NCBI GenBank assembly: GCA_963781805.1 | Contig: CAWAHF010000004.1 | Location: forward strand, 2,311,688-2,375,687 | Direction: 5' to 3' | Source of the DNA: an uncultured Bacteroidales bacterium | GTDB taxonomy: Bacteria > Bacteroidota > Bacteroidia > Bacteroidales > UBA10428 | DNA length: 64,000 nt | Shown: positions 1-64,000 of the stretch, in pieces | Numbering within the stretch: position 1 is the first letter of the stretch | Layout: each line of letters starts with the position of its first letter | Program-made: the position numbers and the translations under genes | Notes under the pieces: generated by a model | The model's input: the letters and a program-made list of their open reading frames with translations, nothing else | Database searches by the model: none | Told to the model about the DNA's origin: nothing

Positions 1-185
1 ATTAGAAAAGGAAAGGAGGTATTGGAGTATAGTGGTATAGGGGAATAGAGAGGAATATCGGGAGAATATGGGAATGTGGGAAGAATGGAAAGGTGGAAGG
101 ATGGATGTAGGATAGAAGATTGAAAATATGGAGTTATCAGGAGAAAGGGGCAATTAGAATGGGTGGCAGTAGCAGTGGCAGAGGC
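1..185. repeat. Purine-rich dispersed repeat, copy A (starts at the window edge, may be truncated)
   Basis: G/A-rich tract. Core 60-133 (gggagaatatgggaatgtgggaagaatggaaaggtgga..tgtaggatagaagattgaaaatatgg) and 153-180 (agaatgggtggcagtagca) match the reverse complement of 37866-37983. Confidence 0.7.
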
Positions 186-305
186 AGAAGCAGTTGTAGT
201 GATCGTAGAATATTGGATTACGGTTTGATATGTTTTAATTTAAGAAAGAAATTAAAAGTAAGTAACACCAAATCTGATTAAAAATAACACTTAGGCAAAC
301 TCTAA

Positions 306-1964
306 ATGATTCAGACGCTTAAAAATATCTTTCTTTTCAATCAGGACGCACCGTTGATATTTACCCGATTTTTTTTCTGGGGATTTTTTGCTGTGGTTCT
401 TCTCATCTATTCTATAATTTATAAAAAGAAAGCGTTAAGAAATGCCTACCTTTTCATCGTCAGCCTGTTCTTCTATTATAAAACCGGAGGTTTATTCTTC
501 TTTATTCTAATTTTCTCAACGTTTACAGACTATTTTATAGGTCTTTCAATTTATAATTCCAAAAGCCCCCTCGGCAAAAGGCTGTTTGTAGCCCTGAGCA
601 TATTTCTAAATCTGGCAGTCCTGGCATTTTTTAAGTATGACTATTTCTTCACCGAGACCCTTAATGCGGTTTTCAAAACCCATCTGGAAGTTGTAACTCA
701 CGCTGCCAAATGGTCAAATGTATTTTTAGGAACACACTTCGATTTGGGAAAAATATTACCTCCGGTGGGGATTTCATTCTTTACTTTTCAGACCATAAGC
801 TATTCGATTGATGTATACAGAGAGAAGGTGAAACCGGTTCGAAGCATGCTCGATTTTGGTTTCTATGTCTCGTTTTTCCCTCAACTGGTTGCCGGCCCGA
901 TAGTAAGGGCATCAGAATTTATACCACAGTTATACAAAGATTTCTCATTGACTAAGCAGGAATTTGGCATGGCAATTTTCCTCATCCTTAACGGACTGAT
1001 GAAGAAAATGTTTGTGGGAGATTTTATTGCCGTAAACCTCATCGACAGAGTTTTTGCGAATCCCCATACCTATACCGGATTTGAAAACCTGATGGCATTG
1101 TATGGTTATTCATTGCAGGTTTATTGCGACTTTTCAGGATATACAGACATTGCAATTGGGGTAGCATTACTTATGGGATTCACCCTCCCAAAAAATTTCA
1201 ATTCTCCTTATAAGGCAAAGAACACAGGCGATTTCTGGAAACGGTGGCATATGTCTTTATCCTCCTGGCTAAAAGATTATCTTTATATTCCGATGGGTGG
1301 CAACCGAAACGGATCCTTATTTACATGGATTAGTTTGTCGACCATTCTGATATTTGCAATTTTGCTGGCCGGAAAACTTTGGCTGGCTCCGATATTTGCT
1401 TCGGTTATCTTCTTTATCTGGCTAATGGCAAGATACTTTCCTGCTATTAAAAAAACCATCACAACAAACATCAATATTATGTTGACTATGTTGTTGGGTG
1501 GATTATGGCATGGATCCAACTGGACCTTTGTGATGTGGGGCGGATTAAACGGAATCGGGGTTGTAACCTATAAATTCTGGAGAAAAATCAGTCCGTATGA
1601 GAACAATAATCACTGGTTGGTCAATGCCTGGAAAATATTTCTGACGTTCAATTTTATAACATTTACGCGAATCTGGTTCAGAGGTGAATCGTGGAAAGGC
1701 ACAATGGATTTGCTCCACCAGGTTACGGCGAGCTTTGGCGGCAGTATGGTTCCCCAAATGATTTCAGCTTACTGGAAAGTTTTTCTGATGATGATATTTG
1801 GACTAACTGTACACTGGTTACCGGAAAAGACAAAGGTTTATTATCGTGATTGGTTCATCAATACACCCATCTGGATGAAAATACTCATTTGTGCAACCAT
1901 TGTATTTGTAATTTACCAATCGCTTTCTGCCGGAATGCAACCGTTCATTTATTTTCAGTTTTAG
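306..1964 (+). CDS. MBOAT-family membrane O-acyltransferase (AlgI/DltB-like)
   Basis: 552-aa multi-pass membrane ORF. Contains the MBOAT signature region FWKRWHMSLSSWLKDYLYIPMGGNR and a downstream GGLWHG histidine. Confidence 0.9.
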   Translation: MIQTLKNIFLFNQDAPLIFTRFFFWGFFAVVLLIYSIIYKKKALRNAYLFIVSLFFYYKTGGLFFFILIFSTFTDYFIGLSIYNSKSPLGKRLFVALSIFLNLAVLAFFKYDYFFTETLNAVFKTHLEVVTHAAKWSNVFLGTHFDLGKILPPVGISFFTFQTISYSIDVYREKVKPVRSMLDFGFYVSFFPQLVAGPIVRASEFIPQLYKDFSLTKQEFGMAIFLILNGLMKKMFVGDFIAVNLIDRVFANPHTYTGFENLMALYGYSLQVYCDFSGYTDIAIGVALLMGFTLPKNFNSPYKAKNTGDFWKRWHMSLSSWLKDYLYIPMGGNRNGSLFTWISLSTILIFAILLAGKLWLAPIFASVIFFIWLMARYFPAIKKTITTNINIMLTMLLGGLWHGSNWTFVMWGGLNGIGVVTYKFWRKISPYENNNHWLVNAWKIFLTFNFITFTRIWFRGESWKGTMDLLHQVTASFGGSMVPQMISAYWKVFLMMIFGLTVHWLPEKTKVYYRDWFINTPIWMKILICATIVFVIYQSLSAGMQPFIYFQF

Positions 1965-2001
1965 GTTTTAGAAAAAATTTCACGCTTGAGCATCATCAAA
2001 T

Positions 2002-2023
2002 CCATCTATTTCCTATATTTATA
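2002..2023 (+). repeat. Direct repeat DR1 (ccatctatttcctatatttata) at the left edge of the MntA/HepT cassette
   Basis: Identical at 21 of 22 positions to 3025-3046. Weaker similarity extends ~30 bp upstream of both copies. Confidence 0.7.
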
Positions 2024-2093
2024 GATTGTTACCCATAATCTCAGGGACAAAAACTTCCATTACATTAAAGATTCTTATATTTGTGAAAAAGTT

Positions 2094-2396
2094 TTGAATA
2101 TGACAACCAAAGATTATATTTTGACTACAATAAAGACCAACAAATCTGAGCTTTTAAGTTTTGGGATTCGAAATATTGGACTTTTTGGCTCTTATGTAAG
2201 AGGTGAACAGTCAGAAAATAGTGATATTGATATTTTAATTGATTTTGAGCCGGATAAGGAAAACTTTGATAATTATATGGCAGTTTATGATTTATTTGAA
2301 CGACTCTTTAAAAATGAGAGAGTTGAAATTATTACGAAAAATGGATTGAGCCCATATATCGGTCCCATGATTTTAAAAGAAGTAATTTATGTCTAA
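2094..2396 (+). CDS. mntA: Minimal nucleotidyltransferase, MntA-type antitoxin
   Basis: 100 aa with GSYVRGEQSENSDIDILIDF (GS-x10-DxD nucleotidyltransferase motif). The 3' end overlaps the ATG of the HepT-like frame. The start could be TTG 2094 or ATG 2100. Confidence 0.85.
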   Translation: MNMTTKDYILTTIKTNKSELLSFGIRNIGLFGSYVRGEQSENSDIDILIDFEPDKENFDNYMAVYDLFERLFKNERVEIITKNGLSPYIGPMILKEVIYV

Positions 2397-2730
2397 AGAA
2401 CCACTTTAATATCTAAAACATATACGAGTTGAAAGCTCCTATATTCTTTCCGTTATAGGTAAAAGCATTACCAAAGATGATTTCTTAAATGATGAAACAC
2501 TAAAAAGGGCTGTTGTCAGAAGCTTAGAGATAATTGGGGAAGCAACTAAGAAGATTCCGTCAGATTTTAAAATAAAGTGGAATTCCATTATTTGGAAAAA
2601 TATGGCGGGGATGAGAGATAGATTAATTCATGATTACATGGGAGTTAATTATTCAATTGTGTGGGATGTGATTAAAAATAAGATTCCGGAATTACATAAA
2701 CAGATAATTGAAGTGATTGAAAAAGAATAA
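2389..2730 (+). pseudogene. hepT: HepT-like (DUF86/HEPN) toxin gene interrupted by an in-frame TAA at codon 7
   Basis: ATG 2389 reads MSKEPL, then TAA at 2407-2409. The same frame continues YLKHIRVESSYILSVIGKSITKDDFLNDETLKRAVVRSLEIIGEATKK...MRDRLIHDY(Rx4HxY)... to the stop at 2728-2730. There is no in-frame ATG until far downstream, so the ORF track missed it. Confidence 0.8.
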
Positions 2731-2885
2731 AAAACGCTCAACTTTCCTTTTGTCATCTGTTTCTCAATGTTTATCTTCTATTAATTAATGCAAATTAAGA
2801 GTTTAAAAGTAAATGATAAATTTAACTCCAGATCTGTTCGATTATCGGGCTTGGAACACATAGAGTTTCGCAATATTCGCTTAGT

Positions 2886-2910
2886 CTGCCTGCAACAGGC
2901 AGTTTTTCTT
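2886..2910 (+). terminator. Rho-independent-like hairpin downstream of the TA cassette
   Basis: Stem ctgcctg / caggcag with loop caa, followed by tttttctttg. Confidence 0.4.
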
Positions 2911-3024
2911 TGCGTTCCTGGCACATTCTTTGCGCGCTTTGAGGTTTAATTTCAATTAATTCCACAATCCAAAAATCATTCTATACATGTTTCAAAAAAA
3001 GTCTTATTTGATACATCACCTAAA

Positions 3025-3046
3025 CCATCTATTTCTTATATTTATA
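3025..3046 (+). repeat. Direct repeat DR2 (ccatctatttcttatatttata) just upstream of the alpha-2-macroglobulin gene
   Basis: Matches DR1 at 2002-2023, 1023 bp upstream. Confidence 0.7.
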
Positions 3047-3091
3047 ATTCCTTTAATTGATAAATTACCAAACCTATAAACCACACAAGTT

Positions 3092-6000
3092 ATGAAGAAG
3101 CTTTCCTTAACCTTCAAATCCGTTTTTTTCATTTGTATCCTATTAATATCCCTTACCGGTTGCCATAAAAAACCGAAAAACGATATCGTTTACAGTGAGG
3201 AAGTTGCGAAAATGATAAATTATGTGACTTCCGGCAACATTAGCAGTTACGATGAAATAAAAATTGAATTCAATGATCCGGTTGTTGAATCAGATGCGTT
3301 GAATAAACCCCTCAATAACAATATATTTTCTTTCAGACCTTCGATAAATGGTATTGCTGCCTGGACCAGCAGAAATACTCTCACATTCAGACCCGAAAAA
3401 GAGCTCCCGACACGAAAGGAGATTTTTGGAAAAGTAAATCTTGAGTTGTTGTCTGAAGATTTCAAATCGCGCAACCTGGGAAATATCGAATTCAGAATTT
3501 ATGTTACAGGTCGTGAAGTAAGTTCCTATAAAACTGATTTAATTCTTAAAGACAGAAACAATCCTAAAATATTACAATATACCGGAACAATTGAATTCTC
3601 TGAAAAGACAGATATTGAGCAGTTACAAACATCTGCTGAACTAAAACAAGGTTCAAAAGAATATACTCTCCATTGGAAAGAAACTGGTGATAATAAATCG
3701 TTTGAATTTTTAAGCGATGATATTGAACGGGAAGAAAAAACCAAAGATTTCACCTTTCGTATTAATAAGAACAAACTCGGTCTGTCAGAAGACTTTGAGA
3801 GGGAGTTTGAAGTTACTCCTTTGCAGGAAATGAAGATTACAAATATTGTGAAAGAAGAAGAAGGCAAAAGTCCCCGGCTTCGCATTGAATTCTCAGATGA
3901 GATTGATATCAGTCAGGATGTTTCAGGTTTTTTCTCCATTGAACCAAAAACAGAAACCAATGTAAGCAAGTTTGGCAGTTCGGTGGTAATAGACGGAGAT
4001 TTCAGGTACGGCGGTCAGTATTCGTTGACAATTGCCGAAGGTATAACGAGCCGTTGGGGAACCAAAACAAAGAAATCAGAAACCAAAACCATCAAATTCT
4101 CTGATCTCCCGCCGCAGATAGAATTTGTAAGTGACGGAATAATTCTTCCCACCTCAAATAACCAGAAGCTTCAGTTTTACAGCAGTAATGTCAGTCGTGT
4201 TCATCTTGAACTTAAGCGGGTGTATAACAATAATCTGAGAGAGTTTATGCGTAACGAGCAAATCAGCAGTCTTAAAAACCGGCATAACGAGTTTTCAGGT
4301 TCTTACACCAGCAACATTGGGGTGATTGTTCTAAACCAGACACTTGAAATTGGAGATGAAAAAAACAAATGGCTGCTGCATGAAATCGATCTGAAAAATA
4401 TTATCAAGGATGATCCGAACGGACTATACCTTGTACGATTGAATTTTAACCCAAGGGATATCCTTGTGGATGTAAAAGACGATGTATATAATTATATACA
4501 GGAACAGGGGCAGATCTATAAACCCATTATAATTTCTGATATTGGCCTAACCGTAAAAAACACCAAAAACGGTTATGTGGTCTTTGCTACCGACATTAAA
4601 TCGGCTCAGCCATTAGGTGGAGTCTATGTAGAGCTTTTTCCGTACTGGGATGATGAGGTTATCGCTTCTGGCACAACCAACAACAAAGGCATGGTTGAAC
4701 TTTCCAAAAGAAATTATTATTCTGCCGAGTATGTAATCGCTTCAAAAAACGGTCAGAGCAGCATCATGAAACTGGATGAGATGGAATGGAACACTTCCGG
4801 ATTCGATGTAAGTGGTGTGGAATCAACCGACGATGGTATTCGTGCCTATATCTATACCGAGAGAGGTGTATATCGTCCAGGAGATGAAATAAATCTTTCG
4901 GTGATTGCCCGAAATGAAAACAATACGTTTCCCGATCGGCATCCGGTTCAATTAAGACTTTTTAATCCCGAAGGCCAGATGATCTATGAAACCACAAATT
5001 CTGAAGGGAATGACGGTTTTTATTCTTTCAATCTGAAAACCCAGGAAAGCGCCCCTACAGGCAATTGGGAAGTAACTATCGATGTCGGAAGCAGAACATT
5101 CTATCATGTAATTAAAATTGAAACGGTTGTTCCATATAAACTTAAAGTAAATATTGAACCTGCTGCCGATAAAATAAAATGGAACGATCAATATCTTGAG
5201 TTTGATATCAACAGCAAATATCTTTTTGGAACACCTGCGGCAGGTCTCAGCGCCGAAGCCGAAGTTGAGATTCGTGAAATGGACAAGAAATTTCCCAAAT
5301 ACGAAGATTTTATTTTTAAAAATCAATTTGTTGATTTTCAATATATCAAAACCAGCATTTATAAGGGTAACCTGGATACAGCCGGAAAGGCGCATGTAAA
5401 ATGGTCATTGCCGGCATTTAATAATGTACCCTCAGCCTTACAAGCCAGATTATCGGTTTCTGTTCTTGAGAAAGGAGGAAGGCCGAATCAAAACTGGGCG
5501 ACCATCCCGATAGATCCTTATCAGTATTACGTGGGAATGAAACTTCCGGGCAAAGGATACTCCTATGTTAGAACAAATGAAGAACTAAGAATCCCTGTTA
5601 TCCTGCTCGATGGACAGGGAAATCCTGTACCGGATAAGAAACTTACTTACAGAATTTATAAAAATACTTCCTATTGGTGGTATCAATACCAGAGTAGAAA
5701 CAAGTTCAGGTTGAAATTTAAAACTGATCGTAGTACGGTTCTTGTAAAAGAAGGGAATCTGACTTCAAAAGATAAGGTCTTCTTTCTCACATTCAAACCG
5801 GATGAAAGAGGTGAATACCTAATCGAAGTTCAGGCAGGGGATTACAATGGACACAAAGCAGGTTTCTTCCTGAATGCATATCCATGGGGTTATATGCCGG
5901 AAGGAGATCAGGATGCCGGTACACTCTTGTTGAGATCAAATAAAAGTAAATATTATACGGGTGAGGAAGCCATCATTAATTTCCCTGCACCGGATAAAGG

Positions 6001-8554
6001 ATCCATTCTGCTCACCGTGGAAAGAGGGACTGAAATTCTGAGTTCGGATTGGATCCAACCCGAGATTGTGGATAATGAAGTGAATATACGCATTCCGATC
6101 ACAAAGGAAATGACTCCTACCTCTTACGTAACGGTATCTGTAATTCAACCACATAATCAGACAGTTAACGACCGGCCCATCAGGATGTTTGGAATATTAC
6201 CCCTGAATGTAGAGGATCCGGAGACTCGACAGAGTATCTCGATTGAAATGCCTGATGAACTCAAACCGGAACAACCCTTCGAAGTAAAGATTCATACCAT
6301 GGACAGAAAGCCCACTCAATTCACAATTGCAGTGGTTGACGAAGGTCTGCTTGATCTTACCTATTTCAGAACCCCGGATCCATGGAAAGAGTTTTTCAAG
6401 AAACTTCGGTTACAGGTACGAACGTTCGATTTGTTTTCACATATCATAGGGGCAAACAAAGGCGATGTGTTTAAAGTGTTTTCTGTAGGCGGTGATATGG
6501 ATTATCGCGAATCGCAGTTGCAACCCGAAAGAGGAAGACGCAGATTCAAACCGGTAAGCATGTTCCAGGGTCCGCTTATGACTGATAATAATGGCGATGC
6601 AGTTGTGAAATTTGATATGCCGAATTATGTGGGTTCAGTCCGTGTAATGGTGGTTGCGGCCAGAAAAAACACCTATGCAAGTGTGGATAAAACCGTGCCG
6701 GTGAAATCTGGTTTAATGATACAAACATCACTCCCAAGAGCATTGAAACCGGGTGATAAATTTGAATTACCGGTAACAGTGTTTGCCATGAAAGATAATA
6801 TCGGAAAGGTGGATGTTACTGTGACAACCGATGGTCCCGTTGCTGTTTCGGGAGCCAGGACTCAGACCATTTCCTTTTCCAAAAATGGTGAAAAGGACTG
6901 CAAATTTACGCTTAGTACAAAAATGGAGGTAGGCCAATCGAAGGTTATAATTAAGGCCAAATCAGCATCCTATACAGCCAAAGATGAAGCCGATATCATG
7001 ATAAGTCCGTCTTCACCCAGAATCTACGATGCTCAGGAAAAGATGTTAAATACAGGAGAATCAGTGACATTTCCGTTATCCGATAAGGGTATTAAAGGCA
7101 CAAACAGGGCAAGACTTACCTTAAATCTTTTCCCTAACATGGAGTTCAGTCATCGGTTGGAATGGTTAATTCATTATCCTTATGGCTGTATTGAGCAAAC
7201 CACATCTTCGGTATTCCCTCAACTTTATCTGAAAGAGATTATGGGAACTTCGGAAGATAAGCAAAAAGAAATTGACAAAAATATCAATGCAGGCATTGAC
7301 AGGTTAAAGAGATTCCAGGTTTCTTCCGGTGGGTTCAGTTATTGGCCGGGAGAATATGAAGCATCTCAGTGGGGTACCAACTATGCGGGACATTTCCTGA
7401 TTGAAGCAAAGAAAAAAGGCTATTATGTGCCGGATGGCATGTACAGTAATGTGATAAACTATTTGAAAAGGCAGGCCAAAAATCATCAGGGAAATGATAT
7501 GGAACGGATCAACCGTGCATATGTATTGGCAATTGGCGGTGAACCGGTAGTAAGCGAAATGAACCTGATCAAAGAAAATGAACTAAGCAAGTTGAACAAT
7601 ACACAAAAATGGATGCTGGCGGCTTCCTATAAAATGGCTGGTGTGAAAACCACAGCTGCAAGTTTGATAAAAAATGTGGATAAAAAGGCAGATGAGTACA
7701 GTGAGTTCGGAGGATGTTATGGTTCCACCTACCGCGATTATGCAATTATTTTATATACCTTGATTGTAATGGAAGATATGCAGGAGGCAGAGTTGCTGGC
7801 AAAAGAAATTGCTAAAAAACTAAGCTCAGATTACTGGTATTCAACCCAAACCGTTGGATATATGCTGCTTTCATTGGGTAAATATTTTGAAAGCGCTAAT
7901 ATTTCAGGATCAAGCAATCCCAACTTTGTCGGATATGTGACCTTGCCGGGTGGTAAGAAAGTGGAATTCGATATAAAAAATAAATATGAACTCGATATTA
8001 AGGAAGGATTCGGTCAGAATATTGAACTATTTCTGGACAGCAGATCCTCCGTTTCCAAAGCTTATGCAACGTTGTCGTGGGATGGCGTCCCGCTAACAGA
8101 TGAAACAAAGGATGAATCGAAAAATATTTCGGTGACCGTGGAATGGATGGGAGAAAATGGATCGAAGATCAATCCCGGACAATTGACGCAGGGGACGACC
8201 ATTTGGGGACATTTTACAGTAGAAAATCAGAGCAATGTCCCTAAGATCGAAGACGTGGCCCTGGTTCAGATTTTGCCTTCCGGTTGGGAAATAGAAAATA
8301 CAAGATTAAGTGAAGAAAATGTTCCTGCCTGGATGAGTGGATTGAATCTTAATCATGAGCAGTACCTGGATATCAGGGATGATCGTATTATGTGGTTTTT
8401 TGATCTCACCCAAAGCTCCTTCGACTTTGTAGTTAAGATAAACACTGTAACCAGCGGGGAATTTTATTTACCCCCTACCCTTGCCGAGGCAATGTATAAC
8501 AATGATTACAGGGCTACGCGAGCAGGAAAAAAGGTAGTGGTGAGTTCGAGATAA
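3092..8554 (+). CDS. Bacterial alpha-2-macroglobulin family lipoprotein with a thioester motif
   Basis: 1820 aa. N-terminal signal peptide with lipobox-like LTGC. Thioester site YPYGCIEQTTS (CxEQ). Length and architecture fit YfhM-type A2M. Confidence 0.9.
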   Translation: MKKLSLTFKSVFFICILLISLTGCHKKPKNDIVYSEEVAKMINYVTSGNISSYDEIKIEFNDPVVESDALNKPLNNNIFSFRPSINGIAAWTSRNTLTFRPEKELPTRKEIFGKVNLELLSEDFKSRNLGNIEFRIYVTGREVSSYKTDLILKDRNNPKILQYTGTIEFSEKTDIEQLQTSAELKQGSKEYTLHWKETGDNKSFEFLSDDIEREEKTKDFTFRINKNKLGLSEDFEREFEVTPLQEMKITNIVKEEEGKSPRLRIEFSDEIDISQDVSGFFSIEPKTETNVSKFGSSVVIDGDFRYGGQYSLTIAEGITSRWGTKTKKSETKTIKFSDLPPQIEFVSDGIILPTSNNQKLQFYSSNVSRVHLELKRVYNNNLREFMRNEQISSLKNRHNEFSGSYTSNIGVIVLNQTLEIGDEKNKWLLHEIDLKNIIKDDPNGLYLVRLNFNPRDILVDVKDDVYNYIQEQGQIYKPIIISDIGLTVKNTKNGYVVFATDIKSAQPLGGVYVELFPYWDDEVIASGTTNNKGMVELSKRNYYSAEYVIASKNGQSSIMKLDEMEWNTSGFDVSGVESTDDGIRAYIYTERGVYRPGDEINLSVIARNENNTFPDRHPVQLRLFNPEGQMIYETTNSEGNDGFYSFNLKTQESAPTGNWEVTIDVGSRTFYHVIKIETVVPYKLKVNIEPAADKIKWNDQYLEFDINSKYLFGTPAAGLSAEAEVEIREMDKKFPKYEDFIFKNQFVDFQYIKTSIYKGNLDTAGKAHVKWSLPAFNNVPSALQARLSVSVLEKGGRPNQNWATIPIDPYQYYVGMKLPGKGYSYVRTNEELRIPVILLDGQGNPVPDKKLTYRIYKNTSYWWYQYQSRNKFRLKFKTDRSTVLVKEGNLTSKDKVFFLTFKPDERGEYLIEVQAGDYNGHKAGFFLNAYPWGYMPEGDQDAGTLLLRSNKSKYYTGEEAIINFPAPDKGSILLTVERGTEILSSDWIQPEIVDNEVNIRIPITKEMTPTSYVTVSVIQPHNQTVNDRPIRMFGILPLNVEDPETRQSISIEMPDELKPEQPFEVKIHTMDRKPTQFTIAVVDEGLLDLTYFRTPDPWKEFFKKLRLQVRTFDLFSHIIGANKGDVFKVFSVGGDMDYRESQLQPERGRRRFKPVSMFQGPLMTDNNGDAVVKFDMPNYVGSVRVMVVAARKNTYASVDKTVPVKSGLMIQTSLPRALKPGDKFELPVTVFAMKDNIGKVDVTVTTDGPVAVSGARTQTISFSKNGEKDCKFTLSTKMEVGQSKVIIKAKSASYTAKDEADIMISPSSPRIYDAQEKMLNTGESVTFPLSDKGIKGTNRARLTLNLFPNMEFSHRLEWLIHYPYGCIEQTTSSVFPQLYLKEIMGTSEDKQKEIDKNINAGIDRLKRFQVSSGGFSYWPGEYEASQWGTNYAGHFLIEAKKKGYYVPDGMYSNVINYLKRQAKNHQGNDMERINRAYVLAIGGEPVVSEMNLIKENELSKLNNTQKWMLAASYKMAGVKTTAASLIKNVDKKADEYSEFGGCYGSTYRDYAIILYTLIVMEDMQEAELLAKEIAKKLSSDYWYSTQTVGYMLLSLGKYFESANISGSSNPNFVGYVTLPGGKKVEFDIKNKYELDIKEGFGQNIELFLDSRSSVSKAYATLSWDGVPLTDETKDESKNISVTVEWMGENGSKINPGQLTQGTTIWGHFTVENQSNVPKIEDVALVQILPSGWEIENTRLSEENVPAWMSGLNLNHEQYLDIRDDRIMWFFDLTQSSFDFVVKINTVTSGEFYLPPTLAEAMYNNDYRATRAGKKVVVSSR

Positions 8555-8630
8555 ATTTTACTCTTAATAGTAACATAGATTTAAAGAAAAGTCAAAATTT
8601 ATTCATCAATTTATTGATCCCATGCTCTTT

Positions 8631-8658
8631 CCCCTCTTGAGAGGGGTTAGTAGTGTGA
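8631..8658 (+). repeat. Solo copy of the palindromic cassette end (cccctcttgagaggggttagtagtgtga)
   Basis: Shares the left flank cccatgct(c)ttt and the hairpin cccctc-ttga-gagggg with the array end at 8728-8755. No ORF is attached. Confidence 0.7.
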
Positions 8659-8767
8659 ATTCCTTCAAATATCTTTATTAATGAGTAATATTAATCGCAT
8701 ATTTTCATCATTTAAACCCATGCTTTTCCCCTCTTGAGAGGGGCCAGGGGTGTGATAAAAGACTATT

Positions 8768-9157
8768 ATGAAGAAAAAGCTAAATTTTGTCCCTTATAAT
8801 CCAAAGCTGAAAATATTAGCCCGCAACCTTCGGAATAATTCTACCAAAGCTGAAATTTTATTATGGCATTATTTAAAGGGAAAGCAAATAAAGGGTTATG
8901 ACTTTCACAGACAAAAACCAGTTGATAATTATATACTTGATTTCTTTTGTCCGAATTTAATGTTGGGAATTGAATTGGATGGGTATTCCCACAATTTCGA
9001 CGAAATAGTTGAAAAGGACATAAAAAAAGAATTAAAAATGAAAGAGTTGGGAATTGCCATCCTTAGGTTTGATGATAGTGAAGTAATGGATGATATGGAT
9101 AATGTATTGAAAGTGATTGAAGGATTTATTGATGAATATGAAAAGTCACACCCCTAA
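8768..9157 (+). CDS. DUF559 / Vsr-like PD-(D/E)xK endonuclease-domain protein, copy 1
   Basis: 129 aa. Pattern LWHYLKGKQIKGYDFHRQKPVDNYILDFFCPNLMLGIELDGYSH is typical of the DUF559 endonuclease-like fold. Confidence 0.8.
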   Translation: MKKKLNFVPYNPKLKILARNLRNNSTKAEILLWHYLKGKQIKGYDFHRQKPVDNYILDFFCPNLMLGIELDGYSHNFDEIVEKDIKKELKMKELGIAILRFDDSEVMDDMDNVLKVIEGFIDEYEKSHP

Positions 9158-9371
9158 CCCCTCTCAAGAGGGGAAGTGATAGCACTTAGATCAAATTTTA
9201 GGTTGAATGCTGAAAGTACAGTCATGGAATTTCAAATATCATGCTTAAATAATTTAAGTTTCAAGAATGTGATTTATATTCCTTATTTATACTTTAAGCA
9301 TAGCCAAAGATTTAGTCCTTAACTCTAAACTCCCCTCTTGAGAGGGGCCAGGGGTGTGATAAAAGACTATT

Positions 9372-9761
9372 ATGAAGAAAAAGCTAAATTTTGTCCCTTA
9401 TAATCCAAAGCTGAAAATATTAGCTCGCAACCTTCGGAATAATTCTACCAAAGCTGAAATTTTATTATGGCATTATTTAAAGGGAAAGCAAATAAAGGGT
9501 TATGACTTCCACAGGCAAAAACCAGTTGATAATTATATACTTGATTTCTTTTGTCCGAATTTAATGTTGGGAATTGAATTGGATGGGTATTCCCACAATT
9601 TCGACGAAATAGTTGAAAAGGACATGAAAAAAGAATTAAAAATGAAAAAGTTGGGAATTGCCATCCTTAGGTTTGATGATAGTGAAGTAATGGATGATAT
9701 GGATAATGTATTGAAAGTGATTGAAGGATTTATTGATGAATATGAAAAGTCACACCCCTAA
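9372..9761 (+). CDS. DUF559 / Vsr-like endonuclease-domain protein, copy 2
   Basis: Differs from copy 1 by I85M and E92K plus three silent changes. Confidence 0.8.
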   Translation: MKKKLNFVPYNPKLKILARNLRNNSTKAEILLWHYLKGKQIKGYDFHRQKPVDNYILDFFCPNLMLGIELDGYSHNFDEIVEKDMKKELKMKKLGIAILRFDDSEVMDDMDNVLKVIEGFIDEYEKSHP

Positions 9762-9975
9762 CCCCTCTCAAGAGGGGAAGTGATAGCACTTAGATCAAAT
9801 TTTAGGTTGAATGCTGAAAGTACAGTCATGGAATTTCAAATATCATGCTTAAATAATTTAAGTTTCAAGAATGTGATTTATATTCCTTATTTATACTTTA
9901 AGCATAGCCAAAGATTTAGTCCTTAACTCTAAACTCCCCTCTTGAGAGGGGCCAGGGGTGTGATAAAAGACTATT

Positions 9976-10365
9976 ATGAAGAAAAAGCTAAATTTTGTCC
10001 CTTATAATCCAAAGCTGAAAATATTAGCCCGCAACCTTCGGAATAATTCTACCAAAGCTGAAATTTTATTATGGCATTATTTAAAGGGAAAGCAAATAAA
10101 GGGTTATGACTTCCACAGACAAAAACCAGTTGATAATTATATACTTGATTTCTTTTGTCCGAATTTAATGTTGGGAATTGAATTGGATGGGTATTCCCAC
10201 AATTTCGACGAAATAGTTGAAAAGGACATGAAAAAAGAATTAAAAATGAAAGAGTTGGGAATTGCCATCCTTAGGTTTGATGATAGTGAAGTAATGGATG
10301 ATATGGATAATGTATTGAGAGTGATTGAAGGATTTATTGATGAATATGAAAAGTCACACCCCTAA
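9976..10365 (+). CDS. DUF559 / Vsr-like endonuclease-domain protein, copy 3
   Basis: Differs from copy 1 by I85M and K115R plus one silent change. Confidence 0.8.
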   Translation: MKKKLNFVPYNPKLKILARNLRNNSTKAEILLWHYLKGKQIKGYDFHRQKPVDNYILDFFCPNLMLGIELDGYSHNFDEIVEKDMKKELKMKELGIAILRFDDSEVMDDMDNVLRVIEGFIDEYEKSHP

Positions 10366-10405
10366 CCCCTCTCAAGAGGGGAATAAACCCTCCAATTAAA
10401 ATACA

Positions 10406-10443
10406 AAAACGCTGAATGAAGATATAATTCTCCTCAGCGTTTT
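10406..10443. terminator. Bidirectional hairpin terminator between the DUF559 array and the kinase gene
   Basis: aaaacgctga ... tcagcgtttt, 10-bp arms, with A/T runs on both sides. Confidence 0.6.
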
Positions 10444-10464
10444 CATTTTATTACATAAAATGAT

Positions 10465-11544
10465 TTATCTCTTTACCCTGGCATTACCTTTCCAGATGCT
10501 CCAAACCTGGTCCTCATCTGCCGGTTGTGCATAATCTGTGAGAAATGTGGTGGCCAGTGCTCCGCTTGCCCAGCCAAACTGAATCCATTTTTCAGCATCC
10601 CAGCCTTTTAAAACTGCATAAATCATACCGCCTACAAATCCGTCACCGCCTCCGATACGGTCAAGAACTGTTATCTCGCGCGGTTCAACCACATGCCAGT
10701 TTTCTCCTTCGAGCATTATAGCACCCCAGAGATGACTGTTGGTACTAATCACCTGGCGCAGGGTTGTGGCAAAAACCGATGCATTCGGGAAAGCTTTCTT
10801 CACCCTTCCTATCATCACCTTGAAACTTTCAATCTTATCTGCCAGATCTTTTCCACCAGCTTCGGGACCTTCGATTCCAAGACATAACTGAAAATCTTCT
10901 TCATTTCCGACAAGAATATCAGATATACTTGCAATTTCTTTGAAAATTTCGTGTAACTCCTTTTCACGGTTCTTCCAGAAGGAAGCACGGTAATTCAAAT
11001 CAAAAGAAATCCGGGTGCCATATTTTTTGGCAGCTCTGGCAAGCTCCAGGCAAAAATTGCCGGTCTCAGGAGAAAGGGCTCCGATTAAACCTGAAAGATG
11101 AACGATCTGTACACCTTCTTTTCCGAATATTCGATCAAGATCGAAATCTTTCACATTAAGCGTTCTTCCTACCTCACCTGCACGGTCGTTTTGAACCCGT
11201 GGACCACGGCTGCCGTATCCGCTGTCGGCAATATTAAACTGGTGGCGATACCCCCAGGGATCTCCCTGCTCAACTTCTTTTCCTTCATAGGACATATGGC
11301 GGCCTGCGAGATTGTCTTTAATAAACCTTGCAATAGGGCTGTCTTTTACAAAAGTAGTAAGCACCTTAACCGGAAGCCCAAGATAAGAAGCTATACTGGC
11401 AACATTTGTTTCAGCGCTCGTAGCCTGCATTGTAAAAGTACTACTGCTATGCACAGGTTGTCCGTTGGCTGGGGTTATCCGAACACCCATACTGGTGGGA
11501 ACGATTAATGAATAGGTAAAATCTTTTTTAAGTTCAATTTTCAT
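10465..11544 (-). CDS. PfkB-family sugar kinase (2-keto-3-deoxygluconate kinase-like)
   Basis: 359 aa. C-terminal PfkB signature DRIGGGDGFVGGMIY and ribokinase-like layout. Confidence 0.85.
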   Translation of the reverse strand: MKIELKKDFTYSLIVPTSMGVRITPANGQPVHSSSTFTMQATSAETNVASIASYLGLPVKVLTTFVKDSPIARFIKDNLAGRHMSYEGKEVEQGDPWGYRHQFNIADSGYGSRGPRVQNDRAGEVGRTLNVKDFDLDRIFGKEGVQIVHLSGLIGALSPETGNFCLELARAAKKYGTRISFDLNYRASFWKNREKELHEIFKEIASISDILVGNEEDFQLCLGIEGPEAGGKDLADKIESFKVMIGRVKKAFPNASVFATTLRQVISTNSHLWGAIMLEGENWHVVEPREITVLDRIGGGDGFVGGMIYAVLKGWDAEKWIQFGWASGALATTFLTDYAQPADEDQVWSIWKGNARVKR

Positions 11545-11881
11545 ATGAGTCTATTTTTAAAGTATTAATTGATTTATATTTATAACTGAATTATTTATTG
11601 GTTTGTAAAGTTAAAAAAATGACAAAAAAAACAAGTTAATTGTACAAATGGCCAACTATTATTTATAAAAACTATTTAGAGTGGAGGTAAATCCTGTAAA
11701 AGAATTTGTTAATAATCATAAAAATAATTTATTTTTAAGTAATATTTAATTTTCACTACTCGTTTTTCAAGTGTAAAAGTAATTTTGGGAGATTCCTGAA
11801 AATCCCTCGGAGTTCCTAAAAGAGTAAGGGGTGAATGCCAAAAAACCAAAAGAGTAGGCAAAACTATAACCTAAACCAACC

Positions 11882-12538
11882 ATGAAAAAATCTATTTTAT
11901 TTCTATCATTCATTTTCATTTTAATACCTGTTTGTCTTCAGGCTCAATTTTTTATTGGAGGAAATATAAGTTTTAATTCTTCCGGAGGTAAGCAGGAAGC
12001 GCCTAATAACAATAGTGATCTGACAAAAACCCTGGGCATCGCTTTTAATCCAATGTTCGGTTATTACCTGAATGAGGATTTGGCAGGGGGTATTCGTTTA
12101 GGAGCATCAATGGATAAAACTACTACTCCTCCAGTATTTACAGATGGAGATGAAACAATAACTATTTCATCTACATTTGGATTTATGCCTTTTATTCGTT
12201 ATCATTTTGTTCGGTTTAATAAATTTTCTGTGTTTGGGCAGGGACAATTCGGAGTTACCTTCGGTTCTCAGAAAACGAAAGTAGGAGATACTGAAACGAA
12301 TAAGATAAAAATATCAACCTTTGGAATTAGTTTATATCCAGGACTTTCATTCGATGTAAGTGATAATTTTTCACTTGAAACCCAGATTAATGCATTTGGA
12401 CTTGGATATTCTGTTTCTACGAGAAATAACGAAACCACATCGGATAAAACAACAACTTCAAATGGTTATTTTGGGGTAAATCTGGATAACATCAAAACGC
12501 TTGGCTCTATCAGTGTTGGCGCTATTTACAGATTCTAG
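11882..12538 (+). CDS. Small outer-membrane beta-barrel protein (OmpA-beta-barrel/porin-like)
   Basis: 218 aa. Has a signal peptide, alternating beta-strand pattern, G/S/T/N-rich loops and a C-terminal aromatic residue (YRF). Confidence 0.6.
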   Translation: MKKSILFLSFIFILIPVCLQAQFFIGGNISFNSSGGKQEAPNNNSDLTKTLGIAFNPMFGYYLNEDLAGGIRLGASMDKTTTPPVFTDGDETITISSTFGFMPFIRYHFVRFNKFSVFGQGQFGVTFGSQKTKVGDTETNKIKISTFGISLYPGLSFDVSDNFSLETQINAFGLGYSVSTRNNETTSDKTTTSNGYFGVNLDNIKTLGSISVGAIYRF

Positions 12539-12582
12539 CTTTTTTTATAAGTCAATTATTATCCTTAAATTTTTTAATAATT

Positions 12583-12622
12583 AAGCTTCATTCCGATAGA
12601 TGTCGAAATGAAGCTTTTTTAT
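12583..12622 (+). terminator. Rho-independent terminator after the OMP gene
   Basis: aagcttcatt ... aatgaagctt followed by ttttttatttt. Confidence 0.65.
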
Positions 12623-12871
12623 TTTCATTTTTCGATATTATAGATATTGATTCCAGAACATATTCCGGAATAATATTGTAGATATGCGTACTTTGAATTA
12701 GTTTTAAGTGATATTTTATGTCGTGCGAATAAATGGAAGTGAAGCTTTTGCTGAGAAGACATTGAGGTAGCCGGTGTATAAGTATTAGAGTCTTGTGATA
12801 TATTCACACACTCCCGGTTTCCAATTCACTTTCCATTTCTGACTTTTGACTTAACCTAAAAATATATAACG

Positions 12872-15064
12872 ATGAAAATTCAGCGTAAAATCCAAAAAAA
12901 TTCTGTAATTATAAAGTTCAATATTTTATATACGTCAATGATTCTGGCGGTTATGATTATTTGGAACTATCCACAGGTATTAGCCCAGAAATCATCCAGG
13001 ACTGCAAATAAGTCAGATAAAGGGAATGTTGTTCAAACAGAAACGAACAAAACATGGACTTCTGATAACGGGAACGGAACCTATACAAATCCGTTGTTTT
13101 ATGACGAGTTTTCTGATCCTGATATGATTCGGGTTGGAGATGATTATTACCTCACAGGAACTACCATGCATACCATGCCTGGATTACCTATCCTACATTC
13201 AAAAGACCTGGTTAACTGGGATTTTATCTGTTATGCAGTGGAAAAACTGGATATGGGACCCGAATTCAGACTTGAAAACGGAAGAGATGTCTATGGACAG
13301 GGAATCTGGGCGCCCAGTTTTCGTTATCACAATGGCACCTATTATATTTTCACCAATGTGAACAGGTATAATACACAGCTTTATACAGCAACAAATCCGG
13401 CAGGACCATGGAAACACAGCACAATGAAGGTTGGGTTGCACGATCTTTCCGTTCTTTTTGACGAGGACGGGAAAATATATGTTGTATGGGGTTATGATGA
13501 AGTCCGACTCGCACAACTGACTAAAGATCTCCTGGATACCATTCCCGGAACCGGAAAAATAATTATTCAGAGAGGGAGCGGTGCAGGTGAAGGAAGCCAT
13601 TTTTATAAAATTGACGGAAGGTATTATATTACCAATACCAACTATGATCCTGTTTGTTACCAGGTATGCCTCCGGGCTGACAATCCCTATGGTCCGTATG
13701 AAATAAATGTAATGAGCGCTGAAGAAAACCTCGGTATAGGTACCGGCTGGAGACTATTTAATTATGTAGACGGTCCTCCCTACCCTCTTATTCCGCCACA
13801 GGAAAATTTTGTAGGTTGCATTCCATTACACCAGGGTGGGATTGTGCAGATTCAATCGGGTGAATGGTGGGGATGGTCTATGATGGATCACAATTCGGTG
13901 GGTAGGCTCACCTGTTTATCTCCTGTTACCTGGGTGGATGACTGGCCCTATTTTGGGTTGCCCGGTAATCTTAAAAGATCACCTGAAACATGGATTAAAC
14001 CAAATACCGGATTTTCTTCCCAACCGCATGCTCCCTACCAAAGAAGCGATGATTTCTCCGGTCCTAACCTTATACCGGTTTGGCAATGGAATCATGTTCC
14101 GGTGAATAATAAATGGTCACTCTCTGCCCGAAAAGGATATTTACGCTTAAATGCGCTTCCGGCTGAAAGCTTTTGGCACGCGCGAAACTCTCTTACCCAA
14201 CGTGCTGTTGGTCCGGAATCGGAAGCAACCACAAGTATTGAAACAAAGGGAATGAAACCCGGAGATGTCGCCGGCCTTGCATTATTGAATTTTCCGTATG
14301 CATGGATTGGAATAGCAAAAACGAAGGAAGGAATTGAGATTCAACAATTCGATCAGCAAACATCTCATCTGGATAATCACAAAACAGAAGCTGGCAAAAT
14401 ATGGCTTCGTGTTCACTGTAATTTTGATACTGAAATGGCTGAATTCAGCTACAGTACAGATGGATCAGAATTTAAAATATTCGGATTGGATTACACCATG
14501 GTGTTTCAACTTAGGACATTCCAGGGTGTACGGTTTGCTTTGTTCCATTATAATGTAACCGGTGTTGAAGGGGGATATACTGATTTTGATAATTTCATTG
14601 TTTATGAACCGCGTCCACATGGATTAACTCAACCTATACCCTACGGAAAATCTATTGTCCTAACCAGTCTTGCGGACAGCACGGTTCTTGTCAACTGGAA
14701 AGATTTTGTGCGACCTGTAGCGCATAACAGTCAATTTACAAATGGAAAGAATTCTTATTTTCGGGTGTTGGATCGCGGTAACGGCAGGATAGCCCTTCAG
14801 TCGGTTGTTGATAATGGATTCGTAACGGTCATTGGAGCAGGTGAAATGGCTGAAGTAAGAATTGAGAAAGAGGAAAAAGGAGATGCATCCTTGTTCCAAT
14901 GGCAGGACATGTTAAGAGGCGATCTTATGCTCATGTCTTTAAAAACCCATAAATACCTGTTTGCCGATCCATTTGCCGAAAGTCTGTGCTCGGCTGATTC
15001 TCCGGGTGCAATGCCAAACCGGAAAGAAGGATCGTGCTTTGTATGGAAACTTTTTGAGGATTAA
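12872..15064 (+). CDS. Glycoside hydrolase family 43 (beta-xylosidase/arabinofuranosidase-like) with C-terminal accessory domains
   Basis: 730 aa with a signal peptide. N-terminal GH43 propeller motif NPLFYDEFSDPDMIRVGDDYYLTGTT...GIWAPSF, then an XynB-like beta-sandwich and an extra C-terminal domain. Confidence 0.85.
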   Translation: MKIQRKIQKNSVIIKFNILYTSMILAVMIIWNYPQVLAQKSSRTANKSDKGNVVQTETNKTWTSDNGNGTYTNPLFYDEFSDPDMIRVGDDYYLTGTTMHTMPGLPILHSKDLVNWDFICYAVEKLDMGPEFRLENGRDVYGQGIWAPSFRYHNGTYYIFTNVNRYNTQLYTATNPAGPWKHSTMKVGLHDLSVLFDEDGKIYVVWGYDEVRLAQLTKDLLDTIPGTGKIIIQRGSGAGEGSHFYKIDGRYYITNTNYDPVCYQVCLRADNPYGPYEINVMSAEENLGIGTGWRLFNYVDGPPYPLIPPQENFVGCIPLHQGGIVQIQSGEWWGWSMMDHNSVGRLTCLSPVTWVDDWPYFGLPGNLKRSPETWIKPNTGFSSQPHAPYQRSDDFSGPNLIPVWQWNHVPVNNKWSLSARKGYLRLNALPAESFWHARNSLTQRAVGPESEATTSIETKGMKPGDVAGLALLNFPYAWIGIAKTKEGIEIQQFDQQTSHLDNHKTEAGKIWLRVHCNFDTEMAEFSYSTDGSEFKIFGLDYTMVFQLRTFQGVRFALFHYNVTGVEGGYTDFDNFIVYEPRPHGLTQPIPYGKSIVLTSLADSTVLVNWKDFVRPVAHNSQFTNGKNSYFRVLDRGNGRIALQSVVDNGFVTVIGAGEMAEVRIEKEEKGDASLFQWQDMLRGDLMLMSLKTHKYLFADPFAESLCSADSPGAMPNRKEGSCFVWKLFED

Positions 15065-15168
15065 AATTTTTTTTATAGATTCGGTTTAATTCTTAATATC
15101 ATCCATCCTTTTATCATTCCCGAGGTTTTAGGTTTTTGGTGATGAATTTTTGAAAAAATAGTTAAAAA

Positions 15169-15196
15169 AGTAGGGTAAAACTATTTTCATTCGGTT
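15169..15196 (+). promoter_or_regulatory. Candidate ECF-type promoter upstream of the ECF sigma gene
   Basis: AGTAGGGTAAA-N12-CGGTT lies 58 nt upstream of the sigma start. The same motif with the same spacing occurs at 26001-26028. Confidence 0.45.
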
Positions 15197-15253
15197 TTAT
15201 ATTGAATTAACTTTATATGGAGTTCAGTTATTTAGAACATAAGGTTAAATAGA

Positions 15254-15739
15254 TTGACGAAAGAAGAATTTAAAGTTTTGTTTGATACCTATTTCGATTC
15301 TGTACGAAACTACCTATTTTTTAGGGGTACAGAAAAAGAAACAGCGACTGATTTAGCCCAGGATGTTTTTATGCGTGTCTGGGAAAAACAGTTAAAGGTT
15401 GATTCGAAAGGAGTACTTAGTCTTTTATATAAAATTGCAAGTGATATGTTAATCAGCAGGTATAGAAGAGAAACACTGGAACTTAACTACAGAAAATCGT
15501 TAAAATTCGATGAGCACGATGCTTCCCCTGTAGAACAGTTGCAATATAAAGAATTACAAGTAAAGTATACAACAGCGCTTGCACAACTGGATGAAAAACA
15601 CCGCACCGTATTTCTGATGGCTCGTATGGAGGGTTTGAAATACCATGAAATTGCAGAAAGACTGAATCTGAGCGTAAAAGCTGTAGAAAAAAGAATGAGT
15701 CAGACACTGGCCTATTTAAAAAAAGCATTGGGGGGATAG
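15254..15739 (+). CDS. ECF-family RNA polymerase sigma-70 factor
   Basis: 161 aa. Region 2 (DLAQDVFMRVWEK) and region 4 HTH (YHEIAERLNLSVKAVEKRMS). TTG start. A FecR gene follows immediately. Confidence 0.85.
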   Translation: MTKEEFKVLFDTYFDSVRNYLFFRGTEKETATDLAQDVFMRVWEKQLKVDSKGVLSLLYKIASDMLISRYRRETLELNYRKSLKFDEHDASPVEQLQYKELQVKYTTALAQLDEKHRTVFLMARMEGLKYHEIAERLNLSVKAVEKRMSQTLAYLKKALGG

Positions 15740-16615
15740 ATGTCTAAAAAACAACAACATATTAAAAATCAATCGGACAGAGGAAAGGAACCCATGAAAA
15801 TGATTCCTGATGCCACCATTCCCTGGGAAAAAAGTAAAGAGCAGGTATGGTCGGAACTGGAAAAAAGAATTGAATCTGTGGAAACTCCAGGCAAAATTGT
15901 TATTCTTAAACCATGGATGAAGTTAGCTGCTGCCGCGGTTATCACCCTTCTGATAGGAATTGCAACCCTAATGCAATTGTATACCCGAACCATAAGAATA
16001 CCTGCAGGTCAACATAGCAGCATATCCCTTCCCGATAATTCCCGTGTTAACTTAAATGCTCAATCAACTTTATCTTATAAACCATTGATGTGGATATTTT
16101 CACGAAAAACTAAACTTGAAGGGGAAGGCTATTTTGAAGTTCAAAAGGGAAAGAAGTTTGAGGTTTTATCCGATTTGGGCAAAACAATAGTTCTGGGCAC
16201 AAGTTTCAATATCTATTCCCGGAAGAATCAATACCAGGCCACCTGTATCACTGGCACCGTAAAGGTAACAGAAAAAGAGAATCATAAAGTAGTGGTTTTA
16301 AAACCGGGTCAGAAGGCCGAAATCAACGCTAAAGGTACTTTGCAGGTTTTATCTGATATTAATACTGAACAAACATTATCGTGGATGTCTGATCGCTTTA
16401 GTTTCACATCCGTGCCTGTAAGGCAGGTACTTGAAGAAATTGGCAGACAATACAATATTAAAATTACTATTTCAGGTAATATTGATAAAACATATACCGG
16501 TAACTTTAACAAAGTCAATTCAGCAGATGCCGCTTTGAATATTGTTTGTGGTCCCCTAAATTTAAACTTTGTCCGTAAGTCAGAAAATGAATATGTCATT
16601 TCCGGGAAAAATTAG
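15740..16615 (+). CDS. FecR-family anti-sigma factor / transmembrane sensor
   Basis: 291 aa with a single TM (LAAAAVITLLIGIATLM) and a FecR periplasmic domain (LEGEGYFEV...F.V). Its ATG directly abuts the sigma gene stop codon. Confidence 0.85.
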   Translation: MSKKQQHIKNQSDRGKEPMKMIPDATIPWEKSKEQVWSELEKRIESVETPGKIVILKPWMKLAAAAVITLLIGIATLMQLYTRTIRIPAGQHSSISLPDNSRVNLNAQSTLSYKPLMWIFSRKTKLEGEGYFEVQKGKKFEVLSDLGKTIVLGTSFNIYSRKNQYQATCITGTVKVTEKENHKVVVLKPGQKAEINAKGTLQVLSDINTEQTLSWMSDRFSFTSVPVRQVLEEIGRQYNIKITISGNIDKTYTGNFNKVNSADAALNIVCGPLNLNFVRKSENEYVISGKN

Positions 16616-19118
16616 TATTCTATATTTATATAAAATTATAATTATTCTGGCATTATCATGTCTGGGTTCTGTTTCTTTTTCACAGGAAGTCAAAATTAAA
16701 TGCACCAACGAACCACTGAATAAAATTCTGATAACACTCAGAGATAATTATAATATCATGCTATCTTTTGATGATAGCCAACTCGCTAATTACAGGCTGA
16801 CTGTCGATAAGACTTTTTCATCTGTTACGCATGCATTTAATTTTTTACTTAGAGGATTACCGCTGAGCTATGAGGTTTCGGGCGGAGTATATATCATTTA
16901 CCTGGTTGAGACAAAAGAAAAACCTAAGAAATACCTGATTGCCGGGAGAATATATGACAAAACCAATCTTGAAACACTTCCGTTTTCAAGTGTTATGATA
17001 AATAATACAGGATTAATTTCGGATGCCAAGGGCTATTTTTCATTAACTTCTTCCTACGATAGCATCTTCAATATTAAAATCTCATACCTTGGTTATTATA
17101 TTCTCGATACTACCCTTTCAGCAGGGACAAATTATTCATTTAAACTGATTCCTTCGGTTGTTGCCCTTGATGAAATAATCGTGGAAGGCTCTGCGATTGC
17201 AAGAACAATTAATACGGGTACACTGCCCGGTATATCCAGGTTAAATCATAAAGTTGCTTATTTTCTGCCTGGTAACGGTGATAATTCCATTTTTAACTTA
17301 TTAAGACTTCAGACCGGAGTGCTGGCTGCCGGGGAACAATCTTCCGATTTAATTATCTGGGGAAGCTACGAAGGCCAAAGCCAGGTAATTTTCGACGGAT
17401 TTACCCTGTATGGAATGAAGAACTTTAATGACAACATAAGCGCAGTAAATCCATTTATGGCTAAAGATATTAAGGTTTTGAAGGGCGGATACAGCGCTGA
17501 ATACGGAGAACGGGTTGGTGGCATTGTTGATATTAGCGGAATTGATGGAAATCGTTTATCTCCATCAGTACAATTTTGTATAAATAATATGACGTTGAGC
17601 GGAATGGCAAGCGTACCATTTAAGAAAAAATCATCACTTATACTTGCATACAGGCAAACCTATTATGAACTTTATGATCCGATTTCTTTTACCAGCTTTG
17701 GTTCGGGCTCTGGTTCAGGCAGGGGAGGGCAAAGCGGTGGTGCAGATTATTACGTCTCTCCGGAATATCAGTTTAGAGATATTAATCTTAAATATTCAGG
17801 AAGCGGTAAAAAGAGCAATTACTACATAAGCCTTTATGGCGGAAAAGATAAGTTCTTATACTCACTCAATGAGGAAAGTCCCGGGAAAACAATAACACTT
17901 GATCATGATGAAGGCAACTTCCAGTTTGGTGGATCCGCTTTTTATGGATTTACATGGAAAGAAAAGCATTCAACCAATGCTATTATAAGTTATTCAACAC
18001 TGCATACGGACAGAGAACATCTGGTAGAGACTGAAAATACTAAGGGACCAAGAGATTCTATAAGTATTTATGAAAATTATCACGCGGAGATCAATGAAGT
18101 AAATGCCCGGATTGATAATAATCTCAACCTTTCAGATTATCATCATGTTAATATAGGTTTGGGTATACTCTACTATTTTACATCGCTTGAAAGTACGTAT
18201 ACAGATTTGGAGTTAGGTAACAGCGCACCCATGCAGGTACCATATATCTATTTACAGGATAATATTACACTTTTTAAAAAACTAACGTTTAAACCTGGTT
18301 TGCGGGCCGATTATCTTACTTCCTCACAAAAAATATACATTCAGCCAAGGTTATCAGCAGTTTATAAATTTAATGAGAATTTAAAAATCAATTCTGCAGC
18401 AGGAACTTATAACCAGTTTACTGCCAAGAATATGATCCTGGACCCATCGGGAAATTACAGGTTCGTATGGGAACTTTGTGATGATGTAAGTATTCCCGTG
18501 TTGAATTCCATGCATTACACAGCCGGAATTTCGTTTACAAAAAATGATTTTACGGCAAGTATTGAAGGCTATTTGAAAAAAACGAAGGGCATCATTCGCT
18601 ATCTGCAAACAAGTGAAAGACTTTTCAAATATGAGGGTGATGCAAATACTAAAGGAGTGGATTTATTTGTCAAAAAGGATTTTAAAAATCAGACGTTCTG
18701 GATTTCGTACACACTAAGCAAAACGGAAGAACATTTTTCTTATTTCAGTTCGGATGAATACAAACCTGCCATGCAGGATCAACGGCATGAAATTAAATTT
18801 GCCGGACTGGCAAAATTCAAGTCTTTTCACCTATCGGCTAATTATGTATACGGTTCAGGGCTTCCTGACCCAAATTTATTACCGGATACTGTGAATTATG
18901 TCAAACGTTACAGCCGGCTGGATGCATCTGCAATCTATAAATTTTCTATTAAGAAACTACACCTGGATGCAGGCTTTTCTGTACTTAATGTTATGAATAC
19001 CGAAAATATAAAATATGCCAATTTTACCCGTATACCTACCGATGCAACCACTACTGTAAGCGTTTATGCAGAGGCAGTTCCAAGGACCTTTACACTGTTT
19101 TTGAATGTTTATTTTTAA
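16587..19118 (+). CDS. TonB-dependent receptor with an N-terminal STN signalling domain and a CarboxypepD_reg-like domain
   Basis: Domain order is STN-like, then IAGRIYDKTNLETLPFSSVMI (Cna-B/CarbopepD_reg), then plug, then barrel ending in NVYF. The ORF track starts at TTG 16569; ATG 16587 is more likely. No SusD-like gene follows. Confidence 0.85.
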   Translation: MNMSFPGKISILYLYKIIIILALSCLGSVSFSQEVKIKCTNEPLNKILITLRDNYNIMLSFDDSQLANYRLTVDKTFSSVTHAFNFLLRGLPLSYEVSGGVYIIYLVETKEKPKKYLIAGRIYDKTNLETLPFSSVMINNTGLISDAKGYFSLTSSYDSIFNIKISYLGYYILDTTLSAGTNYSFKLIPSVVALDEIIVEGSAIARTINTGTLPGISRLNHKVAYFLPGNGDNSIFNLLRLQTGVLAAGEQSSDLIIWGSYEGQSQVIFDGFTLYGMKNFNDNISAVNPFMAKDIKVLKGGYSAEYGERVGGIVDISGIDGNRLSPSVQFCINNMTLSGMASVPFKKKSSLILAYRQTYYELYDPISFTSFGSGSGSGRGGQSGGADYYVSPEYQFRDINLKYSGSGKKSNYYISLYGGKDKFLYSLNEESPGKTITLDHDEGNFQFGGSAFYGFTWKEKHSTNAIISYSTLHTDREHLVETENTKGPRDSISIYENYHAEINEVNARIDNNLNLSDYHHVNIGLGILYYFTSLESTYTDLELGNSAPMQVPYIYLQDNITLFKKLTFKPGLRADYLTSSQKIYIQPRLSAVYKFNENLKINSAAGTYNQFTAKNMILDPSGNYRFVWELCDDVSIPVLNSMHYTAGISFTKNDFTASIEGYLKKTKGIIRYLQTSERLFKYEGDANTKGVDLFVKKDFKNQTFWISYTLSKTEEHFSYFSSDEYKPAMQDQRHEIKFAGLAKFKSFHLSANYVYGSGLPDPNLLPDTVNYVKRYSRLDASAIYKFSIKKLHLDAGFSVLNVMNTENIKYANFTRIPTDATTTVSVYAEAVPRTFTLFLNVYF

Positions 19119-19425
19119 GCTTTTGTCAACTATCTTAATTCTCAGATAAAAATATTAAGAAAAATCCAATCATATAAATGTGCCTTCTTTTTTTATATGC
19201 AATATTATGTGAACTTTGTATAGGTATTTTATTTGAGCAATAAGTTTTAAAAGACAATTAGATATACTCAGAGCTTAAAATGTATAAAAACATATTTAAT
19301 TATCGATTAAATAGTATCAATCATAACATTTTAAAGAATAGAAGAACAATTGACTTAATGTTAACCATATGCTGAAATAATCTGATTGTTTTATTCGTAC
19401 CACTCTCCAGTTTAAATTTTAAAAC

Positions 19426-22400
19426 ATGGCAAAATCAAACAAATTTGGAGCATTCGGAGGTGTATTTACTCCTTCAATTCTCACCATTCTTGGTGTTATT
19501 ATGTACTTGCGTCTGCCAATGATTATAGGTGAAGCCGGATTGTATGCTACACTTGGGATAATTCTTGTAGCACATATTATATCTGTAACAACCGGATTGA
19601 GTGTTTCGTCAATTGCCACCGATAAAAAAGTACAGGCAGGCGGAACCTATTATATCATTTCAAGAAGCCTCGGATTACCCATAGGAGGTACGTTGGGCCT
19701 GGCTTTATTTGTAGGATTGTCGTTTAGTGTAAGCCTTTACCTGATAGGTTTCGCCGAAAGTTTTCTGAATTATTGGGGATTTGAGGTACCCCTGGACACC
19801 ATCAGGCTTGCCGGAAGCGCTATTCTGTTAATGGTCACGATTCTCACATTTATCAGCACTTCTTTGGCCTTGAAAACCCAGTATTTTATTATGGCCGCTA
19901 TTTTTCTTTCTTTGATTTCTATTTTTTTTGGGAAACATAATTTTGCACCATCAGGTGAAGTATTTTCAAGCGTCTCGTCTGCTCTTCCTTTAATGGTATT
20001 GTTTGGAATTTACTTCCCGGCTGTTACCGGGTTTGAAGCCGGAGTTTCCATGTCAGGCGATTTAAAAGATCCGAAAAGTTCCATTCCAAAAGGCACCATT
20101 TCAGCCATATTAATTGGACTGGTCGTCTATATAGGCTTAACATTTTTCTTATCAAAAACTGTCGATAGAAATGTCCTGGCAAACGATCCAAAGGTTTTGT
20201 TGAAAATAGCATGGATACCTCAACTTGTAATTGCAGGCATTTGGGGGGCAACTTTATCGTCGGCTCTTGGTAGTATTTTGGCTGCTCCGCGTATTTTACA
20301 GGCAACTGCCACTGATAAGATAACGCACAAATTTTTTTCAAAAGGTACAGGGGCAACTAATGAGCCACGAAACGCATTGTTGCTTACTTTCCTGATTGCC
20401 GAAGCTGGTATTCTGATTGGTGAACTTAATGTCATTGCCAGAATTGTATCTGTTTTCTTTATTACAACCTATGGATTTTTGAACCTGAGCTGTGCCATTG
20501 AAAGAATGACAAGCGCTGATTTCAGACCGGCTTTTAAAACTCCGGCATGGATAAGTCTGTTGGGTTCATTAGCCTGCATGATTGTTATGATACAGCTTGA
20601 TTTTATTGCCATGGTGGGAGCAACCCTTATCCTTGGCGCTGTTTATCTCTTTTTAAAGCGCAAAGAGCTCACCCTGCAAACAGGTGATGCATGGAGCAGC
20701 ATTTGGGCTTCGCTTGTTAAATCGGGGTTGAAGAAGCTTCGAACCCATACACTGCAATCGCGAAACTGGAGACCCAATATTATAATGTTTTCAGGTGAAG
20801 AGAAAATTCGCTCCTATATGATTGATCTGGGGAAAGATATTTCAGGCAGGCTGGGAATCCTTACAGGCTTCGAACTGGAAGAATCAGATGAAGAATTGTT
20901 GTTAAGAAAAAAGGATATTAAATTACCAGAATCAACCTCTTCAAGTTTTTTTATGAATCATTATACCTGCAAAGACATTTTTACAGGCATGGATGAGATA
21001 ATAAGAGTATATGGATTTAACGGAATAGATCCGAATACAATTCTTATGGGTTGGAGTACCAAAAAAAATAACAAACAGGCATTTATTCAACTTATTAAAA
21101 AACTTGAAAAGAACAACTTCAATTCAGTCTTTTTACATTATAATCCTGATAAAGGATTTGGAAATATGAAGACCATCGATGTATGGTGGAGTGGTTGGGG
21201 ACAAAATCTCACCTTTGCAATTAATTTAATCCGCCACCTTACGATGTCAGGTAACTGGAAGGATTCGGTGGTAAGACTGTTTATTGTCACTCATGATGTT
21301 ACCATCCTCGAAATAATCTACAAATCGGTGAGTAATATTCTTGAACAGTATAGGGTCGACATGGAAATCAAAGTTATAAATAACAGTATAAATAAATTTC
21401 AAAAAAATGATATTATTCAGAAGGAATCGGCCAATACTGACCTCACAATTATAGGTATTCCGGATAAAAAATACCAGGATATAGATAAAACCTATACAGA
21501 TGTTTGCGATCTTGTTTCAAACCTGGGTACAACACTGCTTATTAATGCTTCCAATACATTTGAAGAGTACGATTTGCTGCACGATGAAAAGACCACGCAA
21601 AAAAGTACTCCCTTAGAAGAAAATGAGTTGTCCTTGCCAACCCTCAAGTCTTCTGCATTCCTTCTCATCAATGAAGAAGTTCAGAAAATTGATCATACTG
21701 GCATTGAGATCTATAAATCATTCTATGAAAAAGCCATTGCTCCATTTTTCAGGGAAAATCTCGATGTAATTAATGAAGTGCAAAAACTTTATAATTTATC
21801 ATTCGCTGGTTTTAAAAAATTAGCCAAACTAAAAGACTCTTACCATAAACAAAAACAGTTATTCAATATTAGGAATGATATCCATTTTAAAACCAAAAAT
21901 CTTCTGGAAAACCTGGTGACAGAAAAACTTAAAATTCAGCAAGATTTGTTTACTTCAGGCATAGAATGGTATGTGAGTATGCTTGAGGATGAAATTGCCC
22001 GGTATCCCAAAAAATTGATTATTCCTTTTAACAAAGAAGATTTTAAAATTCAAAAATCAGATTCATTTGGTTTAAAATGGTTTAAAGTTAGAAAAAAGGT
22101 CATGCATCCTTTTTCAAAGACCACCATTAAAGAAAAAATCAGATATCGGGAAATTATACATTATTATTTCAGGGATAACAGGTTTCAATATGTTGACTCT
22201 TTTCTCAAGGATTTCAATCAAAGTAGTCTATTATTTATATCAGGAATTAAGGAGCTTCTCTTATCTATTGAAAATCAAATGGATTTGCTGTCCAAAAACA
22301 TATCTGATGAAGTTGATGAAAAGGACGCGGTTCATGAAATACTCAATATACTCCTGGAAAAAACGAATGAACTAAAGCAGGATATCGAAATAAATTCAAC

Positions 22401-24528
22401 ATTGTATCTTAATAGACTTCTGTCTGACTTTCGCAAGAATGAGCAACTTTTTAGTAACGACCTGGAAAAAATTAACTGTAACAGGTTGATATTAAGAAAA
22501 CGTAGAAAAAGTAAATATTACCGTTCGCTAAAGCTCAATTTATTTGATTTTTCAAAAGTCTGGTTTGAAAATACCTTTCATTATTCCAATAAGATATATC
22601 TCGATTTAGTTGTCTTATCCCTAAAAAACAGAATGACGGATGAAGCAACTGAATTTATTCTAAGATTAAAACAACAGGTTAATTCAGAACTTCTTAATAA
22701 AATCGGACAATTTTTATCAGAGATAAAAAAAATTCATGCAAAACCTGATGATTTCCACAAAATCAATCCTGAATTAAACATTGACAGCAGTTTTTTCAAA
22801 TTCGATGAGGATTTTCAAATTTTATCCGATGCAATAGATGAAATGACTGATGAATTGCCTGAAAACATTGATGTATCTGAAATACTCAATAATTCAAAAA
22901 AAATACAAAATGAAATTAGAACTACCATCGAAGTTCCTGTAAGACAAATGACTAAACATTTTATCAATTCAATTTTCCTTGGAGATGTTGAAGAATATCT
23001 TAAAAATTTGAATGAAACAATAAGGAAGATTGTATTTAAGACAAAAGACAACGTAAGTTACATGTATTTTGAACTTGAAAACCTTGAAGACGATACAGAG
23101 GATATAAAAAAGGAGATACAAAGGATACTGGATGAAACGAAGCAGGAAATTATCCCGGTAGAAAACAATGTGATTAATATGCATGATAAGATTGAAAATG
23201 ATATAATAAATTCTCTTAATAATGCCTTCGAACCACTGTCTTTTATTAAAATTTTAGATAGTAGTCGTGAACTTTCTCATTTCATTATGGAATATAAAGG
23301 TAAAAAAACACTCAACAGGGTTGAGTCATGGATAGATTCTATGAAGATTTCCTTGAGAAATAAAACCGTAAGACTTTTATATTCCAGAAGCGAAGGTGTT
23401 TTGTTTGCCAGGAAAATTACTGAACAGGAAGATCAGCATTCAATATCCGAGCAGATACTGGATTTTGTTACCAATTTAAGTCCGGATTCAACCATATATA
23501 ATCAGATACCGGTATACTATAAAAACCTGTTTAGCGGTCGATCAAGCATTAGCGAAGATTTTTGGATTGAACGGGCAGCAGAGGAAGAACAGTTTGATAA
23601 AGCTTATAATCACTATCTATCTGGCTATAAGGGAGGAATTATGGTACTGGGTGAAAGAAATTCAGGTAAAACTGCTTTTTGCAGACATATCACAAAGAAA
23701 TATCTCAATAGTAAAAAAGTATATCATATTTTCCCACCAATTTACGGATCTGTTAATCCTATAGATTTTGTTAAAATATTAAATGAAGTAACCGGTTTTG
23801 GCGGTAATGCATTGGAAGTTTTTGACAGACTATCAAATGATGTTGTAATGGTCATTCACGACCTTGAATTGTGGTGGGAGATGTCTGAGGCTGGTCTTGA
23901 AACCGTTCAATTGATACTGGACATCATAAAAAAATACAGTACAAAGTGTCTTTTTATTATCAATATGAACCAGTTTACTTATAAAAGAATCAATACAGTG
24001 TTTGCACTTGAAGATAATTTTGTTGGTATAATTTTTTGCAGACCTTTTGACTCTGAAGATTTGAAAGATCTCATCATGCGCAGACATAAATCAAGCGGGA
24101 TGAAAATCCATCTGGGTAAAATAACCGAAGAGCAATTATCAGAAATTCGAATGGCCGGACTTTTTAATAAATATTTTAATTTTTCCGGTGGTAATCCGGG
24201 ATTATCCTTATTTACATGGGTAGCACAAATTAAAAAAATATCCAATGAAAATTTTTATATCGAACCTCCGGAAGTGCCTAATATGAATATTTTTGAGAAT
24301 CTGAATGAAGACTGGAAGGTTGTTCTCACGCAACTTATCTATCATAAGAGAATGGATATAAACAAGCTGAAGAATGTTTTACAAATCGATGAAGCCGAAA
24401 TTGAAAAAATTATCACCTCATTATTAATGACAGGACTTATTAAGGAGAAGTCAAAAGGATTGTATACAATTAACAGATATGTGGACAGATTTCTTACAGA
24501 ATACTTTCATGAACATGAACTTATTTAA
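19426..24528 (+). CDS. Fusion protein: APC-superfamily cation-chloride-cotransporter-like permease, ~650-aa helical region, then P-loop NTPase with winged-helix tail
   Basis: Uninterrupted 1700-aa ORF. Residues 1 to ~455 carry 12 TM helices with SLC12-like motifs. An SLC12-type cytoplasmic domain begins at NWRPNIIMFSG. Walker A GERNSGKT is at 23650-23673 (aa 1409-1416). Walker B-like VVMVIHDLE has its Asp at 23860. The C-terminal wHTH-like stretch reads LQIDEAEIEKIITSLLMTGLIKE. Confidence 0.8.
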   Translation: MAKSNKFGAFGGVFTPSILTILGVIMYLRLPMIIGEAGLYATLGIILVAHIISVTTGLSVSSIATDKKVQAGGTYYIISRSLGLPIGGTLGLALFVGLSFSVSLYLIGFAESFLNYWGFEVPLDTIRLAGSAILLMVTILTFISTSLALKTQYFIMAAIFLSLISIFFGKHNFAPSGEVFSSVSSALPLMVLFGIYFPAVTGFEAGVSMSGDLKDPKSSIPKGTISAILIGLVVYIGLTFFLSKTVDRNVLANDPKVLLKIAWIPQLVIAGIWGATLSSALGSILAAPRILQATATDKITHKFFSKGTGATNEPRNALLLTFLIAEAGILIGELNVIARIVSVFFITTYGFLNLSCAIERMTSADFRPAFKTPAWISLLGSLACMIVMIQLDFIAMVGATLILGAVYLFLKRKELTLQTGDAWSSIWASLVKSGLKKLRTHTLQSRNWRPNIIMFSGEEKIRSYMIDLGKDISGRLGILTGFELEESDEELLLRKKDIKLPESTSSSFFMNHYTCKDIFTGMDEIIRVYGFNGIDPNTILMGWSTKKNNKQAFIQLIKKLEKNNFNSVFLHYNPDKGFGNMKTIDVWWSGWGQNLTFAINLIRHLTMSGNWKDSVVRLFIVTHDVTILEIIYKSVSNILEQYRVDMEIKVINNSINKFQKNDIIQKESANTDLTIIGIPDKKYQDIDKTYTDVCDLVSNLGTTLLINASNTFEEYDLLHDEKTTQKSTPLEENELSLPTLKSSAFLLINEEVQKIDHTGIEIYKSFYEKAIAPFFRENLDVINEVQKLYNLSFAGFKKLAKLKDSYHKQKQLFNIRNDIHFKTKNLLENLVTEKLKIQQDLFTSGIEWYVSMLEDEIARYPKKLIIPFNKEDFKIQKSDSFGLKWFKVRKKVMHPFSKTTIKEKIRYREIIHYYFRDNRFQYVDSFLKDFNQSSLLFISGIKELLLSIENQMDLLSKNISDEVDEKDAVHEILNILLEKTNELKQDIEINSTLYLNRLLSDFRKNEQLFSNDLEKINCNRLILRKRRKSKYYRSLKLNLFDFSKVWFENTFHYSNKIYLDLVVLSLKNRMTDEATEFILRLKQQVNSELLNKIGQFLSEIKKIHAKPDDFHKINPELNIDSSFFKFDEDFQILSDAIDEMTDELPENIDVSEILNNSKKIQNEIRTTIEVPVRQMTKHFINSIFLGDVEEYLKNLNETIRKIVFKTKDNVSYMYFELENLEDDTEDIKKEIQRILDETKQEIIPVENNVINMHDKIENDIINSLNNAFEPLSFIKILDSSRELSHFIMEYKGKKTLNRVESWIDSMKISLRNKTVRLLYSRSEGVLFARKITEQEDQHSISEQILDFVTNLSPDSTIYNQIPVYYKNLFSGRSSISEDFWIERAAEEEQFDKAYNHYLSGYKGGIMVLGERNSGKTAFCRHITKKYLNSKKVYHIFPPIYGSVNPIDFVKILNEVTGFGGNALEVFDRLSNDVVMVIHDLELWWEMSEAGLETVQLILDIIKKYSTKCLFIINMNQFTYKRINTVFALEDNFVGIIFCRPFDSEDLKDLIMRRHKSSGMKIHLGKITEEQLSEIRMAGLFNKYFNFSGGNPGLSLFTWVAQIKKISNENFYIEPPEVPNMNIFENLNEDWKVVLTQLIYHKRMDINKLKNVLQIDEAEIEKIITSLLMTGLIKEKSKGLYTINRYVDRFLTEYFHEHELI

Positions 24529-24540
24529 TTTTCTTAAGCA

Positions 24541-25236
24541 ATGAAAATAATATTTGTATTATTCATTATCTTATTGACGTTTATTGGAATGAGAATTATA
24601 CAGCTTATTGCAAGGCAATTAATAAAAAAATATGCTGTACTGAGAAAACTTTTAAACCTTATACCTCTGGTTGGATTGATAATATGGCTCATTATTCTGT
24701 TTTGGGCAGTAAATTATTTATTTCAGGATAAATCTTATTACCTGGTGATAATCGTAAGCATTATTGTAATCCTAAGCCTGACTATCGGTTGGTTTTTACT
24801 GAAAGATATTATTGCTGGAATTATTTTCAGAATTCAAAACAATTATTCGCAGGGTGAGTTTGTGCAGTTTGGAAAATTATCCGGCCGCTTGAACGAAATG
24901 CATTTAACGCATATTTCTATTCATACCAAAGACGGTAAAAGCATAAAAATTCCTTACTCAAGACTAAGCAATGAAATAATTTCTCTGAGATTAGAAACAA
25001 AATCATTTGAGAGTGACAGGTTTATAATAAATGTCAACAAAAAGTATCCTAAGAAAGAAACAGAAGATATTATTTTTGCTCTACTTAACAACTCTCCCTG
25101 GCGAGTTGGCAATGCTGTGCCTCAGGTAAAGTTTTTAAATGAGGATACAGATGGTTTTTCATTTGAAATACTGGTTCAGGTAAGAAATCAAAAACATCTT
25201 AACAACATTAAAGAAAGCCTGATAAAAAGATTCTAG
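24541..25236 (+). CDS. Small MscS-family mechanosensitive channel-like protein
   Basis: 231 aa with 3 TM helices, then KDIIAGIIFRIQNNYSQGEFVQFGKLSGRLNEMHLTHISIHTKDGKSIKIPYSRL (MscS beta-domain pattern). Starts 12 nt after the fusion gene stop. Confidence 0.7.
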   Translation: MKIIFVLFIILLTFIGMRIIQLIARQLIKKYAVLRKLLNLIPLVGLIIWLIILFWAVNYLFQDKSYYLVIIVSIIVILSLTIGWFLLKDIIAGIIFRIQNNYSQGEFVQFGKLSGRLNEMHLTHISIHTKDGKSIKIPYSRLSNEIISLRLETKSFESDRFIINVNKKYPKKETEDIIFALLNNSPWRVGNAVPQVKFLNEDTDGFSFEILVQVRNQKHLNNIKESLIKRF

Positions 25237-25384
25237 TGTCATGTCAATCGTATTATGTCATATAGTCACCCTGAACTTGATTCAGGGTCTTTGGAAGATT
25301 AAAAAGATTAGCTTCGCTGAGCCTTTTAGGGTTCCGAATCAAGTTCGGAATGACTTTACCACTTTATAATACTTGACATGACAC
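25237..25384. repeat. MITE-like 148-bp element with perfect 12-bp terminal inverted repeats
   Basis: TIRs gtgtcatgtcaa (25237-25248) and ttgacatgacac (25373-25384). Internal hairpins accctgaa/ttcagggt (25268-25288) and ttccgaa/ttcggaa (25332-25350). Begins immediately after the MscS-like stop codon. Confidence 0.6.
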
Positions 25385-26000
25385 TTGTAGTTTTTGCTTA
25401 CCTAAATGAAATTTAAAGTTTAAGTCCTCATCCTCCTTCTTGGTTTAAGTATACTCAACACTTGTCGGTGGTTCATGATTCACTTCGTTAAACCGTAACT
25501 TATACCAATAAATTAATTCAGGTCTGCGACCATTTTGATTCAAAATGAAGTTATAAACTTCATCTTAAAAAAAGGCTTAGGTCGCATGCTTAAAGCCAGA
25601 AAGGTATATATAGAAATTGTTCCCGGAATATTTACATTGTTTAACATGCGTATTTTTAATATCAGTCTATAGCTCCTACAGAGTTATATTGAATTTAACA
25701 TTTTATTCTACTATACTTTTGCCCCTTCGGAATACAGAAATAACCCAGGTTTTTCTTTCCCGAGAATTTGATATCGGGTGTTCAAAATTTGTGGATGAAA
25801 TCTTTTCCTCTATGAATCTCCGTCCAGAACTCAATGGCTCTCTGTGTTATAATTTTTTTAATTTCTATTTCCCACAGATTTACACTAAATCTTTCGATTG
25901 GTTTTACTGATAACATCCTTTATAGTTTGACATTAGTTTTTTTGCAGTAATTCTTCTCCAAACCGCAATCCTTTAATATCAGAAAAAAAACTTAACTAAA

Positions 26001-26028
26001 AGTAGGGTAAATAAAATCTCATGCGGTT
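26001..26028 (+). promoter_or_regulatory. Second copy of the ECF-type promoter motif
   Basis: AAAAGTAGGGTAAA-N12-CGGTT. The first 14 nt are identical to 15166-15179, and TCAT-N-CGGTT is also shared. Lies ~80 nt upstream of ATG 26109. Confidence 0.45.
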
Positions 26029-26108
26029 ATAAGATAAACAATAAGCAAAAAAGGTATTCTTCAATACAAAATATGCTTAAAATAAATGTCAAATTAAAAC
26101 TTATAAAA

Positions 26109-26750
26109 ATGAAAAAATTAGCAGCAAAAATTATCGGTAGTGCAGTTGCCTTCTTCCTGATAACAGGATTTGCATTTGCACAGGGATCTGAAAATGGTAC
26201 ACATTTGCAGACTCAGGACAAGGACCAGGTTAAAGATCAAATTCAACTAAAAGATCAAACTGCAGATCAGGACAAGGATCAGACCAGAGATCAGACTCAG
26301 TTAAAAGATCAGACCGGAACAAAGGATCAGGATCAGACCAGAGATCAAACTCAACTGAAGGATCAAACTGCAACCCAGGATCAGGTAAAAGAACAAACCC
26401 AGGCTGGTGAACAAACCGGCGAACAGGTTCAGAACCAGGCCAAGGAACAAGCTCAGGCAGGTGACCAAAATGCTTTGATGGAACAAAACAGGCTAAGGTT
26501 CAAAGAATCTCTGTCAGAAGAACAAAAACAACTTCTTGAAAACAAGGAAATGACAAGAAATCAGCGGAGAAATGCATTTATGGAATCACTTAGTGAACAG
26601 CAGAAAGAAATGCTGATGGAACAAAAACAGATACGCACTCAACAGAAAAACGAAGTTCGCCAGAGTGTTTCTGAAGAACAACGCCGCCAGTTAAAACAAA
26701 ATAAAGAAAATACCCAAACCAGAACTGGTAAACAGGGTGGAGGAAAATAA
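26109..26750 (+). CDS. Secreted Q/D/K-rich repeat protein with three LSxxQ/VSxxQ motifs (possibly Spy/CpxP-like)
   Basis: Signal peptide MKKLAAKIIGSAVAFFLITGFAFAQ. Tandem DQTRDQTQLKDQT(G/A)T repeats. C-terminal SLSEEQKQLL, SLSEQQKEML, SVSEEQRRQL. The ORF track start at 26073 is less likely. Confidence 0.6.
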   Translation: MKKLAAKIIGSAVAFFLITGFAFAQGSENGTHLQTQDKDQVKDQIQLKDQTADQDKDQTRDQTQLKDQTGTKDQDQTRDQTQLKDQTATQDQVKEQTQAGEQTGEQVQNQAKEQAQAGDQNALMEQNRLRFKESLSEEQKQLLENKEMTRNQRRNAFMESLSEQQKEMLMEQKQIRTQQKNEVRQSVSEEQRRQLKQNKENTQTRTGKQGGGK

Positions 26751-26783
26751 TTAAGTGCAATTCTTAACTGATGAAGTCAGGTT

Positions 26784-26806
26784 CGGAATACCGGCAGGTA
26801 TTTCCG
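26784..26806 (+). terminator. Intra-operon hairpin (possible partial terminator)
   Basis: cggaatacc / ggtatttccg stem with loop ggca, followed by a T-rich run. Confidence 0.4.
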
Positions 26807-26859
26807 GTCCTGCTTCTTTTAAAAAATAAATTCATTAGTTGTTGTTAAAATCAGGAAAA

Positions 26860-27732
26860 ATGAAAAGGGTTATTTTAATATTTCTGTCGGTAGCATGCTG
26901 GTTACCTTTATGGTCTCAGGCAGACAGGCTCGATTCGTTGCTTGAAGATGTATTGAGCAATGAAACGGAAATTTCAAGATTTTTAATTCCGACACCCAAA
27001 TTTCAGTTTTTGTATGCAGGAACCAATTTTGATAACAAAACCTTTTATGCCGGTCGTGAAATTGGTGATCAGGTGCATAATATGAGTGCTCAGGTGTTTT
27101 ACCTGAATTCCAACGGACTTTTTATGGGAGTATCCGGCTCATGGTATAGTCAACTGGAACCCAGTTATAAGAATACGGTATTATCTGCAGGTTACGGCAA
27201 AACCTTTAACAAGGTAAAAAGCCTTTCAGCAAGAGTATCCTATAGCCGGTATCTATATTATAAACCCGATCCGGAGTACGATTATGCCTACAACAATAAC
27301 CTGGGAACAGGACTCACTTTCAGAAAAAAATGGTTTGGAGCAAGGATGAATTTCAATTTCCTTTTTGGGCAGGATGTTGGTATGAATATGTCTGCCAACC
27401 TGTTTTCAAAGATTAAACTCATCAAGCTGAATAAATTTGATAATATCCAGATAGAGCCTGAGATATTATTTTTTGTTGCCTCTGAAGCCACGGAAACAGA
27501 TAACACAAGTTATATCAGCGGCAGATCATCAGATTCGTCATTAGGTACTATCAGTAATACCTATGGTATTTTAAATACACAATTCTATCTCCCTCTCTCC
27601 ATTTCATTTGGAAATTTCGATCTCGAACTGGGATATTCTGTTAATATTCCATCTACAAGGGAACAGAATATAAGTTATCCGGTAAGTTCCTTCTTCTCAG
27701 TTTCACTTGGATATATGATATCTTTAAAATAG
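26860..27732 (+). CDS. Hypothetical secreted / outer-membrane beta-barrel-like protein
   Basis: Signal peptide MKRVILIFLSVACWLPLWSQA, then alternating aromatic/polar beta-strand pattern. No recognised motif. Confidence 0.5.
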   Translation: MKRVILIFLSVACWLPLWSQADRLDSLLEDVLSNETEISRFLIPTPKFQFLYAGTNFDNKTFYAGREIGDQVHNMSAQVFYLNSNGLFMGVSGSWYSQLEPSYKNTVLSAGYGKTFNKVKSLSARVSYSRYLYYKPDPEYDYAYNNNLGTGLTFRKKWFGARMNFNFLFGQDVGMNMSANLFSKIKLIKLNKFDNIQIEPEILFFVASEATETDNTSYISGRSSDSSLGTISNTYGILNTQFYLPLSISFGNFDLELGYSVNIPSTREQNISYPVSSFFSVSLGYMISLK

Positions 27733-27872
27733 CCACTTTCATAAACTGAAAATCAAGTTTTTTAAAACATAATTGCGAATTCTGAATATACAGAATCCGC
27801 AATAGTGTTGTACAATTTAAATCGTCAATGAAGGCACTTCAAACCAAAGAAAGAATACTCCTCGTTTGTATT

Positions 27873-28079
27873 TTATTCTTTTTTCTTCCCTGTGTTGATA
27901 CCGAATGGCAAATAGATAGGACAAAAGCTTATTATACTGGTTAATATAAAAATACCTGCTATAACAAGCAGTACAATTGCCAATACACCTGATATTACAT
28001 GTGTAAAGAACAGAACCAGAATTAGAGCAGCAATCAGTATTCTGACTACCTTGTCAATAGAACCCATGTTTTTTTTCAT
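27873..28079 (-). CDS. DUF2892 (YgaP C-terminal-like) small membrane protein
   Basis: 68 aa: MGSIDKVVRILIAALIL...FCPIY, with two TM helices. Confidence 0.7.
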   Translation of the reverse strand: MKKNMGSIDKVVRILIAALILVLFFTHVISGVLAIVLLVIAGIFILTSIISFCPIYLPFGINTGKKKE

Positions 28080-28125
28080 ATTAGTATTTTTTCTGTTAAA
28101 TTAGTAAAAATTAAAATGTTATGTA

Positions 28126-28422
28126 TTATAATCCTGCTATAATCTTCATAATTTGAGGCTTGGTGTGAACCCCCGCCTGCTTGTATTTTATTTCACCATT
28201 CTTAAAAACCATTAGTGTTGGAACTCCCTGTATACTGAATCTGTTAGCAATTTCTGGATTTTGATCTACATCAATTTTAATGATTCTGACCTTCTTACCC
28301 ATTTCAGAAGCAATCTCCTTTAATATGGGAGACTGAACCTTGCAGGGTGCACACCAAAGAGCATGAAAATCAATCAACACCGGAAGGGAATCATTAATAA
28401 TATCTTTAAAATTGCCTTTCAT
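28126..28422 (-). CDS. Thioredoxin
   Basis: 98 aa with the active site WCAPCK. Confidence 0.9.
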   Translation of the reverse strand: MKGNFKDIINDSLPVLIDFHALWCAPCKVQSPILKEIASEMGKKVRIIKIDVDQNPEIANRFSIQGVPTLMVFKNGEIKYKQAGVHTKPQIMKIIAGL

Positions 28423-28430
28423 CCCTTATT

Positions 28431-28718
28431 TTAAATTTCTTCGGTTTCTACTATCTTGGCAAGAACATCGGCATAAGGAAGTATCAGGTACTTTTTACCT
28501 TCAAATTCCACCTCAGTACCGCTAAAAGCTTTAAACAATACCATATCTCCAGGTATGATTTCCGCATTTTCAATCACGCCCATCCATACCAATCTGGCAA
28601 ATTTGGGTTTTTCTTTAGCGCTTTCAGGTATAATAATACCTGAAGGCGTTTTTTGTTCAATTTCCGATTCTGTAATATCAAGAACAACGTTCTGATTTAC
28701 TGGTAATAACTCTTTCAT
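28431..28718 (-). CDS. GroES/Cpn10-like co-chaperonin, with no adjacent groEL
   Basis: 95 aa. Aligns by eye with E. coli GroES: GIIIPESAKEKPKFARLVWMG vs [21 protein letters not shown], and PGDMVLF...YLILPYADVLAKIV vs VGDIVIF...VLIMSESDILAIV. Confidence 0.7.
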   Translation of the reverse strand: MKELLPVNQNVVLDITESEIEQKTPSGIIIPESAKEKPKFARLVWMGVIENAEIIPGDMVLFKAFSGTEVEFEGKKYLILPYADVLAKIVETEEI

Positions 28719-28747
28719 AATTTACTATTTTTTTGAATTATATTTTC

Positions 28748-29326
28748 TTATTGAATTTCAAGTAATTCTTTCAATCGTGGCTGGTTAAAACCCACAACGA
28801 CTTCACCGTTTATTTCAGTCTGTGGTACTCCCTGCTGACCGGTTCTGCGAACAAGTTCCTGAGCAGCTTTTTCATCACGTGACACATCAATATCTGAATA
28901 GGGAATTCCGTTTTTCCGTAACCACGATTTAAGTGTGTTGCACCAACTGCATGTTGGAGTTGAATAAACAGTAACCCTTTTGGGAGCTTTTCCTTCAGCT
29001 TTCATCTTTGCCTGGTATACCGCGCTTTCAAAAAGCGCTTTATAATAAGAACTTCCATGGCAACCCTGAATAACATTCTTATAGATTCCATTTTCAAAAA
29101 TCAGCAACGAAGGAGTACTGGTAATTCCATACTGTGGATGAATATCCCTGACTGAACTTATATCGGCAGTGAAAACCGGCAACGATGTTTCGCTCTGTTC
29201 AGCCAATTCAAGACTTTTCAATGCACATTGACTGAGTTCACTATCAGGTTTATATAATAATAAAAACGATTTTTCTGTTTTTGCAGATTTCTGAATAAAA
29301 TCAGCTTGTGAAATCACTTTTTCCAT
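28748..29326 (-). CDS. Two-domain redox protein: thioredoxin-fold N-domain with no CxxC (one Cys near the usual active-site position), plus glutaredoxin-like C-domain (CSWC)
   Basis: 192 aa. The C-terminal VTVYSTPTCSWCNTLKSWLRKNGIPYSDIDV...GVPQTEINGEVVVGF is NrdH/YruB glutaredoxin-like. Confidence 0.7.
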   Translation of the reverse strand: MEKVISQADFIQKSAKTEKSFLLLYKPDSELSQCALKSLELAEQSETSLPVFTADISSVRDIHPQYGITSTPSLLIFENGIYKNVIQGCHGSSYYKALFESAVYQAKMKAEGKAPKRVTVYSTPTCSWCNTLKSWLRKNGIPYSDIDVSRDEKAAQELVRRTGQQGVPQTEINGEVVVGFNQPRLKELLEIQ

Positions 29327-29332
29327 AATTTG

Positions 29333-29752
29333 TTAGTTGACTTTTTTAATTGCTTGTAAAAGAAATTCTTTGTTTTTTACTCCGACATAACGATTTACTT
29401 CAACACCATTCTTAAAAAGAATCATGGTTGGAATTCCTCTGATTTTGAACTTTTGTGCAAGCTCCTGATATTGTTCAACGTTAACTTTTCCAACGTGTGA
29501 ATTGCCATTTAACTCCGCGGCTATTTCGTTCAGCACCGGAGCCATAATCCGGCAGGGCGCACACCATGCTGCCCAGAAATCAACCAGAAGGACTTTGTTT
29601 TTTGTTTGATTATTAAAATTTTTATCCGTAAGGGTCACAATTTTTTCATGATCACTAACCATTGGTATGTTCTTCATTTTCAATCTTGCCAGAAAAATCA
29701 GAATTCCAATCCCAAGGATAACCGAACCTAGAATAATGAATATTGTATGCAT
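29333..29752 (-). CDS. Membrane-anchored thioredoxin
   Basis: 139 aa with an N-terminal TM helix, then a thioredoxin domain with WCAPCR. Confidence 0.85.
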   Translation of the reverse strand: MHTIFIILGSVILGIGILIFLARLKMKNIPMVSDHEKIVTLTDKNFNNQTKNKVLLVDFWAAWCAPCRIMAPVLNEIAAELNGNSHVGKVNVEQYQELAQKFKIRGIPTMILFKNGVEVNRYVGVKNKEFLLQAIKKVN

Positions 29753-29753
29753 A

Positions 29754-30713
29754 CTATATTGTAATTAAGTTCTTTTGTTTTGATTTAATTTCGTGCAGGT
29801 AATTTGATACGGCAAGTGCGGCCACTGTTCCATCGCCTACTGCTGTGGTTACCTGTCTGAAACGTTTGGCTATGCTGTCGCCAGCGGCATAAATACCTTC
29901 AATATTCGTCGACATATCAGGTTTTACTACAATCTCGCCCCATTTATTTAACTCAACCGCATGTTGCAGGAATTCCGTATTGGGAATGTATCCGATAAAA
30001 ATAAATGTTCCATCGGTTTTTAAATTGTAACTTTCACCCGTGTTCAGATTTTTAATATCAACACTTTCCAGGCTTTCAGTTCCATGAAATTTAGTAATTA
30101 CCGACTCCATAATAAACCTGATTTTCGGATTGGATTCCGCCTCTTCCACAGCATGTTCAAATGCTTGAAAATAGCTGAACTGGTGTATTACTGTAACTTT
30201 TAAAGCATATTTGGTAAGCGATACAGCTTCTTCAAGCGCTGAATTACCGCCTCCCACCACTACTATTTCTTTATCTGTAAAAAAATCTCCGTCGCACGTG
30301 GCACAGTATGAAATTCCTTTTCCTTTAAACAGATCTTCACCGGGAACTCCCAATGTACGTGACCTGCCTCCGGGACTGAGTATTATACTGTCAGCAGTAT
30401 AGGTGATACCATCGGAAAGGATTATGTTCTTTATTTCACCGGACAAATTGATGTTTTTGACGGAAACATTTGATTTTATTTCACAACCAAATGTCTTCGC
30501 CTGTTTTTTCATGATGCTGGCCAATTGATATCCGCTGATATTCTCAACTCCCGGATAGTTGGCTATTTCATGAGTCAGTATCATTTGTCCGCCCACAATA
30601 CCTTCATCCACAATCAATGTTTTCAACCTTGCACGTGACAGGTATATACCAGCGGTCAGACCGGCAGGACCTGAACCAATAACAATGGCATCGTAATGAG
30701 TTAATGAATTCAC
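29754..30713 (-). CDS. trxB: Thioredoxin-disulfide reductase
   Basis: 319 aa. FAD site GSGPAG, redox disulfide CATCDG, NAD(P)H site GGGNSALEEA. Confidence 0.9.
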   Translation of the reverse strand: MNSLTHYDAIVIGSGPAGLTAGIYLSRARLKTLIVDEGIVGGQMILTHEIANYPGVENISGYQLASIMKKQAKTFGCEIKSNVSVKNINLSGEIKNIILSDGITYTADSIILSPGGRSRTLGVPGEDLFKGKGISYCATCDGDFFTDKEIVVVGGGNSALEEAVSLTKYALKVTVIHQFSYFQAFEHAVEEAESNPKIRFIMESVITKFHGTESLESVDIKNLNTGESYNLKTDGTFIFIGYIPNTEFLQHAVELNKWGEIVVKPDMSTNIEGIYAAGDSIAKRFRQVTTAVGDGTVAALAVSNYLHEIKSKQKNLITI

Positions 30714-30717
30714 AGTT

Positions 30718-31074
30718 TTATGCTTTTACGGTTGCTGAAATTTCTTTGTCAAGAATTGCTTTTACCTGGTCTCTTGTCTGAATGCTCGAAGTAGCTTTTA
30801 CTACCTTTCCGTTCTTGTAATAAATAGTAAAAGGAATGCCCATAAAACCTCTTACTTCGGGAAGGTTTCTGATAACATGCGATTCCGGATTATCAAATTC
30901 CATGTCATAAAATTTTACATCTTTGTATTCATCTTCAAGTTCTTCTGCAATACCATAAACTGGTATACACATAGGCCCCATACGACCGCATATTACCATT
31001 ACATTTTCATTTTCGTTGATAATTTTAGCATGATCTGCTGCTGTTTCGATGTGTTTTAAATTTGTATACAACAT
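30718..31074 (-). CDS. Thioredoxin-fold protein with an atypical active-site region (CGRMGPMC)
   Basis: 118 aa with a thioredoxin-like layout. The canonical WCGPC is replaced by C-x6-C. It is the first gene of the operon. Confidence 0.55.
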   Translation of the reverse strand: MLYTNLKHIETAADHAKIINENENVMVICGRMGPMCIPVYGIAEELEDEYKDVKFYDMEFDNPESHVIRNLPEVRGFMGIPFTIYYKNGKVVKATSSIQTRDQVKAILDKEISATVKA

Positions 31075-31153
31075 GACTTTTTTGTTTTAAAATTATGATA
31101 CAAAGTTAGATTGTATAATACATTAATTTATGGTTTTTACCCCCGGACACAAC

Positions 31154-31180
31154 AACCTGTAAATTGATTTAGAACAGGTT
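31154..31180. promoter_or_regulatory. Inverted repeat in the divergent trx-operon / crp-fnr intergenic region
   Basis: aacctgt-N13-acaggtt. TAACTTTG (TAnnTTTG -7 box) occurs on both strands nearby, at 31197-31204 (+) and 31101-31108 (-). Confidence 0.35.
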
Positions 31181-31227
31181 TTTTATTGAATTGGATTAAC
31201 TTTGCAGATTCATTTTATGGATAATTA

Positions 31228-31923
31228 ATGAAAACTATTCTCGAGACTGATCAGGATTTTATTTGCGATATACAGGCTCCATGCTTCCAGATGCTTTCAC
31301 ACGAAGAAGTTGTGCTGGTAAGGGCCAGTAAGACCCAGGTATTGTTTCGAAAGGGAGATAACCTCACCAAACAGGGGGCATTTGCATCTTATGTATTGTT
31401 TATCATCAATGGGTTGGCCAAACAATACATTGAAGGTGGCAGTCTGAAAAACTTTAATTTAAGGATTATCAAACCGGGCGAATTTGTTGGCCTTTCAGCG
31501 GTTTTTACCAAAAACACTTTCAATTATTCATCTGTTGCCCTGACTGATTGCCAGGTTTACCTGGTGGAGAAAGAGGCCATTGCCAATATTGTTAAACAAA
31601 ATGGAGCATTCGGTTTTAGCATTATTAAAAGGTATTGTGAACAAGATGCAAATTTGTTTGATACATTGCGGAACATGATGTACAAACAAATGAACGGTCG
31701 CATGGCAGATACCTTATTATATATAGATGGTTTAAAAAATGAATATCCTGAAATCTTTCACCTGCTGTCACGCAAAGATATCGGCGATTTTACAGGAGTA
31801 TCCACCGAAAGTGCAGTGAAATTGCTAAAGACGTTTGAAAAGGATGGATTTATTAAACTCAATGAAAAGGATATCACTCTAATCAATCATTCTGGTTTGC
31901 AGGAAATAAGTAAAAGAGGATAA
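31228..31923 (+). CDS. Crp/Fnr-family transcriptional regulator
   Basis: 231 aa. Has a cNMP-binding-like beta-roll and a C-terminal HTH (RKDIGDFTGVSTESAVKLLKTFEKDG). Confidence 0.85.
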   Translation: MKTILETDQDFICDIQAPCFQMLSHEEVVLVRASKTQVLFRKGDNLTKQGAFASYVLFIINGLAKQYIEGGSLKNFNLRIIKPGEFVGLSAVFTKNTFNYSSVALTDCQVYLVEKEAIANIVKQNGAFGFSIIKRYCEQDANLFDTLRNMMYKQMNGRMADTLLYIDGLKNEYPEIFHLLSRKDIGDFTGVSTESAVKLLKTFEKDGFIKLNEKDITLINHSGLQEISKRG

Positions 31924-32300
31924 AGCCATATCAATCCTGATTGTTTAGTTAATCATGCTGCGTGTCAAGTTTTTTTTAATCCACAAGTACAAGCACACTT
32001 CCCCAAGTCCTCTTTTTTAAGGAGGATTAGTTTAAAAGTGACTCAAAAATCCTATTTCAAAATTAGTAATGCTAATTTGCCAAAGCTAACTCCCCCTTTT
32101 ATAAGGGGGAATTGCTCTAGTGTTAAAATGATCACGGTAATGTATTTAGTAGAATTTATTCGAACTTAACTAATACTTTAAGAAATCCCTTGGCGAAATT
32201 ATTATATGATTCACCTGACAATATTCTCAACAATGTACTGCCATCTATACTCCATTCTTTGCAAATCTTACTATTTTTACCTCTAATTCATAAGGTGTAA

Positions 32301-34772
32301 ATGTTCTATCCGGAAAATTTCGAAAATAAGATAGGTTTTGACAGAATCAGAGAGATGTTGAAAGAACATTGTCTTTGTACACTGGGTATTGCTCATGTAG
32401 AATCTATGGCCATGACAGATTCGTTTGAGCTCCTTGATCAACTTTTAAATGAGACTGCCGAATTTAGGGATATCTGTCAATTTGAAGATAATTTTCCGGT
32501 AGACAATTATATTGATGTTAGTATTAGTCTTAAAAAAGCGAGGGTAGAAGGCGCATTTCTTGAAACCGAAGAAGTTTTCAACCTGAAAAAATCGCTGGAT
32601 GCTATTAAATCGGTTCTTCGGTTTTTTAAGGAACTTGAAGAGAAGGAAAAATATCCGATACTCAGAAAACTTGCGGGAAATGTAAATTTCTTTCCATTTG
32701 TGCTCGAAAAAATTGATGCCATACTTACAAAAACGGGAAGAATAAAAGACAATGCATCACCCGATCTGCAAAAAATCAGAAAGGAAGTTATACAGAAACA
32801 GTCATACGTAAATAAACGGCTTTTAAGCATTTTAAAAAATGCACAGCAAAGCGGAATAGCCGAGCAGGATGCCACCCTTACCATCAGAAACGGAAGACTT
32901 GTTATTCCTGTGTCTGCAGCCAACAAGCGTAAAATAAGCGGCCTGATACATGATGAGTCAGCCACAGGTAAAACGGCATTTATCGAACCTGCTGATGTGG
33001 TGGAACTGAACAACGAAATTAAAGAACTGGAATATGCAGAACAGCGCGAAATCATTAAAATTCTAACCCTCTTTACCGATGCCATCCGACCATATATTGA
33101 TGATTTGGACCAGGCGTATTTATTTCTTGGTTATATCGACTTTTTAAGGGCAAAAGCCTTGTTTGCGATTAAGATTGGAGCAATCAGACCCGAACTTAAA
33201 AACAACCAGATGTTTCACTGGTCCAGGGCAATTCACCCGCTTCTCTATTTGTCTCACAAAAAAATCAATAAAGAGATAGTGCCGCTCGATATCAGACTCG
33301 AACACAACAGCAGAATCCTATTGATTTCCGGGCCGAATGCGGGGGGTAAATCTGTGTGTCTTAAAACAGTAGGGTTGCTTCAATACATGATGCAATGCGG
33401 CATGCTTGTGCCAATGAATATTGACTCATCCATGGGAATTTTTTCAAAAATCTTTATTGATATCGGTGATGAACAATCGCTCGAAAACGATTTGAGTACC
33501 TACAGTTCACATCTGTTGAATATGAAATATTTTGCAAAAAATGGCGACAAGCAAACCCTTATATTGATTGACGAATTCGGATCAGGCACGGAACCCATGC
33601 TGGGAGGCGCAATTGCTGAAGCCATCCTTGAGGAGTTTAATCAGAAAGAGATTTATGGGGTAATTACCACGCATTATGCCAACCTGAAACACTATGCCTC
33701 TTCTGCCAATGGAATTATAAACGGAGCCATGCTATTCGATACCGGACAGATAAAACCTCTCTTCAGGCTTGAGATTGGAAAACCCGGCAGTTCTTTTGCC
33801 ATAGATATTGCGCGAAAAATAGGGTTGCCTGAGGAAATTTTAAAAAATGCTTCCGAGAGGGTTGGTCAGGAACATATCCAGTTCGACAAACATCTGCGTG
33901 AAATTATCAGGGATAAAAGGTATTGGGTAGATAAACGGGATAAAATCAGGATAGCAGAAAAGAAACTGCAGGCACTAATAGATCAGTATACAGATGAGCT
34001 GAAACAAACCAAAAAACAGCAGAAAGAAATCCTCAGTCAGGCAAAACTAAAAGCAGAAGAGATGCTGGCTGGTATTAACAAGGAAATCGAAAATACCATC
34101 AGAATTATTAAAGAAAGTCAGGCGGACAAAGAAAAGACACGTGATGCGCGTAAAAATCTGGAACAGTTCAAAAGTAATCTTGCAGAACAGCCGATTATAG
34201 CTGATCCCACCCTGGAAGGCAAACTTGACAAAGCCGGCAAAATACGCAAAAAATTAGGTATTGAGGAGAATGCTCCTGAAGATAAAAAAAGACTAAAAGA
34301 AGAACGAAAAATAAAAACCGGCGATAAGGTCAGGCTTGTAAATCAGGATGTAATCGGTGAAGTGCTTGATGTTAATGGCGATAGCATTTTGGTAGCATTC
34401 GGAAACATGATAACCACCGTAAAAGAAATTCGGCTGCTCAGGGTAAATGAAGATGAAACAAAGAAAAGTGCCAAACAGAATTCACAAAGTTCCTTTGGAT
34501 ATAACCTCTCCGAAAGAAAACTCAATTTTAATTCGGATATTGATATCCGTGGCAAAAGAGCGGATGAAGCCATTGAAATAGTCAGAAGGCTGATTGATGA
34601 AGCCATCATGGTCTCGGTACGTGAATTGCGAATTCTTCATGGTAAAGGAAACGGTATTCTGAAACAGGTCATTCGCGAATATCTTCAGACGATGAATGTG
34701 GTAAGATCATGCAGGGATGAGCAGGTTGAATTTGGGGGTGCAGGGATAACGCTGGTTGAGCTGGATTTATAA
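32301..34772 (+). CDS. mutS2: Endonuclease MutS2 (MutS domain plus C-terminal Smr)
   Basis: 823 aa. Walker A GPNAGGKS, DEFGSGTEP, coiled-coil linker, and Smr domain (DIRGKRADEA...LRILHGKGNGILK). Confidence 0.9.
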   Translation: MFYPENFENKIGFDRIREMLKEHCLCTLGIAHVESMAMTDSFELLDQLLNETAEFRDICQFEDNFPVDNYIDVSISLKKARVEGAFLETEEVFNLKKSLDAIKSVLRFFKELEEKEKYPILRKLAGNVNFFPFVLEKIDAILTKTGRIKDNASPDLQKIRKEVIQKQSYVNKRLLSILKNAQQSGIAEQDATLTIRNGRLVIPVSAANKRKISGLIHDESATGKTAFIEPADVVELNNEIKELEYAEQREIIKILTLFTDAIRPYIDDLDQAYLFLGYIDFLRAKALFAIKIGAIRPELKNNQMFHWSRAIHPLLYLSHKKINKEIVPLDIRLEHNSRILLISGPNAGGKSVCLKTVGLLQYMMQCGMLVPMNIDSSMGIFSKIFIDIGDEQSLENDLSTYSSHLLNMKYFAKNGDKQTLILIDEFGSGTEPMLGGAIAEAILEEFNQKEIYGVITTHYANLKHYASSANGIINGAMLFDTGQIKPLFRLEIGKPGSSFAIDIARKIGLPEEILKNASERVGQEHIQFDKHLREIIRDKRYWVDKRDKIRIAEKKLQALIDQYTDELKQTKKQQKEILSQAKLKAEEMLAGINKEIENTIRIIKESQADKEKTRDARKNLEQFKSNLAEQPIIADPTLEGKLDKAGKIRKKLGIEENAPEDKKRLKEERKIKTGDKVRLVNQDVIGEVLDVNGDSILVAFGNMITTVKEIRLLRVNEDETKKSAKQNSQSSFGYNLSERKLNFNSDIDIRGKRADEAIEIVRRLIDEAIMVSVRELRILHGKGNGILKQVIREYLQTMNVVRSCRDEQVEFGGAGITLVELDL

Positions 34773-34921
34773 TTGTATATAGATTATTAGTTGATTTTTT
34801 AATTTGTTCTCAAAAAGTATTAGAAAACCTAATGAAGCAAAGGTACAACATGTTAAAATTGCTATATCTGATTTAAGATTGAGTTCTTACTAATTATTAT
34901 TAATTTTATAAAAAAAATGCA

Positions 34922-35164
34922 ATGAATCTGTTAGCAAAAAAACTTGAGTTAGTTCAAATGATAATAAATACACAAAAACCCTCGATATTGAAAAAAGTGG
35001 AAGATGTTTTATTGAAAGAAAAAAAAACCGATTGGTGGGATGAAATAAGTGAATCTGAGCGTAAAGCAATTGAGCAAGGAATTGCAGAAGCAGATAGGGA
35101 AGAACTTATACCTCACGAAGAAGTTATGAAAAAAGTTAGAGCGAAATTCAAATTTAATAAATGA
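34922..35164 (+). CDS. Putative antitoxin partnered with the ParE/RelE-like gene
   Basis: 80 aa and helical. Its stop overlaps the ATG of the downstream toxin frame (ATGA). Confidence 0.5.
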   Translation: MNLLAKKLELVQMIINTQKPSILKKVEDVLLKEKKTDWWDEISESERKAIEQGIAEADREELIPHEEVMKKVRAKFKFNK

Positions 35165-35457
35165 AAATTAGTTGGACTCCTACTTCTTTAAAAACCTAGT
35201 TTGCTGTGCTTAATTTTCTTGAAGAGACATGGTCTATCAGGGATGTAGAAAAGTTTATCAATGAGGTAGATAATATTCTTGAATTAATATCAAAAAAGCC
35301 ATACCTATTTGAAGCTTCAAGAAAAAGTAAAAATATTAGAAAAGGATTAATTACAAAACACAATACACTTTATTATAGAGTAAAACCTAAGAAACAAGAA
35401 ATTGAATTAATAACATTTTGGGATAACAGGCAAGATCCAAAAAAATTGATCCTTTAA
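35161..35457 (+). pseudogene. ParE/RelE-family toxin gene interrupted by an in-frame TAG at codon 13
   Basis: ATG 35161 reads MKISWTPTSLKT, then TAG at 35197-35199. The same frame continues FAVLNFLEETWSIRDVEKFINEVDNILELISKKPYLFEAS...HNTLYYRVKPKKQEIELITFWDNRQDPKKL. The ORF track only reports the GTG-started tail, 35206-35457. Confidence 0.7.
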
Positions 35458-35516
35458 AGAACAAATCCGTTTGCACTTAAATGCGTTCTTAAATTATTCC
35501 TTAAAAGAACTTTAAA

Positions 35517-37016
35517 CTAATAGATGATTTTTTTTGTGATCCATTTATTCATAAAAAAAAGTATTGTAATAACTATTCCCCACTGAGCCAGGCAGGTCAT
35601 AACACTGAATGGACTAAAAGGATTGAACCAGTCCTTTGGAGCAAAGACAGTTGCTGAAAGGAACAACCACCACAGAATAAGTAATGTACTTGCAATTGGG
35701 ATAAAAAATCTAATTAAAAAATCCCACCATTTTCCAGGAATCCAATCATTTGGGGAGTTAAATTCTTTTCTCAGATTATGAATACCAAGTCTTGTAGCTG
35801 CAAGTGCAATAAAGACTCCCGACATAATTAATCCAATACCCCAAACATAATCCTGATTACTTAGAAAATCAACACTTCGGGCAGAAGGAATGCCTGCTAA
35901 ATATGAAAAAATTAAAATGATGATTATTGCCTTTGATCTGTTAATACCCATATCAATAAAAACACGTGTTGAGAGCTCAAACATCGATATCAGTGATGAA
36001 AATCCGGCAAAAGTGAGTCCCAGAAAAAACAGTATGGCATACAATCTGCCAGGGTGCATGGTTGAAAAAAGCTGCGGCAACCAGATAAAGGTCAACCCGG
36101 TGGAAGCGGGTCCACTGGTTTTCATAACCTCCAAAACCTGTGCATCGGTATAATTATTAAAATGCTGCAATACAGAAAAAACGGTTCCGAAAATGACCAT
36201 AGCCATAATGATCGAAATGGTATTATTTCCTATCCCGGTAATAAATGCATTTTTTACTGTTCCATGCTGAATCTTCATGTAAGCCGCATAGGTTAAAAAC
36301 AATCCCCACCCTGCACCTGTATCCCAGGCATTCTGGGTAAGTGCCTGTAACCATATTTCAGGTTTTGAAAGCTGACTCCAATCCGGTGTAAAAAGATATA
36401 CAATGCCTTTTGTCGCTCCGGGTAAGGATAAAACTCTAATCAGTGCCAGTATGATAATCACCAGAAGTGAAGGGATTAATATCATATTAACACGTTCAAT
36501 TGATTTTACACCTTTCCATATTGCCCATCCTGCAAGTACTATTGCGATCGCATGAAACAAATATGTAGAGTTGTTTTGTTGAAAACTATTCCAGATTTCA
36601 GCTGAACCTGATGCATTTGCAGGAAGGGAATGAAATATAAAAAACCATGAATAGTATAAGGCCCATCCTACAATCACAGCATAGAAAAAAGCAATTCCCA
36701 TGGCAACAAGCGAGACAAATCCTCCCATCCATGCAAATCTTTTGCCTGCTGCTTTAATAAATGTACCTACCACACCATATCTAAACTTCCTTCCAAGCAG
36801 GTATTCCGCTATAATTAATGGAATACTCCAGATAAACAGAAATACAATCCAGGCAAGAATCAGTGAACCAGCTCCATTTTCGCTGCCATTTTGTGCTGCA
36901 ATCCTGGGAAACCGCCAGATATTACCAGTTCCTACTGCAATACCGAGTGCACTCAGCAGAAGTCCTATACGGGTAGAAAATCGTTGATGAACAGTCTGGT
37001 CTATTGGATTGCTCAT
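35517..37016 (-). CDS. Neurotransmitter:sodium symporter (NSS/SNF) family transporter
   Basis: 499 aa with the hallmark GTGNIWRFP and a multi-TM layout. Confidence 0.9.
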   Translation of the reverse strand: MSNPIDQTVHQRFSTRIGLLLSALGIAVGTGNIWRFPRIAAQNGSENGAGSLILAWIVFLFIWSIPLIIAEYLLGRKFRYGVVGTFIKAAGKRFAWMGGFVSLVAMGIAFFYAVIVGWALYYSWFFIFHSLPANASGSAEIWNSFQQNNSTYLFHAIAIVLAGWAIWKGVKSIERVNMILIPSLLVIIILALIRVLSLPGATKGIVYLFTPDWSQLSKPEIWLQALTQNAWDTGAGWGLFLTYAAYMKIQHGTVKNAFITGIGNNTISIIMAMVIFGTVFSVLQHFNNYTDAQVLEVMKTSGPASTGLTFIWLPQLFSTMHPGRLYAILFFLGLTFAGFSSLISMFELSTRVFIDMGINRSKAIIIILIFSYLAGIPSARSVDFLSNQDYVWGIGLIMSGVFIALAATRLGIHNLRKEFNSPNDWIPGKWWDFLIRFFIPIASTLLILWWLFLSATVFAPKDWFNPFSPFSVMTCLAQWGIVITILFFMNKWITKKIIY

Positions 37017-37129
37017 AAAAAATTTAGTTCAGAATATGTCTCTGCAACCACTCTTAATCAATGGCTGAATTAATCATCCCAACAAAAATATAGTAACCCG
37101 GTTCAGCCTGAGATAAATGTAAAATTTAC

Positions 37130-37621
37130 CTAACTCATTTCTTTGAGATTGATACCATATAAAATAATAAACAGGGACGCGAAAACCAGGCCTCCCGAAA
37201 ACATGAGAATACTTATCAGGTTATAACCAATAAATACAAACGGTACCAAAATGATCAATACTCTGGCAGCAGCATAAAGATAAAACCCGGCTTTTTTCAA
37301 TTGCCACATCATAATAACTCCCAGCAAAGCAACAATGGACAGGATTACGATGGTCAGATAAATTCCGGTTATATTTTCCATCAGTTTTGTAATCGCATTA
37401 AAAATACCATGAATGAGTTTTTGAATGGGTTCCAGGGCATCTTAAATGTCCGCTTCATTTTTAAATACATCGTTGAGGAATGGAGCAATCGAAGAGGTTA
37501 TTGTTCCAAGCGTTGCGTTAATAGTGCCCGTAAGAATCCGGTATCCCAATCCGACAAAACTCAGGATGCCGATGACTGTCAGAAGGGCAGGACGTTCTTT
37601 TTTGTTATTCAGGGTTTCCAT
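37130..37621 (-). pseudogene. Small membrane protein gene with an in-frame TAA after codon 59 (or two adjacent in-frame genes)
   Basis: ATG 37621 reads METLNNKKERPALLTVIGILSFVGLGYRIL...NEADI, then TAA (37444-37442). The same frame continues DALEPIQKLIHGIFNAITKL and MENITG..., the 83-aa ORF at 37130-37381. Confidence 0.5.
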
Positions 37622-37733
37622 GTTTTTTGAATTTTTTATGATAGAAAATTGTTAATTATGGCATGAAAATTAATTAAAAACCAAATAAAATCAAAGAAAC
37701 CAGTTAGATATGTTAAATGTTGAAAGTTTTTTA

Positions 37734-37808
37734 GTCTATGGTTTGTTGGTCCACGGTTTATTAATCCACGGTTAGTTGTTCTAAGATTTGTTTGTCTATG
37801 GTTAAACA
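37734..37808. repeat. Degenerate 15-bp tandem repeat, five units
   Basis: gtctatggtttgttg / gtccacggtttatta / atccacggttagttg / ttctaagatttgttt / gtctatggttaaaca. Confidence 0.6.
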
Positions 37809-37865
37809 ATAAAGATTAGGGACAGAAATTTTGAGTCGGATTTTTGAAATTGAAAATCCTATAAT

Positions 37866-38075
37866 ATAAAAATTTTGATACTGCCACACATTCTTTATGC
37901 CCCTGTCACTTATAAACCCCATATTTTCAATCTTCTCTCCTACATCCACCCTTCCATTCTTCCCACATTCCCATTCTCCCCCTATTCCCCTATTCCCTAT
38001 TCCCCCTATACCTCTATTCCCTCTTCCCCTATTTCCCTTATTTCCCTATACCCAAAGCCCTCTTCCCCCCTCCGT
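37866..38075. repeat. Dispersed repeat, copy B (pyrimidine-rich on the + strand), inverted relative to copy A at 1-185
   Basis: The reverse complement of 37918-37983 reads gggagaatgggaatgtgggaagaatggaagggtggatgtaggagagaagattgaaaatatgg, matching 60-133. 37866-37893 matches 153-180. Confidence 0.7.
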
Positions 38076-38158
38076 TAATAACTTGTTGCAAACTATTTTG
38101 GTCTATTTTTTTTTATAAAATGAATATAAAGTATTTTTGAGCCTTAAAATTCAATAAA

Positions 38159-39439
38159 ATGGAAAGAGATAACCAAATATTCGGCCTTATCAAAAAAGAG
38201 TATGAACGTCAGTTGCATGGTGTGGAACTGATCGCTTCTGAGAATTTTGTCAGTAACCAGGTGATGGAAGCCATGGGCACCTGCCTGACGAATAAATATG
38301 CAGAAGGTCTTCCGGGCAAAAGATATTACGGAGGCTGTCAGGTGGTTGATGAGGTTGAAACACTCGCCATAGAAAGAGCCAAGAAACTTTTCAATGCAAC
38401 CTGGGCAAACGTACAGCCCCATTCGGGCGCTCAGGCAAATGCAGCAGTGATGATGGCAGTTCTTACTCCGGGTGATACATTCCTTGGACTTGATTTGTCG
38501 CATGGAGGACATCTTACCCACGGCTCACCGGTGAACTATTCGGGAATGTTATACAGACCTGTTGCTTATACCGTTGGTGAAAAAACCGGTACGGTTGATT
38601 ATGATTTGATGGAACAACTGGCCATAAAAGAGAAACCAAAACTTATTGTTGCCGGAGCTTCAGCCTATTCACGCGACTGGGACTTCAAGCGTATGCGGGC
38701 AATTGCCGATAAAGTCGGCGCCCTGTTAATGGCGGATATTGCTCATCCGGCCGGACTAATTGCCAAGGGTTTTCTCAATCATCCGTTTCCGCACTGCCAT
38801 ATCGTAACCACTACCACACATAAAACGCTCAGAGGCCCTCGCGGAGGTATGATAATGATGCAGGAAGATTTCGAAAACCGGATGGGTGTTAAAACTCCGA
38901 AGGGACAGTTAAAAACCATGACACAAATGCTTGATTCGGCAGTTTTTCCTGGGATACAGGGTGGACCACTTGAACATATTATTGCCGCTAAAGCAGTATC
39001 CTTCAGCGAAGCACTGACAGACAGTTACAAAGAGTATATTGTACAGGTGATAAAGAATGCAAAGGTGATGGCGGCAAAATTTATAGAATTGGGTTATAAC
39101 GTTATTTCCGGCGGAACAGATAACCACTCCATGCTGATTGACCTACGTACCAAGGTGCCTGATATTACAGGCAAACAGGTAGAAAATGTTCTTGTGGAAG
39201 CAGATATCACTCTGAATAAAAACATGGTTCCATTCGATACCCGCTCTCCTTTCCAGGCTTCTGGTGTAAGAGTCGGCACTCCGGCAATAACCACCCGTGG
39301 TGTAAAAGAAGATGTTATTGAAACGGTTGTGGAACTCATCGACGAAGTGATTACCCATATCGATGACCAGAAAGTGATTGCTGCAACCCGACAAAAAGTA
39401 AATAAGCTGATGGAGGGATATCCGCTGTTTGGGTATTGA
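38159..39439 (+). CDS. glyA: Serine hydroxymethyltransferase
   Basis: 426 aa. Motifs [22 protein letters not shown], and the PLP site [14 protein letters not shown]. Confidence 0.95.
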
Positions 39440-39456
39440 GAAGTTAGTTTCAAGTA

Positions 39457-39505
39457 ACAAGTCTCAAGTTATATGAAATAATTACCAATCTAACTTGAGA
39501 CTTGT
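39457..39505. terminator. Perfect 15-bp-stem hairpin downstream of glyA
   Basis: acaagtctcaagtta (39457-39471) pairs with taacttgagacttgt (39491-39505), with a 19-nt loop. No clear T-run follows. Confidence 0.4.
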
Positions 39506-39566
39506 GACCAGAAACCTGTCACCAAATAATCTTCTACCCACAAATCATGAATAACGAACAAATTTT

Positions 39567-40325
39567 ATGACAAATCACTGGTGGCTCTATCCTGCTGTAA
39601 TCGGAGCAGGAATTATTGCGGGATTTATCAATACCCTTGCTGGCAGTGGTTCGCTGCTGACTTTGCCGTTGCTCATGTTTCTCGGACTTCCGGCAAATAT
39701 GGCAAACGGCACCAACCGCATTGGCATTCTGTTTCAAAGCATCGTAGGTTCGTATGCCTTTAAAAAGCAAAATGTGCTTGACCTTAAAACAGGCTTTATT
39801 TATGGTATCCCTACCATTGTTGGCGCTGTTGCTGGCGCTATACTGGCGCTTGCCTTAGGAGATTTTGCCATGGAAAAAGCCATCGGACTTTTGTTGATTC
39901 TAATGTTTTTTCTGATACTTTTCAAGCCCGAAATGTGGATCAAAGGACAGGCCGGAAAAATACAGGGAAAACCAACAGTTCTCAACATTGTAATCTTTTT
40001 TGCAATTGGATTTTATGGTGGTTTTATACAGGCAGGAGTGGGATTGTTTTTACTTGCCGGCCTGGTGCTTGGCGTTGGAGTTGACCTTGTTAGAGCCAAT
40101 GCATTGAAGGTTTTCCTTGTGCTGCTGTATACCCCCGTTGTACTTTTATTTTTTATGAAATACAACCAGATAGACTATAAACTGGGTATTATCCTTGCCA
40201 TCGGTAACTCCATTGGCGCCTACCTTGGCACCAAAGTGGCCGTAAGCTGGGGACCGAAATTTATCAGAATTGTGCTTTTGTTGGCAATTCTTGGTTCTTC
40301 ATTGAAGTTGTTGGGGGTGTTTTAG
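39567..40325 (+). CDS. TauE/SafE-family sulfite/anion exporter
   Basis: 252 aa with ~8 TM helices and duplicated GxGGG-like halves (FINTLAGSGS; GFYGGFIQAGVG). Confidence 0.85.
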   Translation: MTNHWWLYPAVIGAGIIAGFINTLAGSGSLLTLPLLMFLGLPANMANGTNRIGILFQSIVGSYAFKKQNVLDLKTGFIYGIPTIVGAVAGAILALALGDFAMEKAIGLLLILMFFLILFKPEMWIKGQAGKIQGKPTVLNIVIFFAIGFYGGFIQAGVGLFLLAGLVLGVGVDLVRANALKVFLVLLYTPVVLLFFMKYNQIDYKLGIILAIGNSIGAYLGTKVAVSWGPKFIRIVLLLAILGSSLKLLGVF

Positions 40326-40549
40326 GTGCATTATTCATTATTGAGTATTGGATATTCAAATTTTCAACGCTGGTTATCCAGCCTTAAATCTTAAAGTTTC
40401 TTTTAAACTCTAACAGTTGCAGTATGAAATCGTTGATTAGAAAGGGCTTCTCCTTCGTAATTTTCCTACGGTAAAGGAGCTGCGTTCGTATCCACTTCTG
40501 ATGTTGAAGAGAGGCAGGGCGCTTAAAGACACACTGCCTCCCCAATGTT

Positions 40550-40714
40550 TTATACCGTGTGCCTGCTGTGCTTTTTTCCTTTTAACTCAGCTAATTGTCT
40601 TTTAATAAAATTTTTTTCTTGTTCTAAAGACATATCCATAATATCATTGCTGAATTTATCTCTTATCTCACGCATTTTCCGAACAATCCCGGTTTTAACT
40701 ATTTGTTTCTTCAT
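40550..40714 (-). CDS. 54-aa ORF overlapping the 3' end of the PIN gene (possible cognate antitoxin in reverse gene order)
   Basis: MKKQIVKTGIVRKMREIRDKFSNDIMDMSLEQEKNFIKRQLAELKGKKHSRHTV. Its ATG lies 20 nt inside the PIN ORF. Hairpin gaggcag/ctgcctc (40511-40540) lies downstream. It is below the ORF-track size cutoff. Confidence 0.35.
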   Translation of the reverse strand: MKKQIVKTGIVRKMREIRDKFSNDIMDMSLEQEKNFIKRQLAELKGKKHSRHTV

Positions 40715-41165
40715 AATCAAAAATCTCTTTAGGTGTCCTAATTTCTATCATTTGGTACCCTTCTCTAAAATTAATCGAATTATATCCTCTAATCCGTTCA
40801 AGATTTACGATGTGCTTAAAATTCCAACTTACTAAAACATCCGCTTTACAAACTGTAGCTAAAGCAATATGTTGGCAATCTGCCCTGCTCGTTTTGCCAA
40901 CAACCTTCTCTTTTATGTACATATCTGCTAAATTACGAATCTCATCAGTCAATTCGACTTTTTCAATTAACTCATCTGGTAAGGATTCATAAAAATCTTG
41001 TATAAAATCAGGTGCACGATATATTTCTAATTCCAAAACCTCCGATATAATAACTTTAATCTTATCCTTGAAAATTTTCTCAAAAAAAGGTTTTGTCTCC
41101 TTTTCAAATTCCTCATCGAAATATCCTCCAAATACTGATGTATCTATGTACATTCTTTTTATCAT
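40695..41165 (-). CDS. PIN-domain protein (VapC-like toxin candidate)
   Basis: 156 aa. Begins MYIDTSVFGGY (first PIN Asp), with downstream acidic residues (EVLELE; ADCQHIALA...VLVSWNFKH). The start could be ATG 41153. Confidence 0.6.
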   Translation of the reverse strand: MIKRMYIDTSVFGGYFDEEFEKETKPFFEKIFKDKIKVIISEVLELEIYRAPDFIQDFYESLPDELIEKVELTDEIRNLADMYIKEKVVGKTSRADCQHIALATVCKADVLVSWNFKHIVNLERIRGYNSINFREGYQMIEIRTPKEIFDYEETNS

Positions 41166-41490
41166 ATAGCAAAGTTACGGATTTTCAGGATGTTTTCTAT
41201 CTGAATCATTCAGTTAGTTTGTCATACCCGTAAAGTTCTCGGTTTGCTAGCATTGCAGGCAACATCTATTTTTGAATAACTCAGACAATTCTCAAGTTCG
41301 TATTTTGATAATAATATCCTGATATTTTCTTTACTCCTTTCTGTCATATAAGGAGATGTTATTACCTGGAAAGTAACTAATCAGTTTGATTAAAGCTAAA
41401 GCAATTGAAAACATCCTCCAAATCAATTTGTCTAAAACCAGAAATCCCTTTGATAGTAATAGATTCAGGCTACTAAAAATTAAAAAGAAA

Positions 41491-41519
41491 AAGGCTGCCC
41501 TTTTTCAAGATGCAGCCTT
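41491..41519 (-). terminator. Rho-independent terminator retained downstream of the HU-like remnant
   Basis: On the minus strand: aaggctgc-atcttgaaaaagg-gcagcctt followed by tttttcttttt. Confidence 0.6.
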
Positions 41520-41550
41520 TACGATATGCAAGATGTTTTTAAACTAAACT

Positions 41551-41733
41551 CTATGCCTTTTCATACCTAAGGTTGTTCAACATTTTTTTCAGTTCTTTGC
41601 CGGGAGTGAAAATAATCTTAGCGCCTTTGATATTTGTTGCTTTGAAATCTGCTGTGTTATCAACTCCGTCTGAACTTATGCTAATTCTGAAGTTTCCAAA
41701 ATCACATAATTTCACATTCTGCCCGTCGGCATA
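41551..41733 (-). pseudogene. 3' fragment of a Bacteroidota HU-family DNA-binding protein gene
   Basis: Minus-strand frame YADGQNVKLCDFGNFRISISSDGVDNTADFKATNIKGAKIIFTPGKELKKMLNNLRYEKA* resembles the C-terminal half of HU-like proteins. A stop codon lies immediately upstream and there is no start codon. Confidence 0.55.
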
Positions 41734-41793
41734 CTATACTTCATCATTCATCATTCGATGTTCGATATTGAATATTGAATTCAAATCTTTTGT

Positions 41794-42603
41794 TTACCTT
41801 AAATTGAAATGGTAGGTAATGGTTCCCTTTTGATGCATTGGGGCATCTTCTTTTGCGCTGAACTTTGATTTTAATGCGGCTTCCCTGGCCAGCCTGAGTA
41901 ATGTTACATCGGCTGTGGTTGTACCTTTCACTCCTTCGCGGGCGCTTACCACATTTCCATCCTGGTCGACCAGTATCTCGACGACTACAATACCTTGTTG
42001 TTTGTAATTCAATGATGGTTCGGGCAAATACACTTTACCGCGTCCTTCAAGACTGTATCCTACTCCCCCCCCGGTTGGCCCGCCAATCCGGCTTTGCGAA
42101 TTCACATCGCCTTCGGGACTGCCCTGGTTACCCCCCGGTTTGGTATCTCCTTCTGAACCAGAGGTCTGGGTAGACGTATTTTTTCCGGTATAAAGCGTAC
42201 GGGGATCAACTGTTTTGACTGGTTCAGCCGGTTTTTCCTCAACTTTAGGTTTTTGAACAGGTTTTGTGTTTGTTTTTACAGGTTCTGTCTTCTTTTTGGT
42301 GGTTTCCTTTTTAACAGGTAATGAGGGGGCCTCCTCATAATCCTGTGTCATTATGTTTTTATCGGATGAAGTCTTTTGTGTTTCCGAAGGTGGAACCGGT
42401 TCTGCTATTTCTTCCTGTTTTGCCGGTTCAGACATGGCAGGTTCAACCGATCCAAATCCCTGGCTGCTGGTTCCGAAATTAATTAATATACCTCTCTCCC
42501 CCGGCAAAGGCAAAGGAGTGGAGAACCCAAACAATAAAAATAGTAAAAGCAGGATGGCGTGAAAAACCACTGTAGCTGTTATTCCTTTTTTGTCCATCTG
42601 CAT
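41794..42603 (-). CDS. tonB: TonB-family energy transducer
   Basis: 269 aa. N-terminal TM, P/E/K/T-rich spacer, and a C-terminal TonB domain (GIVVVEILVDQDGNVVSA...). Confidence 0.75.
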   Translation of the reverse strand: MQMDKKGITATVVFHAILLLLFLLFGFSTPLPLPGERGILINFGTSSQGFGSVEPAMSEPAKQEEIAEPVPPSETQKTSSDKNIMTQDYEEAPSLPVKKETTKKKTEPVKTNTKPVQKPKVEEKPAEPVKTVDPRTLYTGKNTSTQTSGSEGDTKPGGNQGSPEGDVNSQSRIGGPTGGGVGYSLEGRGKVYLPEPSLNYKQQGIVVVEILVDQDGNVVSAREGVKGTTTADVTLLRLAREAALKSKFSAKEDAPMHQKGTITYHFNLR

Positions 42604-42616
42604 GATTTAACACCTG

Positions 42617-43024
42617 TTACTCCGGCGAAGTTGCCAGAATGAGTTTATAATTATTATTACGTGCTATGTTCATTACTTTTACCACCTGCTCTAACGGAAC
42701 ACTTCTGTCGGCATAGAGCGATATGGTCGGATCTTCGTGGTATTTTACCTTGTACGCCCTGAGGTCACGCTGCAATTCCTTTTCAAGATTGGCAAACGGT
42801 ATCTCTTTTTTTTCCAGATAAAACCTGAGATCTTTAGTTATAGAAACAGTTGTAACCGGCTTAGCAGAAGTCTGGTTATTGCTCTGCGGTAACAACAGTT
42901 TCAATGCATTTGGAACCACCAGTGTGGATGTCAGCATAAAAAAGATCAGAAGCAGAAATACAATATCTGTCATCCCCGACATGCTGAACTGCACACTTAT
43001 TTTATTTCTTGAACTTAAGCTCAT
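42617..43024 (-). CDS. exbD: ExbD/TolR biopolymer transport protein
   Basis: 135 aa with MTDIVFLLLIFFMLTS, typical of ExbD. Confidence 0.85.
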   Translation of the reverse strand: MSLSSRNKISVQFSMSGMTDIVFLLLIFFMLTSTLVVPNALKLLLPQSNNQTSAKPVTTVSITKDLRFYLEKKEIPFANLEKELQRDLRAYKVKYHEDPTISLYADRSVPLEQVVKVMNIARNNNYKLILATSPE

Positions 43025-43035
43025 AGTGTTACTTT

Positions 43036-43734
43036 TTACATTCGTTTTGCAGGCTCATTCAGCAAATCCATAAATTCGGTGGAATGTGCTTCAAGTTTAA
43101 ACACTACCTTTTCTACATTTGCTACCAGGATATTGTAGGCAAAATAAGCAAGGATACCAACAATCAATCCGGCAACGGTTGTAATCAGAGCTGTATAAAT
43201 ACCACCGGATAACAATGATACATCAATATTATTGCCCGACATAGACATATCGTAAAAGGCCCTGACCATCCCCATTACTGTTCCCAGAAAACCAAGCATA
43301 GGAGCGCCGCCGGAGCAAGTGGCCAGTAAAGCCAGTCCTTTCTCAAGCTTATAGATTTCCAGTTTTCCGACATTTTCGATGGCTGCCGAAACGTCATTCA
43401 AGGGACGGCCTATACGGTTAATTCCTTTTTCAATCATCCGGGCGATAGGATTGTTAAACGACTGACATAATGCATGTGCCGATTCAAGTTTCCCTTCGTG
43501 AATATAATCTTTAATCCGGTTCATGAAATTAATGTCTATCCTGGAGGCCTTGTTGATGGCAAAGTACCTTTCGCTAAAAATATATATTGCAATAATGGAT
43601 AGCAATATAATAGGTATCATCACCAACCCCCCTTTTAGCGCCAAATCGAAAAATGACATGGTAATCTGTCCTTCCTGACCTGCGGCTGCCTGGGTTACAG
43701 CGCCTGTAACATCGGCTTGTAATAATATTAACAT
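43036..43734 (-). CDS. exbB: MotA/TolQ/ExbB proton channel protein
   Basis: 232 aa with the C-terminal motif GAPMLGFLGTVMGMVRAF. Confidence 0.85.
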   Translation of the reverse strand: MLILLQADVTGAVTQAAAGQEGQITMSFFDLALKGGLVMIPIILLSIIAIYIFSERYFAINKASRIDINFMNRIKDYIHEGKLESAHALCQSFNNPIARMIEKGINRIGRPLNDVSAAIENVGKLEIYKLEKGLALLATCSGGAPMLGFLGTVMGMVRAFYDMSMSGNNIDVSLLSGGIYTALITTVAGLIVGILAYFAYNILVANVEKVVFKLEAHSTEFMDLLNEPAKRM

Positions 43735-43824
43735 ATGTATTATGATTTAAGTTTATGTAAAGTTATAAAACGACTAAAAAAGGTAATTATTTTTTTGAAT
43801 TATTTATTAATGCTAAATTACTGG

Positions 43825-46800
43825 TTATTTATTAATTGTAACAGATTTTTTCTTTTTTCGATCAACTTCGCCCAATATAGCATGCCAATATCGTTTCCAG
43901 AGCTCACCGAATGTGTTAAATTCTTCTTTATATACCAGACCAACTCCCTGGGTATATGCAGATGATAAGGGAACTAACTGATCTTCGTTTGAATGGTTAA
44001 AAGCTGTAATCCTTAATTTGCCATTATTGGTTATTTTATAATCCACATCCACGTCGCCGACAATTTTATTTGTTTGCTGAGCAGTAGCGTTGGTAGTGTT
44101 GGTTGGAACTCCAAGATTGCCGTAAATGGTAAGATGATCATTCAACAGCTGGGTTGACATGGCTACTTCAATTTCATTGCTTTTCACTTTGCTGTTATCC
44201 GACCGGTAATTCAGCTGAAAGTCCACATCGTTACTGATTTGAGATAACCAGTTACTCAACTGATTGGAAAGAAATTCACTGGCATTCACATTGGCTGCGT
44301 CACTATATGGAGATGAACTTCCAAAGGTTGATGTTCCTGATGGATCTTCAGGTAAGAATCTGCTAAGTACAAGCAGGGCAGCGAACTGTTTGTTCAGTTC
44401 TTCATTGCTGCTGATTTTACTTTTTACCAAATCACGGGTTGATTCTTCAACATTCGGAAGGTAAATATCATATTGAATATTTGGACTCATAAGTTTTCCG
44501 GTCATCAATATCTGACAATCTACTGTGGTTTTTGTGGTACTGTTAATTTGTACGGATAAATCTTTCAGGGAAGCTTTGGTCCTGTAAATGGCTTTAAGAT
44601 TAATCTCTGCATCAAATGGATTTCCGTTCCAGTTTATGGTTCCCCCGTAATCAATCAGAAATTTTCTGTTAATTACATTCAGAAGGGTAAACAGGTATTC
44701 CCCTTCTTCCACAGTATAGTTGCCATACATATTAAACTGTCCGAGGGTATTAATCTGCATTTTAAGATTGCCGGAACCGTTACCTTTTATTATATCTCCC
44801 ACCGTTGGATCAAATATTAGCTGTACCTCGGCATCGGGGGTAACTTCCAAATCGAAATTTAACTGAAGGCCTGTCAGATTCACCTGGTATTTCTTTTCAA
44901 TAGATTCCGTATTTTCAGATTCATTGGGAGGAACAAAGTTTACAAAATTATATTGTGTAATGGTTTCCTGATTTGAAAGTGGAATATAAATACGCGTGTT
45001 TTTCTCTGTTTTTGCATTTATATCCATGGTAATATTTTTAGGTGTTCCCCTGATGATAACGAGACCGGTTCCAAAAGCAGATCCATAAAACTGTGAATTA
45101 TCCAAATGAGATGTGTTCAGAAACTCAAAGTCTTTTGCATTTATTGTAAGATTAAATCTGAAGTTTTTAAGGTAGTTATTTGAAATGGTGCCATTTACTA
45201 TCGAAGAATTTCCATAATTGTCAAAAACCTGCAGATCGTTGAATAAAATATTGTTTTTATCAATGGTAACCTTTTTGGTGAATTCGTACCTGGTTTTCAG
45301 GTAATTAACCGTAAATTCAGCTTTCTGCATCAGCAATTCACCTGAAAAAACAGGCTTTTTAATACTACCGTTGAGTTTCAGATTACCGGATGCAAGTCCC
45401 TTTAGATTACTTGCCAGATTTTTGATATAAGGATTGAACAAATCCAAGCGCAGTTTATTAAGATCAATATCAAAATCAAGTTTACCTTCTCCTCCGGGCA
45501 GATATTCACCTTCGATGGCAATGGTTTTCAGATTGCCACGTTTGGCATAGGCATCAATCTGTATAGATTTTTCGAGATTGTTCCATTGAGAATTAATAAC
45601 TGTGTTTCCCAACGTTTCATTATTTATCCCAAGGGAATCGATAGCAAGCTGCGAATAGAATACCGGATTTGCATAAACACTTGAAATATTGGCATTCCCG
45701 TTCATAATTCCGCTTATCCTAAAACCTTCTGAACCGGTGAACGAATTAAGATTATCAAGATTGAAGTCATGAAATTCGACATTCAGATTATCCTCCGGAT
45801 TTTCTGAGATATCTCCATATATTCTGAAATACTGATCTTTATGATTGATGTAAATATTACCCACTTCAATTTTTCTTTTATCGATTCTTACATCGCATTG
45901 GGCAATGTTCCATAACGTGTCATAGGTGATAATTTTTGTGGGCCTCAAATCAACCAGTAACATGGGAAAGGTATTATCATCCTGATGTTCAAACTGAATG
46001 GCTGCATTTATTTCACCCTTGTATGTTGCTGAATCCCAATTATTCCATCGAACTGTTAAATTAAGTGTATCTGAACCAATATCCGAAAGGATGGTAAAAT
46101 TTTCCAGGTTAATTTTATTACCGAGTACAAGATTTTCACTACCCGATGTCACATTAAATACCGAATCATCCGACTCCACATTCAAATAAAGATTATTCCA
46201 GGTATTATTCTTCACCCTCAGCAGAGGTGATTGAGCATGAACATACAAATGATTGGAATCCGGTTGAAAAGTCCCCTCAATGCTTGTATTTTCTCCAATA
46301 AAATAATCCTGAAAAAAATAGTCAAAAATAGGTTTGGTATTTTTAAATTTCACGTTGAACTGAAAACCGTTTTTTAAATCGTCAAACACACATTTGCCCG
46401 AATCAATTAAGGACGGCAAATAGTAATTAACAAACCTGTTCAAAGATTCATGAATTTTATCTACCTGGTAATTGCCTGAAACATCCACATCTACAAAATC
46501 TGACCTGAAAATAAAAGAATTTGAAACATGGTTGTTATATGCAGAAGCATACAGGTCATAAATCTGAATCTGTTGATCCTTTTTGGTGAACAAAGCATTA
46601 ACAAGCTTCACATTTCCGTTCATATTGCTCAATGAATTTCCTTCCGCATGAGCTTCTATATCGAATGAGATTTCCTGTGAAGGATCTTTTGGATCAATAT
46701 TCAGGGCATACAAATTTGCTTGTGTTACAGAAGCACTAAAATCGTATCTTGGAGTATCGCTGGCAATATCAATAATTCCCTTAAAGTCAAATACAATGTT

Positions 46801-48246
46801 TGGATCTTTAACATATACGTCTCCATTAAACCTATTATTTTGAAGTATACCGGAAAGCTTAATATTTCTATATACATAATGCTTAAGTTCAAGATATTGA
46901 ATTTCACCGTTTGTATTTGCAGATAAAGATTTTCCCGATTCGATTGAACCATCTGTTTTAACCTGAAAAGATATATTGCCTATGTTCTTTTCATTCTGAA
47001 GTAATTTACCAAGTTTAAAATTCTCTGTTGTAACCTTTCCACTGAAAATCAAATTTTGCGAGGTATCTGGTTTTAGCAATACATCTGTCTTTAGCAAACC
47101 CAGGTCAGAAATTAACGTGCCATACGCTACAAAATCATTCACAAAACCGGTAAACTGACCAGAATAATGGAAGACTCCCATTTGATCTAGTATTTCCGGA
47201 AATTTTAATTGCCTGTTTCCGGGTAACGTAAATTCTTTAAGATCCGACACCCTGGTTTGCAATTTATTGAATTTAGCATAAATAAATGTTTCGTTGATAT
47301 CGGGTAAACCATCCAGATCGAAATTGCCGGAAAGGCTAGAATATTTTCCAAATTTAATATGGATATTCTTACCAGATAAATTATCAACAGGACCTCTGAA
47401 CTCACCCGAAAGTATTAAGGACTGATAGGAATCACGAAATACGGGCGCAAAATAAGAAAGATCGTATAAGTTAAGACTGGACTCCAATACAGAGACATCA
47501 AAATGGATATTTGAATAAAGCGTTTCTGTTCTGAAATCGCTATAATTGTTAAAATAAAGATTTGCCCTGAGTCCGTTTATTGACGAAAGTGGAGTAACTA
47601 TGGCATAGTCCTCAAAATTTAGTTGCGTATTGCATATGCTGGTTTTTGAACTGAAATTTGAGAGATTAAATCCACTTATTTCGTGAAAATTAAGCTCTTT
47701 AATGATAAAATTGAGGGTATCGGCTTCGGGTTTAAACCTTCGTAAATCTATATTAAGATTACTTAACTTAATATCATTAAAATTGATACCATATTCTTTA
47801 TCCATTGCACCGAAACTTGCCAGATTGAAACGGCTGTTGTTGATCCTGATATTTTTAATTTCCAGATCCCATCTATCTTTTTTACCATTTCCTTTTTTAA
47901 GAAATTTATCAAGAATTAACTTTAGATTAATGGTTCGGGTAGAATCGATATAGAAATTAATAAATGCGTCTTCCAGTGTAACTCTCTGAATGGTAAGAAT
48001 TTTTTTCCTGATTTTTGGCTGTGATATGCTTGCTGTAACCTTCTCGGAATATAGCAGGGTGTCACCGGCTAAATCTTCAATATATAAATTATTTATTTGT
48101 AATTTATTGAAAAATGTTATTGCAATCTCACCCACCGAAAATTTTGTATGGATATTATCAGACATGTATTTTAAAGTGCGTTTTGCCACCAGTGTTTGCA
48201 CATAATCACTCTGAAGCGCAATAAATGCAGTTAATGGAATAAACAA
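43825..48246 (-). CDS. tamB: TamB-like translocation/assembly module protein (DUF490)
   Basis: 1473 aa, N/S/T-rich beta-rich repeats with a conserved C-terminal DUF490-like end. The open frame continues upstream to 48291 and encodes IKKTLKIFGIVILFVL (see findings). Confidence 0.8.
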   Translation of the reverse strand: MFIPLTAFIALQSDYVQTLVAKRTLKYMSDNIHTKFSVGEIAITFFNKLQINNLYIEDLAGDTLLYSEKVTASISQPKIRKKILTIQRVTLEDAFINFYIDSTRTINLKLILDKFLKKGNGKKDRWDLEIKNIRINNSRFNLASFGAMDKEYGINFNDIKLSNLNIDLRRFKPEADTLNFIIKELNFHEISGFNLSNFSSKTSICNTQLNFEDYAIVTPLSSINGLRANLYFNNYSDFRTETLYSNIHFDVSVLESSLNLYDLSYFAPVFRDSYQSLILSGEFRGPVDNLSGKNIHIKFGKYSSLSGNFDLDGLPDINETFIYAKFNKLQTRVSDLKEFTLPGNRQLKFPEILDQMGVFHYSGQFTGFVNDFVAYGTLISDLGLLKTDVLLKPDTSQNLIFSGKVTTENFKLGKLLQNEKNIGNISFQVKTDGSIESGKSLSANTNGEIQYLELKHYVYRNIKLSGILQNNRFNGDVYVKDPNIVFDFKGIIDIASDTPRYDFSASVTQANLYALNIDPKDPSQEISFDIEAHAEGNSLSNMNGNVKLVNALFTKKDQQIQIYDLYASAYNNHVSNSFIFRSDFVDVDVSGNYQVDKIHESLNRFVNYYLPSLIDSGKCVFDDLKNGFQFNVKFKNTKPIFDYFFQDYFIGENTSIEGTFQPDSNHLYVHAQSPLLRVKNNTWNNLYLNVESDDSVFNVTSGSENLVLGNKINLENFTILSDIGSDTLNLTVRWNNWDSATYKGEINAAIQFEHQDDNTFPMLLVDLRPTKIITYDTLWNIAQCDVRIDKRKIEVGNIYINHKDQYFRIYGDISENPEDNLNVEFHDFNLDNLNSFTGSEGFRISGIMNGNANISSVYANPVFYSQLAIDSLGINNETLGNTVINSQWNNLEKSIQIDAYAKRGNLKTIAIEGEYLPGGEGKLDFDIDLNKLRLDLFNPYIKNLASNLKGLASGNLKLNGSIKKPVFSGELLMQKAEFTVNYLKTRYEFTKKVTIDKNNILFNDLQVFDNYGNSSIVNGTISNNYLKNFRFNLTINAKDFEFLNTSHLDNSQFYGSAFGTGLVIIRGTPKNITMDINAKTEKNTRIYIPLSNQETITQYNFVNFVPPNESENTESIEKKYQVNLTGLQLNFDLEVTPDAEVQLIFDPTVGDIIKGNGSGNLKMQINTLGQFNMYGNYTVEEGEYLFTLLNVINRKFLIDYGGTINWNGNPFDAEINLKAIYRTKASLKDLSVQINSTTKTTVDCQILMTGKLMSPNIQYDIYLPNVEESTRDLVKSKISSNEELNKQFAALLVLSRFLPEDPSGTSTFGSSSPYSDAANVNASEFLSNQLSNWLSQISNDVDFQLNYRSDNSKVKSNEIEVAMSTQLLNDHLTIYGNLGVPTNTTNATAQQTNKIVGDVDVDYKITNNGKLRITAFNHSNEDQLVPLSSAYTQGVGLVYKEEFNTFGELWKRYWHAILGEVDRKKKKSVTINK

Positions 48247-48350
48247 AACAAAGAGTATTACAATGCCAAATATTTTAAGTGTCTTTTTGATAACTTTGCA
48301 GTTTAGATTAGAGAACGTAAAAAAAATAAAAAAAGTTCAATAAAATACAC

Positions 48351-49370
48351 ATGAGCGTTAAAATTTTAGGCATAGAATCATCATGTGATGATACAGCTGC
48401 TGCCATAATTGAAGATGGGTTTATTCTTAGCAGTAGAATTGCCAACCAGGATGTTCACCGACAATACGGCGGCGTTGTTCCTGAACTGGCCTCCAGGGCT
48501 CATCAGCAGAATATCATCCCGGTAGTTGAAACTGCTTTGAATGAAGCCGGGTGCAAAAAATCGGACATAAATGCCGTAGCTTTTACCCGGGGCCCCGGTC
48601 TCATGGGTTCTTTGCTTGTTGGTACCTCTTTTGCTAAAGGGTTCGCACTTTCAGCAGGTATTCCCATAATTGAAATCAATCATCTTCAGGCACATGTCCT
48701 GGCTCTTTTTATTCAACGTAAAAATGAATCAAAAATCCTGCCACAATTTCCATTTCTTTGCCTGCTTGTTTCAGGTGGTCACACACAATTAATAATTGTC
48801 AACGATTTTCTGGATATGAAAATCATAGGCCAGACCATTGACGATGCTGCCGGAGAGGCATTCGACAAATGTGCAAAAGTAATGGGGTTTCCCTATCCTG
48901 GTGGTCCGTTAATCGATAAATATGCAAAGGAGGGAAATCTTAATACATTTAAATTCAGTAAACCAAAAATTAAAGATTTTGATTATAGTTTTAGCGGTCT
49001 TAAAACTTCTTTTCTCTATTTTTTAAGAGACCGGTTGAAGGAAGACAAAGAATTTATTGAAAAAAATAAGGCAGATATTTGTGCCTCACTTCAAAAGACT
49101 ATTATTGATATATTACTTGAGAAATTAATGGCTGCATCAGAGCATACCGGTATAAACGAAATCGCCATTGCAGGAGGAGTATCAGCTAATTCAGGACTCA
49201 GGAATGCAATTATCACACAGGGGAATCTGAAAAAGTGGCAAATTCATATCCCTGAATTTCAATATTCAACAGATAATGCTGCAATGATTGCCATTACAGG
49301 TTATTACAAATTTTTAAAGAAACAATATGCCTCCCTGGATGTCTTTCCATTTGCCAGATTTAAAGCTTAA
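48351..49370 (+). CDS. tsaD: tRNA N6-adenosine threonylcarbamoyltransferase
   Basis: 339 aa. ILGIESSCDDTAAA, HxxxH metal site (NHLQAHVL), GGVSAN. Confidence 0.95.
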   Translation: MSVKILGIESSCDDTAAAIIEDGFILSSRIANQDVHRQYGGVVPELASRAHQQNIIPVVETALNEAGCKKSDINAVAFTRGPGLMGSLLVGTSFAKGFALSAGIPIIEINHLQAHVLALFIQRKNESKILPQFPFLCLLVSGGHTQLIIVNDFLDMKIIGQTIDDAAGEAFDKCAKVMGFPYPGGPLIDKYAKEGNLNTFKFSKPKIKDFDYSFSGLKTSFLYFLRDRLKEDKEFIEKNKADICASLQKTIIDILLEKLMAASEHTGINEIAIAGGVSANSGLRNAIITQGNLKKWQIHIPEFQYSTDNAAMIAITGYYKFLKKQYASLDVFPFARFKA

Positions 49371-49738
49371 AATTACTCCAATATCAGAAGGGTTATGATA
49401 TTTTGATTTGTGATTTGAAAGCAACGAACCTTTATTTCCAAGATTCAGTTCAAAGGTTGTTCAATTTTTTTGTTAAATCGGGAACCTGAAATTCTTTGTT
49501 ACAAATGACTAAATCCCTGATTTTTCTTTACCTGTTTTCTCAAAAAATTTAACAAATCAGAAAAAACGTTGAAGTTTTTTGACAAATTGTTAATTATTTG
49601 TGATGAATAGTTCTTTAATTACTAAAATGTTCGTTTAATTTTATAAATTATTTTTTAAACTTAATAAACCAAAACTTATTTTCCCGGTAAGAATTTAAAT
49701 AACTTAAGCCAATTAGGGAATTACAGAAAATATATAAC

Positions 49739-50113
49739 ATGGATAATCTGCTAATTGAAAGCACGAAGAAAACCCCCGAAGTTGCCTTTAACATTGATGG
49801 GAAAATAAGAATTAGCGGTAGATCAATCCCTGAAGATGCTACAAAATTCTATGACGATCTTTACGAATGGGTCTACTTTTACTGCCAGGAACCACCCGAT
49901 TCTACTACGGTTGATATTGAACTCGAATATTTCAATAGTGGTTCATCCAAAGCTATTCTTCATATTTTAAGGGCGCTTGTTGATATTTCCAAGAAAGGAC
50001 ATAAGCTTACCATAAACTGGTACTACGAGGAGGGTGATGACGATATCATGGAACGAGGTGAGTATTATGAATCAATTCTGGAAACCAAATTCAATTTTAT
50101 TGAGACTCAATAA
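49739..50113 (+). CDS. DUF1987 (SiaC-like) protein
   Basis: 124 aa. TPEVAFNIDGKIRISGRSIPEDATKFYDDLYEW...LEYFNSGSSKAI matches the DUF1987 pattern. Confidence 0.7.
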   Translation: MDNLLIESTKKTPEVAFNIDGKIRISGRSIPEDATKFYDDLYEWVYFYCQEPPDSTTVDIELEYFNSGSSKAILHILRALVDISKKGHKLTINWYYEEGDDDIMERGEYYESILETKFNFIETQ

Positions 50114-51218
50114 CATCCTGCTTATTTCTTTTTCTTCTTTTTAAAAAAATCTTTATATTCTCGACAGTCAAAGCATGTTTTTTTGTTCCTTTTGTACCTA
50201 ACAGAAATGAATAAGCCTGTAATCCCGGCACATTTTTAATCACTATTTTAAACATTGCCAAAAACGGTATAACTACCAACATACCCGGAACTCCCCAAAT
50301 CATTGCACCCAGAATCAGGCCCAGAATAATGAAAAACGGATTGATTCTAACGTTGTTACCAACAATATTCGGACTCAGAATATTGTTTTCAACAAAATGA
50401 ACAATTAATACAAAAATCAAAATTCTTAAGGAATATATCGGGGAATCCTGCGTAAGCAGTGCATATAGAAATGGGAATAACCCACCGATAAAATTTCCGA
50501 AATACGGGATGAATGAAAAGACGGCCGAAATAATACCCATGATTACCGGGTACTCCAATCCAAGGATCAGATAACCCAACGAATTGAATATGCACAAAAT
50601 CAGGACAACTGTTGTTACTCCCAGCATATATCTTGTAACTACCGTGGAAATTTCTTTCAGTACTTTTACAGTAGTTAATCTGTTTTCCTTACCAACAATT
50701 TTAAGTATAAAATAGGCAAATTTTGTCCTGTAATAAAGAAATAGAAATATATAAACAGGCTGCATTCCAATCATAAATAATGTTCCTGTAGTAGCCGAAA
50801 ATATCTTTTCCGATTTTATTTTTAAATCCAGGAACCTGTTGTTAATAAATTTATCAGTAATATAATCCGGAATACCTATTGTATTTTTTAGTGCTGTTTC
50901 GAGTAATTTTAAATTTCCAATAGCTTTTTCGCGAAAATTTGACAGATTATCAGAAAATAAATTGATCCTTTTGACAAATAAAAGTACTAAAAAGGCCAGT
51001 ACAGAAATGGCTATCAATAGGCTGATAATAATCGCCAGAATTCTGGGTAATCCTTTTTTTTCAAGAAAATTTGCTATCGGATAAAGAAGGTATGAGAGCA
51101 ACATCCCAAAAGTTAAAGGATATAGAAAATCTCTTGCCAATATAATTCCATACAAAATAAGAAAGACAGTTATAAGAAAAAAAGTAATTCTGTATGATTT
51201 TATGGCCGCTTTATACAT
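50097..51218 (-). CDS. AI-2E family transporter (PerM/UPF0118)
   Basis: 373 aa, multi-TM, with the C-terminal motif GMLVVIPFLAMFK. Confidence 0.85.
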   Translation of the reverse strand: MYKAAIKSYRITFFLITVFLILYGIILARDFLYPLTFGMLLSYLLYPIANFLEKKGLPRILAIIISLLIAISVLAFLVLLFVKRINLFSDNLSNFREKAIGNLKLLETALKNTIGIPDYITDKFINNRFLDLKIKSEKIFSATTGTLFMIGMQPVYIFLFLYYRTKFAYFILKIVGKENRLTTVKVLKEISTVVTRYMLGVTTVVLILCIFNSLGYLILGLEYPVIMGIISAVFSFIPYFGNFIGGLFPFLYALLTQDSPIYSLRILIFVLIVHFVENNILSPNIVGNNVRINPFFIILGLILGAMIWGVPGMLVVIPFLAMFKIVIKNVPGLQAYSFLLGTKGTKKHALTVENIKIFLKRRKRNKQDVIESQ

Positions 51219-51331
51219 ATTAAAATAACATTACAATACGTTACAAATTTATCAAAATTGATAATGTTAATATCCGAACCTGATATGAAATTAAAAAAAT
51301 GGTAATATTTGTGCATAATTTTTAGTGAGTC

Positions 51332-52147
51332 ATGAAAATAGTTAAAGGATTCATGTTATTTTCTTTCTTATTTTTTGGACATACTGAGGCACAAAAGACC
51401 TGTGATGCCCTTGAGATAAATTTTCAACCAGGCGAATCGTTAGATTATGTGGTATCGTACAACTGGTTTGTTATCTGGACAGAAGTAGGTGAAGTAACCT
51501 TCTCTATGGAAAAGACAAATGTCGGTGAGACCTCATGTTACCATCTTTTGGGCGTTGGAGAAACCTATCCCGGCTGGGATTTGTTTTTTAAAGTGAGAGA
51601 CAGCTATGAATCATGGGTTTATCCCGAAACATTAAAACCATTTTATTTCAAACGAAAAGTAAGAGAGGGAGGTTATAATATTGATATCAGCTATCTGTTC
51701 AACAGGAAAAAAAAATATGCTATAAGTTCGTATAAGGTAAACCAGAAGCCTGAACAGAAAGATACCCTAAAAATTACCGATTGCACTTTTGATATCATGT
51801 CGGTATTATATTACGCAAGAACCTTGGATTACTCAAAACTTGAAGTAAATCAAACGATTCCATTTACAATACTTCTCGACAGAAAACTTGAGAATGTTTA
51901 TTTCAGATATTTGGGAATAGAACCTTTAAAAATCAGACATTTGGGTGAATTCGAATGCATTAAGCTTTCTATTCTGGTTGTCGCCGGTTCTGTTTTTAAG
52001 GGTGGAGAATCAATGACTCTCTGGATCACAAACGATAAAAACAAAATACCGGTCTATCTCGCGTCTCCGATAATTGTCGGTTCGGTAAAAGTCAAATTAC
52101 AATCCTACAACAATCTGAAATACCCCCTGGAATCTTTAGTTAATTAA
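51332..52147 (+). CDS. DUF3108-like secreted protein
   Basis: 271 aa with a signal peptide. F.PGE.L.Y.V....I.AG...F-type N-terminal pattern. Confidence 0.55.
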   Translation: MKIVKGFMLFSFLFFGHTEAQKTCDALEINFQPGESLDYVVSYNWFVIWTEVGEVTFSMEKTNVGETSCYHLLGVGETYPGWDLFFKVRDSYESWVYPETLKPFYFKRKVREGGYNIDISYLFNRKKKYAISSYKVNQKPEQKDTLKITDCTFDIMSVLYYARTLDYSKLEVNQTIPFTILLDRKLENVYFRYLGIEPLKIRHLGEFECIKLSILVVAGSVFKGGESMTLWITNDKNKIPVYLASPIIVGSVKVKLQSYNNLKYPLESLVN

Positions 52148-52272
52148 TTATATATTATGATATTAAGAATCTTATTTAAATTCAAACTAAATTATAAAAA
52201 AATAGATTAAATCACATTTCACTTGAAAGAACATAATTATTTTTGTAAATTCTCAAAACGGGATGTCATTTA

Positions 52273-52695
52273 ATGAGTTCTACTGACTGTATTGATCAAA
52301 TAGGGATTATTGAAGAAGTGAAAGAACATAGTGTACGTGTTCGCTTTCAATCAGCCCCGGCATGCGGAAGTTGTTCAGCCAAAAGTTTGTGTTCTCCTGC
52401 AACACCCGATAACAAAATAATCGAAATCGAAAACCAAAATGAAGGGTTTACCGTAGGAGAATCAGTTAAAATTTCAATCTCAAAAAAAATGGGATTTATT
52501 GCGTTGTTTTTTGGTTATGTGTTGCCTTTCCTGCTGGTACTTTGTACGCTTATCTTTACAATTTCTTTAGGAATAAGGGAATCACTTTCAGGATTGCTTT
52601 CCATTTCTATCTTACTGCCTTATTATTTTTTGATCTACCTGTTCAGAGAAAAAATGAATCACATGTTTATTTTCACTTTAGATAAACTTTACTGA
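52273..52695 (+). CDS. RseC/MucC-family protein (SoxR-reducing system component) preceding rnf
   Basis: 140 aa. N-terminal CGSCSAKSLC cysteine cluster plus two C-terminal TM helices. Abuts rnfB. Confidence 0.7.
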   Translation: MSSTDCIDQIGIIEEVKEHSVRVRFQSAPACGSCSAKSLCSPATPDNKIIEIENQNEGFTVGESVKISISKKMGFIALFFGYVLPFLLVLCTLIFTISLGIRESLSGLLSISILLPYYFLIYLFREKMNHMFIFTLDKLY

Positions 52696-52696
52696 T

Positions 52697-53632
52697 ATGA
52701 ATGCTGTCGTAATATATACAATACTTTCACTTAGCCTGTTGGGGATAACAGCAGCTATTATATTATTCCTGGTTGCCCAAAAATTTAAAGTATATGAAGA
52801 TCCAAGAATTGATGAAGTTGAAGCATCATTACCGGCTGCAAATTGCGGCGGATGTGGATTTGCCGGCTGCAGGAATTTTGCGGAGGTTTTGGTAAAGGCC
52901 GAGAATTTTGATACCCTATACTGCCCGGTTGGAGGAAATGAAACCATGTCAACCATTGCCTCGATTCTCGGAAGAAATGCTGTTGAACAAGATCCGCTGG
53001 TCGCAGTTTTGAGATGCAACGGCGCTTGTGAGTTCAGGCCCAAAACAACGCACTACGACGGAGCCGGAACTTGTGCAATTGAATCAGCATTATATGGCGG
53101 GGATACCGGTTGTCAGTTTGGTTGCCTTGGTTATGGCGATTGTGTTGACGTATGTAAATTTGATGCCCTCCATATGGACCCGGTTACAGGTTTACCGGTA
53201 GTTGACGATTTGAAATGTACCGCATGCGGTGCTTGTGTTAAAGCATGCCCCAAAAACCTTTTTGAACTGCGAAAACGGCAGAAAAAAGAAAGAAAAATAT
53301 ATGTTGCCTGCATGAACGAAGATAAAGGCGGTTTGGCCAAAAAGTACTGTACTGTTGCATGTACAGGTTGCACAAAATGTTTTAAAGTATGTCCTTATGA
53401 GGCTATTACCATGGGAAATAATCTTGCCTTTATCGATTCTGAAAAATGCAGACTTTGCAGAAAATGCGTGCCTGAATGTCCGACAAATGCTATCATAGAA
53501 ATAGGATTTCCTCCACCCAGGGAGCCAAAACCTGTAGAAAATGTTTCTGAAAAAGTTAATGGTAACACATCCGGAAACCCGGAAATAACTGATAACGAAA
53601 ATTTATCTAATAACATTAAAAACGAAAACTAA
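52697..53632 (+). CDS. rnfB: Rnf electron-transport complex subunit B
   Basis: 311 aa. N-terminal TM, CGGCGFAGC, and multiple 4Fe-4S CxxCxxCxxxCP motifs. Confidence 0.9.
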   Translation: MNAVVIYTILSLSLLGITAAIILFLVAQKFKVYEDPRIDEVEASLPAANCGGCGFAGCRNFAEVLVKAENFDTLYCPVGGNETMSTIASILGRNAVEQDPLVAVLRCNGACEFRPKTTHYDGAGTCAIESALYGGDTGCQFGCLGYGDCVDVCKFDALHMDPVTGLPVVDDLKCTACGACVKACPKNLFELRKRQKKERKIYVACMNEDKGGLAKKYCTVACTGCTKCFKVCPYEAITMGNNLAFIDSEKCRLCRKCVPECPTNAIIEIGFPPPREPKPVENVSEKVNGNTSGNPEITDNENLSNNIKNEN

Positions 53633-53633
53633 C

Positions 53634-54965
53634 GTGTTGAAGACCTTTTCAAAAGGAGGTGTCCACCCTTCCGAAAATAAATTATCTGCTGGTTTGGGAA
53701 TAGAAACATTACCCCCTCCCAAAACTGTGACCATTCCTCTTTCACAACATCTTGGAATGCCAGCCAAACCTGTGGTCAATAAAGGTGATTCAGTCAAGGC
53801 AGGACAATTGATTGCCAAAGGAGACGGGTTTGTATCGGGCAATATTCATGCTTCTGTATCCGGTAAAGTAACCAAAATTGATACTGAACTTGATATCAGC
53901 GGATATAAGCGTCCTTGCATTATCATTGAGGTAATTGGTGATGACTGGATGGAATCTGTGGAAAAAACACCTGAACTAAAAAAAGAATTCAATTATACAT
54001 CTGAAGAAATCATTGCCAAAGTTCAGGAAGCTGGTATAGTTGGTTTAGGTGGTGCGACCTTCCCATCACATGTAAAACTATCCATACCAAGAGGAAAAGT
54101 TGCCGAATATCTCCTGATAAACGGGGTGGAGTGTGAACCTTATCTGACGTCCGATCAAGCCTTGATGCTGGAAAAAGGAGAAGAGCTTATGATAGGAATT
54201 CAGATAATGAAGAAAGCGCTGAATGTAAAAAAGGCATTTATTGGCATTGAAAACAATAAACCCGATGCAATAAGTCATATGCAAACCCTTTCGGGAAATT
54301 ATGATGGGATAGAGGTTTGTGCTCTGAAGGTTAAATATCCTCAAGGCGGTGAAAAACAGTTGATTAAAGCAGTTTTAAACAGGGAAGTGCCTTCGGGTGG
54401 CTTACCTGTAGATATTGGTGCAGTTGTTTTTAACGTGGGGACAATTTTTGCCGTTTATGAAGCTGTACAAAAAAATAAACCTTTGTTTGAGAGAGTAGTG
54501 ACTGTTACAGGTAAATCTGTAAAAAAACCTTCTAATTTCCGGACCCGTATTGGAACACCTATTTCAGTATTAATAGAAGCAGTCGGTGGAATGCCGGAAG
54601 ATGCAGGAAAGTTAATCAGTGGAGGACCTATGATGGGAAAATCTTTTAGTGATCCTTCTGTACCTGTTATCAAGGGAAGTTCCGGAATTTTGATACTTCC
54701 CCAAAAAGAATCGAAACGACCGGTAGTTCAACCTTGTATCCGTTGCGCCAGGTGTGTTTCTGTTTGCCCTATGGGACTTGAACCCTACCTGTTGATGCCA
54801 TTGTCTCAATATGGTTTATTCGAAAGACTTGAAAATGAAAAAGTCATGGATTGTATTGAATGTGGGTCATGCAGTTATATTTGTCCGGCGGGCAGACCGT
54901 TACTGGATTACATCAGACTGGGAAAAACCAATGTTGGTAAAATAATACGTACAAGAAAAAAATAA
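53634..54965 (+). CDS. rnfC: Rnf complex subunit C
   Basis: 443 aa. GGATFP NADH/FMN site and two C-terminal 4Fe-4S motifs. Confidence 0.9.
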   Translation: MLKTFSKGGVHPSENKLSAGLGIETLPPPKTVTIPLSQHLGMPAKPVVNKGDSVKAGQLIAKGDGFVSGNIHASVSGKVTKIDTELDISGYKRPCIIIEVIGDDWMESVEKTPELKKEFNYTSEEIIAKVQEAGIVGLGGATFPSHVKLSIPRGKVAEYLLINGVECEPYLTSDQALMLEKGEELMIGIQIMKKALNVKKAFIGIENNKPDAISHMQTLSGNYDGIEVCALKVKYPQGGEKQLIKAVLNREVPSGGLPVDIGAVVFNVGTIFAVYEAVQKNKPLFERVVTVTGKSVKKPSNFRTRIGTPISVLIEAVGGMPEDAGKLISGGPMMGKSFSDPSVPVIKGSSGILILPQKESKRPVVQPCIRCARCVSVCPMGLEPYLLMPLSQYGLFERLENEKVMDCIECGSCSYICPAGRPLLDYIRLGKTNVGKIIRTRKK

Positions 54966-55966
54966 TGAATAACCTACTAACCGTTTCACCTTCACCACAC
55001 ATTAACAGCAGTCAATCTGTAAGTAAGCTCATGTATGGAGTGGTGCTTTCGCTTGTTCCTGCATTCCTGATTTCGTTTTATGTTTTTGGAATCGGTGTAT
55101 TGATCGTAACAGCAGTATCTATTTCTTCATGCCTGCTTTTCGAAATGTTGATTCAGAAATATATTCTCAATACAAAAGTCACTATTACCGATGGTTCTGC
55201 AATTGTCACAGGTTTGTTGCTGGCGTTTAACCTTCCGTCAAACCTGCCCTGGTGGATGATAATCGCAGGGAGTTTATTTGCAATCGGGATTGGTAAAATG
55301 GCCTACGGAGGTTTGGGTAATAATCCGTTTAATCCTGCGCTTGCCGGCCGTGTATTTTTGTTGATATCTTTTCCTGTTCAGATGACAAGCTGGCCCTTGC
55401 CCATGCAGTCCAAACTTAGTTATCTGGATGCTGTTACTGGGGCAACTCCTTTGGGATTCTTTAAAGAGGAAATCAGAAGCGGCAAATTGGCAAATGAAAT
55501 TATGAATCAGATACCGGATAACATGCAGCTTTTTTTAGGTAAAATGGGAGGTTCTCTTGGAGAGATTTCAGCAATTGCCCTCTTAATAGGCTTTGCATGG
55601 CTTTTATACAAACGAATAATTACCTGGCATATACCTGTTTTTATGATGGGTACCATTTTTATTTTTACCGGAATCCTATGGCTTATCGATCCTGCTAAAA
55701 ATGCTTCTCCGGTATTCCATCTTCTGACGGGAGGCGTAATGCTCGGTGCGATTTACATGGCAACCGACCTCGTAACATCTCCAATGACCAAACCGGGCAT
55801 GATAATATTTGCCATTGGAATTGGTTTTATTACAGTTATTATCAGGGTAGTTGGATCATATCCCGAAGGGGTGTCATTTGCAATTCTTATCATGAATGCA
55901 TTTGTACCGCTTATTAACAAATATGTCAAACCAAAACGTTTTGGTATGGAGGTGAAGAATGGCTAA
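54965..55966 (+). CDS. rnfD: Rnf complex subunit D
   Basis: 333 aa, NqrB/RnfD-like membrane protein with the SGAT-like FMN site (DAVTGATPL). Confidence 0.9.
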   Translation: MNNLLTVSPSPHINSSQSVSKLMYGVVLSLVPAFLISFYVFGIGVLIVTAVSISSCLLFEMLIQKYILNTKVTITDGSAIVTGLLLAFNLPSNLPWWMIIAGSLFAIGIGKMAYGGLGNNPFNPALAGRVFLLISFPVQMTSWPLPMQSKLSYLDAVTGATPLGFFKEEIRSGKLANEIMNQIPDNMQLFLGKMGGSLGEISAIALLIGFAWLLYKRIITWHIPVFMMGTIFIFTGILWLIDPAKNASPVFHLLTGGVMLGAIYMATDLVTSPMTKPGMIIFAIGIGFITVIIRVVGSYPEGVSFAILIMNAFVPLINKYVKPKRFGMEVKNG

Positions 55967-56534
55967 GAGAATAGAATCGACACTTGTCAACATGATCCTT
56001 TCGTTGATGCTGATTTCAATGGGGATGTCTGCCACCCTGACATTCGTTTACCTGAAAACCAAAGGGCCTATTGAAAATGCCGCCAAACAAAAAGAAATTA
56101 GTGCTATAAAACAGGTATTACCCGCATTTAATAGTGATCCAATAGCAAACCAATTTCAGAAACAAGGATTGAAAATATATGCCCCTGAAAATAACAACCA
56201 ACCTGTGGGTTATGCAATTAAGACATACTCCGACAAAGGATTTGGAGGTAAAATTGAACTCATGGCAGGATTTCTTTCTGACAGTACAATTCACGATATT
56301 ACTGTACTGCAACAAAAGGAAACTCCCGGACTTGGAACCCGAATGACTGAGGATAAATTTAAGAATCAGTTCATTGGAAAGAATCCTGACAAATTCATTC
56401 TGAAAGTGAAAAAAGACGGTGGTGATGTGGATGCAATATCTGCGGCGACAATAAGTTCCAGAGCTTATTGCGATGCCCTGCAACGGGCATATGATTCCTT
56501 CAAACAAGTAGAAGATTCTATATCAACTAAATAA
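55959..56534 (+). CDS. rnfG: Rnf complex subunit G
   Basis: 191 aa with an FMN-binding domain (DAISAATISSRA). Confidence 0.9.
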   Translation: MAKRIESTLVNMILSLMLISMGMSATLTFVYLKTKGPIENAAKQKEISAIKQVLPAFNSDPIANQFQKQGLKIYAPENNNQPVGYAIKTYSDKGFGGKIELMAGFLSDSTIHDITVLQQKETPGLGTRMTEDKFKNQFIGKNPDKFILKVKKDGGDVDAISAATISSRAYCDALQRAYDSFKQVEDSISTK

Positions 56535-56548
56535 AAAACATCTCTGAA

Positions 56549-57145
56549 ATGGGAAATTTAAAATATCTGACCAACGGACTTCTCAAAGAGAATCCAAGCT
56601 TTGTGCTTGTGCTGGGAACATGTCCTGCCCTTGCTGTAACTACGGCTGCAATAAATGGTGTAGGCATGGGCGCTGCGACCACTTTTGTTCTTGTATGCTC
56701 AAATCTGTTGATATCCGTTTTAAAAAATTATATACCGGACAAAGTGCGTATTGCAGCTTTTATTGTGGTTATCGCTTCTTTTGTAACCATTGTGGATCTT
56801 GTTATGAAAGCCTACACACCTGACCTGTACAAAGCGCTGGGTATATTCATTCCTCTTATCGTTGTTAACTGTATTATATTAGGAAGAGCCGAAGCATTTG
56901 CCCAGAAAAACAAAATTTTCCCCTCTATTCTCGATGGTCTCGGAATGGGTTTAGGATTTACGCTGGCACTCACCTTGATGGGTTCTGTGCGTGAACTACT
57001 TGGAAATGGTTCTATATTCAATGTAAAACTTGTAAGCGAAAATGCTTCTACATTCTTATTATTCATTTTACCTCCGGGAGCATTTATTACCTATGGACTT
57101 TTGATTGCAATTATGAACCGTATCAGAGTGAAATTGAACAATTAA
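56549..57145 (+). CDS. rnfE: Rnf complex subunit E
   Basis: 198 aa, NqrD/RnfE-type membrane protein. Confidence 0.9.
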   Translation: MGNLKYLTNGLLKENPSFVLVLGTCPALAVTTAAINGVGMGAATTFVLVCSNLLISVLKNYIPDKVRIAAFIVVIASFVTIVDLVMKAYTPDLYKALGIFIPLIVVNCIILGRAEAFAQKNKIFPSILDGLGMGLGFTLALTLMGSVRELLGNGSIFNVKLVSENASTFLLFILPPGAFITYGLLIAIMNRIRVKLNN

Positions 57146-57155
57146 AATTATTTGT

Positions 57156-57731
57156 ATGGAAATTATATTATTAATTATTTCGGCAGTACTGGTCAACAAT
57201 GTAGTACTGGTTCAGTTTCTTGGAATCTGTCCGTTTCTCGGTGTGTCCGGTAAAATTGATACTGCCGTTGGAATGGGCCTGGCTGTGGTATTTGTAATGT
57301 CGCTCGCAAACCTTGCAACTTATCTTATTCAAAATCTTGTGCTTGTGCCGCTGCATATCGAATTTATGCAAACCATCACTTTTATTTTTGTAATTGCATT
57401 CCTTGTACAAATTGTGGAAATTATTCTAAAAAAATCAGTCCCCGCTCTTTATCATGCGCTGGGAATTTATCTCCCACTAATTACCACTAATTGTGCAGTG
57501 CTTGGTATTGCTATTCTTGCAGTGCAAAAACATTACGATCTCCTTATGAGTGTGATTTATGCAGCAAGTATCGCAGTTGGATTTACCCTCGCCTTGATTT
57601 TAATGGCAGGTATTCGTGAACAAATTAACCTTAATGATACTCCAAAAGGCATTCAGGGATTTTCGATTTCACTTATCACTGCCGGGTTACTCTCATTGGC
57701 TTTTATGGGATTTGCAGGGATAGTGAAATAG
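57156..57731 (+). CDS. rnfA: Rnf complex subunit A
   Basis: 191 aa, NqrE/RnfA-type membrane protein. Confidence 0.9.
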   Translation: MEIILLIISAVLVNNVVLVQFLGICPFLGVSGKIDTAVGMGLAVVFVMSLANLATYLIQNLVLVPLHIEFMQTITFIFVIAFLVQIVEIILKKSVPALYHALGIYLPLITTNCAVLGIAILAVQKHYDLLMSVIYAASIAVGFTLALILMAGIREQINLNDTPKGIQGFSISLITAGLLSLAFMGFAGIVK

Positions 57732-57934
57732 CTCAGATAAGATAAATATAAGGTTGAGAGACAGAAGCAGCTTTTCAGCAACAGAGAAAATTCAAAACTT
57801 TTAATCAGGTCATAAAATTAAAATCAGCAAAATTGACAATTCAAAACTTAAAAATATCAATCAATATTTTTGATGAAATATTGATTGGAATAACTTGTTT
57901 CGCCAGATTTTTTATATGAAAAAATTTGAATATC

Positions 57935-59443
57935 TTATTTATGCCCAAAAAAATTACGATATACAATTTTTAGATGATGCTTTATCATGTTTATAAAATT
58001 AAAAATACCAGTGTATTTGATAAATATCTGGGCATACTTTTCAAAACTTGGATTAACTGGAACGCAAAGGGTTTCTTTCCATAAATATTTTAAGATTCTG
58101 CGATGTAATAAGCAATCGTCTCTATTTCTGTATTTTCTTTTTGTAGATAAAAGAGTTATCATTAGTTGCCGGGAATTCAAAGGTAATATTTCTTCCTGTG
58201 CAATGTCTTTATTACTCGGATAATGAGTACCCCATATTGTCATTCGGTTTTCCCAATAATGCAAGTCAAGTATATTAATATTATATTTATTACATAAATC
58301 TTCTACTTCATTTATCCATTCGTTGCTTTTATATAAAGAATATTTAAAGTTTCCAATCCAAGTTAAATTAACCAAATCTAAACCTGTGATTTTTGATCTG
58401 TAGAAATCCCATGCATTCCTTCCTACCTCAGAGAAATTACCTGGTAAATTAATATAATCGGGGTATAATTTAAAATAGGTATTAATAAGAGGTAATCGGT
58501 TTTCATAAGGATAAAAAGTATTTTTAAGATAAATTTCTCTAAATTTCTCATCAATATCTTGATCCGCCGTTAATATATGAAATTTCAACCCTAAGGATTC
58601 CACTACTTTTTTGCCAATCCTAATATCAAGATGATTGGTTTTCATCTTGGGTAGTTTATATATATAATAAAACACATCTTGACTAATATTTCTGGATGCT
58701 GCGAGAAGAAATCGGGAATCCATTCCTGCCGTTATTGGGAGCATTAATTTTTTATATCTGTGATAAAGGGCTTTCATAAATCCTGTAACAAGATCTCCGG
58801 ATTTTTTAACCACCTCGTCGATTGGCATAATATTAATTCGTTCATTAGGCCAGAATCTAACTCTCTTTTTTAGATTAAAATCAAGATAATGATTGGGAGA
58901 CAACTGATATATTTCATCATATATTGTGTAATGATAAATTCCTGCAAATTCTTTTTTAATAAAATAATCTGATTCAAAATAGGCTAACTTATCCTTATCG
59001 GTGCTTTTGGCAATATTTAACAGGTTAGCTAATACATGTGGTTGTGAACCGCACCATATTTGGTCAGAAAATTCTGTATAATAAATTTTTCTTGCTGTTG
59101 CCGGATCATTAAATATCTGAATAATTTCACCCTCAACAAAAATAAAAACATAACGACCCGTATAAATATTAGTTTTTAAAAGTAATTCTTTGAAACTATA
59201 TGTAATTAAACTGTTAATTACATCGTTGTTAGTATATGTCGGATTATAGGGATCAAAAATATCTCCAAGCAGATATAATGAAATTTTATTTGAATTTCTA
59301 AATGAAAAATTCAAATCCTGATGATAATATAAATTATAAATGTTGTTTAATTGTACGTGATTGAAAAGACCTTCAATTTGCACAGAGGTCGGGGTTAAAT
59401 AAAATTGTCTGCGGTAAATTAATCTATTGTAGTCTTCAGCCAT
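57935..59443 (-). CDS. Uncharacterised enzyme, paralogue 1: asparagine-synthetase-like N-domain without Cys2, plus a variant PP-loop (TAGMDSR)
   Basis: 502 aa. GRYVFIFVEGEIIQIFNDPATARKIYY resembles the AsnB N-domain G.F....d.....l...RD..G..PLYY. LMLPITAGMDSRFLLAA resembles SGGxDS. The functional call is motif-level only. Confidence 0.5.
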   Translation of the reverse strand: MAEDYNRLIYRRQFYLTPTSVQIEGLFNHVQLNNIYNLYYHQDLNFSFRNSNKISLYLLGDIFDPYNPTYTNNDVINSLITYSFKELLLKTNIYTGRYVFIFVEGEIIQIFNDPATARKIYYTEFSDQIWCGSQPHVLANLLNIAKSTDKDKLAYFESDYFIKKEFAGIYHYTIYDEIYQLSPNHYLDFNLKKRVRFWPNERINIMPIDEVVKKSGDLVTGFMKALYHRYKKLMLPITAGMDSRFLLAASRNISQDVFYYIYKLPKMKTNHLDIRIGKKVVESLGLKFHILTADQDIDEKFREIYLKNTFYPYENRLPLINTYFKLYPDYINLPGNFSEVGRNAWDFYRSKITGLDLVNLTWIGNFKYSLYKSNEWINEVEDLCNKYNINILDLHYWENRMTIWGTHYPSNKDIAQEEILPLNSRQLMITLLSTKRKYRNRDDCLLHRRILKYLWKETLCVPVNPSFEKYAQIFIKYTGIFNFINMIKHHLKIVYRNFFGHK

Positions 59444-59672
59444 TCTAAATAAAACTAATTCAAACTAAATTAACGTTTGAGTATATTAATATGAGTTTAT
59501 TCAATTTATACTCCAATTATGAAAATTAAGTTATAATAAATTTCACTAATGGGTACTAAAAATTAATATTCGTTCTTTGAAACTCTTTGTTTATCGCACT
59601 TATTGTGTTTATTATATGCGTGACGATTTGAATTGAAAAGTTGGATTTTTGCTTTGAACTAAGCATTTATCC

Positions 59673-60052
59673 ATGAATCAAGGCAAATATATTTTCGCAC
59701 AGCTTACAGATTTTTTACCGCGTAGAACCTTTGACCGAATAGTGAAAAATCATGATGGAAATAAATACGTCAGAACCTTCACTTGTTGGAACCAGATGCT
59801 CTGTATGGTTTTTGGCCAGCTCACTTCAAGAGAAAGTATGCGTGATTTATGTTGAGTCTTGAAGCTCACCAACCTAAATACTATCACCTTGTATTTGGTC
59901 AAACCATAACACGAAGGAATCTTGGCAAAGCCAATGAAAAGCTCAGTAATAAAATCTCTGAAGAGTTTACTTATGTCCTTATTGAGGCAGCCCGAAAGAG
60001 CTGTTATAAAACCGATTTTGAAGTTGAGATTGACGACATTGTTTATGTGTAA
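59673..60052 (+). mobile_element. IS4-family (DUF4372 N-terminus) transposase remnant, frameshifted and 3'-truncated
   Basis: MNQGKYIFAQLTDFLPRRTFDRIVKNHDGNKYVRTFTCWNQMLCMVFGQLTSRESMRDL is the typical N-terminus. A frame change near 59845 continues SLEAHQPKYYHLVFGQ...RNLGKANEK. The ORF ends after ~125 aa, with no DDE domain. Confidence 0.8.
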
Positions 60053-60253
60053 ATCGTCCATTTTTGGATTTGCTTCAAGAATCACTATTTACGTATAAAG
60101 ACTTTTTCACCAAATCCTAGAAAGAAAAAAGGGTCAGTATTCCTGGTTTACTTGTGCTTTTCACTCGAACCGATAAAAGAATTTAAAATGTATTAGCTTT
60201 TTATTATCTAATTCTTATGAAATATACTTTTTCCTAAGTTTATTCTTTTCTTT

Positions 60254-61744
60254 TTAACGCCTCAAAACATTCAATTTATCCTTTATCATAAGAAAAAAAT
60301 GATACATCCCTGAATATTTGATAATTTTTATATAAAATTTTTTGAAACTTGGATTAACAGGAACATCAAGGGTTTCTTTCCATAAATTCTTAATTATTTT
60401 ACGATGCAAAAATCCAATATCTTTATCTCTGTATTTTCTTTTTGTAGATAATAAAATTGTCATCAATTGCCTTGAGTTGAAAGGCAAAAATTCTTCCTGA
60501 GCTATATCCTTATTGGATTGGTAATGTGTTCCCCAGATTGACATTCGATTCTCCCAATAATATAAGTCAAGAATGTGTACATTGAATTTATGGCAAATAT
60601 CACCCACCTCATTTATCCACTGATCACATTTATCTATAACAAATTGAAAATTCCCACCTTGTGACAATCGGATTAAAGTCTTTCCATCAATTTTGGATTT
60701 GTAAAAATCCCAAAAGTTTCTTGCTACTTCAGCAAAATTACCGGGTAAATTAACATAATCAGGATATTTCTTATAGTATATGTCGTAAATGAGAGGTAAT
60801 CTACACTCATAGGGATAAATAGTGTTTTTAAGGTAAATTTCTTTAAATTTTTCATCAATTTCTTCATGTGCAGTTAAAACATGAAATTTTAATCCCAGTG
60901 AATTAATTAATTTCTGACCGATAATTATATCAACATCCATATTTTCAGTTGATCCCATTCTATTAATATAATAGAAGACTTCCTGGCTGATTTCCTTAGT
61001 TGCAGCCAGCAATAATCTGGAGTCCATCCCTGCAGTTACAGGAAGCATTAATTTATTATATCTGCAATAAATTGCTTTTATGCAGCCTTTAATGTTTTCA
61101 CTAGCTGTATTAATCACTGTATCAACAGGTAATTTTTGTAGTTCGCATCTCGGCCAAAACCTTACCTTCTTTTTCTGATTAAAGTCCAAATAATGATTTG
61201 GAGGTAACTGAAATATTTCATCCCAAATGGTATGATCCAGAAACCCGGAATATTCATTCTTTAGAAAATGTTCAGAATTAAAATACAACAATTTCTTTTT
61301 ATCATTACTCTTAGATATATTTAATAGTTCAGCAATTACATGTGGTTGTGATCCGCACCATATTCCATATGCTGATACGGTATAAAAAACCTTTCTGGCA
61401 GTAGCTGCATCATTAAATATTAGCATATTATCTTTGTTAATATAAATGATTATATACCGGCCTGAATATTTATCACTTCGAACCAGCAAGTCATTAAAAT
61501 TCTCTTTTATAAGTATTTTGATTATATCCTCATTTGAATAAGAAGGATTATATGGATCAAATATATCTCCTAAAATACACAACGAATTTTTTTCGGATTC
61601 AAGAAAAGTAAAATTCAGATCAATATGATAATACAAGTTATACCGATCATTTAACCAAACATGATTGAAAATTCCTTCGATTGTTATTGATTTTGGAGTC
61701 AGATAAAACTGCCTTCGATAAACCAAATTCCTATAATCCTCCAT
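60254..61744 (-). CDS. Uncharacterised enzyme, paralogue 2 (AsnB-like N-domain plus variant PP-loop TAGMDSR)
   Basis: 496 aa, roughly 60 percent identical by eye to the 57935-59443 product across its full length. Confidence 0.5.
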   Translation of the reverse strand: MEDYRNLVYRRQFYLTPKSITIEGIFNHVWLNDRYNLYYHIDLNFTFLESEKNSLCILGDIFDPYNPSYSNEDIIKILIKENFNDLLVRSDKYSGRYIIIYINKDNMLIFNDAATARKVFYTVSAYGIWCGSQPHVIAELLNISKSNDKKKLLYFNSEHFLKNEYSGFLDHTIWDEIFQLPPNHYLDFNQKKKVRFWPRCELQKLPVDTVINTASENIKGCIKAIYCRYNKLMLPVTAGMDSRLLLAATKEISQEVFYYINRMGSTENMDVDIIIGQKLINSLGLKFHVLTAHEEIDEKFKEIYLKNTIYPYECRLPLIYDIYYKKYPDYVNLPGNFAEVARNFWDFYKSKIDGKTLIRLSQGGNFQFVIDKCDQWINEVGDICHKFNVHILDLYYWENRMSIWGTHYQSNKDIAQEEFLPFNSRQLMTILLSTKRKYRDKDIGFLHRKIIKNLWKETLDVPVNPSFKKFYIKIIKYSGMYHFFLMIKDKLNVLRR

Positions 61745-61862
61745 AATGTTTGAAAATTAAATTATGAGCAAATAAAATTTTATACAATCTTTTTATACTA
61801 GATTTTATCAGGCATTGGTATATTCTATATATTATCAGAAATATAAAAAAATAGAAGAAATA

Positions 61863-63323
61863 TTATTTTTCAGTAATATTTTTAAGTATATCGATAAGAA
61901 AATCCCAGAATTTTTTAACTGTATCAATTTTCACTCGCTCATCTGGTGAATGGGGTGAACGTATGGTAGGACCAAATGAGATCATATCGAGATTGGGATA
62001 AATACTGCCAATAATACCACATTCCAGACCAGCATGAATAGCCTTGACCTCAGGTATTTTCCCGTACTTTTTCTGATAAACTTCCTTCATAATTTTCAGA
62101 ATGTCGGAATCCGGATTTGGTTTCCAGCCGGGATAGCTGCCACTAAAGCTCACTTCTGCACCTGCCAGTTCAAATAATGCCTTGATACGTGATGATAAAT
62201 CCTCCTTTGCAGAATCAACACTACTTCTAAGAAGACAACTCACTGTGATTTCTTTTGCATTGGTTTTCACAATCGCAAGATTTGTGGAAGTTTCGACCAA
62301 TCCTTCAATATCGCTGCTCATTCTGATAACTCCATTTGGACAGGTATAAATTGCGCTTATCAACCTGTTTTGAGTATCTTCATCAATCAATGTCTCAGGG
62401 AGAGTTGTTTTTTCAAGATAAATTTCCATATTCGGTTCAGTGGTGCCATACTCCGACTTCAGAATAGAAACATGCCCGCTGATAAAATCTGTAAATTCTG
62501 TTTCACTTACTGCGGGTACCAACAAAATTGCAGAGGCTTCACGCGGAATGGCATTTCTTAAATCTCCCCCATTTAAAGATGCTAATCGGGATTTAAACTT
62601 AAATGTTGAACGCCAGAGCAACCGGGTAAGTACAAGATTTGAATTAGCCCTCTCCAGGTTAATATCCAATCCGGAATGTCCTCCTTTCAATCCTTTTACT
62701 ACTAATCTATATGGAATATAATTACCTTCCGGTTTAATAGATGAGTATTTAAAAACGATATTGGCATCTATTCCGCCTGCACAACCAATATAAAGTTCAC
62801 CTTCATCTTCCGAATCGGTATTAAGTAAAATATTTCCTTTAAGTACTCCGGGTTTTAATGCAAATGCTCCTGTCATACCTGTCTCTTCATCAATAGTAAA
62901 CAAGGCTTCAATGGGACCATGTGAAATATCTTTCGATTCAAGAACACTCATCATTGAGGCAACTCCAATTCCATTGTCTGCGCCCAGGGTTGTCTTATTA
63001 GCGCGAACCCATTCCCCATCAACAATTGTTTCAATTGCATCCTTTTCAAAATCATGTATTTTATCACTGTTTTTTTGAGGCACCATATCCAAATGTGCCT
63101 GAAGTATCACTCCTTGTTTATTTTGCATTCCCTGAGTTGCAGGTTTGCGTATTAAAATATTTCCCACTGCATCTTTTATCGTTTCTAATCCAAGATCTTT
63201 ACCAAATTGTTCCATAAACTGAATAACTTTTGTTTCCTTTTTTGATGGTCTTGGAATTTGAGTGAGCTTATGAAAGTTTTTCCAAACATTTTCAGGTGAA
63301 AGTTGTGTTACCGAAGTGCTCAT
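61863..63323 (-). CDS. pepD: Aminoacyl-histidine (Xaa-His) dipeptidase, M20 family
   Basis: 486 aa. N-terminal LSPENVWKNFHKLTQIPRPSKKE and M20 metal ligands (HLDMV, DNGIG, DEETGM). Confidence 0.9.
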   Translation of the reverse strand: MSTSVTQLSPENVWKNFHKLTQIPRPSKKETKVIQFMEQFGKDLGLETIKDAVGNILIRKPATQGMQNKQGVILQAHLDMVPQKNSDKIHDFEKDAIETIVDGEWVRANKTTLGADNGIGVASMMSVLESKDISHGPIEALFTIDEETGMTGAFALKPGVLKGNILLNTDSEDEGELYIGCAGGIDANIVFKYSSIKPEGNYIPYRLVVKGLKGGHSGLDINLERANSNLVLTRLLWRSTFKFKSRLASLNGGDLRNAIPREASAILLVPAVSETEFTDFISGHVSILKSEYGTTEPNMEIYLEKTTLPETLIDEDTQNRLISAIYTCPNGVIRMSSDIEGLVETSTNLAIVKTNAKEITVSCLLRSSVDSAKEDLSSRIKALFELAGAEVSFSGSYPGWKPNPDSDILKIMKEVYQKKYGKIPEVKAIHAGLECGIIGSIYPNLDMISFGPTIRSPHSPDERVKIDTVKKFWDFLIDILKNITEK

Positions 63324-63485
63324 TTTTTTGTAGTTTTGATTATAAATTCTGACTGATAATTGATGTTTAACATGTCATTAACAAGTAAATGTAACAAAAA
63401 ATAGTAACTTGCGTTCATAAATTATCCTCAATTTTATTGGATCAAAATATTAATCATAACTAGGTAAAAGCCTTTGTCATTGAGA

Positions 63486-64000
63486 ATGAAGAAGTATTAT
63501 CTGATATTGTTTTTTTTGTTTTTGGGCGGAGTTTACGCCCAGGAAGTAAAATGGTACACCATTGAACAAGCTGTTGAACTGAATAAAAAAGAGCCCAGGA
63601 AAATTGTTATTGATGTATATACCGATTGGTGTAAATGGTGTAAAGTAATGGATAACAATACCTACAGCAATAAAATAATTGCGGAATATCTGAATAAAAA
63701 ATATTATCCGGTAAAGCTCAATGCAGAACAAAAGGAGGATATAAAATTCGGAGACAAAACCTATAAATTTGTTGCCCAGGGAAGAGGTTATAATGAATTT
63801 GCCGCTGCATTGCTTAACGGAAATATGGGATATCCTTCGGTGGTTTTTCTCGATGAACAAATGAATGTAATTCAGCCATTTCAAGGTTATATCGAGGCTA
63901 AACAGTTTGATCAAATAGCTAAATTTATCGGTGACGATATATATAAAAACAAATCATGGGAGGATTTTCTCAAAACTTATAAATCACCCCTTACGGAATA
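63486..64000 (+). CDS. Secreted thioredoxin-fold protein (DUF255/thioredoxin_7-like), 3'-partial at the window edge
   Basis: ATG 63486 reads MKKYYLILFFLFLGGVYAQ (signal), then VIDVYTDWCKWCKVMD (CxxC). The frame stays open to the window end, so it is absent from the ORF track. The annotated minus ORF 63477-63914 is its shadow. Confidence 0.7.
   Translation, partial: MKKYYLILFFLFLGGVYAQEVKWYTIEQAVELNKKEPRKIVIDVYTDWCKWCKVMDNNTYSNKIIAEYLNKKYYPVKLNAEQKEDIKFGDKTYKFVAQGRGYNEFAAALLNGNMGYPSVVFLDEQMNVIQPFQGYIEAKQFDQIAKFIGDDIYKNKSWEDFLKTYKSPLTE

Follow-up and report, generated by a model that had tools for sequence, protein, structure and literature searches.

A tandem array of hairpin-ended DUF559 cassettes in a Bacteroidales genome and a wider family of ORF-less repeats

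Described systems that resemble the cassette

DUF559 is a very large protein family whose members are annotated just as "endonuclease domain-containing protein" or, wrongly, as "very-short-patch-repair endonuclease". The window, by which we mean the whole 64,000-nt stretch of an uncultured Bacteroidales genome analysed here, carries a tandem array of DUF559 ORFs, each placed between inverted hairpin ends to form a cassette. Vsr-like (EDxHD) homing endonucleases are an established family, predicted in PMC2677866, and a nuclease fold with detectable sequence kinship is common to the DUF559 cassette and one of them, I-Bth0305I (PDB 3R3P). Further likenesses are a small free-standing nuclease gene, optional insertion in conserved genes with filled and empty alleles (seen in relatives of the window cassette), and decaying copies, as in the homing life cycle. 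The DUF559 cassette does not, however, lie within an intron, intein or fractured gene, no target site was defined for it, and its protein is a single 129-aa domain, whereas the characterised Vsr-like homing endonucleases have a separate DNA-binding region. Compared with known homing endonuclease genes, hairpin-bearing inverted ends and many ORF-less copies of those ends are features of the cassette alone.

REP/REPIN repeats and their RAYT genes resemble the cassette in that a short, GC-rich hairpin carries a conserved, asymmetric tag, in the occurrence of solo copies, inverted doublets and clusters, and in a gene that has inverted copies of the repeat on either side and is far less numerous than the repeat. 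The cassette protein is, however, a putative PD-(D/E)XK Vsr-like nuclease (Pfam found DUF559 only) and RAYT is an HUH tyrosine transposase; the tag is GGGGTGTGT here and GTAG or CGTC in REPs; and the present repeats, unlike REPs, are near-identical over phyla and viral contigs and in some cases lie in frame inside genes. Insertion sequences and MITEs share with the cassette terminal inverted repeats (28-56 nt) around one ORF and internally deleted, ORF-less derivatives, but the cassette has neither a target-site duplication nor a recognised transposase (Pfam), and each of its ends forms a hairpin of its own. Rickettsia palindromic elements are restricted to Rickettsia and come without a gene of their own. 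The cassette family, by contrast, spans phyla, and some of its in-frame inserts contain a complete nuclease domain. Such inserts, in protein-coding genes that stay open, were seen in relatives; the copies in the window lie between genes. Integron gene cassettes also form head-to-tail arrays of short ORFs with an imperfect palindromic site after each ORF. The window array, in contrast, repeats one gene and has an end before and an end after each ORF; no integrase gene or recombinase was found among the ORFs adjoining it, and its linker is variable where integrons have a conserved GTTRRRY core.

We found no published description of the cassette family, and the element appears undescribed. None of the literature found on DUF559 dealt with repeats, the hairpin sequence occurred in no paper, Vsr or Vsr-like proteins were not mentioned together with REPs or inverted repeats, and surveys of REPs and MITEs did not include the present hairpin family.

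The array in the window, its ends and its protein

A repeat search of the window recovered a 604-bp unit three times (starts 8727, 9331 and 9935; 99% identity). The preliminary description had reported this unit as occurring three times head to tail; the three copies and the 604-bp spacing stood, but the array spans 8727-10383, or 2.74 units, and is not a full triplication, the third unit stopping at its own right end without a spacer. Its other structural observations were borne out: one 129-aa DUF559 ORF per unit (8768-9157, 9372-9761 and 9976-10365, with a match to Pfam PF04480), inverted ends (30 nt, 93% complementary) of which the right one encodes the final codons TCA CAC CCC TAA, the same spacer twice (two identical 156-nt stretches from right end to left end), about six substitutions between ORFs (six variable sites, three silent plus I85M, E92K and K115R), and an extra solo end at 8631-8658 with the flank cccatgct(c)ttt. 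Every one of the six variable sites lies within the ORF. The array ends, TTCCCCTCTTGAGAGGGGCCAGGGGTGTGA and TCACACCCCTAACCCCTCTCAAGAGGGGAA, are 28-30 nt long and 93% complementary, and the flank cccatgctctt(t) of the solo end recurs ahead of the first array unit. The features are as follows.

8620..8658 (end itself 8631-8658), + strand: solo left-type end, hairpin CCCCTCTTGAGAGGGG + TTAGTAGTGTGA; 11-nt flank cccatgctctt(t)
8726..8755, + strand: left inverted end of unit 1, hairpin + CCA + GGGGTGTGA; 30 nt, 93% complementary to 9146-9175
8768..9157, + strand: DUF559 ORF copy 1, 129 aa; I85, E92, K115; PF04480 E 1.6e-26
9146..9174, + strand: right inverted end of unit 1, TCACACCCC + TAA + hairpin; covers the last four codons including the stop
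9175..9330, no strand: spacer 1, 156 nt, AT-rich; same sequence as spacer 2
9331..9359, + strand: left inverted end of unit 2 (repeat search and hairpin scan)
9372..9761, + strand: DUF559 ORF copy 2, 129 aa; M85, K92, K115
9750..9778, + strand: right inverted end of unit 2 (repeat search and hairpin scan)
9779..9934, no strand: spacer 2, 156 nt; same sequence as spacer 1
9935..9963, + strand: left inverted end of unit 3 (repeat search and hairpin scan)
9976..10365, + strand: DUF559 ORF copy 3, 129 aa; M85, E92, R115
10354..10382, + strand: right inverted end of unit 3, also the right-hand limit of the array (repeat search and hairpin scan)

The array is intergenic and flanked by genes for an alpha-2-macroglobulin-like protein and a PfkB kinase. 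Homologues of the neighbouring genes point to Bacteroidales, and window copies 1 and 2, looked up as exact sequences, matched no record. The 16-nt hairpin gave 14 strand matches (7 sites) in the window and 0 in 100 shuffles, and a relaxed hairpin pattern found no copy in the 64-kb window outside the array region. Tandem Repeats Finder did not report the array because its longest period is 500 and that of the array is 604. Sigma-70 promoter and terminator scans returned matches at chance level and are uninformative for a Bacteroidales genome.

The general design of an end combines a GC-rich hairpin (CCCCTCT-loop-AGAGGGG) with a G-rich tail, GGGGTGTGT, which comes after the hairpin and is directed toward the ORF. 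The ends are predicted to fold as single strands. The left-end hairpin of unit 1 had a predicted folding energy of -10.3 kcal/mol, and the 214-nt inverted-repeat unit made up of right end, 156-nt spacer and left end folded as one long hairpin (-86.5 kcal/mol). Many copies have a second hairpin between the first and the tail, the sequence of which is free to vary while the pairing is kept; 78 of 94 such inserts had an MFE of -4 kcal/mol or lower, with a median z of -3.0. The linker between hairpin and tail was also variable (TTA, CTA, CCA, ATTTA, TGGA and others), and a likeness of GGGGTTAGGGG and CCCTAAC to the core sites of integron attC was dropped because this linker is not conserved. Neither the window region nor any of 21 motif-rich loci matched an Rfam family at the gathering threshold; sub-threshold matches to miRNA precursors were spurious and arose because the region from right end through spacer to left end forms a long hairpin.

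The window ORF matched Pfam DUF559 (PF04480) over residues 14-118 (E 1.6e-26; 92.7 bits against a cut-off of 20.6). In an alignment of 33 sequences D58, E69, H75, D84, K87 and R100 were invariant and D71 nearly so; all are present in the three window copies, and the differing residues 85, 92 and 115 lie outside the conserved core positions. Profile searches of the PDB (hmmsearch) matched 3HRL (E 1.4e-21) and I-Bth0305I (3R3P; E 0.003). An AlphaFold model (pLDDT 87) predicted one compact domain, with no separate DNA-binding region in the 129-aa protein, and Foldseek matched the model to 3HRL (E 2e-7) and to the catalytic domain of I-Bth0305I (E 5e-5; TM 0.80). The homing endonuclease I-Bth0305I is the closest characterised relative by sequence and predicted fold. 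The Vsr family model gave no match, Pfam at E <= 0.01 returning DUF559 and a sub-threshold MTES_1575 alone, and E. coli Vsr was absent from the 50 best Foldseek matches in the PDB. No cytosine-5 DNA methyltransferase was found among the immediate neighbours of the array.

Related genomes hold the window's site in other states. At L276, with a kinase 96% identical, the same site has a single decaying copy (start ATG changed to ATA, IELDG to IEPDG), and at L278, with a kinase 94% identical, it has a mixed array of ORF, spacer, bare hairpin, mini-cassette (left end, ATGAAGAAGAAATAT, right end) and truncated remnant. In an alignment with the single-copy L276, the solo end of the window occupies the position of the functional left end of L276 and is therefore taken as the ancestral left end of the locus; its G-tail is mutated from GGGG to GTAG. 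From the right end of unit 3 to the kinase stop, the sequence is orthologous to what follows the right end of L276. The cassette at the alpha-2-macroglobulin-like/PfkB site appears to predate the divergence of the relatives with 94-96% identical kinases. As these relatives have one decaying copy or a mixed array at the site, the triplication is read as a local amplification of an old resident. Of the very recent amplification that had been suggested, the local amplification is supported (identical spacers and ends, six variable sites); the locus itself is old and occupied in relatives. A second suggestion, that the three copies were insertions of the element into its own palindromic end, was not upheld: the multiplied unit includes the identical 156-nt spacer, and at least the last steps were therefore duplications of a 604-bp block. 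The uniformity of the array may reflect either recent duplication or upkeep by gene conversion.

Cassettes, mini-cassettes and bare ends at other loci

The ends and the ORF travel together, and the sites they occupy are many and unrelated, some of them in frame within genes. At 80 loci of DUF559 homologues, from which the end counts were drawn, the left end was present in 58/77 and the right end in 65/80, with both in 48/74, compared to 3/465 control windows; the association of inverted ends with DUF559 genes first noted at the array thus extends to most homologue loci. The loop class of left and right end agreed in 54/54 cassettes, and the hairpin class tracked the protein clade, with 71 of 75 nearest neighbours in the same class (permutation p < 0.0005). 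Tandem copies also occurred at L217, L198, L266, L216 and L131. No flanking inverted repeats were found at the four proteobacterial DUF559 genes sampled.

In many phyla the hairpin and GGGGTGTGT tail also stood singly or in doublets and arrays with no ORF. Stretches with the hairpin numbered 74 among viral contigs and at least 120 among genomes of many phyla, about half of these stretches having the GGGGTGTGT tail by a strict pattern, and the same sequence of 25 nt or more was found in distant phyla and viral contigs. ORF-deleted mini-cassettes with the same ends were present at L278, L251, L269 and L095, with left-to-right pairs of ends spaced 21-153 nt, and decaying copies also occurred at L140. 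Decayed DUF559 remnants next to solo ends were sought with an HMM, and none turned up outside ten known loci. Viral contigs held almost no DUF559 of this clade (two remote matches alone), and the homologues in plasmid records were all distant, with less than 41% identity. A 34-nt end compared by BLAST with phage and plasmid collections gave no match, for which the low-complexity filter is possibly responsible. Judged by these sequences, cassettes, mini-cassettes and bare ends appear to be one family over many phyla, in which the ORF-less repeats are far more numerous.

Filled and empty sites were found in a type IIG restriction-modification family, where P0241/L126 and eight other members have an in-frame DUF559 cassette at one of two sites, two members have a solo repeat array at one of those two sites, and most of 120 homologues are empty. 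These are plain in-frame inserts, with no intein or intron detected at them. In Deinococcus psychrotolerans a DUF559 gene with inverted ends of 56 nt (98% complementary) lies between paaD and paaZ, and in Deinococcus sp. QL22 the paaD-paaZ junction is ~450 bp shorter and without the cassette. Empty sites were thus found in the restriction-modification family and at Deinococcus paaD-paaZ, but not at the window locus. No empty allele was seen at the window's own site, all close syntenic relatives found being occupied, and mobility is therefore shown for the family and not for the window copy.

The proposed mechanism and its alternatives

The reading we favour, and hold with about even confidence, is that the window contains a resident selfish nuclease cassette that was locally multiplied and has MITE/REP-like derivatives. 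The preliminary description had proposed a small selfish or homing-type element; the recurrent unit, the ORF-less derivatives, the presence/absence polymorphism and the kinship to homing endonucleases agree with this, but the ends are not specific to the cassette. We infer that the nuclease itself drives the spread. The putative Vsr-like (DUF559) nuclease of ~125 aa would recognise or cut the hairpin ends or a target site, and repair of the break by copying, as in homing or gene conversion, would spread the cassette. Misaligned repair between repeated ends would change copy number, and in the window the 2.74 units may have arisen when unequal recombination or replication slippage duplicated a block that runs from the left end through the ORF and the right end to the 156-nt spacer. 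By analogy, the bare ends would relate to the cassette as MITEs do to an insertion sequence or REPs to a RAYT gene. A broader claim, which we put forward only tentatively, is that a hitherto unrecognised class of mobile element encodes a single protein, the small DUF559 protein of several phyla (Bacteroidota, Verrucomicrobiota, Cyanobacteriota, Deinococcota and others). In this class a Vsr-like nuclease of ~125 aa, set between inverted ends of hairpin and G-tail, would propagate itself and a much larger population of ORF-less repeats (solo ends, doublets and mini-cassettes), including in-frame insertions into genes.

If true, this would make the DUF559 class a nuclease-based counterpart of the REP/RAYT and IS/MITE systems. 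With the nuclease as driver, the element would be a new and minimal type of mobile DNA whose nuclease is very compact and specific for sequence or structure. The analysis ties one broad DUF559 clade to a DNA partner (the conserved hairpin and GGGGTGTGT tail) and to selfish-element behaviour, and DUF559 function becomes testable at the bench as binding or cutting of the ends by the protein. This link would also account for GC-rich palindromic repeats found across phyla, for assembly breaks at such loci, and for odd low-complexity peptides in conserved proteins (SPLERGFRGV, HTPNPSQEGN and PLSRGE), which are translated repeat ends.

One alternative, which we consider unlikely, is that the cassette is cargo: the ends would be used by an enzyme encoded elsewhere (an HUH enzyme of IS200/IS605 or RAYT type, or an integron-like recombinase), and DUF559, possibly a defence or repair gene, would be their commonest passenger. 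No DUF559 gene or recognisable remnant was found near the motif at ~92% of motif-bearing genome loci and in 74/74 viral stretches, and since most ends have no DUF559 nearby they could be moved by something else. A hairpin with an asymmetric tag is the type of signal that HUH enzymes read (PMC6006769, PMC3733652), and at the viral locus L024 one left-right pair surrounds a 290-aa non-DUF559 ORF. Among 53 cassettes no target-site duplication was found, as for single-strand HUH transposition; complementarity continued past the ends for just 0-7 bases (in most cases 1-4), direct repeats were absent, and the sites yielded no definable target sequence. A passenger role sits poorly, however, with an unbiased clustering of the ORFs adjoining the motif, in which DUF559 was the largest family (9 loci) and the only other recurring families were phage structural genes common to related viral contigs. 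The end variants follow DUF559 clades, distant DUF559 subfamilies have their own, different palindromic ends, the hairpin-tail linker is not a conserved attC-type core, and no recombinase lies beside the array, all of which argue against cargo.

A domesticated system of the REP/RAYT type is also improbable in our view. Here the repeats would be long-lived, vertically inherited and of use to the host (for example in mRNA stabilisation, termination or nucleoid organisation), with DUF559 as a single-copy, REP-associated maintenance nuclease flanked by its own substrates, and nothing would be selfish. RAYT genes are flanked by REPs (PMC3116915, PMC3733652), an arrangement matched by a gene between inverted repeat copies and a repeat far commoner without the gene; the doublets of ends are similar to REPINs, and the position of the window locus is stable across relatives. 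The identity over 25 nt or more between distant phyla and viral contigs is, however, a better fit to horizontal spread than to vertical descent, and the in-frame restriction-modification insertions, the filled and empty alleles, the decaying copies (L276, L278 and L140) and the lack of dispersed copies in the window likewise speak against a domesticated system.

We give still less credence to an ordinary duplication of a housekeeping repair nuclease, the ends of which would act at the RNA level only, by pairing of 5' and 3' untranslated regions with effects on mRNA stability, termination or translation gating. This would suit the placement of the ends, the left one lying 3-110 nt ahead of the start codon and the right one overlapping the stop in most loci, and a fold of the 450-nt transcript from left end to right end, in which the ends paired over their full length (-125 kcal/mol). 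It leaves unexplained the bare ends and end arrays far from any DUF559 gene, the in-frame insertions into other genes and the filled and empty alleles, and a repair role is further disfavoured by the lack of a match to the Vsr model and of an adjacent cytosine methyltransferase.

An assembly artefact, in which the assembler expanded one cassette or stacked strain variants, is very improbable: the 604-bp period exceeds short-read length and an independent short-read assembly (GCA_964583875.1) has a 100-N gap within the array, but that assembly likewise requires at least two copies at the same locus, the source contig is 6.25 Mb long, the copy-specific substitutions fall in a consistent tandem order, and multi-unit arrays stand at the same site in related genomes.

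The array and its locus

The preliminary description of this region, a head-to-tail array of a 604-bp unit bounded by inverted ends, was borne out exactly by the sequence. A repeat search returned three copies at 8727, 9331 and 9935, spaced 604 bp apart with 99% identity, and ORF calling gave three ORFs, all matching Pfam DUF559 (E 1.6e-26).

Features of the array and its flanks
8768-9157, DUF559 ORF, copy 1, 129 aa
9372-9761, DUF559 ORF, copy 2, 129 aa
9976-10365, DUF559 ORF, copy 3, 129 aa
Flanking gene, + strand, alpha-2-macroglobulin-like protein, 1820 aa
Flanking gene, - strand, PfkB-family kinase

The three units described earlier hold as three ORFs and three starts, while the array itself amounts to 2.74 units, since its last unit extends no further than the right end. 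Each 30 nt long, the inverted arms TTCCCCTCTTGAGAGGGGCCAGGGGTGTGA and TCACACCCCTAACCCCTCTCAAGAGGGGAA show 93% complementarity. Direct comparison of the units gave six variable sites, in agreement with the approximate count made earlier, every one inside the ORFs (three silent, and I85M, E92K and K115R); the ends were identical among units, as were the two 156-nt spacers. The 16-nt hairpin occurred at seven sites in the window, all within the array region, and at none in shuffled sequence, and a relaxed hairpin pattern run over the 64 kb found no further copy beyond that region. Tandem Repeats Finder did not report the array because its maximum period was 500. At 8620-8755 an 11-nt flank and left end are directly duplicated with a period of 97 bp (8620-8658, 8717-8755), and the 58 nt separating these copies had no convincing match to anything.

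An assembly artefact is an unlikely source of the copy number, since the three proteins are on record in a 6.25-Mb contig, each copy has its own substitutions, and an independent assembly (GCA_964583875.1) has the same flanks, between which one copy is resolved, followed by the spacer and the beginning of another copy; a 100-N gap separates these from the end of a copy. The exact number can be fixed by long reads only.

Two relatives share the neighbouring kinase. The first (L276; kinase 96% identical) has a single cassette at the same site, its left end aligning, flank included, with the window's solo end (an end lacking the ORF) at 8631, and the sequence past its right end aligning with that past the window's third right end. 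This cassette looks to be decaying, judging by its ATA start codon and a change of IELDG to IEPDG. The second (L278; kinase 94% identical) has at this site an ORF, a spacer of ~160 nt, a bare hairpin, a mini-cassette (both ends, ORF deleted) and a truncated left end with a 5' fragment. The preliminary description had reasoned that the same three copies, deeply diverged in fixed synteny, would speak against its reading; the relatives have one cassette and a mixed array, which makes the cassette an old resident that gains and loses copies in place. In more distant relatives the cassette's neighbours differ from those in the window. The window's locus was amplified locally, and the present array was either duplicated as a 604-bp block, as suggested by the identical spacers, or homogenised by gene conversion. 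Upstream of the shared kinase locus, L278 (1-3950) carries nifH, two P-II genes and a nitrogenase-like gene, placing the window's lineage near diazotroph-like Bacteroidales.

The protein and its ends

The protein matched a Neisseria DUF559 protein (3HRL; E 1.4e-21) and the catalytic domain of the homing endonuclease I-Bth0305I (3R3P; E 0.003) in a PDB profile search. Foldseek with its AlphaFold model (pLDDT 87) recovered both (3HRL, E 2e-7, TM 0.91; 3R3P, E 5e-5, TM 0.80), with E. coli Vsr absent from the best 50 matches. Vsr-like homing endonucleases were predicted by Dassa et al. (PMC2677866), and the PD-(D/E)XK survey places DUF559, Vsr and I-Bth0305I in one group (PMC3424549).

In the homologue alignment many C-termini read ...HTPNPSQEGN/S and some N-termini LRGVRGV, peptides that arise when the right and left ends, respectively, are read in a different frame. 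Nearly all of 80 metagenome loci of DUF559 homologues had a hairpin with GGGGTGTGT 3-110 nt upstream of the start codon, and ACACACCCC with a hairpin at the stop or just past it. The association of ends with the ORF anticipated earlier extends to these loci: under a strict pattern the left end was found at 58 of 77 loci, the right end at 65 of 80 and both at 48 of 74, compared to 3 of 465 control windows from the same loci. Loops fell into two classes, short (e.g., TTGA) and long (e.g., TAAAAAG), with the same class at both ends in 54 of 54 cassettes, and loop class tracked the protein tree (71 of 75 nearest neighbours alike; p < 0.0005). ORF and ends make up one heritable unit. No target-site duplication was seen outside the cassette ends, and complementarity past the ends extended mostly 1-4 bases, rarely up to 7 (...AGTT/CCCC, GGGG/AACT...).

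Among more distant homologues, the DUF559 genes of Pseudanabaena (where the repeat is perfect over 40 nt), of D. aetherius and of Picosynechococcus are likewise flanked by GC-rich hairpin repeats; four proteobacterial DUF559 genes had no such flanking repeats. Tandem or partly tandem cassettes were also found in L217 (period 1118 bp), L198, L266, L216 and the verrucomicrobial L131.

Filled and empty sites

Cassettes occupy unrelated sites, and both filled and empty alleles are known; the empty sites sought by the preliminary description were found for relatives, in a restriction-modification family and in Deinococcus. On a Deinococcus psychrotolerans plasmid (NZ_CP034185.1; L285 301-795) the phenylacetate operon has a DUF559 gene inserted between paaD and paaZ, within an inverted repeat of 56 nt (98% complementary) whose G-rich tails face away from the ORF, the reverse of Bacteroidota cassettes. 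Deinococcus sp. QL22 (L286) has an empty junction there, with paaD and paaZ ~450 bp closer and the cassette absent.

A type IIG restriction-modification protein (L126 2-3760, P0241; DUF7814, MmeI/Eco57I methylase, TaqI_C) contains an in-frame DUF559 domain, preceded by two translated copies of the left end (FPLPGGGQGVGSS) and followed by two of the right end (DTPPDPLSRGG). Further along the gene, solo ends form another array, also in frame. DUF559 was present in 9 of 120 homologues of this protein, the remainder being uninterrupted with a usual length of ~1215 aa. Six inserts follow ...QKFN (P0241, P0252, P0293, P0306, P0317, P0328), their ends translated as FPLPGGGQGVGSS or SPLERGFRGV (left) and DTPPDPLSRGG or THPQPLSRGEF (right); filled and empty forms differ, too, in the host residues that directly follow the insert. 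The other three follow ...LLKNAYY (P0246, P0273, P0353). At that site (L281 ~2990-3570, P0246) a different DUF559 subfamily is flanked by in-frame ends of the same architecture and other sequence (CTCCTCCTTTTAAAGGAGGAG, a small second hairpin CCCGAAGGG, then GGAGGTGGTTAT), including four tandem 33-nt repeats translated as SKSLPEGGGGY. P0328 (at least eight repeats of SSPSGGGQGVGS) and P0300 (PLPQGEGRMLPSPPA and RLPSPSGRGVGGEGD repeats at other sites) also contain translated solo repeats in long tandem arrays that stay in frame.

Ends without the gene

ORF-less derivatives far outnumber cassettes, and ends without the ORF, also looked for on the strength of the preliminary description, were found in viral contigs and in genomes of many phyla. 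The motif CCCCTCTYRAGAGGGG matched 74 stretches of viral contigs, at densities reaching ten copies per 10 kb; none of these stretches had DUF559. A genome scan for the hairpin gave at least 120 loci; the matches listed included Bacteroidota, Ignavibacteria, Balneolaceae, Cloacimonadota, Planctomycetota, Verrucomicrobiota, Patescibacteria, Desulfobacterales, one cyanobacterium and one gammaproteobacterium. About half of the copies had the GGGGTGTGT tail (strict pattern). Among the matches listed, 10 of 120 genome loci had DUF559, as a gene or as a fragment, alongside the motif (tblastn or HMM), and unbiased clustering of all motif-adjacent ORFs gave DUF559 as the largest family.

We favour a model in which the nuclease would have the ends or target sites as its substrates, with break repair leading to cassette spread and copy-number change. 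Its chief weakness is that the majority of ends have no DUF559 gene nearby. The repeats and DUF559 may stand in a domesticated relationship of the REP/RAYT kind (hairpin repeats with an associated transposase gene), or another enzyme may mobilise the ends in trans, DUF559 being carried along as cargo. The ends may also act purely at the RNA level. Between the first hairpin and the tail, many copies have another one (loci including L086, L131, L148, L153, L168 and L247; e.g., TGCCCGTCAGGGC, TGGCGCAAAGCGCC and TGCCCCCGATTTTATCGGGGGC before GGGGTGTGT), free to vary in sequence while keeping its pairing (MFE <= -4 kcal/mol in 78 of 94 inserts; median z -3.0), which argues that the ends fold single-stranded, as DNA or RNA. 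These palindromic inserts could also be footprints left by hairpin-end processing. No Rfam family matched the hairpin ends. Homing-type nucleases, hairpin repeats, MITE-like derivatives and in-frame palindromic inserts are each familiar; it is their combination that is unfamiliar, and the searchable literature (subscription papers outside its scope) yielded no description of the ends or of any connection between them and DUF559.

The ORF-deleted mini-cassette is clearest in L278, where ATGAAGAAGAAATAT lies between the left and right ends (translation MKKKYSHP and a stop), with others in L251, L269 and L095. At motif-selected loci, left-to-right pairs lay 21-153 nt apart and right-to-left pairs mostly 50-54 nt. 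Many Mucilaginibacter genomes carry a ~110-nt doublet of gtgcgattCCCCTCTTGAGAGGGGtggaGGGGTGTGT, 40-60 nt and cgcgcCCCCTCTCAAGAGGGGaat (L088, L095, L118, L128, L135, L147, L166, L186, L192). L024 (1310-2244) has a 290-aa non-DUF559 ORF (start ...MRFSQRIGKRPVKTVLQVESIDDDLKNRLWNEI) flanked by one left-type and one right-type end at a distance of 879 nt; these are either two solo ends paired by chance or the ends of a cassette whose cargo is different. ORF-less ends also form dense arrays on viral and metagenome contigs, in 224-237-bp tandem units in L017 (1900-2450, 5100-5650), as four copies with a period of 230 bp in L069 (7567-8272), and in L209/L210 (2400-4100), where L209 has three right-type and then four left-type copies with a DUF559 gene adjoining.

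Follow-up and report, generated by a model that had tools for sequence, protein, structure and literature searches.

A two-block promoter-like motif shared by the probable halves of an insertion-split ECF sigma factor/FecR module in an uncultured Bacteroidales bacterium

ECF sigma factors, of which a Bacteroidota genome encodes 22.5 on average, usually autoregulate, and those of the FecI-like clade (ECF239-243) pair with FecR (PMC7826278). A canonical sigma factor/FecR/TonB-linked model exists for the Bacteroidetes (PMC13472631); ECF240, the main FecI-like group of this phylum, has according to the re-classification of these proteins zero members studied experimentally (PMC7826278). Here we describe a FecI-like locus in a 64-kb stretch of DNA (the window) from an uncultured Bacteroidales bacterium, in which a motif occurs in two copies. 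With a probability of roughly 0.8, a module conserved in Bacteroidota has here been split by an insertion, and the copies are its two promoters, one kept by each half.

The initial annotation had reported that a motif at 15169-15196 is repeated at 26001-26028. This holds in the whole window, in which the 34-nt pattern AAAAGTAGGGTAAA-N7-TCAT-N-CGGTT-N-TA has exactly two exact matches, both on the + strand, at 15166-15199 (P1) and 25998-26031 (P2), so that the reported coordinates were correct within 3 nt, and no match was present in any of 100 dinucleotide-preserving shuffles (0 expected versus 2 observed). The significance is in the two-block pattern and not in the bare 10-mer GTAGGGTAAA, which with up to one mismatch occurs 4 times in the window versus 4.0 expected and is not significant alone. 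In P1 the 10-mer forms a -35-like block (15170-15179) and CGGTT a -10-like block (15192-15196); in P2 these blocks are located at 26002-26011 and 26024-26028. Both copies are on the coding strand 84-107 nt ahead of a start codon, the start of P1 being 84 nt from that of the sigma factor gene, and the predicted transcription start for P2 (~26035-26038) would give a leader of ~73 nt; for P1 a start at ~15203-15206 is predicted. A weak partial site at 11852-11866, already dismissed as a promoter in the initial annotation, was rightly set aside, as CGG is missing at the proper spacing and the ATG is 16 nt away. Scanning the surroundings of the downstream gene pair for the σ70 consensus gave fewer promoter-like sites (7) than in shuffles (10.5), and an Rfam search of 14900-28200 produced zero matches, so there is no known leader RNA in this interval.

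The gene behind P1 (15254-15739, + strand, TTG start) encodes an ECF (group IV) sigma factor of 161 aa, which has the regions 2 and 4 only and the size of about 160-200 aa typical of these proteins (Pfam Sigma70_r2, 2.6e-6; Sigma70_r4_2, 4e-14; Sigma70_ECF, 1e-6; region 3 not significant). It scores 70.9 bits against TIGR02937 (cutoff 42.9) and 114.5 bits against the NCBIfam model TIGR02985 Sig70_bacteroi1, just under the cutoff of 126.4. FecI models are matched at 5e-21 and 3e-19, yet far under their cutoffs, and the score against the FecI equivalog NF041727 is 76.4 bits versus a cutoff of 260; by these profile scores the protein is classed as FecI-like and not as a FecI orthologue. Abutting this gene is that of a 291-aa FecR-type single-pass anti-sigma factor (15740-16615, + strand) with the Pfam domains FecR (PF04773, 2e-14) and FecR_C (PF16344, 7e-9), the end of which is overlapped by the gene of an 843-aa TonB-dependent transducer, or TBDT (16587-19118, + strand; alternative TTG start at 16569). 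The transducer carries CarbopepD_reg_2 and Plug (6.6e-9) domains and has the layout of a TonB-dependent receptor with an N-terminal STN-like extension, the FecR_C/STN-like match of residues 46-110 being marginal (24.4 bits, exactly at the cutoff) and conserved in position. No SusD gene follows it, and a search of PDB sequences returned zero relatives at E<=1e-3. The combination of a FecI-like sigma factor, FecR and a TonB-dependent transducer points to an input of the cell-surface-signalling type, and not to a misfolding sensor of the σE/Cpx type.

In JGI and MAG relatives the order sigma factor, FecR, TBDT, small secreted protein and 290-aa protein is unbroken, and in 25 of the 30 loci from GTDB species representatives that have at least 3.5 kb of upstream sequence the five genes are contiguous; these five are the only broadly conserved genes in the neighbourhood. 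The window differs by a 6.9-kb stretch (19127-25982) that is missing from relatives: homology to the related locus L002 breaks off at 19126 and is regained at 25983, with GH43, MutS2 and SNF genes in syntenic positions on the flanks. This insert lies between the transducer stop codon and P2, ends 19 nt before P2 and leaves the halves 10.8 kb apart. It contains a gene for an SLC12/amino-acid-permease fusion protein of 1700 aa (19426-24528) and an MscS-like gene (24541-25236), both assigned by Pfam, and ~750 nt without a convincing gene, and a repeat search over its 6.9 kb detected neither terminal repeats nor a mobile-element signature. As judged from this comparison of loci, the two sites are the putative promoters of two transcription units of a single five-gene module, split here by the insertion. 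The gene of the small protein and that of the 290-aa protein, or its homologue, are adjacent in every assessable locus, and also beside an unrelated ECF sigma factor in locus L172, and so behave as a unit. In sister modules DUF2202 or His-rich lipoproteins replace the pair, with no barrel there. In the literature searched DUF2202 is mentioned in a single paper, on ferrosomes.

The motif follows the module in relatives. Scanning 665,754 bp of related loci on both strands for GTAGGGTAAA (up to 2 mismatches), N12 and CGG gave 28 sites upstream of the sigma factor gene, 44 upstream of the small gene (24 and 38, respectively, when redundancy is removed) and a single site elsewhere, which precedes a DUF2202 gene. 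The sites of orthologous sigma factor genes lie 53-124 nt upstream, and positions on which no selection was made are conserved as well, i.e., the A-A-G preceding the motif, its T-rich spacer, the TT behind CGG and T-R-A-A ~8 nt downstream. In an unbiased metagenome sample scanned with a 16.5-base pattern, homologues of the module or its cargo adjoin 77 of 121 sites; at all 77 the motif reads in the direction of the gene that follows it, none being in the wrong orientation, and P2-type motifs sit directly after the TBDT gene. The other ~44, which lack a recognisable module gene in their vicinity, may be due to chance, to short contigs or to targets as yet unknown. Synteny, this footprint at both positions and the strict orientation strongly support the idea of a shared regulon, and the prediction that the motif is the promoter of the ECF sigma factor at 15254, with the two genes downstream of P2 belonging with that sigma factor, is supported at the sequence level. 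The motif could instead be an operator of another regulator or a remnant of local duplication, with which the lack of significance of the bare 10-mer by itself would agree; this is extremely unlikely, as there are two blocks with fixed spacing, placed on the coding strand at the above distances from start codons, in the correct orientation at every module-linked metagenome site, ahead of the sigma factor gene itself and kept across families while the flanks diverge. Moreover, around P2 the similarity between the window and L002, which resumes 19 nt upstream, is limited to the motif plus leader, and P1 and P2 have only the two blocks in common. Sigma factors just 43-78% identical to that of the window have the same motif, which makes the sigma factor acting at P2 ambiguous if the genome has paralogous modules. 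Within the window the module and its cargo have no further paralogue.

The first gene behind P2 (26109-26750, + strand) encodes a secreted protein of 213 aa, in which the signal peptide MKKLAAKIIGSAVAFFLITGFAFA|Q is followed by Q/D/K/T-rich repeats, a helical core and a Gly-rich basic tail; Gln makes up 22.8% of the mature part. An upstream ATG at 26073 was rejected as its start, since it is not conserved and reading from it in L002 hits a stop. The motifs LSEEQ, LSEQQ and VSEEQ, noticed in the initial annotation together with the signal peptide, are all present in the core (orthologues mostly have LTEEQ), whereas its description of near-identical 54-bp repeats was too strong: the array encoding DQTRDQTQLKDQT units is real (26206-26385, + strand; TRF period 54, about 3 copies, 76% matches), and its best two DNA copies are identical at 44 of 54 positions (81%). 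Repeat number differs among near-identical relatives (191 aa versus 215 aa). In size, secretion, helical content (AF2, five helices, pLDDT 79.5) and motifs the protein fits the LTXXQ family, although the window protein itself matches nothing in Pfam or NCBIfam, including LTXXQ PF07813. That model is matched by 10 of 20 orthologue cores (best 2.5e-4) and 16 of 27 short-form relatives (best 9.7e-9), and single relatives match the NCBIfam models of Spy (1e-4) and CpxP (1e-3). One source labels a relative 'Spy/CpxP family'. Comparison with Spy/CpxP along the lines proposed in the initial annotation was negative for solved structures: PDB sequence and profile searches with the core and the short-form relatives retrieved no Spy, CpxP or ZraP, Foldseek with the core model found nothing significant (Spy at E ~6, probability 0.04), and hhalign against an approximate sequence of E. 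coli Spy gave a probability of 21%. In these searches no similarity to the fold or profile of solved members was detected, and the suggested Spy/CpxP likeness would be limited to membership of the LTXXQ motif family, reached only transitively.

These results bear on whether the module is a small envelope-stress regulon under the sigma factor at 15254, as had been suggested. Of this suggestion the shared regulon is strongly supported and the envelope-stress side only in part, FecR and the transducer being the architecture of ligand-driven surface signalling. In a classical envelope-stress regulon the sigma factor would sense damage, the small protein would be a Spy-like ATP-independent chaperone refolding periplasmic or outer membrane proteins, and the barrel encoded next to it a client or a stress porin. 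The LTxxQ motifs and the above matches of relatives are in line with this, as are locus L172, in which the LTxxQ/barrel pair adjoins an unrelated, non-FecR ECF sigma factor and an RND pump, and loci L174 and L176, which have an adjoining ECF/zf-HC2/PF13801 set; among the genes that Prevotella intermedia induces most on solid medium are an LTXXQ gene with its neighbour and one for an ECF sigma factor, possibly not homologues of the module (PMC2633007). We nevertheless consider it unlikely, because besides the type of regulator the failure of PDB profile and fold searches to detect Spy/CpxP similarity, and the substrate-specific appearance of the DUF2202 or His-rich lipoproteins of sister modules, stand against it.

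The LTxxQ gene is followed by a hairpin, as initially described: a 44-nt stem-loop (26773-26816) with a subsequent UUUU (feature 26773-26820, + strand), the best 56-nt sub-window of which folds at -23.5 kcal/mol, the folding z-score of the 115-nt intergenic stretch being -3.6. A scan for consensus terminators around the pair missed this long imperfect hairpin. In all 37 distinct intergenic regions examined, a hairpin of unrelated sequence occupies this position, with energies from -13.6 to -31 kcal/mol and a single one not below -17; a role as a partial terminator or in stabilising the RNA is likely. Beyond it lies the gene of the 290-aa protein (26860-27732, + strand), which was initially seen as a second secreted, beta-rich protein of unknown family and for which the structure prediction then proposed has borne this out. 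A signal peptide, MKRVILIFLSVACWLPLWS|Q, is followed by a conserved Q-x-DRLDSLL and by ~12 strands, modelled by AF2 (pLDDT 76, pTM 0.70) as a closed antiparallel barrel with an even number of strands, as expected of an outer-membrane beta-barrel. The family, with at least 500 cluster representatives, is undescribed: the barrel has no match in Pfam and NCBIfam, nor have its distant relatives in Pfam, and a PDB profile search with the family gave only E>0.6, with no sequence similarity. The C-terminal aromatic residue of the beta-signal is missing (...GYMISLK in the window, ...GYLLPLN in the consensus). This and the lack of an LTXXQ HMM match for the window protein were counted against the preferred explanation.

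Foldseek returned 90 PDB outer membrane proteins at E<=1e-3 for the barrel, all generic 12-14-strand barrels with a TM of ~0.45. Because the top matches are to FapF (E 9e-6), a conserved helix is present at the N-terminus of the barrel and the genes are always paired, one may imagine dedicated export, in which the 12-stranded barrel moves its secreted, repeat-rich and low-complexity Q-rich partner, presumed disordered, to the surface as FapF does with Fap amyloid subunits; the Gly/Asn-rich C-terminal tail common to LTxxQ and DUF2202 cargo could then be a tag. The match is generic, since OmpG, KdgM, PcoB and autotransporter barrels are equally good, sequence identity with FapF is 10% and fap genes are absent. 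Moreover, the repeats carry many charges (D/K/Q/T), unlike amyloid, and what is conserved in the small protein is its helical LTxxQ core, of a kind usual in the periplasm. This LTxxQ module is elsewhere fused to the periplasmic end of FecR, and the modules with DUF2202 and His-rich cargo have no barrel. We regard export as highly unlikely.

Returning to the two-promoter module, a mechanism can be proposed in which P1 would drive the operon of the ECF sigma factor, the FecR anti-sigma factor and the TonB-dependent transducer, and P2 that of the secreted LTxxQ-repeat protein, the hairpin and the 12-stranded outer membrane barrel. The transducer would sense a signal at the outer membrane and relay it to FecR, which would set the sigma factor free; the latter would read GTAGGG(TAAA)-N-CGGTT, with 16 nt from GTAGGG to CGG, and thereby amplify its own operon and turn on the envelope pair, the hairpin raising the amount of the small protein above that of the barrel. 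Most likely the LTxxQ protein is periplasmic and acts with the periplasmic domain of FecR and/or the barrel as a CpxP-like feedback factor or adaptor, a role that we favour over that of a general chaperone. The cargo of sister modules under the same promoter hints at a metal as the signal.

A role close to FecR is also suggested by a variant of the module. In five TBDT-less loci (L043, L046 and L174-L176) the place of FecR_C is taken by an LTxxQ core, preceded by a Q-rich linker and followed by a GN tail. The LTxxQ profile is matched by 25 distinct fusion proteins, with E of 1e-12 to 1e-23. P1 and P2 are retained at up to 2 mismatches in four of the five loci, the P2 of L043 being a 3-mismatch copy only. 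The domain fusion by itself suggests that the LTxxQ part may exert CpxP-like feedback. A further proposal, which we put forward tentatively and hold to be improbable, is that the LTxxQ protein and the 290-aa barrel constitute a hitherto unrecognised sensing device that reaches from the periplasm to the outer membrane and serves FecR-type anti-sigma factors: where the TBDT is lacking, the FecR-fused LTxxQ part would dock the barrel, with the invariant N-terminal DRLDSLL helix as a candidate contact, and the barrel would replace the transducer as input, whereas in TBDT-containing modules the free LTxxQ protein would be a CpxP-like feedback adaptor, the Gly/Asn-rich tail serving as recognition tag.

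The analysis provides a precise predicted promoter, which could become an orthogonal part in Bacteroidota genetics, defines a putative minimal regulon for one widespread clade and brings to light an outer-membrane barrel family lacking any family model. In addition, the natural fusion suggests that an LTxxQ (CpxP-like) module and FecR work together directly; if this is true, feedback of the CpxP type would not be limited to two-component systems and would include ECF/anti-sigma factor signalling.

Among described systems, FecI/FecR/FecA (E. coli fec, Pseudomonas CSS, ECF239-243) resemble the module in that a sigma factor, a FecR anti-sigma factor and a receptor with a signalling extension are encoded together, and in that a sigma-specific two-block promoter precedes the target genes. 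They differ in that the module's sigma factor gene is seemingly autoregulated, its score against the FecI equivalog is well below the cutoff, its putative targets are a periplasmic LTxxQ protein and a small outer membrane barrel instead of uptake genes, and the window has no nearby iron-transport genes. The PUL-linked sigma/anti-sigma/SusC systems of Bacteroides (originally ECF10, now ECF240) share with it the phylum, a FecR-type anti-sigma factor, a transducer and the NCBIfam Bacteroidetes sigma subfamily that is the best match of the module's sigma factor, but the module has neither a SusD partner nor glycan-degrading cargo under its promoter; by description only, it is closer to ECF239, which has no carbohydrate-binding neighbourhood (PMC7826278). 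Small 12-14-stranded outer-membrane barrels (FapF, the COG4313 channel, OmpG, KdgM/NanC and PcoB) are similar to the 290-aa family in predicted topology and size, and FapF and COG4313 also in the helix N-terminal to the barrel, yet structural agreement with them is low, sequence similarity is lacking, and the AGRE(I/L)G and DRLDSLL motifs are confined to the new family. Finally, CpxP, Spy and ZraP (PF07813; clan partner PF13801 Metal_resist) are, like the LTxxQ protein, small, secreted and all-helical with repeated L-T/S-x-x-Q motifs, and are main targets of an envelope signalling pathway. E. coli CpxP and Spy have two motifs, whereas the LTxxQ protein of the module has four, as well as a long Q/D/E/K low-complexity N-terminal region, a Gly/Asn-rich tail and a constant barrel partner, and its window member is without a significant HMM, PDB-profile or fold match to them. 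The fusion of LTxxQ to FecR, the sensor, has a parallel in the action of CpxP on CpxA and another in the anti-sigma factors of ECF241 that contain PF13801.

The window contains exactly two copies of the two-block motif AAAAGTAGGGTAAA-N7-TCAT-N-CGGTT-N-TA, both on the + strand. One copy (P1, 15166-15199) lies 84 nt 5' of the TTG-started gene of an ECF σ factor (15254-15739), and the other (P2, 25998-26031) lies 107 nt 5' of the start at 26109 of a gene for a small secreted protein. This repetition over 10.8 kb, which the initial annotation had pointed out, was matched by none of 100 dinucleotide-preserving shuffles, while the bare 10-mer of the motif alone has no significance in the window. A weak partial site at 11852, already dismissed in that annotation, was rejected since it lacks the CGG block and lies only 16 nt from an ATG; the gene 3' of it (11882-12538) encodes an OMP_b-brl_2 outer-membrane protein.

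When the window and the loci of relatives (genomes or metagenome contigs, numbered with an L) were scanned on both strands (665,754 bp) for GTAGGGTAAA with up to two mismatches, N12 and CGG, 28 sites were found 5' of σ genes at a distance of 53-124 nt, 44 sites 5' of the small gene, and only one elsewhere (L007 4105, before a DUF2202 gene). In the 62 non-redundant sites, positions that had not been selected for are conserved too: the motif is preceded by A-A-G, its spacer is T-rich, CGG is followed by TT, and T-R-A-A, a plausible start region, lies about 8 nt downstream. The gap from GTAGGG to CGG is 16 nt, a block spacing usual for ECF promoters of the σW and σE types. For an unbiased test, the metagenomes of the entire collection were scanned with the pattern RGTAGGGTAAA-N7-T-N4-CGGTT; at least 120 contigs matched, with 121 sites among the matches listed. 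Homologues of the module described below, or of its cargo (the genes directly behind the motif), adjoin 77 of these 121 sites, and none of these 77 has the motif in the opposite orientation. The motif is thus conserved, position-specific and oriented rather than randomly scattered in intergenic DNA, and the sequence comparisons strongly support the proposal of a shared ECF promoter that would define a small regulon, formed here by a single module split by an insertion.

The σ factor consists of regions 2 and 4 only, and its top matches are a Bacteroidetes σ subfamily and FecI models, all under the curated cutoffs. Its gene is abutted by that of a FecR/FecR_C anti-σ factor (15740-16615), which overlaps the gene of a TonB-dependent receptor (TBDT; 16587-19118) with an N-terminal FecR_C/STN-like extension, CarboxypepD_reg and Plug domains. 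Such an architecture belongs to cell-surface signalling and not to a σE/RseA-type stress sensor. When homologues of the 290-aa product of 26860-27732, encoded behind the small gene, were traced back to their own contigs for gene order (83 clusters, none matched in Pfam), the genes for σ, FecR, TBDT, a 185-215-aa protein and the 290-aa protein were all contiguous. Scanning one genome per GTDB species produced 44 loci, from Bacteroidales MAGs, Prolixibacteraceae (Sunxiuqinia, Mangrovibacterium, Gaoshiqia), Saccharicrinis and a Flammeovirgaceae MAG. In 25 of the 30 loci that extend 3.5 kb or more upstream, the TBDT gene ends directly 5' of the small gene and its partner; in two, the σ-FecR pair lacks a TBDT, and in three, the downstream pair is uncoupled from σ-FecR-TBDT, as in the window. 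Clustering of all ORFs identified these five genes as the only broadly conserved ones in the neighbourhood.

In L002, which shares 61-75% amino-acid identity with the window and syntenic GH43, MutS2 and SNF flanks, nucleotide homology to the window stops at 19126, the 3' end of the TBDT gene, and restarts at 25983, 19 nt 5' of the motif. A 6.9-kb insertion, in which no terminal repeats were found, thus accounts for the distance between the two sites, and the two loci are better regarded as one conserved module. The insert holds an SLC12/permease fusion gene and a MscS-like gene (24541-25236). The 1700-aa fusion protein (19426-24528) begins with an amino-acid-permease/SLC12-like transporter domain (PF00324, 1e-46); the roughly 1000 aa behind it match no family except, weakly, DUF4423 and contain a P-loop-like GERNSGKT motif. 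Directly 3' of the 290-aa gene, on the - strand, lies a redox/chaperone cluster (27873-30713) encoding a YgaP-like TM protein, a thioredoxin, a 95-aa stand-alone Cpn10/GroES-like protein, a glutaredoxin-like protein, a second thioredoxin and a thioredoxin reductase; as it is missing at the syntenic position of L002, it represents a second rearrangement beside the module.

The product of the small gene (26109-26750) has, as annotated, a signal peptide, a Gln-rich mature part (22.8%) and the motifs LSEEQ, LSEQQ and VSEEQ. The 54-bp repeats exist as a period-54 tandem array but are not near-identical, the best copies agreeing at 44 of 54 positions. Its orthologues have a signal peptide cleaved at A-x-A|Q and a repeat region, rich in Q/D/E/K, whose length and sequence differ strongly between them. 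They also share a core of about 95 conserved aa (..FRASLTEEQxAILENxEMTRxEKRxAFxASLSEEQxxML..), in which L-T/S-x-x-Q occurs three or four times, and end in a basic tail rich in Gly and Asn. Neither Pfam nor NCBIfam has a match for the window protein, but its relatives do reach PF07813 (LTXXQ): 10 of 20 orthologue cores match it, at best with 2.5e-4, and so do 16 of the 27 short-form relatives that the core profile had retrieved, at best with 9.7e-9. The NCBIfam models for Spy and CpxP are touched by single relatives, and one relative carries Spy/CpxP as its source name. The protein thus plausibly belongs to the LTXXQ motif family, though only transitively through relatives. The suggested Spy-like fold found no such support: PDB profile searches and Foldseek recovered none of Spy, CpxP and ZraP for the core or its relatives, and hhalign gave 21% probability against Spy. 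AF2 predicts five helices (pLDDT 79.5).

The repeat array evolves fast: the near-identical relatives L002/L003 (5321-5896, 191 aa) and L004 (4709-5356, 215 aa) are one 24-aa repeat unit apart, and across the family the low-complexity region varies between next to nothing, in a protein of 145 aa overall, and about 170 aa. Basic Gly/Asn-rich tails (for example GNGKGGN and GKGYRGGR) end the LTxxQ proteins (window 26721-26747; L019-L047) and also the unrelated DUF2202 cargo of the same motif (L081, L092, L127, L170 and L006 6891-7775). The σ factors, the lipoB family and the esterases lack such tails, which may function as a tag or mediate an interaction.

The 290-aa partner is, as proposed, a second secreted, β-rich protein. 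It has a signal peptide, and AF2 with 49 homologues predicts an N-terminal helix and a barrel of about 12 strands (pLDDT 76, pTM 0.70). The Foldseek matches of this model (FapF, a COG4313 channel, OmpG, KdgM/NanC, PcoB and autotransporter barrels; TM about 0.45, about 10% identity) are generic. D25-S26 within the DRLDSLL helix and an AGRE(I/L)G motif are the most conserved features. The family comprises at least 500 representatives of 50%-identity clusters, 298 of them with E≤1e-10 among the matches listed, and no Pfam model matches even its distant members. The LTxxQ and barrel genes also stand together in L172, beside an unrelated ECF σ factor and without the motif, and therefore form a cassette. 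The annotated hairpin between them was confirmed (26773-26820, strong, with UUUU), and each of the 37 distinct intergenic regions examined has a stable hairpin of unrelated sequence, which suggests controlled stoichiometry of the two products.

Sister modules, with σ factors 43-78% identical, stand behind the same putative promoter among the metagenome matches listed. The motif precedes a σ gene at 10 sites and a lipoprotein of one of two families (276-302 aa, no Pfam match for either) at 20, the latter followed by σ-FecR-TBDT wherever the contig is long enough. Behind a TBDT gene, it precedes an LTxxQ gene (then the barrel where the contig extends) at 19 sites plus five without the upstream part, DUF2202 at seven plus three, and a 116-aa His-rich lipoprotein at four. 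The two larger lipoprotein families (L053, L070, L095, L113, L121, L125, L136, L166) bear the motif GYPKTITLDYGDSTVL and paired Cys motifs (DFG.ENC.C.DG...DYGDGECD), respectively; the 116-aa protein (L069, L116, L129, L149) is probably metal-binding, judging by its His-rich tail (..HDGTHHNGTDHGTHDKDGHSHGSHDGKHH). In L171, a 6.7-Mb genome, three copies of a variant motif (GGTAGGGG..-CGGT) at 947, 5003 and 5930 stand before σ, DUF2202 and LTxxQ genes; behind this cluster lie a DUF4405 gene and two genes for S41 tail-specific proteases. On five short marine contigs (L057, L076, L103, L119, L168), the gene behind the motif encodes an esterase sorted by the T9SS (PHB-depolymerase-like, with Por_Secre_tail). 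Matches in or beside a glycosyltransferase-like ORF (..KYLLFLNPDT..; L061, L064 at 3422, L084, L099, L109), 1.2 kb 5' of the lipoprotein-σ module, may be either distal sites or coincidences within conserved coding sequence.

The earlier view of an envelope-stress regulon with a Spy-like chaperone is only partly supported. The module belongs to the FecI/FecR type of signalling system, and its conserved output consists of an LTxxQ protein together with a new outer-membrane barrel. A metal-related inducing signal is possible, though less likely than not; hints in this direction are the DUF2202-family and His-rich lipoproteins among the sister cargo, FeoAB downstream in L005, DUF4405 near the module in L171 and an adjacent ECF/zf-HC2/PF13801 set in L174 and L176. 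DUF2202 has been called ferritin-like, and both DUF2202 and DUF4405 have been linked to ferrosome clusters (10.1101/2020.01.10.902569). A lead to a candidate counterpart comes from Prevotella intermedia 17, in which growth on solid medium raised an LTXXQ "CpxP-like" gene 28.6-fold, its neighbour 16.9-fold and, along with the genes flanking it, an ECF σ gene 9.2-fold (PMC2633007).

Five loci without a TBDT (L043, L046, L174-L176) encode a FecR protein of 405-452 aa that matches PF04773 only and in which FecR_C, the part expected to contact the transducer, is missing. Behind a Q-rich linker it has instead an LTxxQ core, and it closes with a GN tail like that of the LTxxQ and DUF2202 cargo. The LTxxQ profile matches 25 distinct fusion proteins of this kind (E 1e-12 to 1e-23). 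The five loci retain a separate LTxxQ gene and the barrel, and four keep both P1 and P2 at no more than two mismatches, L043 having only a 3-mismatch copy at P2. The exchange of FecR_C for an LTxxQ module argues that LTxxQ may act physically with the anti-σ factor, the barrel or both. Such an arrangement would be analogous to CpxP, which acts on CpxA. It would also resemble those ECF241 anti-σ factors that carry PF13801 (PMC7826278).

Follow-up and report, generated by a model that had tools for sequence, protein, structure and literature searches.

Many O-antigens, capsules and biofilm polysaccharides carry uronamides or amino-acid amides of uronic acids, amide-linked sugar decorations that influence serotype, phage adsorption and immune recognition. 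To our knowledge, few enzymes that install such decorations are known, and the mechanisms of phage serotype conversion are dominated by membrane glucosyl- and acetyl-transferases. Gtr and Oac, for example, are membrane proteins that act with lipid-linked or acetyl donors. In the asparagine synthetase (AsnB) superfamily, beta-lactam synthetase (BLS) and carbapenam synthetase (CarA) are AsnB homologues devoid of glutaminase activity, in which an amine of the substrate attacks the acyl-adenylate. The AsnB-type proteins WbpS, WbqG and PGN_1234 make uronamides from the uronic acids of O-antigen or A-LPS sugars (PMC7468200).

We analysed a 64,000-nucleotide stretch of DNA from an uncultured Bacteroidales bacterium (hereafter the window) that contains two related genes of this superfamily, paralogues A and B (Table 1). 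The 502-aa and 496-aa minus-strand ORFs of the original prediction were found exactly where it had placed them, and their identity, put at roughly 60% by eye, is 61% by BLASTP (79% positives over 495 residues, one gap). Neither protein has a transmembrane segment or a signal peptide. The locus had also been described as AT-rich, and its computed composition is atypical: the paralogues rank first and second for lowest GC among the 44 genes of the window (0.290 and 0.297 vs a gene mean of 0.374, sd 0.041), their GC3 is 0.241 and 0.264 vs 0.346, and the intergenic gaps of the locus are 17–26% GC. This AT-richness is real but modest (about z = -2).

Table 1. Features of the paralogue locus, in window coordinates.
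Feature	Position	Strand	Description	Basis
Paralogue A	57935..59443	-	502 aa, AsnB-superfamily two-domain enzyme	ORF, AF2, Foldseek, hhalign
A, ATP-pyrophosphatase/synthetase domain	57938-58828	-	about residues 206-502	
A, C-terminal block WENRM..WG....NKDIAQEE..P.NSR	58169..58255	-	E398 invariant	
A, variant PP-loop TAGMDSR (residues 238-244)	58712..58732	-	aligns with AsnB SGGLDS	
A, degenerate Ntn domain	58829-59443	-	about residues 1-205	
Upstream region of A	59444..59672	-	24% GC	
IS4-family transposase remnant	59673..60052	+	DUF4372 N-terminal domain, then second frame	
Paralogue B	60254..61744	-	496 aa	ORF, BLASTP, tree
B, variant PP-loop TAGMDSR (residues 237-243)	61016..61036	-		
Upstream region of B	61745..61862	-	17% GC; separates B from the stop codon of the M20 peptidase gene	

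Neither paralogue matched a Pfam family, PF00733 and PF13537 included. Among NCBIfam models, TIGR01536 (asn_synth_AEB) gave weak sub-threshold matches (23.9 and 21.3 bits vs a cut-off of 267.1) and TIGR03108 (eps_aminotran_1) was absent for both proteins even at E <= 10. PDB sequences searched with single sequences and with profile HMMs returned chance-level matches only, and a fold search was therefore needed. The AlphaFold (AF2) model of paralogue A (pLDDT 95.2, pTM 0.93) has the two-domain architecture of the AsnB superfamily, an N-terminal Ntn-type four-layer sandwich followed by a C-terminal PP-loop ATP pyrophosphatase domain. Foldseek matched this model over both domains (E 5e-14 to 1e-8, probability 1.00), with full-length matches to 1m1z (beta-lactam synthetase), 1q15 (carbapenam synthetase), 7ylz, 1ct9 (AsnB) and 6gq3, TsnB9 and human ASNS being also among them; identity to the solved AsnB-group structures is only about 10–14%. 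Consistent with this placement in the AsnB/beta-lactam-synthetase group, hhalign aligned the family profile with AsnB over 463 columns (probability 85%, E 6e-6). Thus, the AsnB-like, PP-loop kinship first proposed from sequence motifs extends over both domains.

Conservation was counted over 59 diverse homologues. The PP-loop-like segment that the original prediction had singled out is present in both paralogues and follows the consensus T-[A/S]-G-x-D-[S/T]-R, with T, G and R in 59/59, S/T in 59/59 and D in 57/59 (the other two carry E). Invariant residues include T238, G240, R244, E398, D113, G60 and Q13. The first 12 residues of family members form an extension whose last three, R-R-Q, are invariant; as anticipated, the Cys2 nucleophile is lacking (0/59). 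The paralogues belong to an unnamed branch of the AsnB superfamily that lacks the glutamine-splitting residue; the fold, the conserved motifs and the loss of the cysteine were all observed in this analysis. In the hhalign alignment, TAGMDS pairs with AsnB SGGLDS, LPGNFSE with LSGEGSDE and EE..P.NSR with EARVPFLD. The C-terminal YWENRM block, which had been considered unassignable, is part of the synthetase domain, its second half aligning with AsnB GVEARVPFLD. Two features weigh against an active enzyme: the family alignment has a gap opposite the Lys449 loop of AsnB, and Ala replaces the second Gly of the PP-loop. Catalytic competence is thus a prediction from conservation.

The paralogues are separated by what had been called a dead IS4 transposase, and it is indeed a ruin: ORF 59673-59855 matches DUF4372 (E 5e-26), and the two joined frames cover only positions 1–94 of the 332 in NCBIfam NF033592 (IS4 family transposase), which leaves no DDE catalytic part. 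What is left is the N-terminal third, split over two frames, about 126 of about 330–400 aa. No convincing terminal inverted repeats flank the remnant, and no direct or inverted repeats were found to bound the segment formed by B and the IS. The region upstream of A contains neither a credible small ORF nor a recognised promoter motif, and the Bacteroidetes -7 motif TAnnTTTG is absent upstream of both paralogues. We found no Rfam family, tRNA, terminator excess or sigma-70 promoter excess around the locus. The original prediction had seen no precursor-peptide, protease or glycosyltransferase gene; there is none in the window, and a scan of every intergenic gap of the locus gave no credible precursor ORF.

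The pair is flanked by rnfA (PF02508) and an M20 peptidase gene (pepD). A related genome carries a single-copy counterpart of A in the same pepD-rnfA slot, and the identity between the two (61%) lies inside the range of the flanking orthologues (50–80%); intergenic DNA on the rnfA side could not be aligned with that of this relative. Copy A is thus syntenic and probably vertical rather than part of a recent islet. The suggestion that the locus was acquired applies at best to B and the IS fragment and probably not to A. In the tree, A groups with homologues from other genomes (P0002, P0003 and P0004), and B falls outside the clade that unites A with its closest homologues elsewhere: the two window copies are old, diverged paralogues. 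Tandem duplication of the family gene recurs independently in other lineages and, because similar pairs arose elsewhere, the window copies probably differ in specificity.

What is the substrate of these enzymes? Near the pair, glycan genes are found neither in the window nor in the syntenic relative (rnf-peptidase slot), which counts against a glycan substrate. Clustered at 50% identity, the family comprises at least 2,359 groups. The Pfam and NCBIfam copies searched here contain no model for it, and its RefSeq entries are labelled "hypothetical protein"; a literature search found no paper describing it. Of 36 homologous loci, 25 carry one or more glycan seed classes no further than 10 kb away and 11 carry none, a raw count with no matched genomic background in a setting where Bacteroidota genomes are rich in glycan loci. 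The same 10-kb neighbourhoods contain core assembly genes (19/36), MBOAT genes (12/36) and genes for PL14-domain proteins (9/36), and further glycan neighbours across loci are glycosyltransferases, Wzy/Wzx and deacetylases. The closest homologue (67% identity) comes after RmlA and a PIG-L deacetylase; its cluster also includes MBOAT, two ALGX, RmlB/C-like genes, UDP-glucose dehydrogenase and GT2. An Anaerolineales homologue lies between GT1 and GT2 in a Wzm/Wzt/Wzy cluster and a Smithellaceae homologue between a polysaccharide deacetylase and Wzx, and the order in Dokdonia is methyltransferase, family gene, GT2, GT2 ... Wzx, DegT. Other family loci contain Wzz, Poly_export, Bac_transf and WecG, or Wzy, GT1 and GT2, and one member (P0178) is a natural fusion to GT2. 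For the substrate, left open by the original prediction, these contexts in other genomes point to surface glycans.

Prophages gave a further context. In E. coli P22-like prophages, the family gene lies between the integrase and the tailspike, the slot that in such phages holds the gtrABC conversion genes (PMC2629481). A prophage of Enterobacter, whose tail is different, shares with them only the family gene and the tailspike body, in one block of 83% identity. The family gene moves with the receptor-binding body of the tailspike as one 3.7-kb cassette in E. coli and Enterobacter prophages. In one strain it adjoins a gene of Acyl_transf_3, a Pfam family that we take to comprise the O-antigen acetyltransferases of Oac type. 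Counting against an extension to the window, the E. coli members share only about 26% identity with its two proteins. Queried by tblastn with the E. coli homologue, the deposited phage collection yielded no match, and plasmids gave only distant ones (24–26% identity, four plasmids).

On balance, we lean slightly towards the view that the paralogues are cytoplasmic, ATP-dependent and glutamine-independent amide-forming enzymes that modify a surface glycan. By analogy with the superfamily, the variant PP-loop T-A-G-x-D-S-R would bind ATP and the enzyme would adenylate a carboxylate, the acyl-AMP then being captured by an amine to form an amide. Since the Ntn domain has no catalytic Cys, glutamine hydrolysis cannot be the source of the nitrogen, which would have to be free ammonia or an amine-bearing co-substrate, and the remodelled former glutamine pocket probably binds substrate. 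Decoration of a surface polysaccharide seems the most likely role because relatives sit in glycan clusters and travel with phage tailspikes. The most likely substrate would then be a cell-surface polysaccharide building block, either a nucleotide- or lipid-linked sugar with a carboxyl (e.g., a uronic acid) or a de-N-acetylated amino sugar, and the outcome an O-antigen, capsule or exopolysaccharide decorated, for example, with a uronamide or an amino-acid amide. The uronic-acid hypothesis is unsupported by co-occurrence of UDP-glucose dehydrogenase, which is nearby in only 1/36 loci, and the idea thus draws mainly on the PL14 and WbpB-like neighbours.

More tentatively, and with greater doubt, the family as a whole may be an unrecognised class of surface-glycan enzymes: an amide ligase acting on sugars, a one-gene serotype converter in phages and a diversifier in Bacteroidota. 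Such enzymes, cytoplasmic, ATP-dependent and independent of glutamine, could form an amide between a sugar carboxylate and an amine (ammonia, an amino acid or another), or acylate the amine of a de-N-acetylated sugar. Temperate phages might have recruited the gene as a one-gene serotype-conversion factor travelling with its cognate tailspike, and repeated duplication and divergence in Bacteroidota might diversify surface polysaccharides, possibly together with MBOAT acyltransferases.

Could the family instead act in central or envelope metabolism, through ammonia-dependent amidation of a peptidoglycan or lipid precursor (AsnB1/LtsA-type) or of a free metabolite, or persist as a dead scaffold? 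The conserved slot between housekeeping genes in the window and one relative would fit, as would the several family loci without glycan genes nearby, and a scaffold would agree with the non-canonical PP-loop and the unalignable Lys449 loop. We nonetheless hold this to be unlikely. The family is patchy in distribution, has been duplicated repeatedly and independently, is mobile with phage tailspikes and is embedded in strain-variable glycan clusters, a pattern typical of accessory surface-decoration genes rather than of core metabolism; the strict conservation of the PP-loop and of acidic residues argues against a dead enzyme. The integrase next to the family gene in prophages, and the low GC and neighbouring IS of the window genes, would also suit a prophage or island factor for defence or superinfection exclusion that acts on nucleic acid or nucleotides (QueC-like, 7-deazaguanine), the glycan context being coincidental. 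PP-loop enzymes include nucleic-acid modifiers, TtuA and QueC are distant Foldseek matches, and the fusions of family members to a 2H phosphoesterase (P0245) and to a PAS domain fit such a role. It appears quite improbable, given that whole-length similarity is to the two-domain AsnB group and not to single-domain nucleic-acid PP-loop enzymes, that non-phage contexts are mostly glycan clusters and that the partner co-transferred with the family gene is a glycan-binding tailspike body. Neither window protein nor the Enterobacter homologue matched PADLOC-DB, where the sole match, to the E. coli homologue, was at chance level (11 bits); this lack of a model match led us to down-weight a defence role.

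An enzyme of peptides or small molecules, whether a lasso-type macrolactam cyclase, a beta-lactam/carbapenam-type cyclase or a RiPP C-terminal amidating or nitrile-forming enzyme, would agree with the best structural matches (beta-lactam synthetase and carbapenam synthetase), with the missing Cys nucleophile, as in such cyclases, and with a weak match to NF033561 (albusnodin/ikarugamycin-family macrolactam cyclase, E 9e-6). However, the NF033561 score is far under its cut-off (24.6 bits vs 300), the intergenic gaps hold no credible precursor, the family gene of one locus (L005) begins 30 nt after the preceding gene, and about 40 neighbourhoods contain no PqqD/RRE, transglutaminase-type protease, NRPS/PKS or other secondary-metabolite genes. 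We consider this reading highly improbable, and a lasso cyclase was rejected because precursor and partner genes are lacking.

Linked both to glycan clusters and to an enterobacterial tailspike cassette, the family is thus a concrete candidate for installing amide-linked decorations on surface sugars. If this is true, a soluble ATP-dependent enzyme would be added to the mechanisms of phage serotype conversion. For the window itself, the result is a modest one, a pair of accessory genes that sits at a conserved chromosomal junction.

How does the family compare with the described systems? It shares with WbpS, WbqG and PGN_1234 (TIGR03108) the superfamily fold, an Ntn-type N-domain with a PP-loop synthetase domain, and many homologues likewise lie in surface-glycan clusters (25/36 loci), whereas the window genes and their syntenic relative do not. 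The same chemistry would also be expected, in which a sugar carboxylate is adenylated and an amide then formed (PMC7468200). Unlike these proteins, the family has no TIGR03108 match and no Cys2, and its PP-loop reads TAGxDSR instead of SGGxDS. E. coli AsnB (1CT9) is alignable end to end with the family architecture: both have the PP-loop, a G-x-x-S-[ED] motif and an E-x-x-x-P-F motif, and family D113-x4-R-x-x-Y-Y aligns with AsnB R-D-x-x-G-x-x-P-L-Y. The family differs in lacking Cys1 and in its 12-residue N-terminal extension; AsnB Arg49 (H-E-R-L) pairs with family H-P-D-L, and Asn74 with Leu, in a low-confidence N-terminal alignment.

BLS (1JGT/1M1Z) and CarA (1Q15) top the structural matches, which span both domains (E about 1e-13, TM about 0.55), but identity is 11–14% and the loop of the catalytic Lys (BLS K443/AsnB K449) is not alignable; no clavam or carbapenem genes are nearby, and the family neighbourhoods are mostly glycan clusters. 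Lasso-peptide cyclases (C proteins) resemble the family in being AsnB-like and Cys-less, with a weak profile match, and in the predicted formation of an amide via an acyl-adenylate. Their systems differ from it in that no precursor, leader peptidase, RRE, B or E protein occurs in the neighbourhoods examined. Like gtrABC (P22/epsilon34) and Oac (Sf6), the family gene occupies a P22-like prophage slot beside the tailspike and near the integrase; unrelated to Gtr and Oac in sequence and fold, the family enzyme is soluble and predicted to use ATP.

The window carries two minus-strand ORFs at the positions given in the original prediction, encoding paralogues A and B (see table). The claimed motifs were found, and protein comparison gave 61% identity, against a predicted roughly 60 percent, and 79% similarity across 495 residues with one gap. 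Joined, the two short plus-strand frames between them cover just positions 1–94 of 332 of NCBIfam NF033592 (IS4 family transposase). Because the DDE domain is missing, this element is a dead IS4 fragment, as had been proposed. Upstream of the pair lies rnfB-C-D-G-E-A, and downstream an M20 dipeptidase gene. The locus is marked by neither a tRNA nor an Rfam family, nor by repeats at its bounds or an excess of promoter/terminator signals. With GC contents of 0.290 and 0.297 versus a mean of 0.374 (sd 0.041), the two genes are the lowest among the 44 called in the window, and their GC3 is 0.241 and 0.264 versus 0.346. Thus, the AT-richness first noticed by eye is real and moderate (z about −2) for both genes.

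Coordinates of the features discussed (window positions unless a locus of a homologue, L, is named)
Feature	Position	Strand	Remarks
Paralogue A	57935..59443	−	ORF, 502 aa
Paralogue B	60254..61744	−	ORF, 496 aa
TAGMDSR motif	58712-58732 and 61016-61036		confirmed in both ORFs
Conserved C-terminal block	58169-58255		confirmed
Short reading frames between A and B	59673-59855 and 59849-60052	+	59673-59855 matches DUF4372, E 5e-26
3.7-kb shared block	L002 9914-13632 (E. coli); L049 5293-9010 (Enterobacter)		83% DNA identity
Very large PL14/T9SS protein(s)	L017 8095-15065
Conserved ~330-aa protein	L020 1894-2883; L024 8823-9857; L027 8961-9941		no Pfam match
MBOAT-family acyltransferase	306-1964	+	552 aa
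Bacterial alpha-2-macroglobulin	3092-8554	+	1,820 aa
DUF559 repeat units	8727-10365	+	three units of 604 bp; ORFs 8768-9157, 9372-9761, 9976-10365
1,700-aa ORF	19426-24528	+	N-terminal amino-acid permease (PF00324)
Mechanosensitive-channel-domain protein	24541-25236

A Pfam search with both proteins found no family, PDB sequence searches gave no meaningful match, and NCBIfam returned weak matches (21–25 bits versus cut-offs of 267–300) to the asparagine synthase model TIGR01536 and the macrolactam cyclase model NF033561. By themselves, sequence profiles barely detect this family. An AlphaFold2 model from a 59-sequence alignment (pLDDT 95.2, pTM 0.93) was compared with the PDB using Foldseek. 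Full-length matches were restricted to the AsnB group, namely beta-lactam synthetase (5e-14), carbapenam synthetase, TsnB9, E. coli AsnB and human ASNS (TM about 0.55, ~500–550 aligned columns), with single-domain Ntn amidotransferases and PP-loop enzymes far lower in the list. Whole-length alignment with a profile of two AsnB sequences (probability 85%, E 6e-6) set the family's L-L-G-(D)-I opposite V-N74-G75-E76-I of AsnB, D113-x4-R-x-x-Y-Y opposite R-D98-x-x-G-x-x-P-L-Y, T-A-G-M-D-S opposite the PP-loop S-G-G-L-D-S, and L-P-G-N-F-S-E opposite L-S-G-E-G-S-D-E. The C-terminal block is conserved, as predicted; it had been called unassignable, which no longer holds, since its D-I-A-Q-E-E-x-x-P-[FL]-N-S-R aligns with G-V-E-A-R-V-P-F-L-D of AsnB, which places it within the synthetase domain. 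In contrast to AsnB, the family lacks Cys2; its N-terminus is instead extended by 12 residues, the last three being an invariant R-R-Q. AsnB H-E-R49-L stands opposite H-P-D-L in the N-terminal, low-confidence part of the alignment, and the Lys449 loop of AsnB falls in a gap.

Conservation was counted in 59 members that are 23–66% identical to paralogue A, whose numbering we use. T238, G240, R244, E398, D113, G60, G96, Q13, P183, N184 and R196 are invariant, D242 is kept in 57/59 (Glu in the remaining two), position 243 is S/T in all 59, and Cys2 occurs in 0/59. Such strict conservation indicates a functional nucleotide site, predicted to bind ATP. Neither a TM segment nor a signal-like N-terminus was found in the proteins. 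The proposal of AsnB-like proteins with a variant PP-loop and no Cys2 is upheld, with refinements to the C-terminal block, the acquired islet and the substrate.

A word-indexed search retrieved 118 clusters of proteins ~500 aa long, with matches from Bacteroidales, Anaerolineales, Smithellaceae, a Hodarchaeota MAG, Dokdonia, E. coli and Enterobacter. Nearly all named clusters are "hypothetical protein", also the RefSeq label of the gene in complete E. coli genomes, and none has a Pfam domain. An exhaustive profile search, with clusters at 50% identity, raised the count to at least 2,359 at E ≤ 1e-30 and to 4,362 at E ≤ 1e-10. Our literature search found no description of the family.

How old is the locus? 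A related metagenomic genome has just one copy, P0004, at the corresponding position; its order (pepD, gene, rnfA-E-G-D-C-B, DUF3108, AI-2E transporter, ..., TsaD, TamB) is that of the window, and flanking orthologues are 50–80% identical. A and B are 60.6% and 53.8% identical to P0004, and in trees A groups with the homologues P0002, P0003 and P0004 while B branches just outside. From this synteny, these identities and the tree grouping, A looks like a vertically inherited resident of the pepD–rnfA junction, and the A/B split is older than the divergence of A from these three homologues. Because P0004 also lies below its local GC (0.353 vs 0.388), the gene has long been low in GC. The suggested acquired islet is weakened for copy A by its single syntenic counterpart; B with the IS4 fragment is either an old tandem duplicate that has disappeared from the relative, or it was inserted later. 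Family members are paired at three other loci too, adjacent at L014/L015 (47% identity) and L020 (66%) and 5.5 kb apart at L037 (39%). Since each pair clusters inside its own clade, they represent independent duplications.

P0002, the closest homologue beyond the source genome (67% identity), directly follows RmlA-like and PIG-L deacetylase genes in a cluster with an MBOAT gene, two ALGX genes, RmlB- and RmlC-like genes and a methyltransferase, and, farther along, UDP-glucose dehydrogenase, an epimerase and GT2. An Anaerolineales member sits between GT1 and GT2 within a Wzm/Wzt/Wzy cluster. Elsewhere, one family member adjoins Wzz, Poly_export, Bac_transf and WecG, and another is flanked by Wzy/GT2 and GT1/GT2. 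A Smithellaceae member lies between a polysaccharide deacetylase and Wzx, in a cluster with MBOAT, a carrier protein and an adenylating enzyme; in Dokdonia ponticola the order is ABC ATPase, methyltransferase, gene, GT2, GT2, FdtA, GT2, GT1, Wzx, DegT. A Pfam scan of three genes each side at 30 further loci from species-representative genomes counted Por_Secre_tail 13, fn3 10, Polysacc_lyase_14 9, MBOAT, GT2, GT1 and GFO_IDH_MocA 5 each, and Bac_transf, Wzy_C and Epimerase_2 2 each. Seed searches within 10 kb at 36 non-redundant loci (raw counts, no whole-genome background) found any glycan class at 25, core assembly genes at 19 or more, MBOAT at 12, PL14-domain proteins at 9 and UDP-glucose dehydrogenase at 1; glycan genes were absent at some loci searched (L012, L021, L028 and others). 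One homologue, P0178, is a natural fusion to a GT2 domain, and other members are fused to a methyltransferase, a PAS domain or a 2H phosphoesterase.

One or two very large proteins with Polysacc_lyase_14, fn3, Laminin_G_3 and a T9SS C-terminal sorting domain flank the gene, often on both sides, at about a quarter of loci (L017, L019, L022, L029, L031 and L038, in Bacteroidales and Anaerolineales MAGs). These proteins may act on the polymer, or may themselves be T9SS cargo attached via a modified sugar. At three loci, a conserved ~330-aa protein separates MBOAT from the AsnB-like gene in what looks like a three-gene operon. The recurrent MBOAT/Acyl_transf_3 neighbours may merely mark heavily decorated polymers.

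The enterobacterial members, ~26% identical to A (E 1e-34 to 1e-35), are located in prophages. P22-like prophages of E. coli, whose homologues include WP_074487578 and WP_160384824, carry in this order an integrase, the gene, and a convergent tailspike with a Head_binding N-domain. According to the epsilon34 genome paper, the gtrABC conversion genes (20–22) of this phage group directly follow the tailspike gene (19), with prophage expression expected (PMC2629481). Strain DAM has the gene inside a degraded prophage, beside a truncated tailspike 96% identical to residues 186–842 of the intact one. On the other side, beyond an IS1, lies an Acyl_transf_3 gene; this is the Pfam family of Oac-type O-antigen acetyltransferases. 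Other E. coli strains keep the gene alone amid IS debris, between dacD and sbcB; at two such loci (L011, L047), IS3/IS911/IS150/IS30 fragments and a group II intron follow it. As the sole intact prophage remainder in several chromosomes, it suggests retention after prophage decay.

An Enterobacter hormaechei prophage (integrase, S24 peptidase, gene, tailspike) differs in architecture from the E. coli one, with a tape-measure protein and a Tail_spike_N adaptor in place of Head_binding. The tailspike bodies are nevertheless 86% identical over 725 residues, and the AsnB-like proteins 84%. The sole DNA similarity between these loci is one contiguous 3.7-kb block, which begins ~87 nt before the gene and extends as far as the tailspike's adaptor/body junction; the gene and the glycan-recognising part of the tailspike thus move as a unit. 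This is, in our reading, the pattern that a conversion gene altering the receptor would show if coupled to its own tailspike. PADLOC defence models gave no match.

What would these proteins make? They combine a modelled AsnB-type two-domain fold, a conserved variant PP-loop and acidic residues, no glutaminase nucleophile, solubility, glycan-locus association and co-mobility with a tailspike body. By analogy with AsnB, BLS and lasso-cyclase chemistry, a carboxylate would be adenylated at the expense of ATP and an amine would attack the adenylate to give an amide; since glutamine would not be hydrolysable, the nucleophile would be free ammonia or a substrate amine. The substrate, originally left open, is narrowed by genomic context to surface glycans, presumably a surface-polysaccharide precursor. 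Two versions fit this context: (i) a uronamide or amino-acid-amide could be formed on a uronic acid, much as WbpS, WbqG and PGN_1234 form uronamides with glutamine (PMC7468200); PL14 lyase-domain and WbpB-like neighbours speak for a polymer of uronic acid, although UDP-glucose dehydrogenase is rarely nearby; and (ii) a sugar amine freed by an adjacent deacetylase could be N-acylated, with an outcome that would be analogous to the VimE/VimA steps. Deacetylase genes (PIG-L, Polysacc_deac_1) lie immediately upstream of the family gene at two loci, with further ones nearby at L019 and, as a YdjC gene, at L013. The evidence does not separate the two versions.

Elsewhere in the window, three head-to-tail units of 99% identity each encode a 129-aa DUF559 protein (Vsr-like endonuclease fold) at a GC of about 0.31–0.32, under the window mean; this small nuclease-like gene was triplicated very recently. 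Beyond its first ~430 residues, the 1,700-aa ORF has ~1,270 residues nearly without Pfam match, with just a weak SLC12 C-terminal one, an unusually long extension for a bacterial transporter; the mechanosensitive-channel-domain protein follows it. The far left end encodes the alpha-2-macroglobulin and an MBOAT protein, elsewhere the family's most frequent neighbour; here it is 56 kb from the paralogues and no linkage is implied.

For the window, the result amounts to two accessory genes; for the family, it is a testable hypothesis of a new soluble serotype-conversion or glycan-amidation enzyme class. A lasso/RiPP reading was rejected: the four intergenic gaps hold only short, low-complexity, AT-rich frames without credible starts, the gene preceding the homologue at L005 ends 30 nt ahead of it, and no RRE, leader peptidase or RiPP-typical transporter was present in any neighbourhood examined. 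By membership tests, A and B fall outside TIGR01536, the uronamide-forming amidotransferases of TIGR03108, NF033561 and the BLS/CarA (carbapenam synthetase) group. They represent a distinct, un-modelled and uncharacterised branch of the AsnB-superfamily amide synthetases, like which they are predicted to work.
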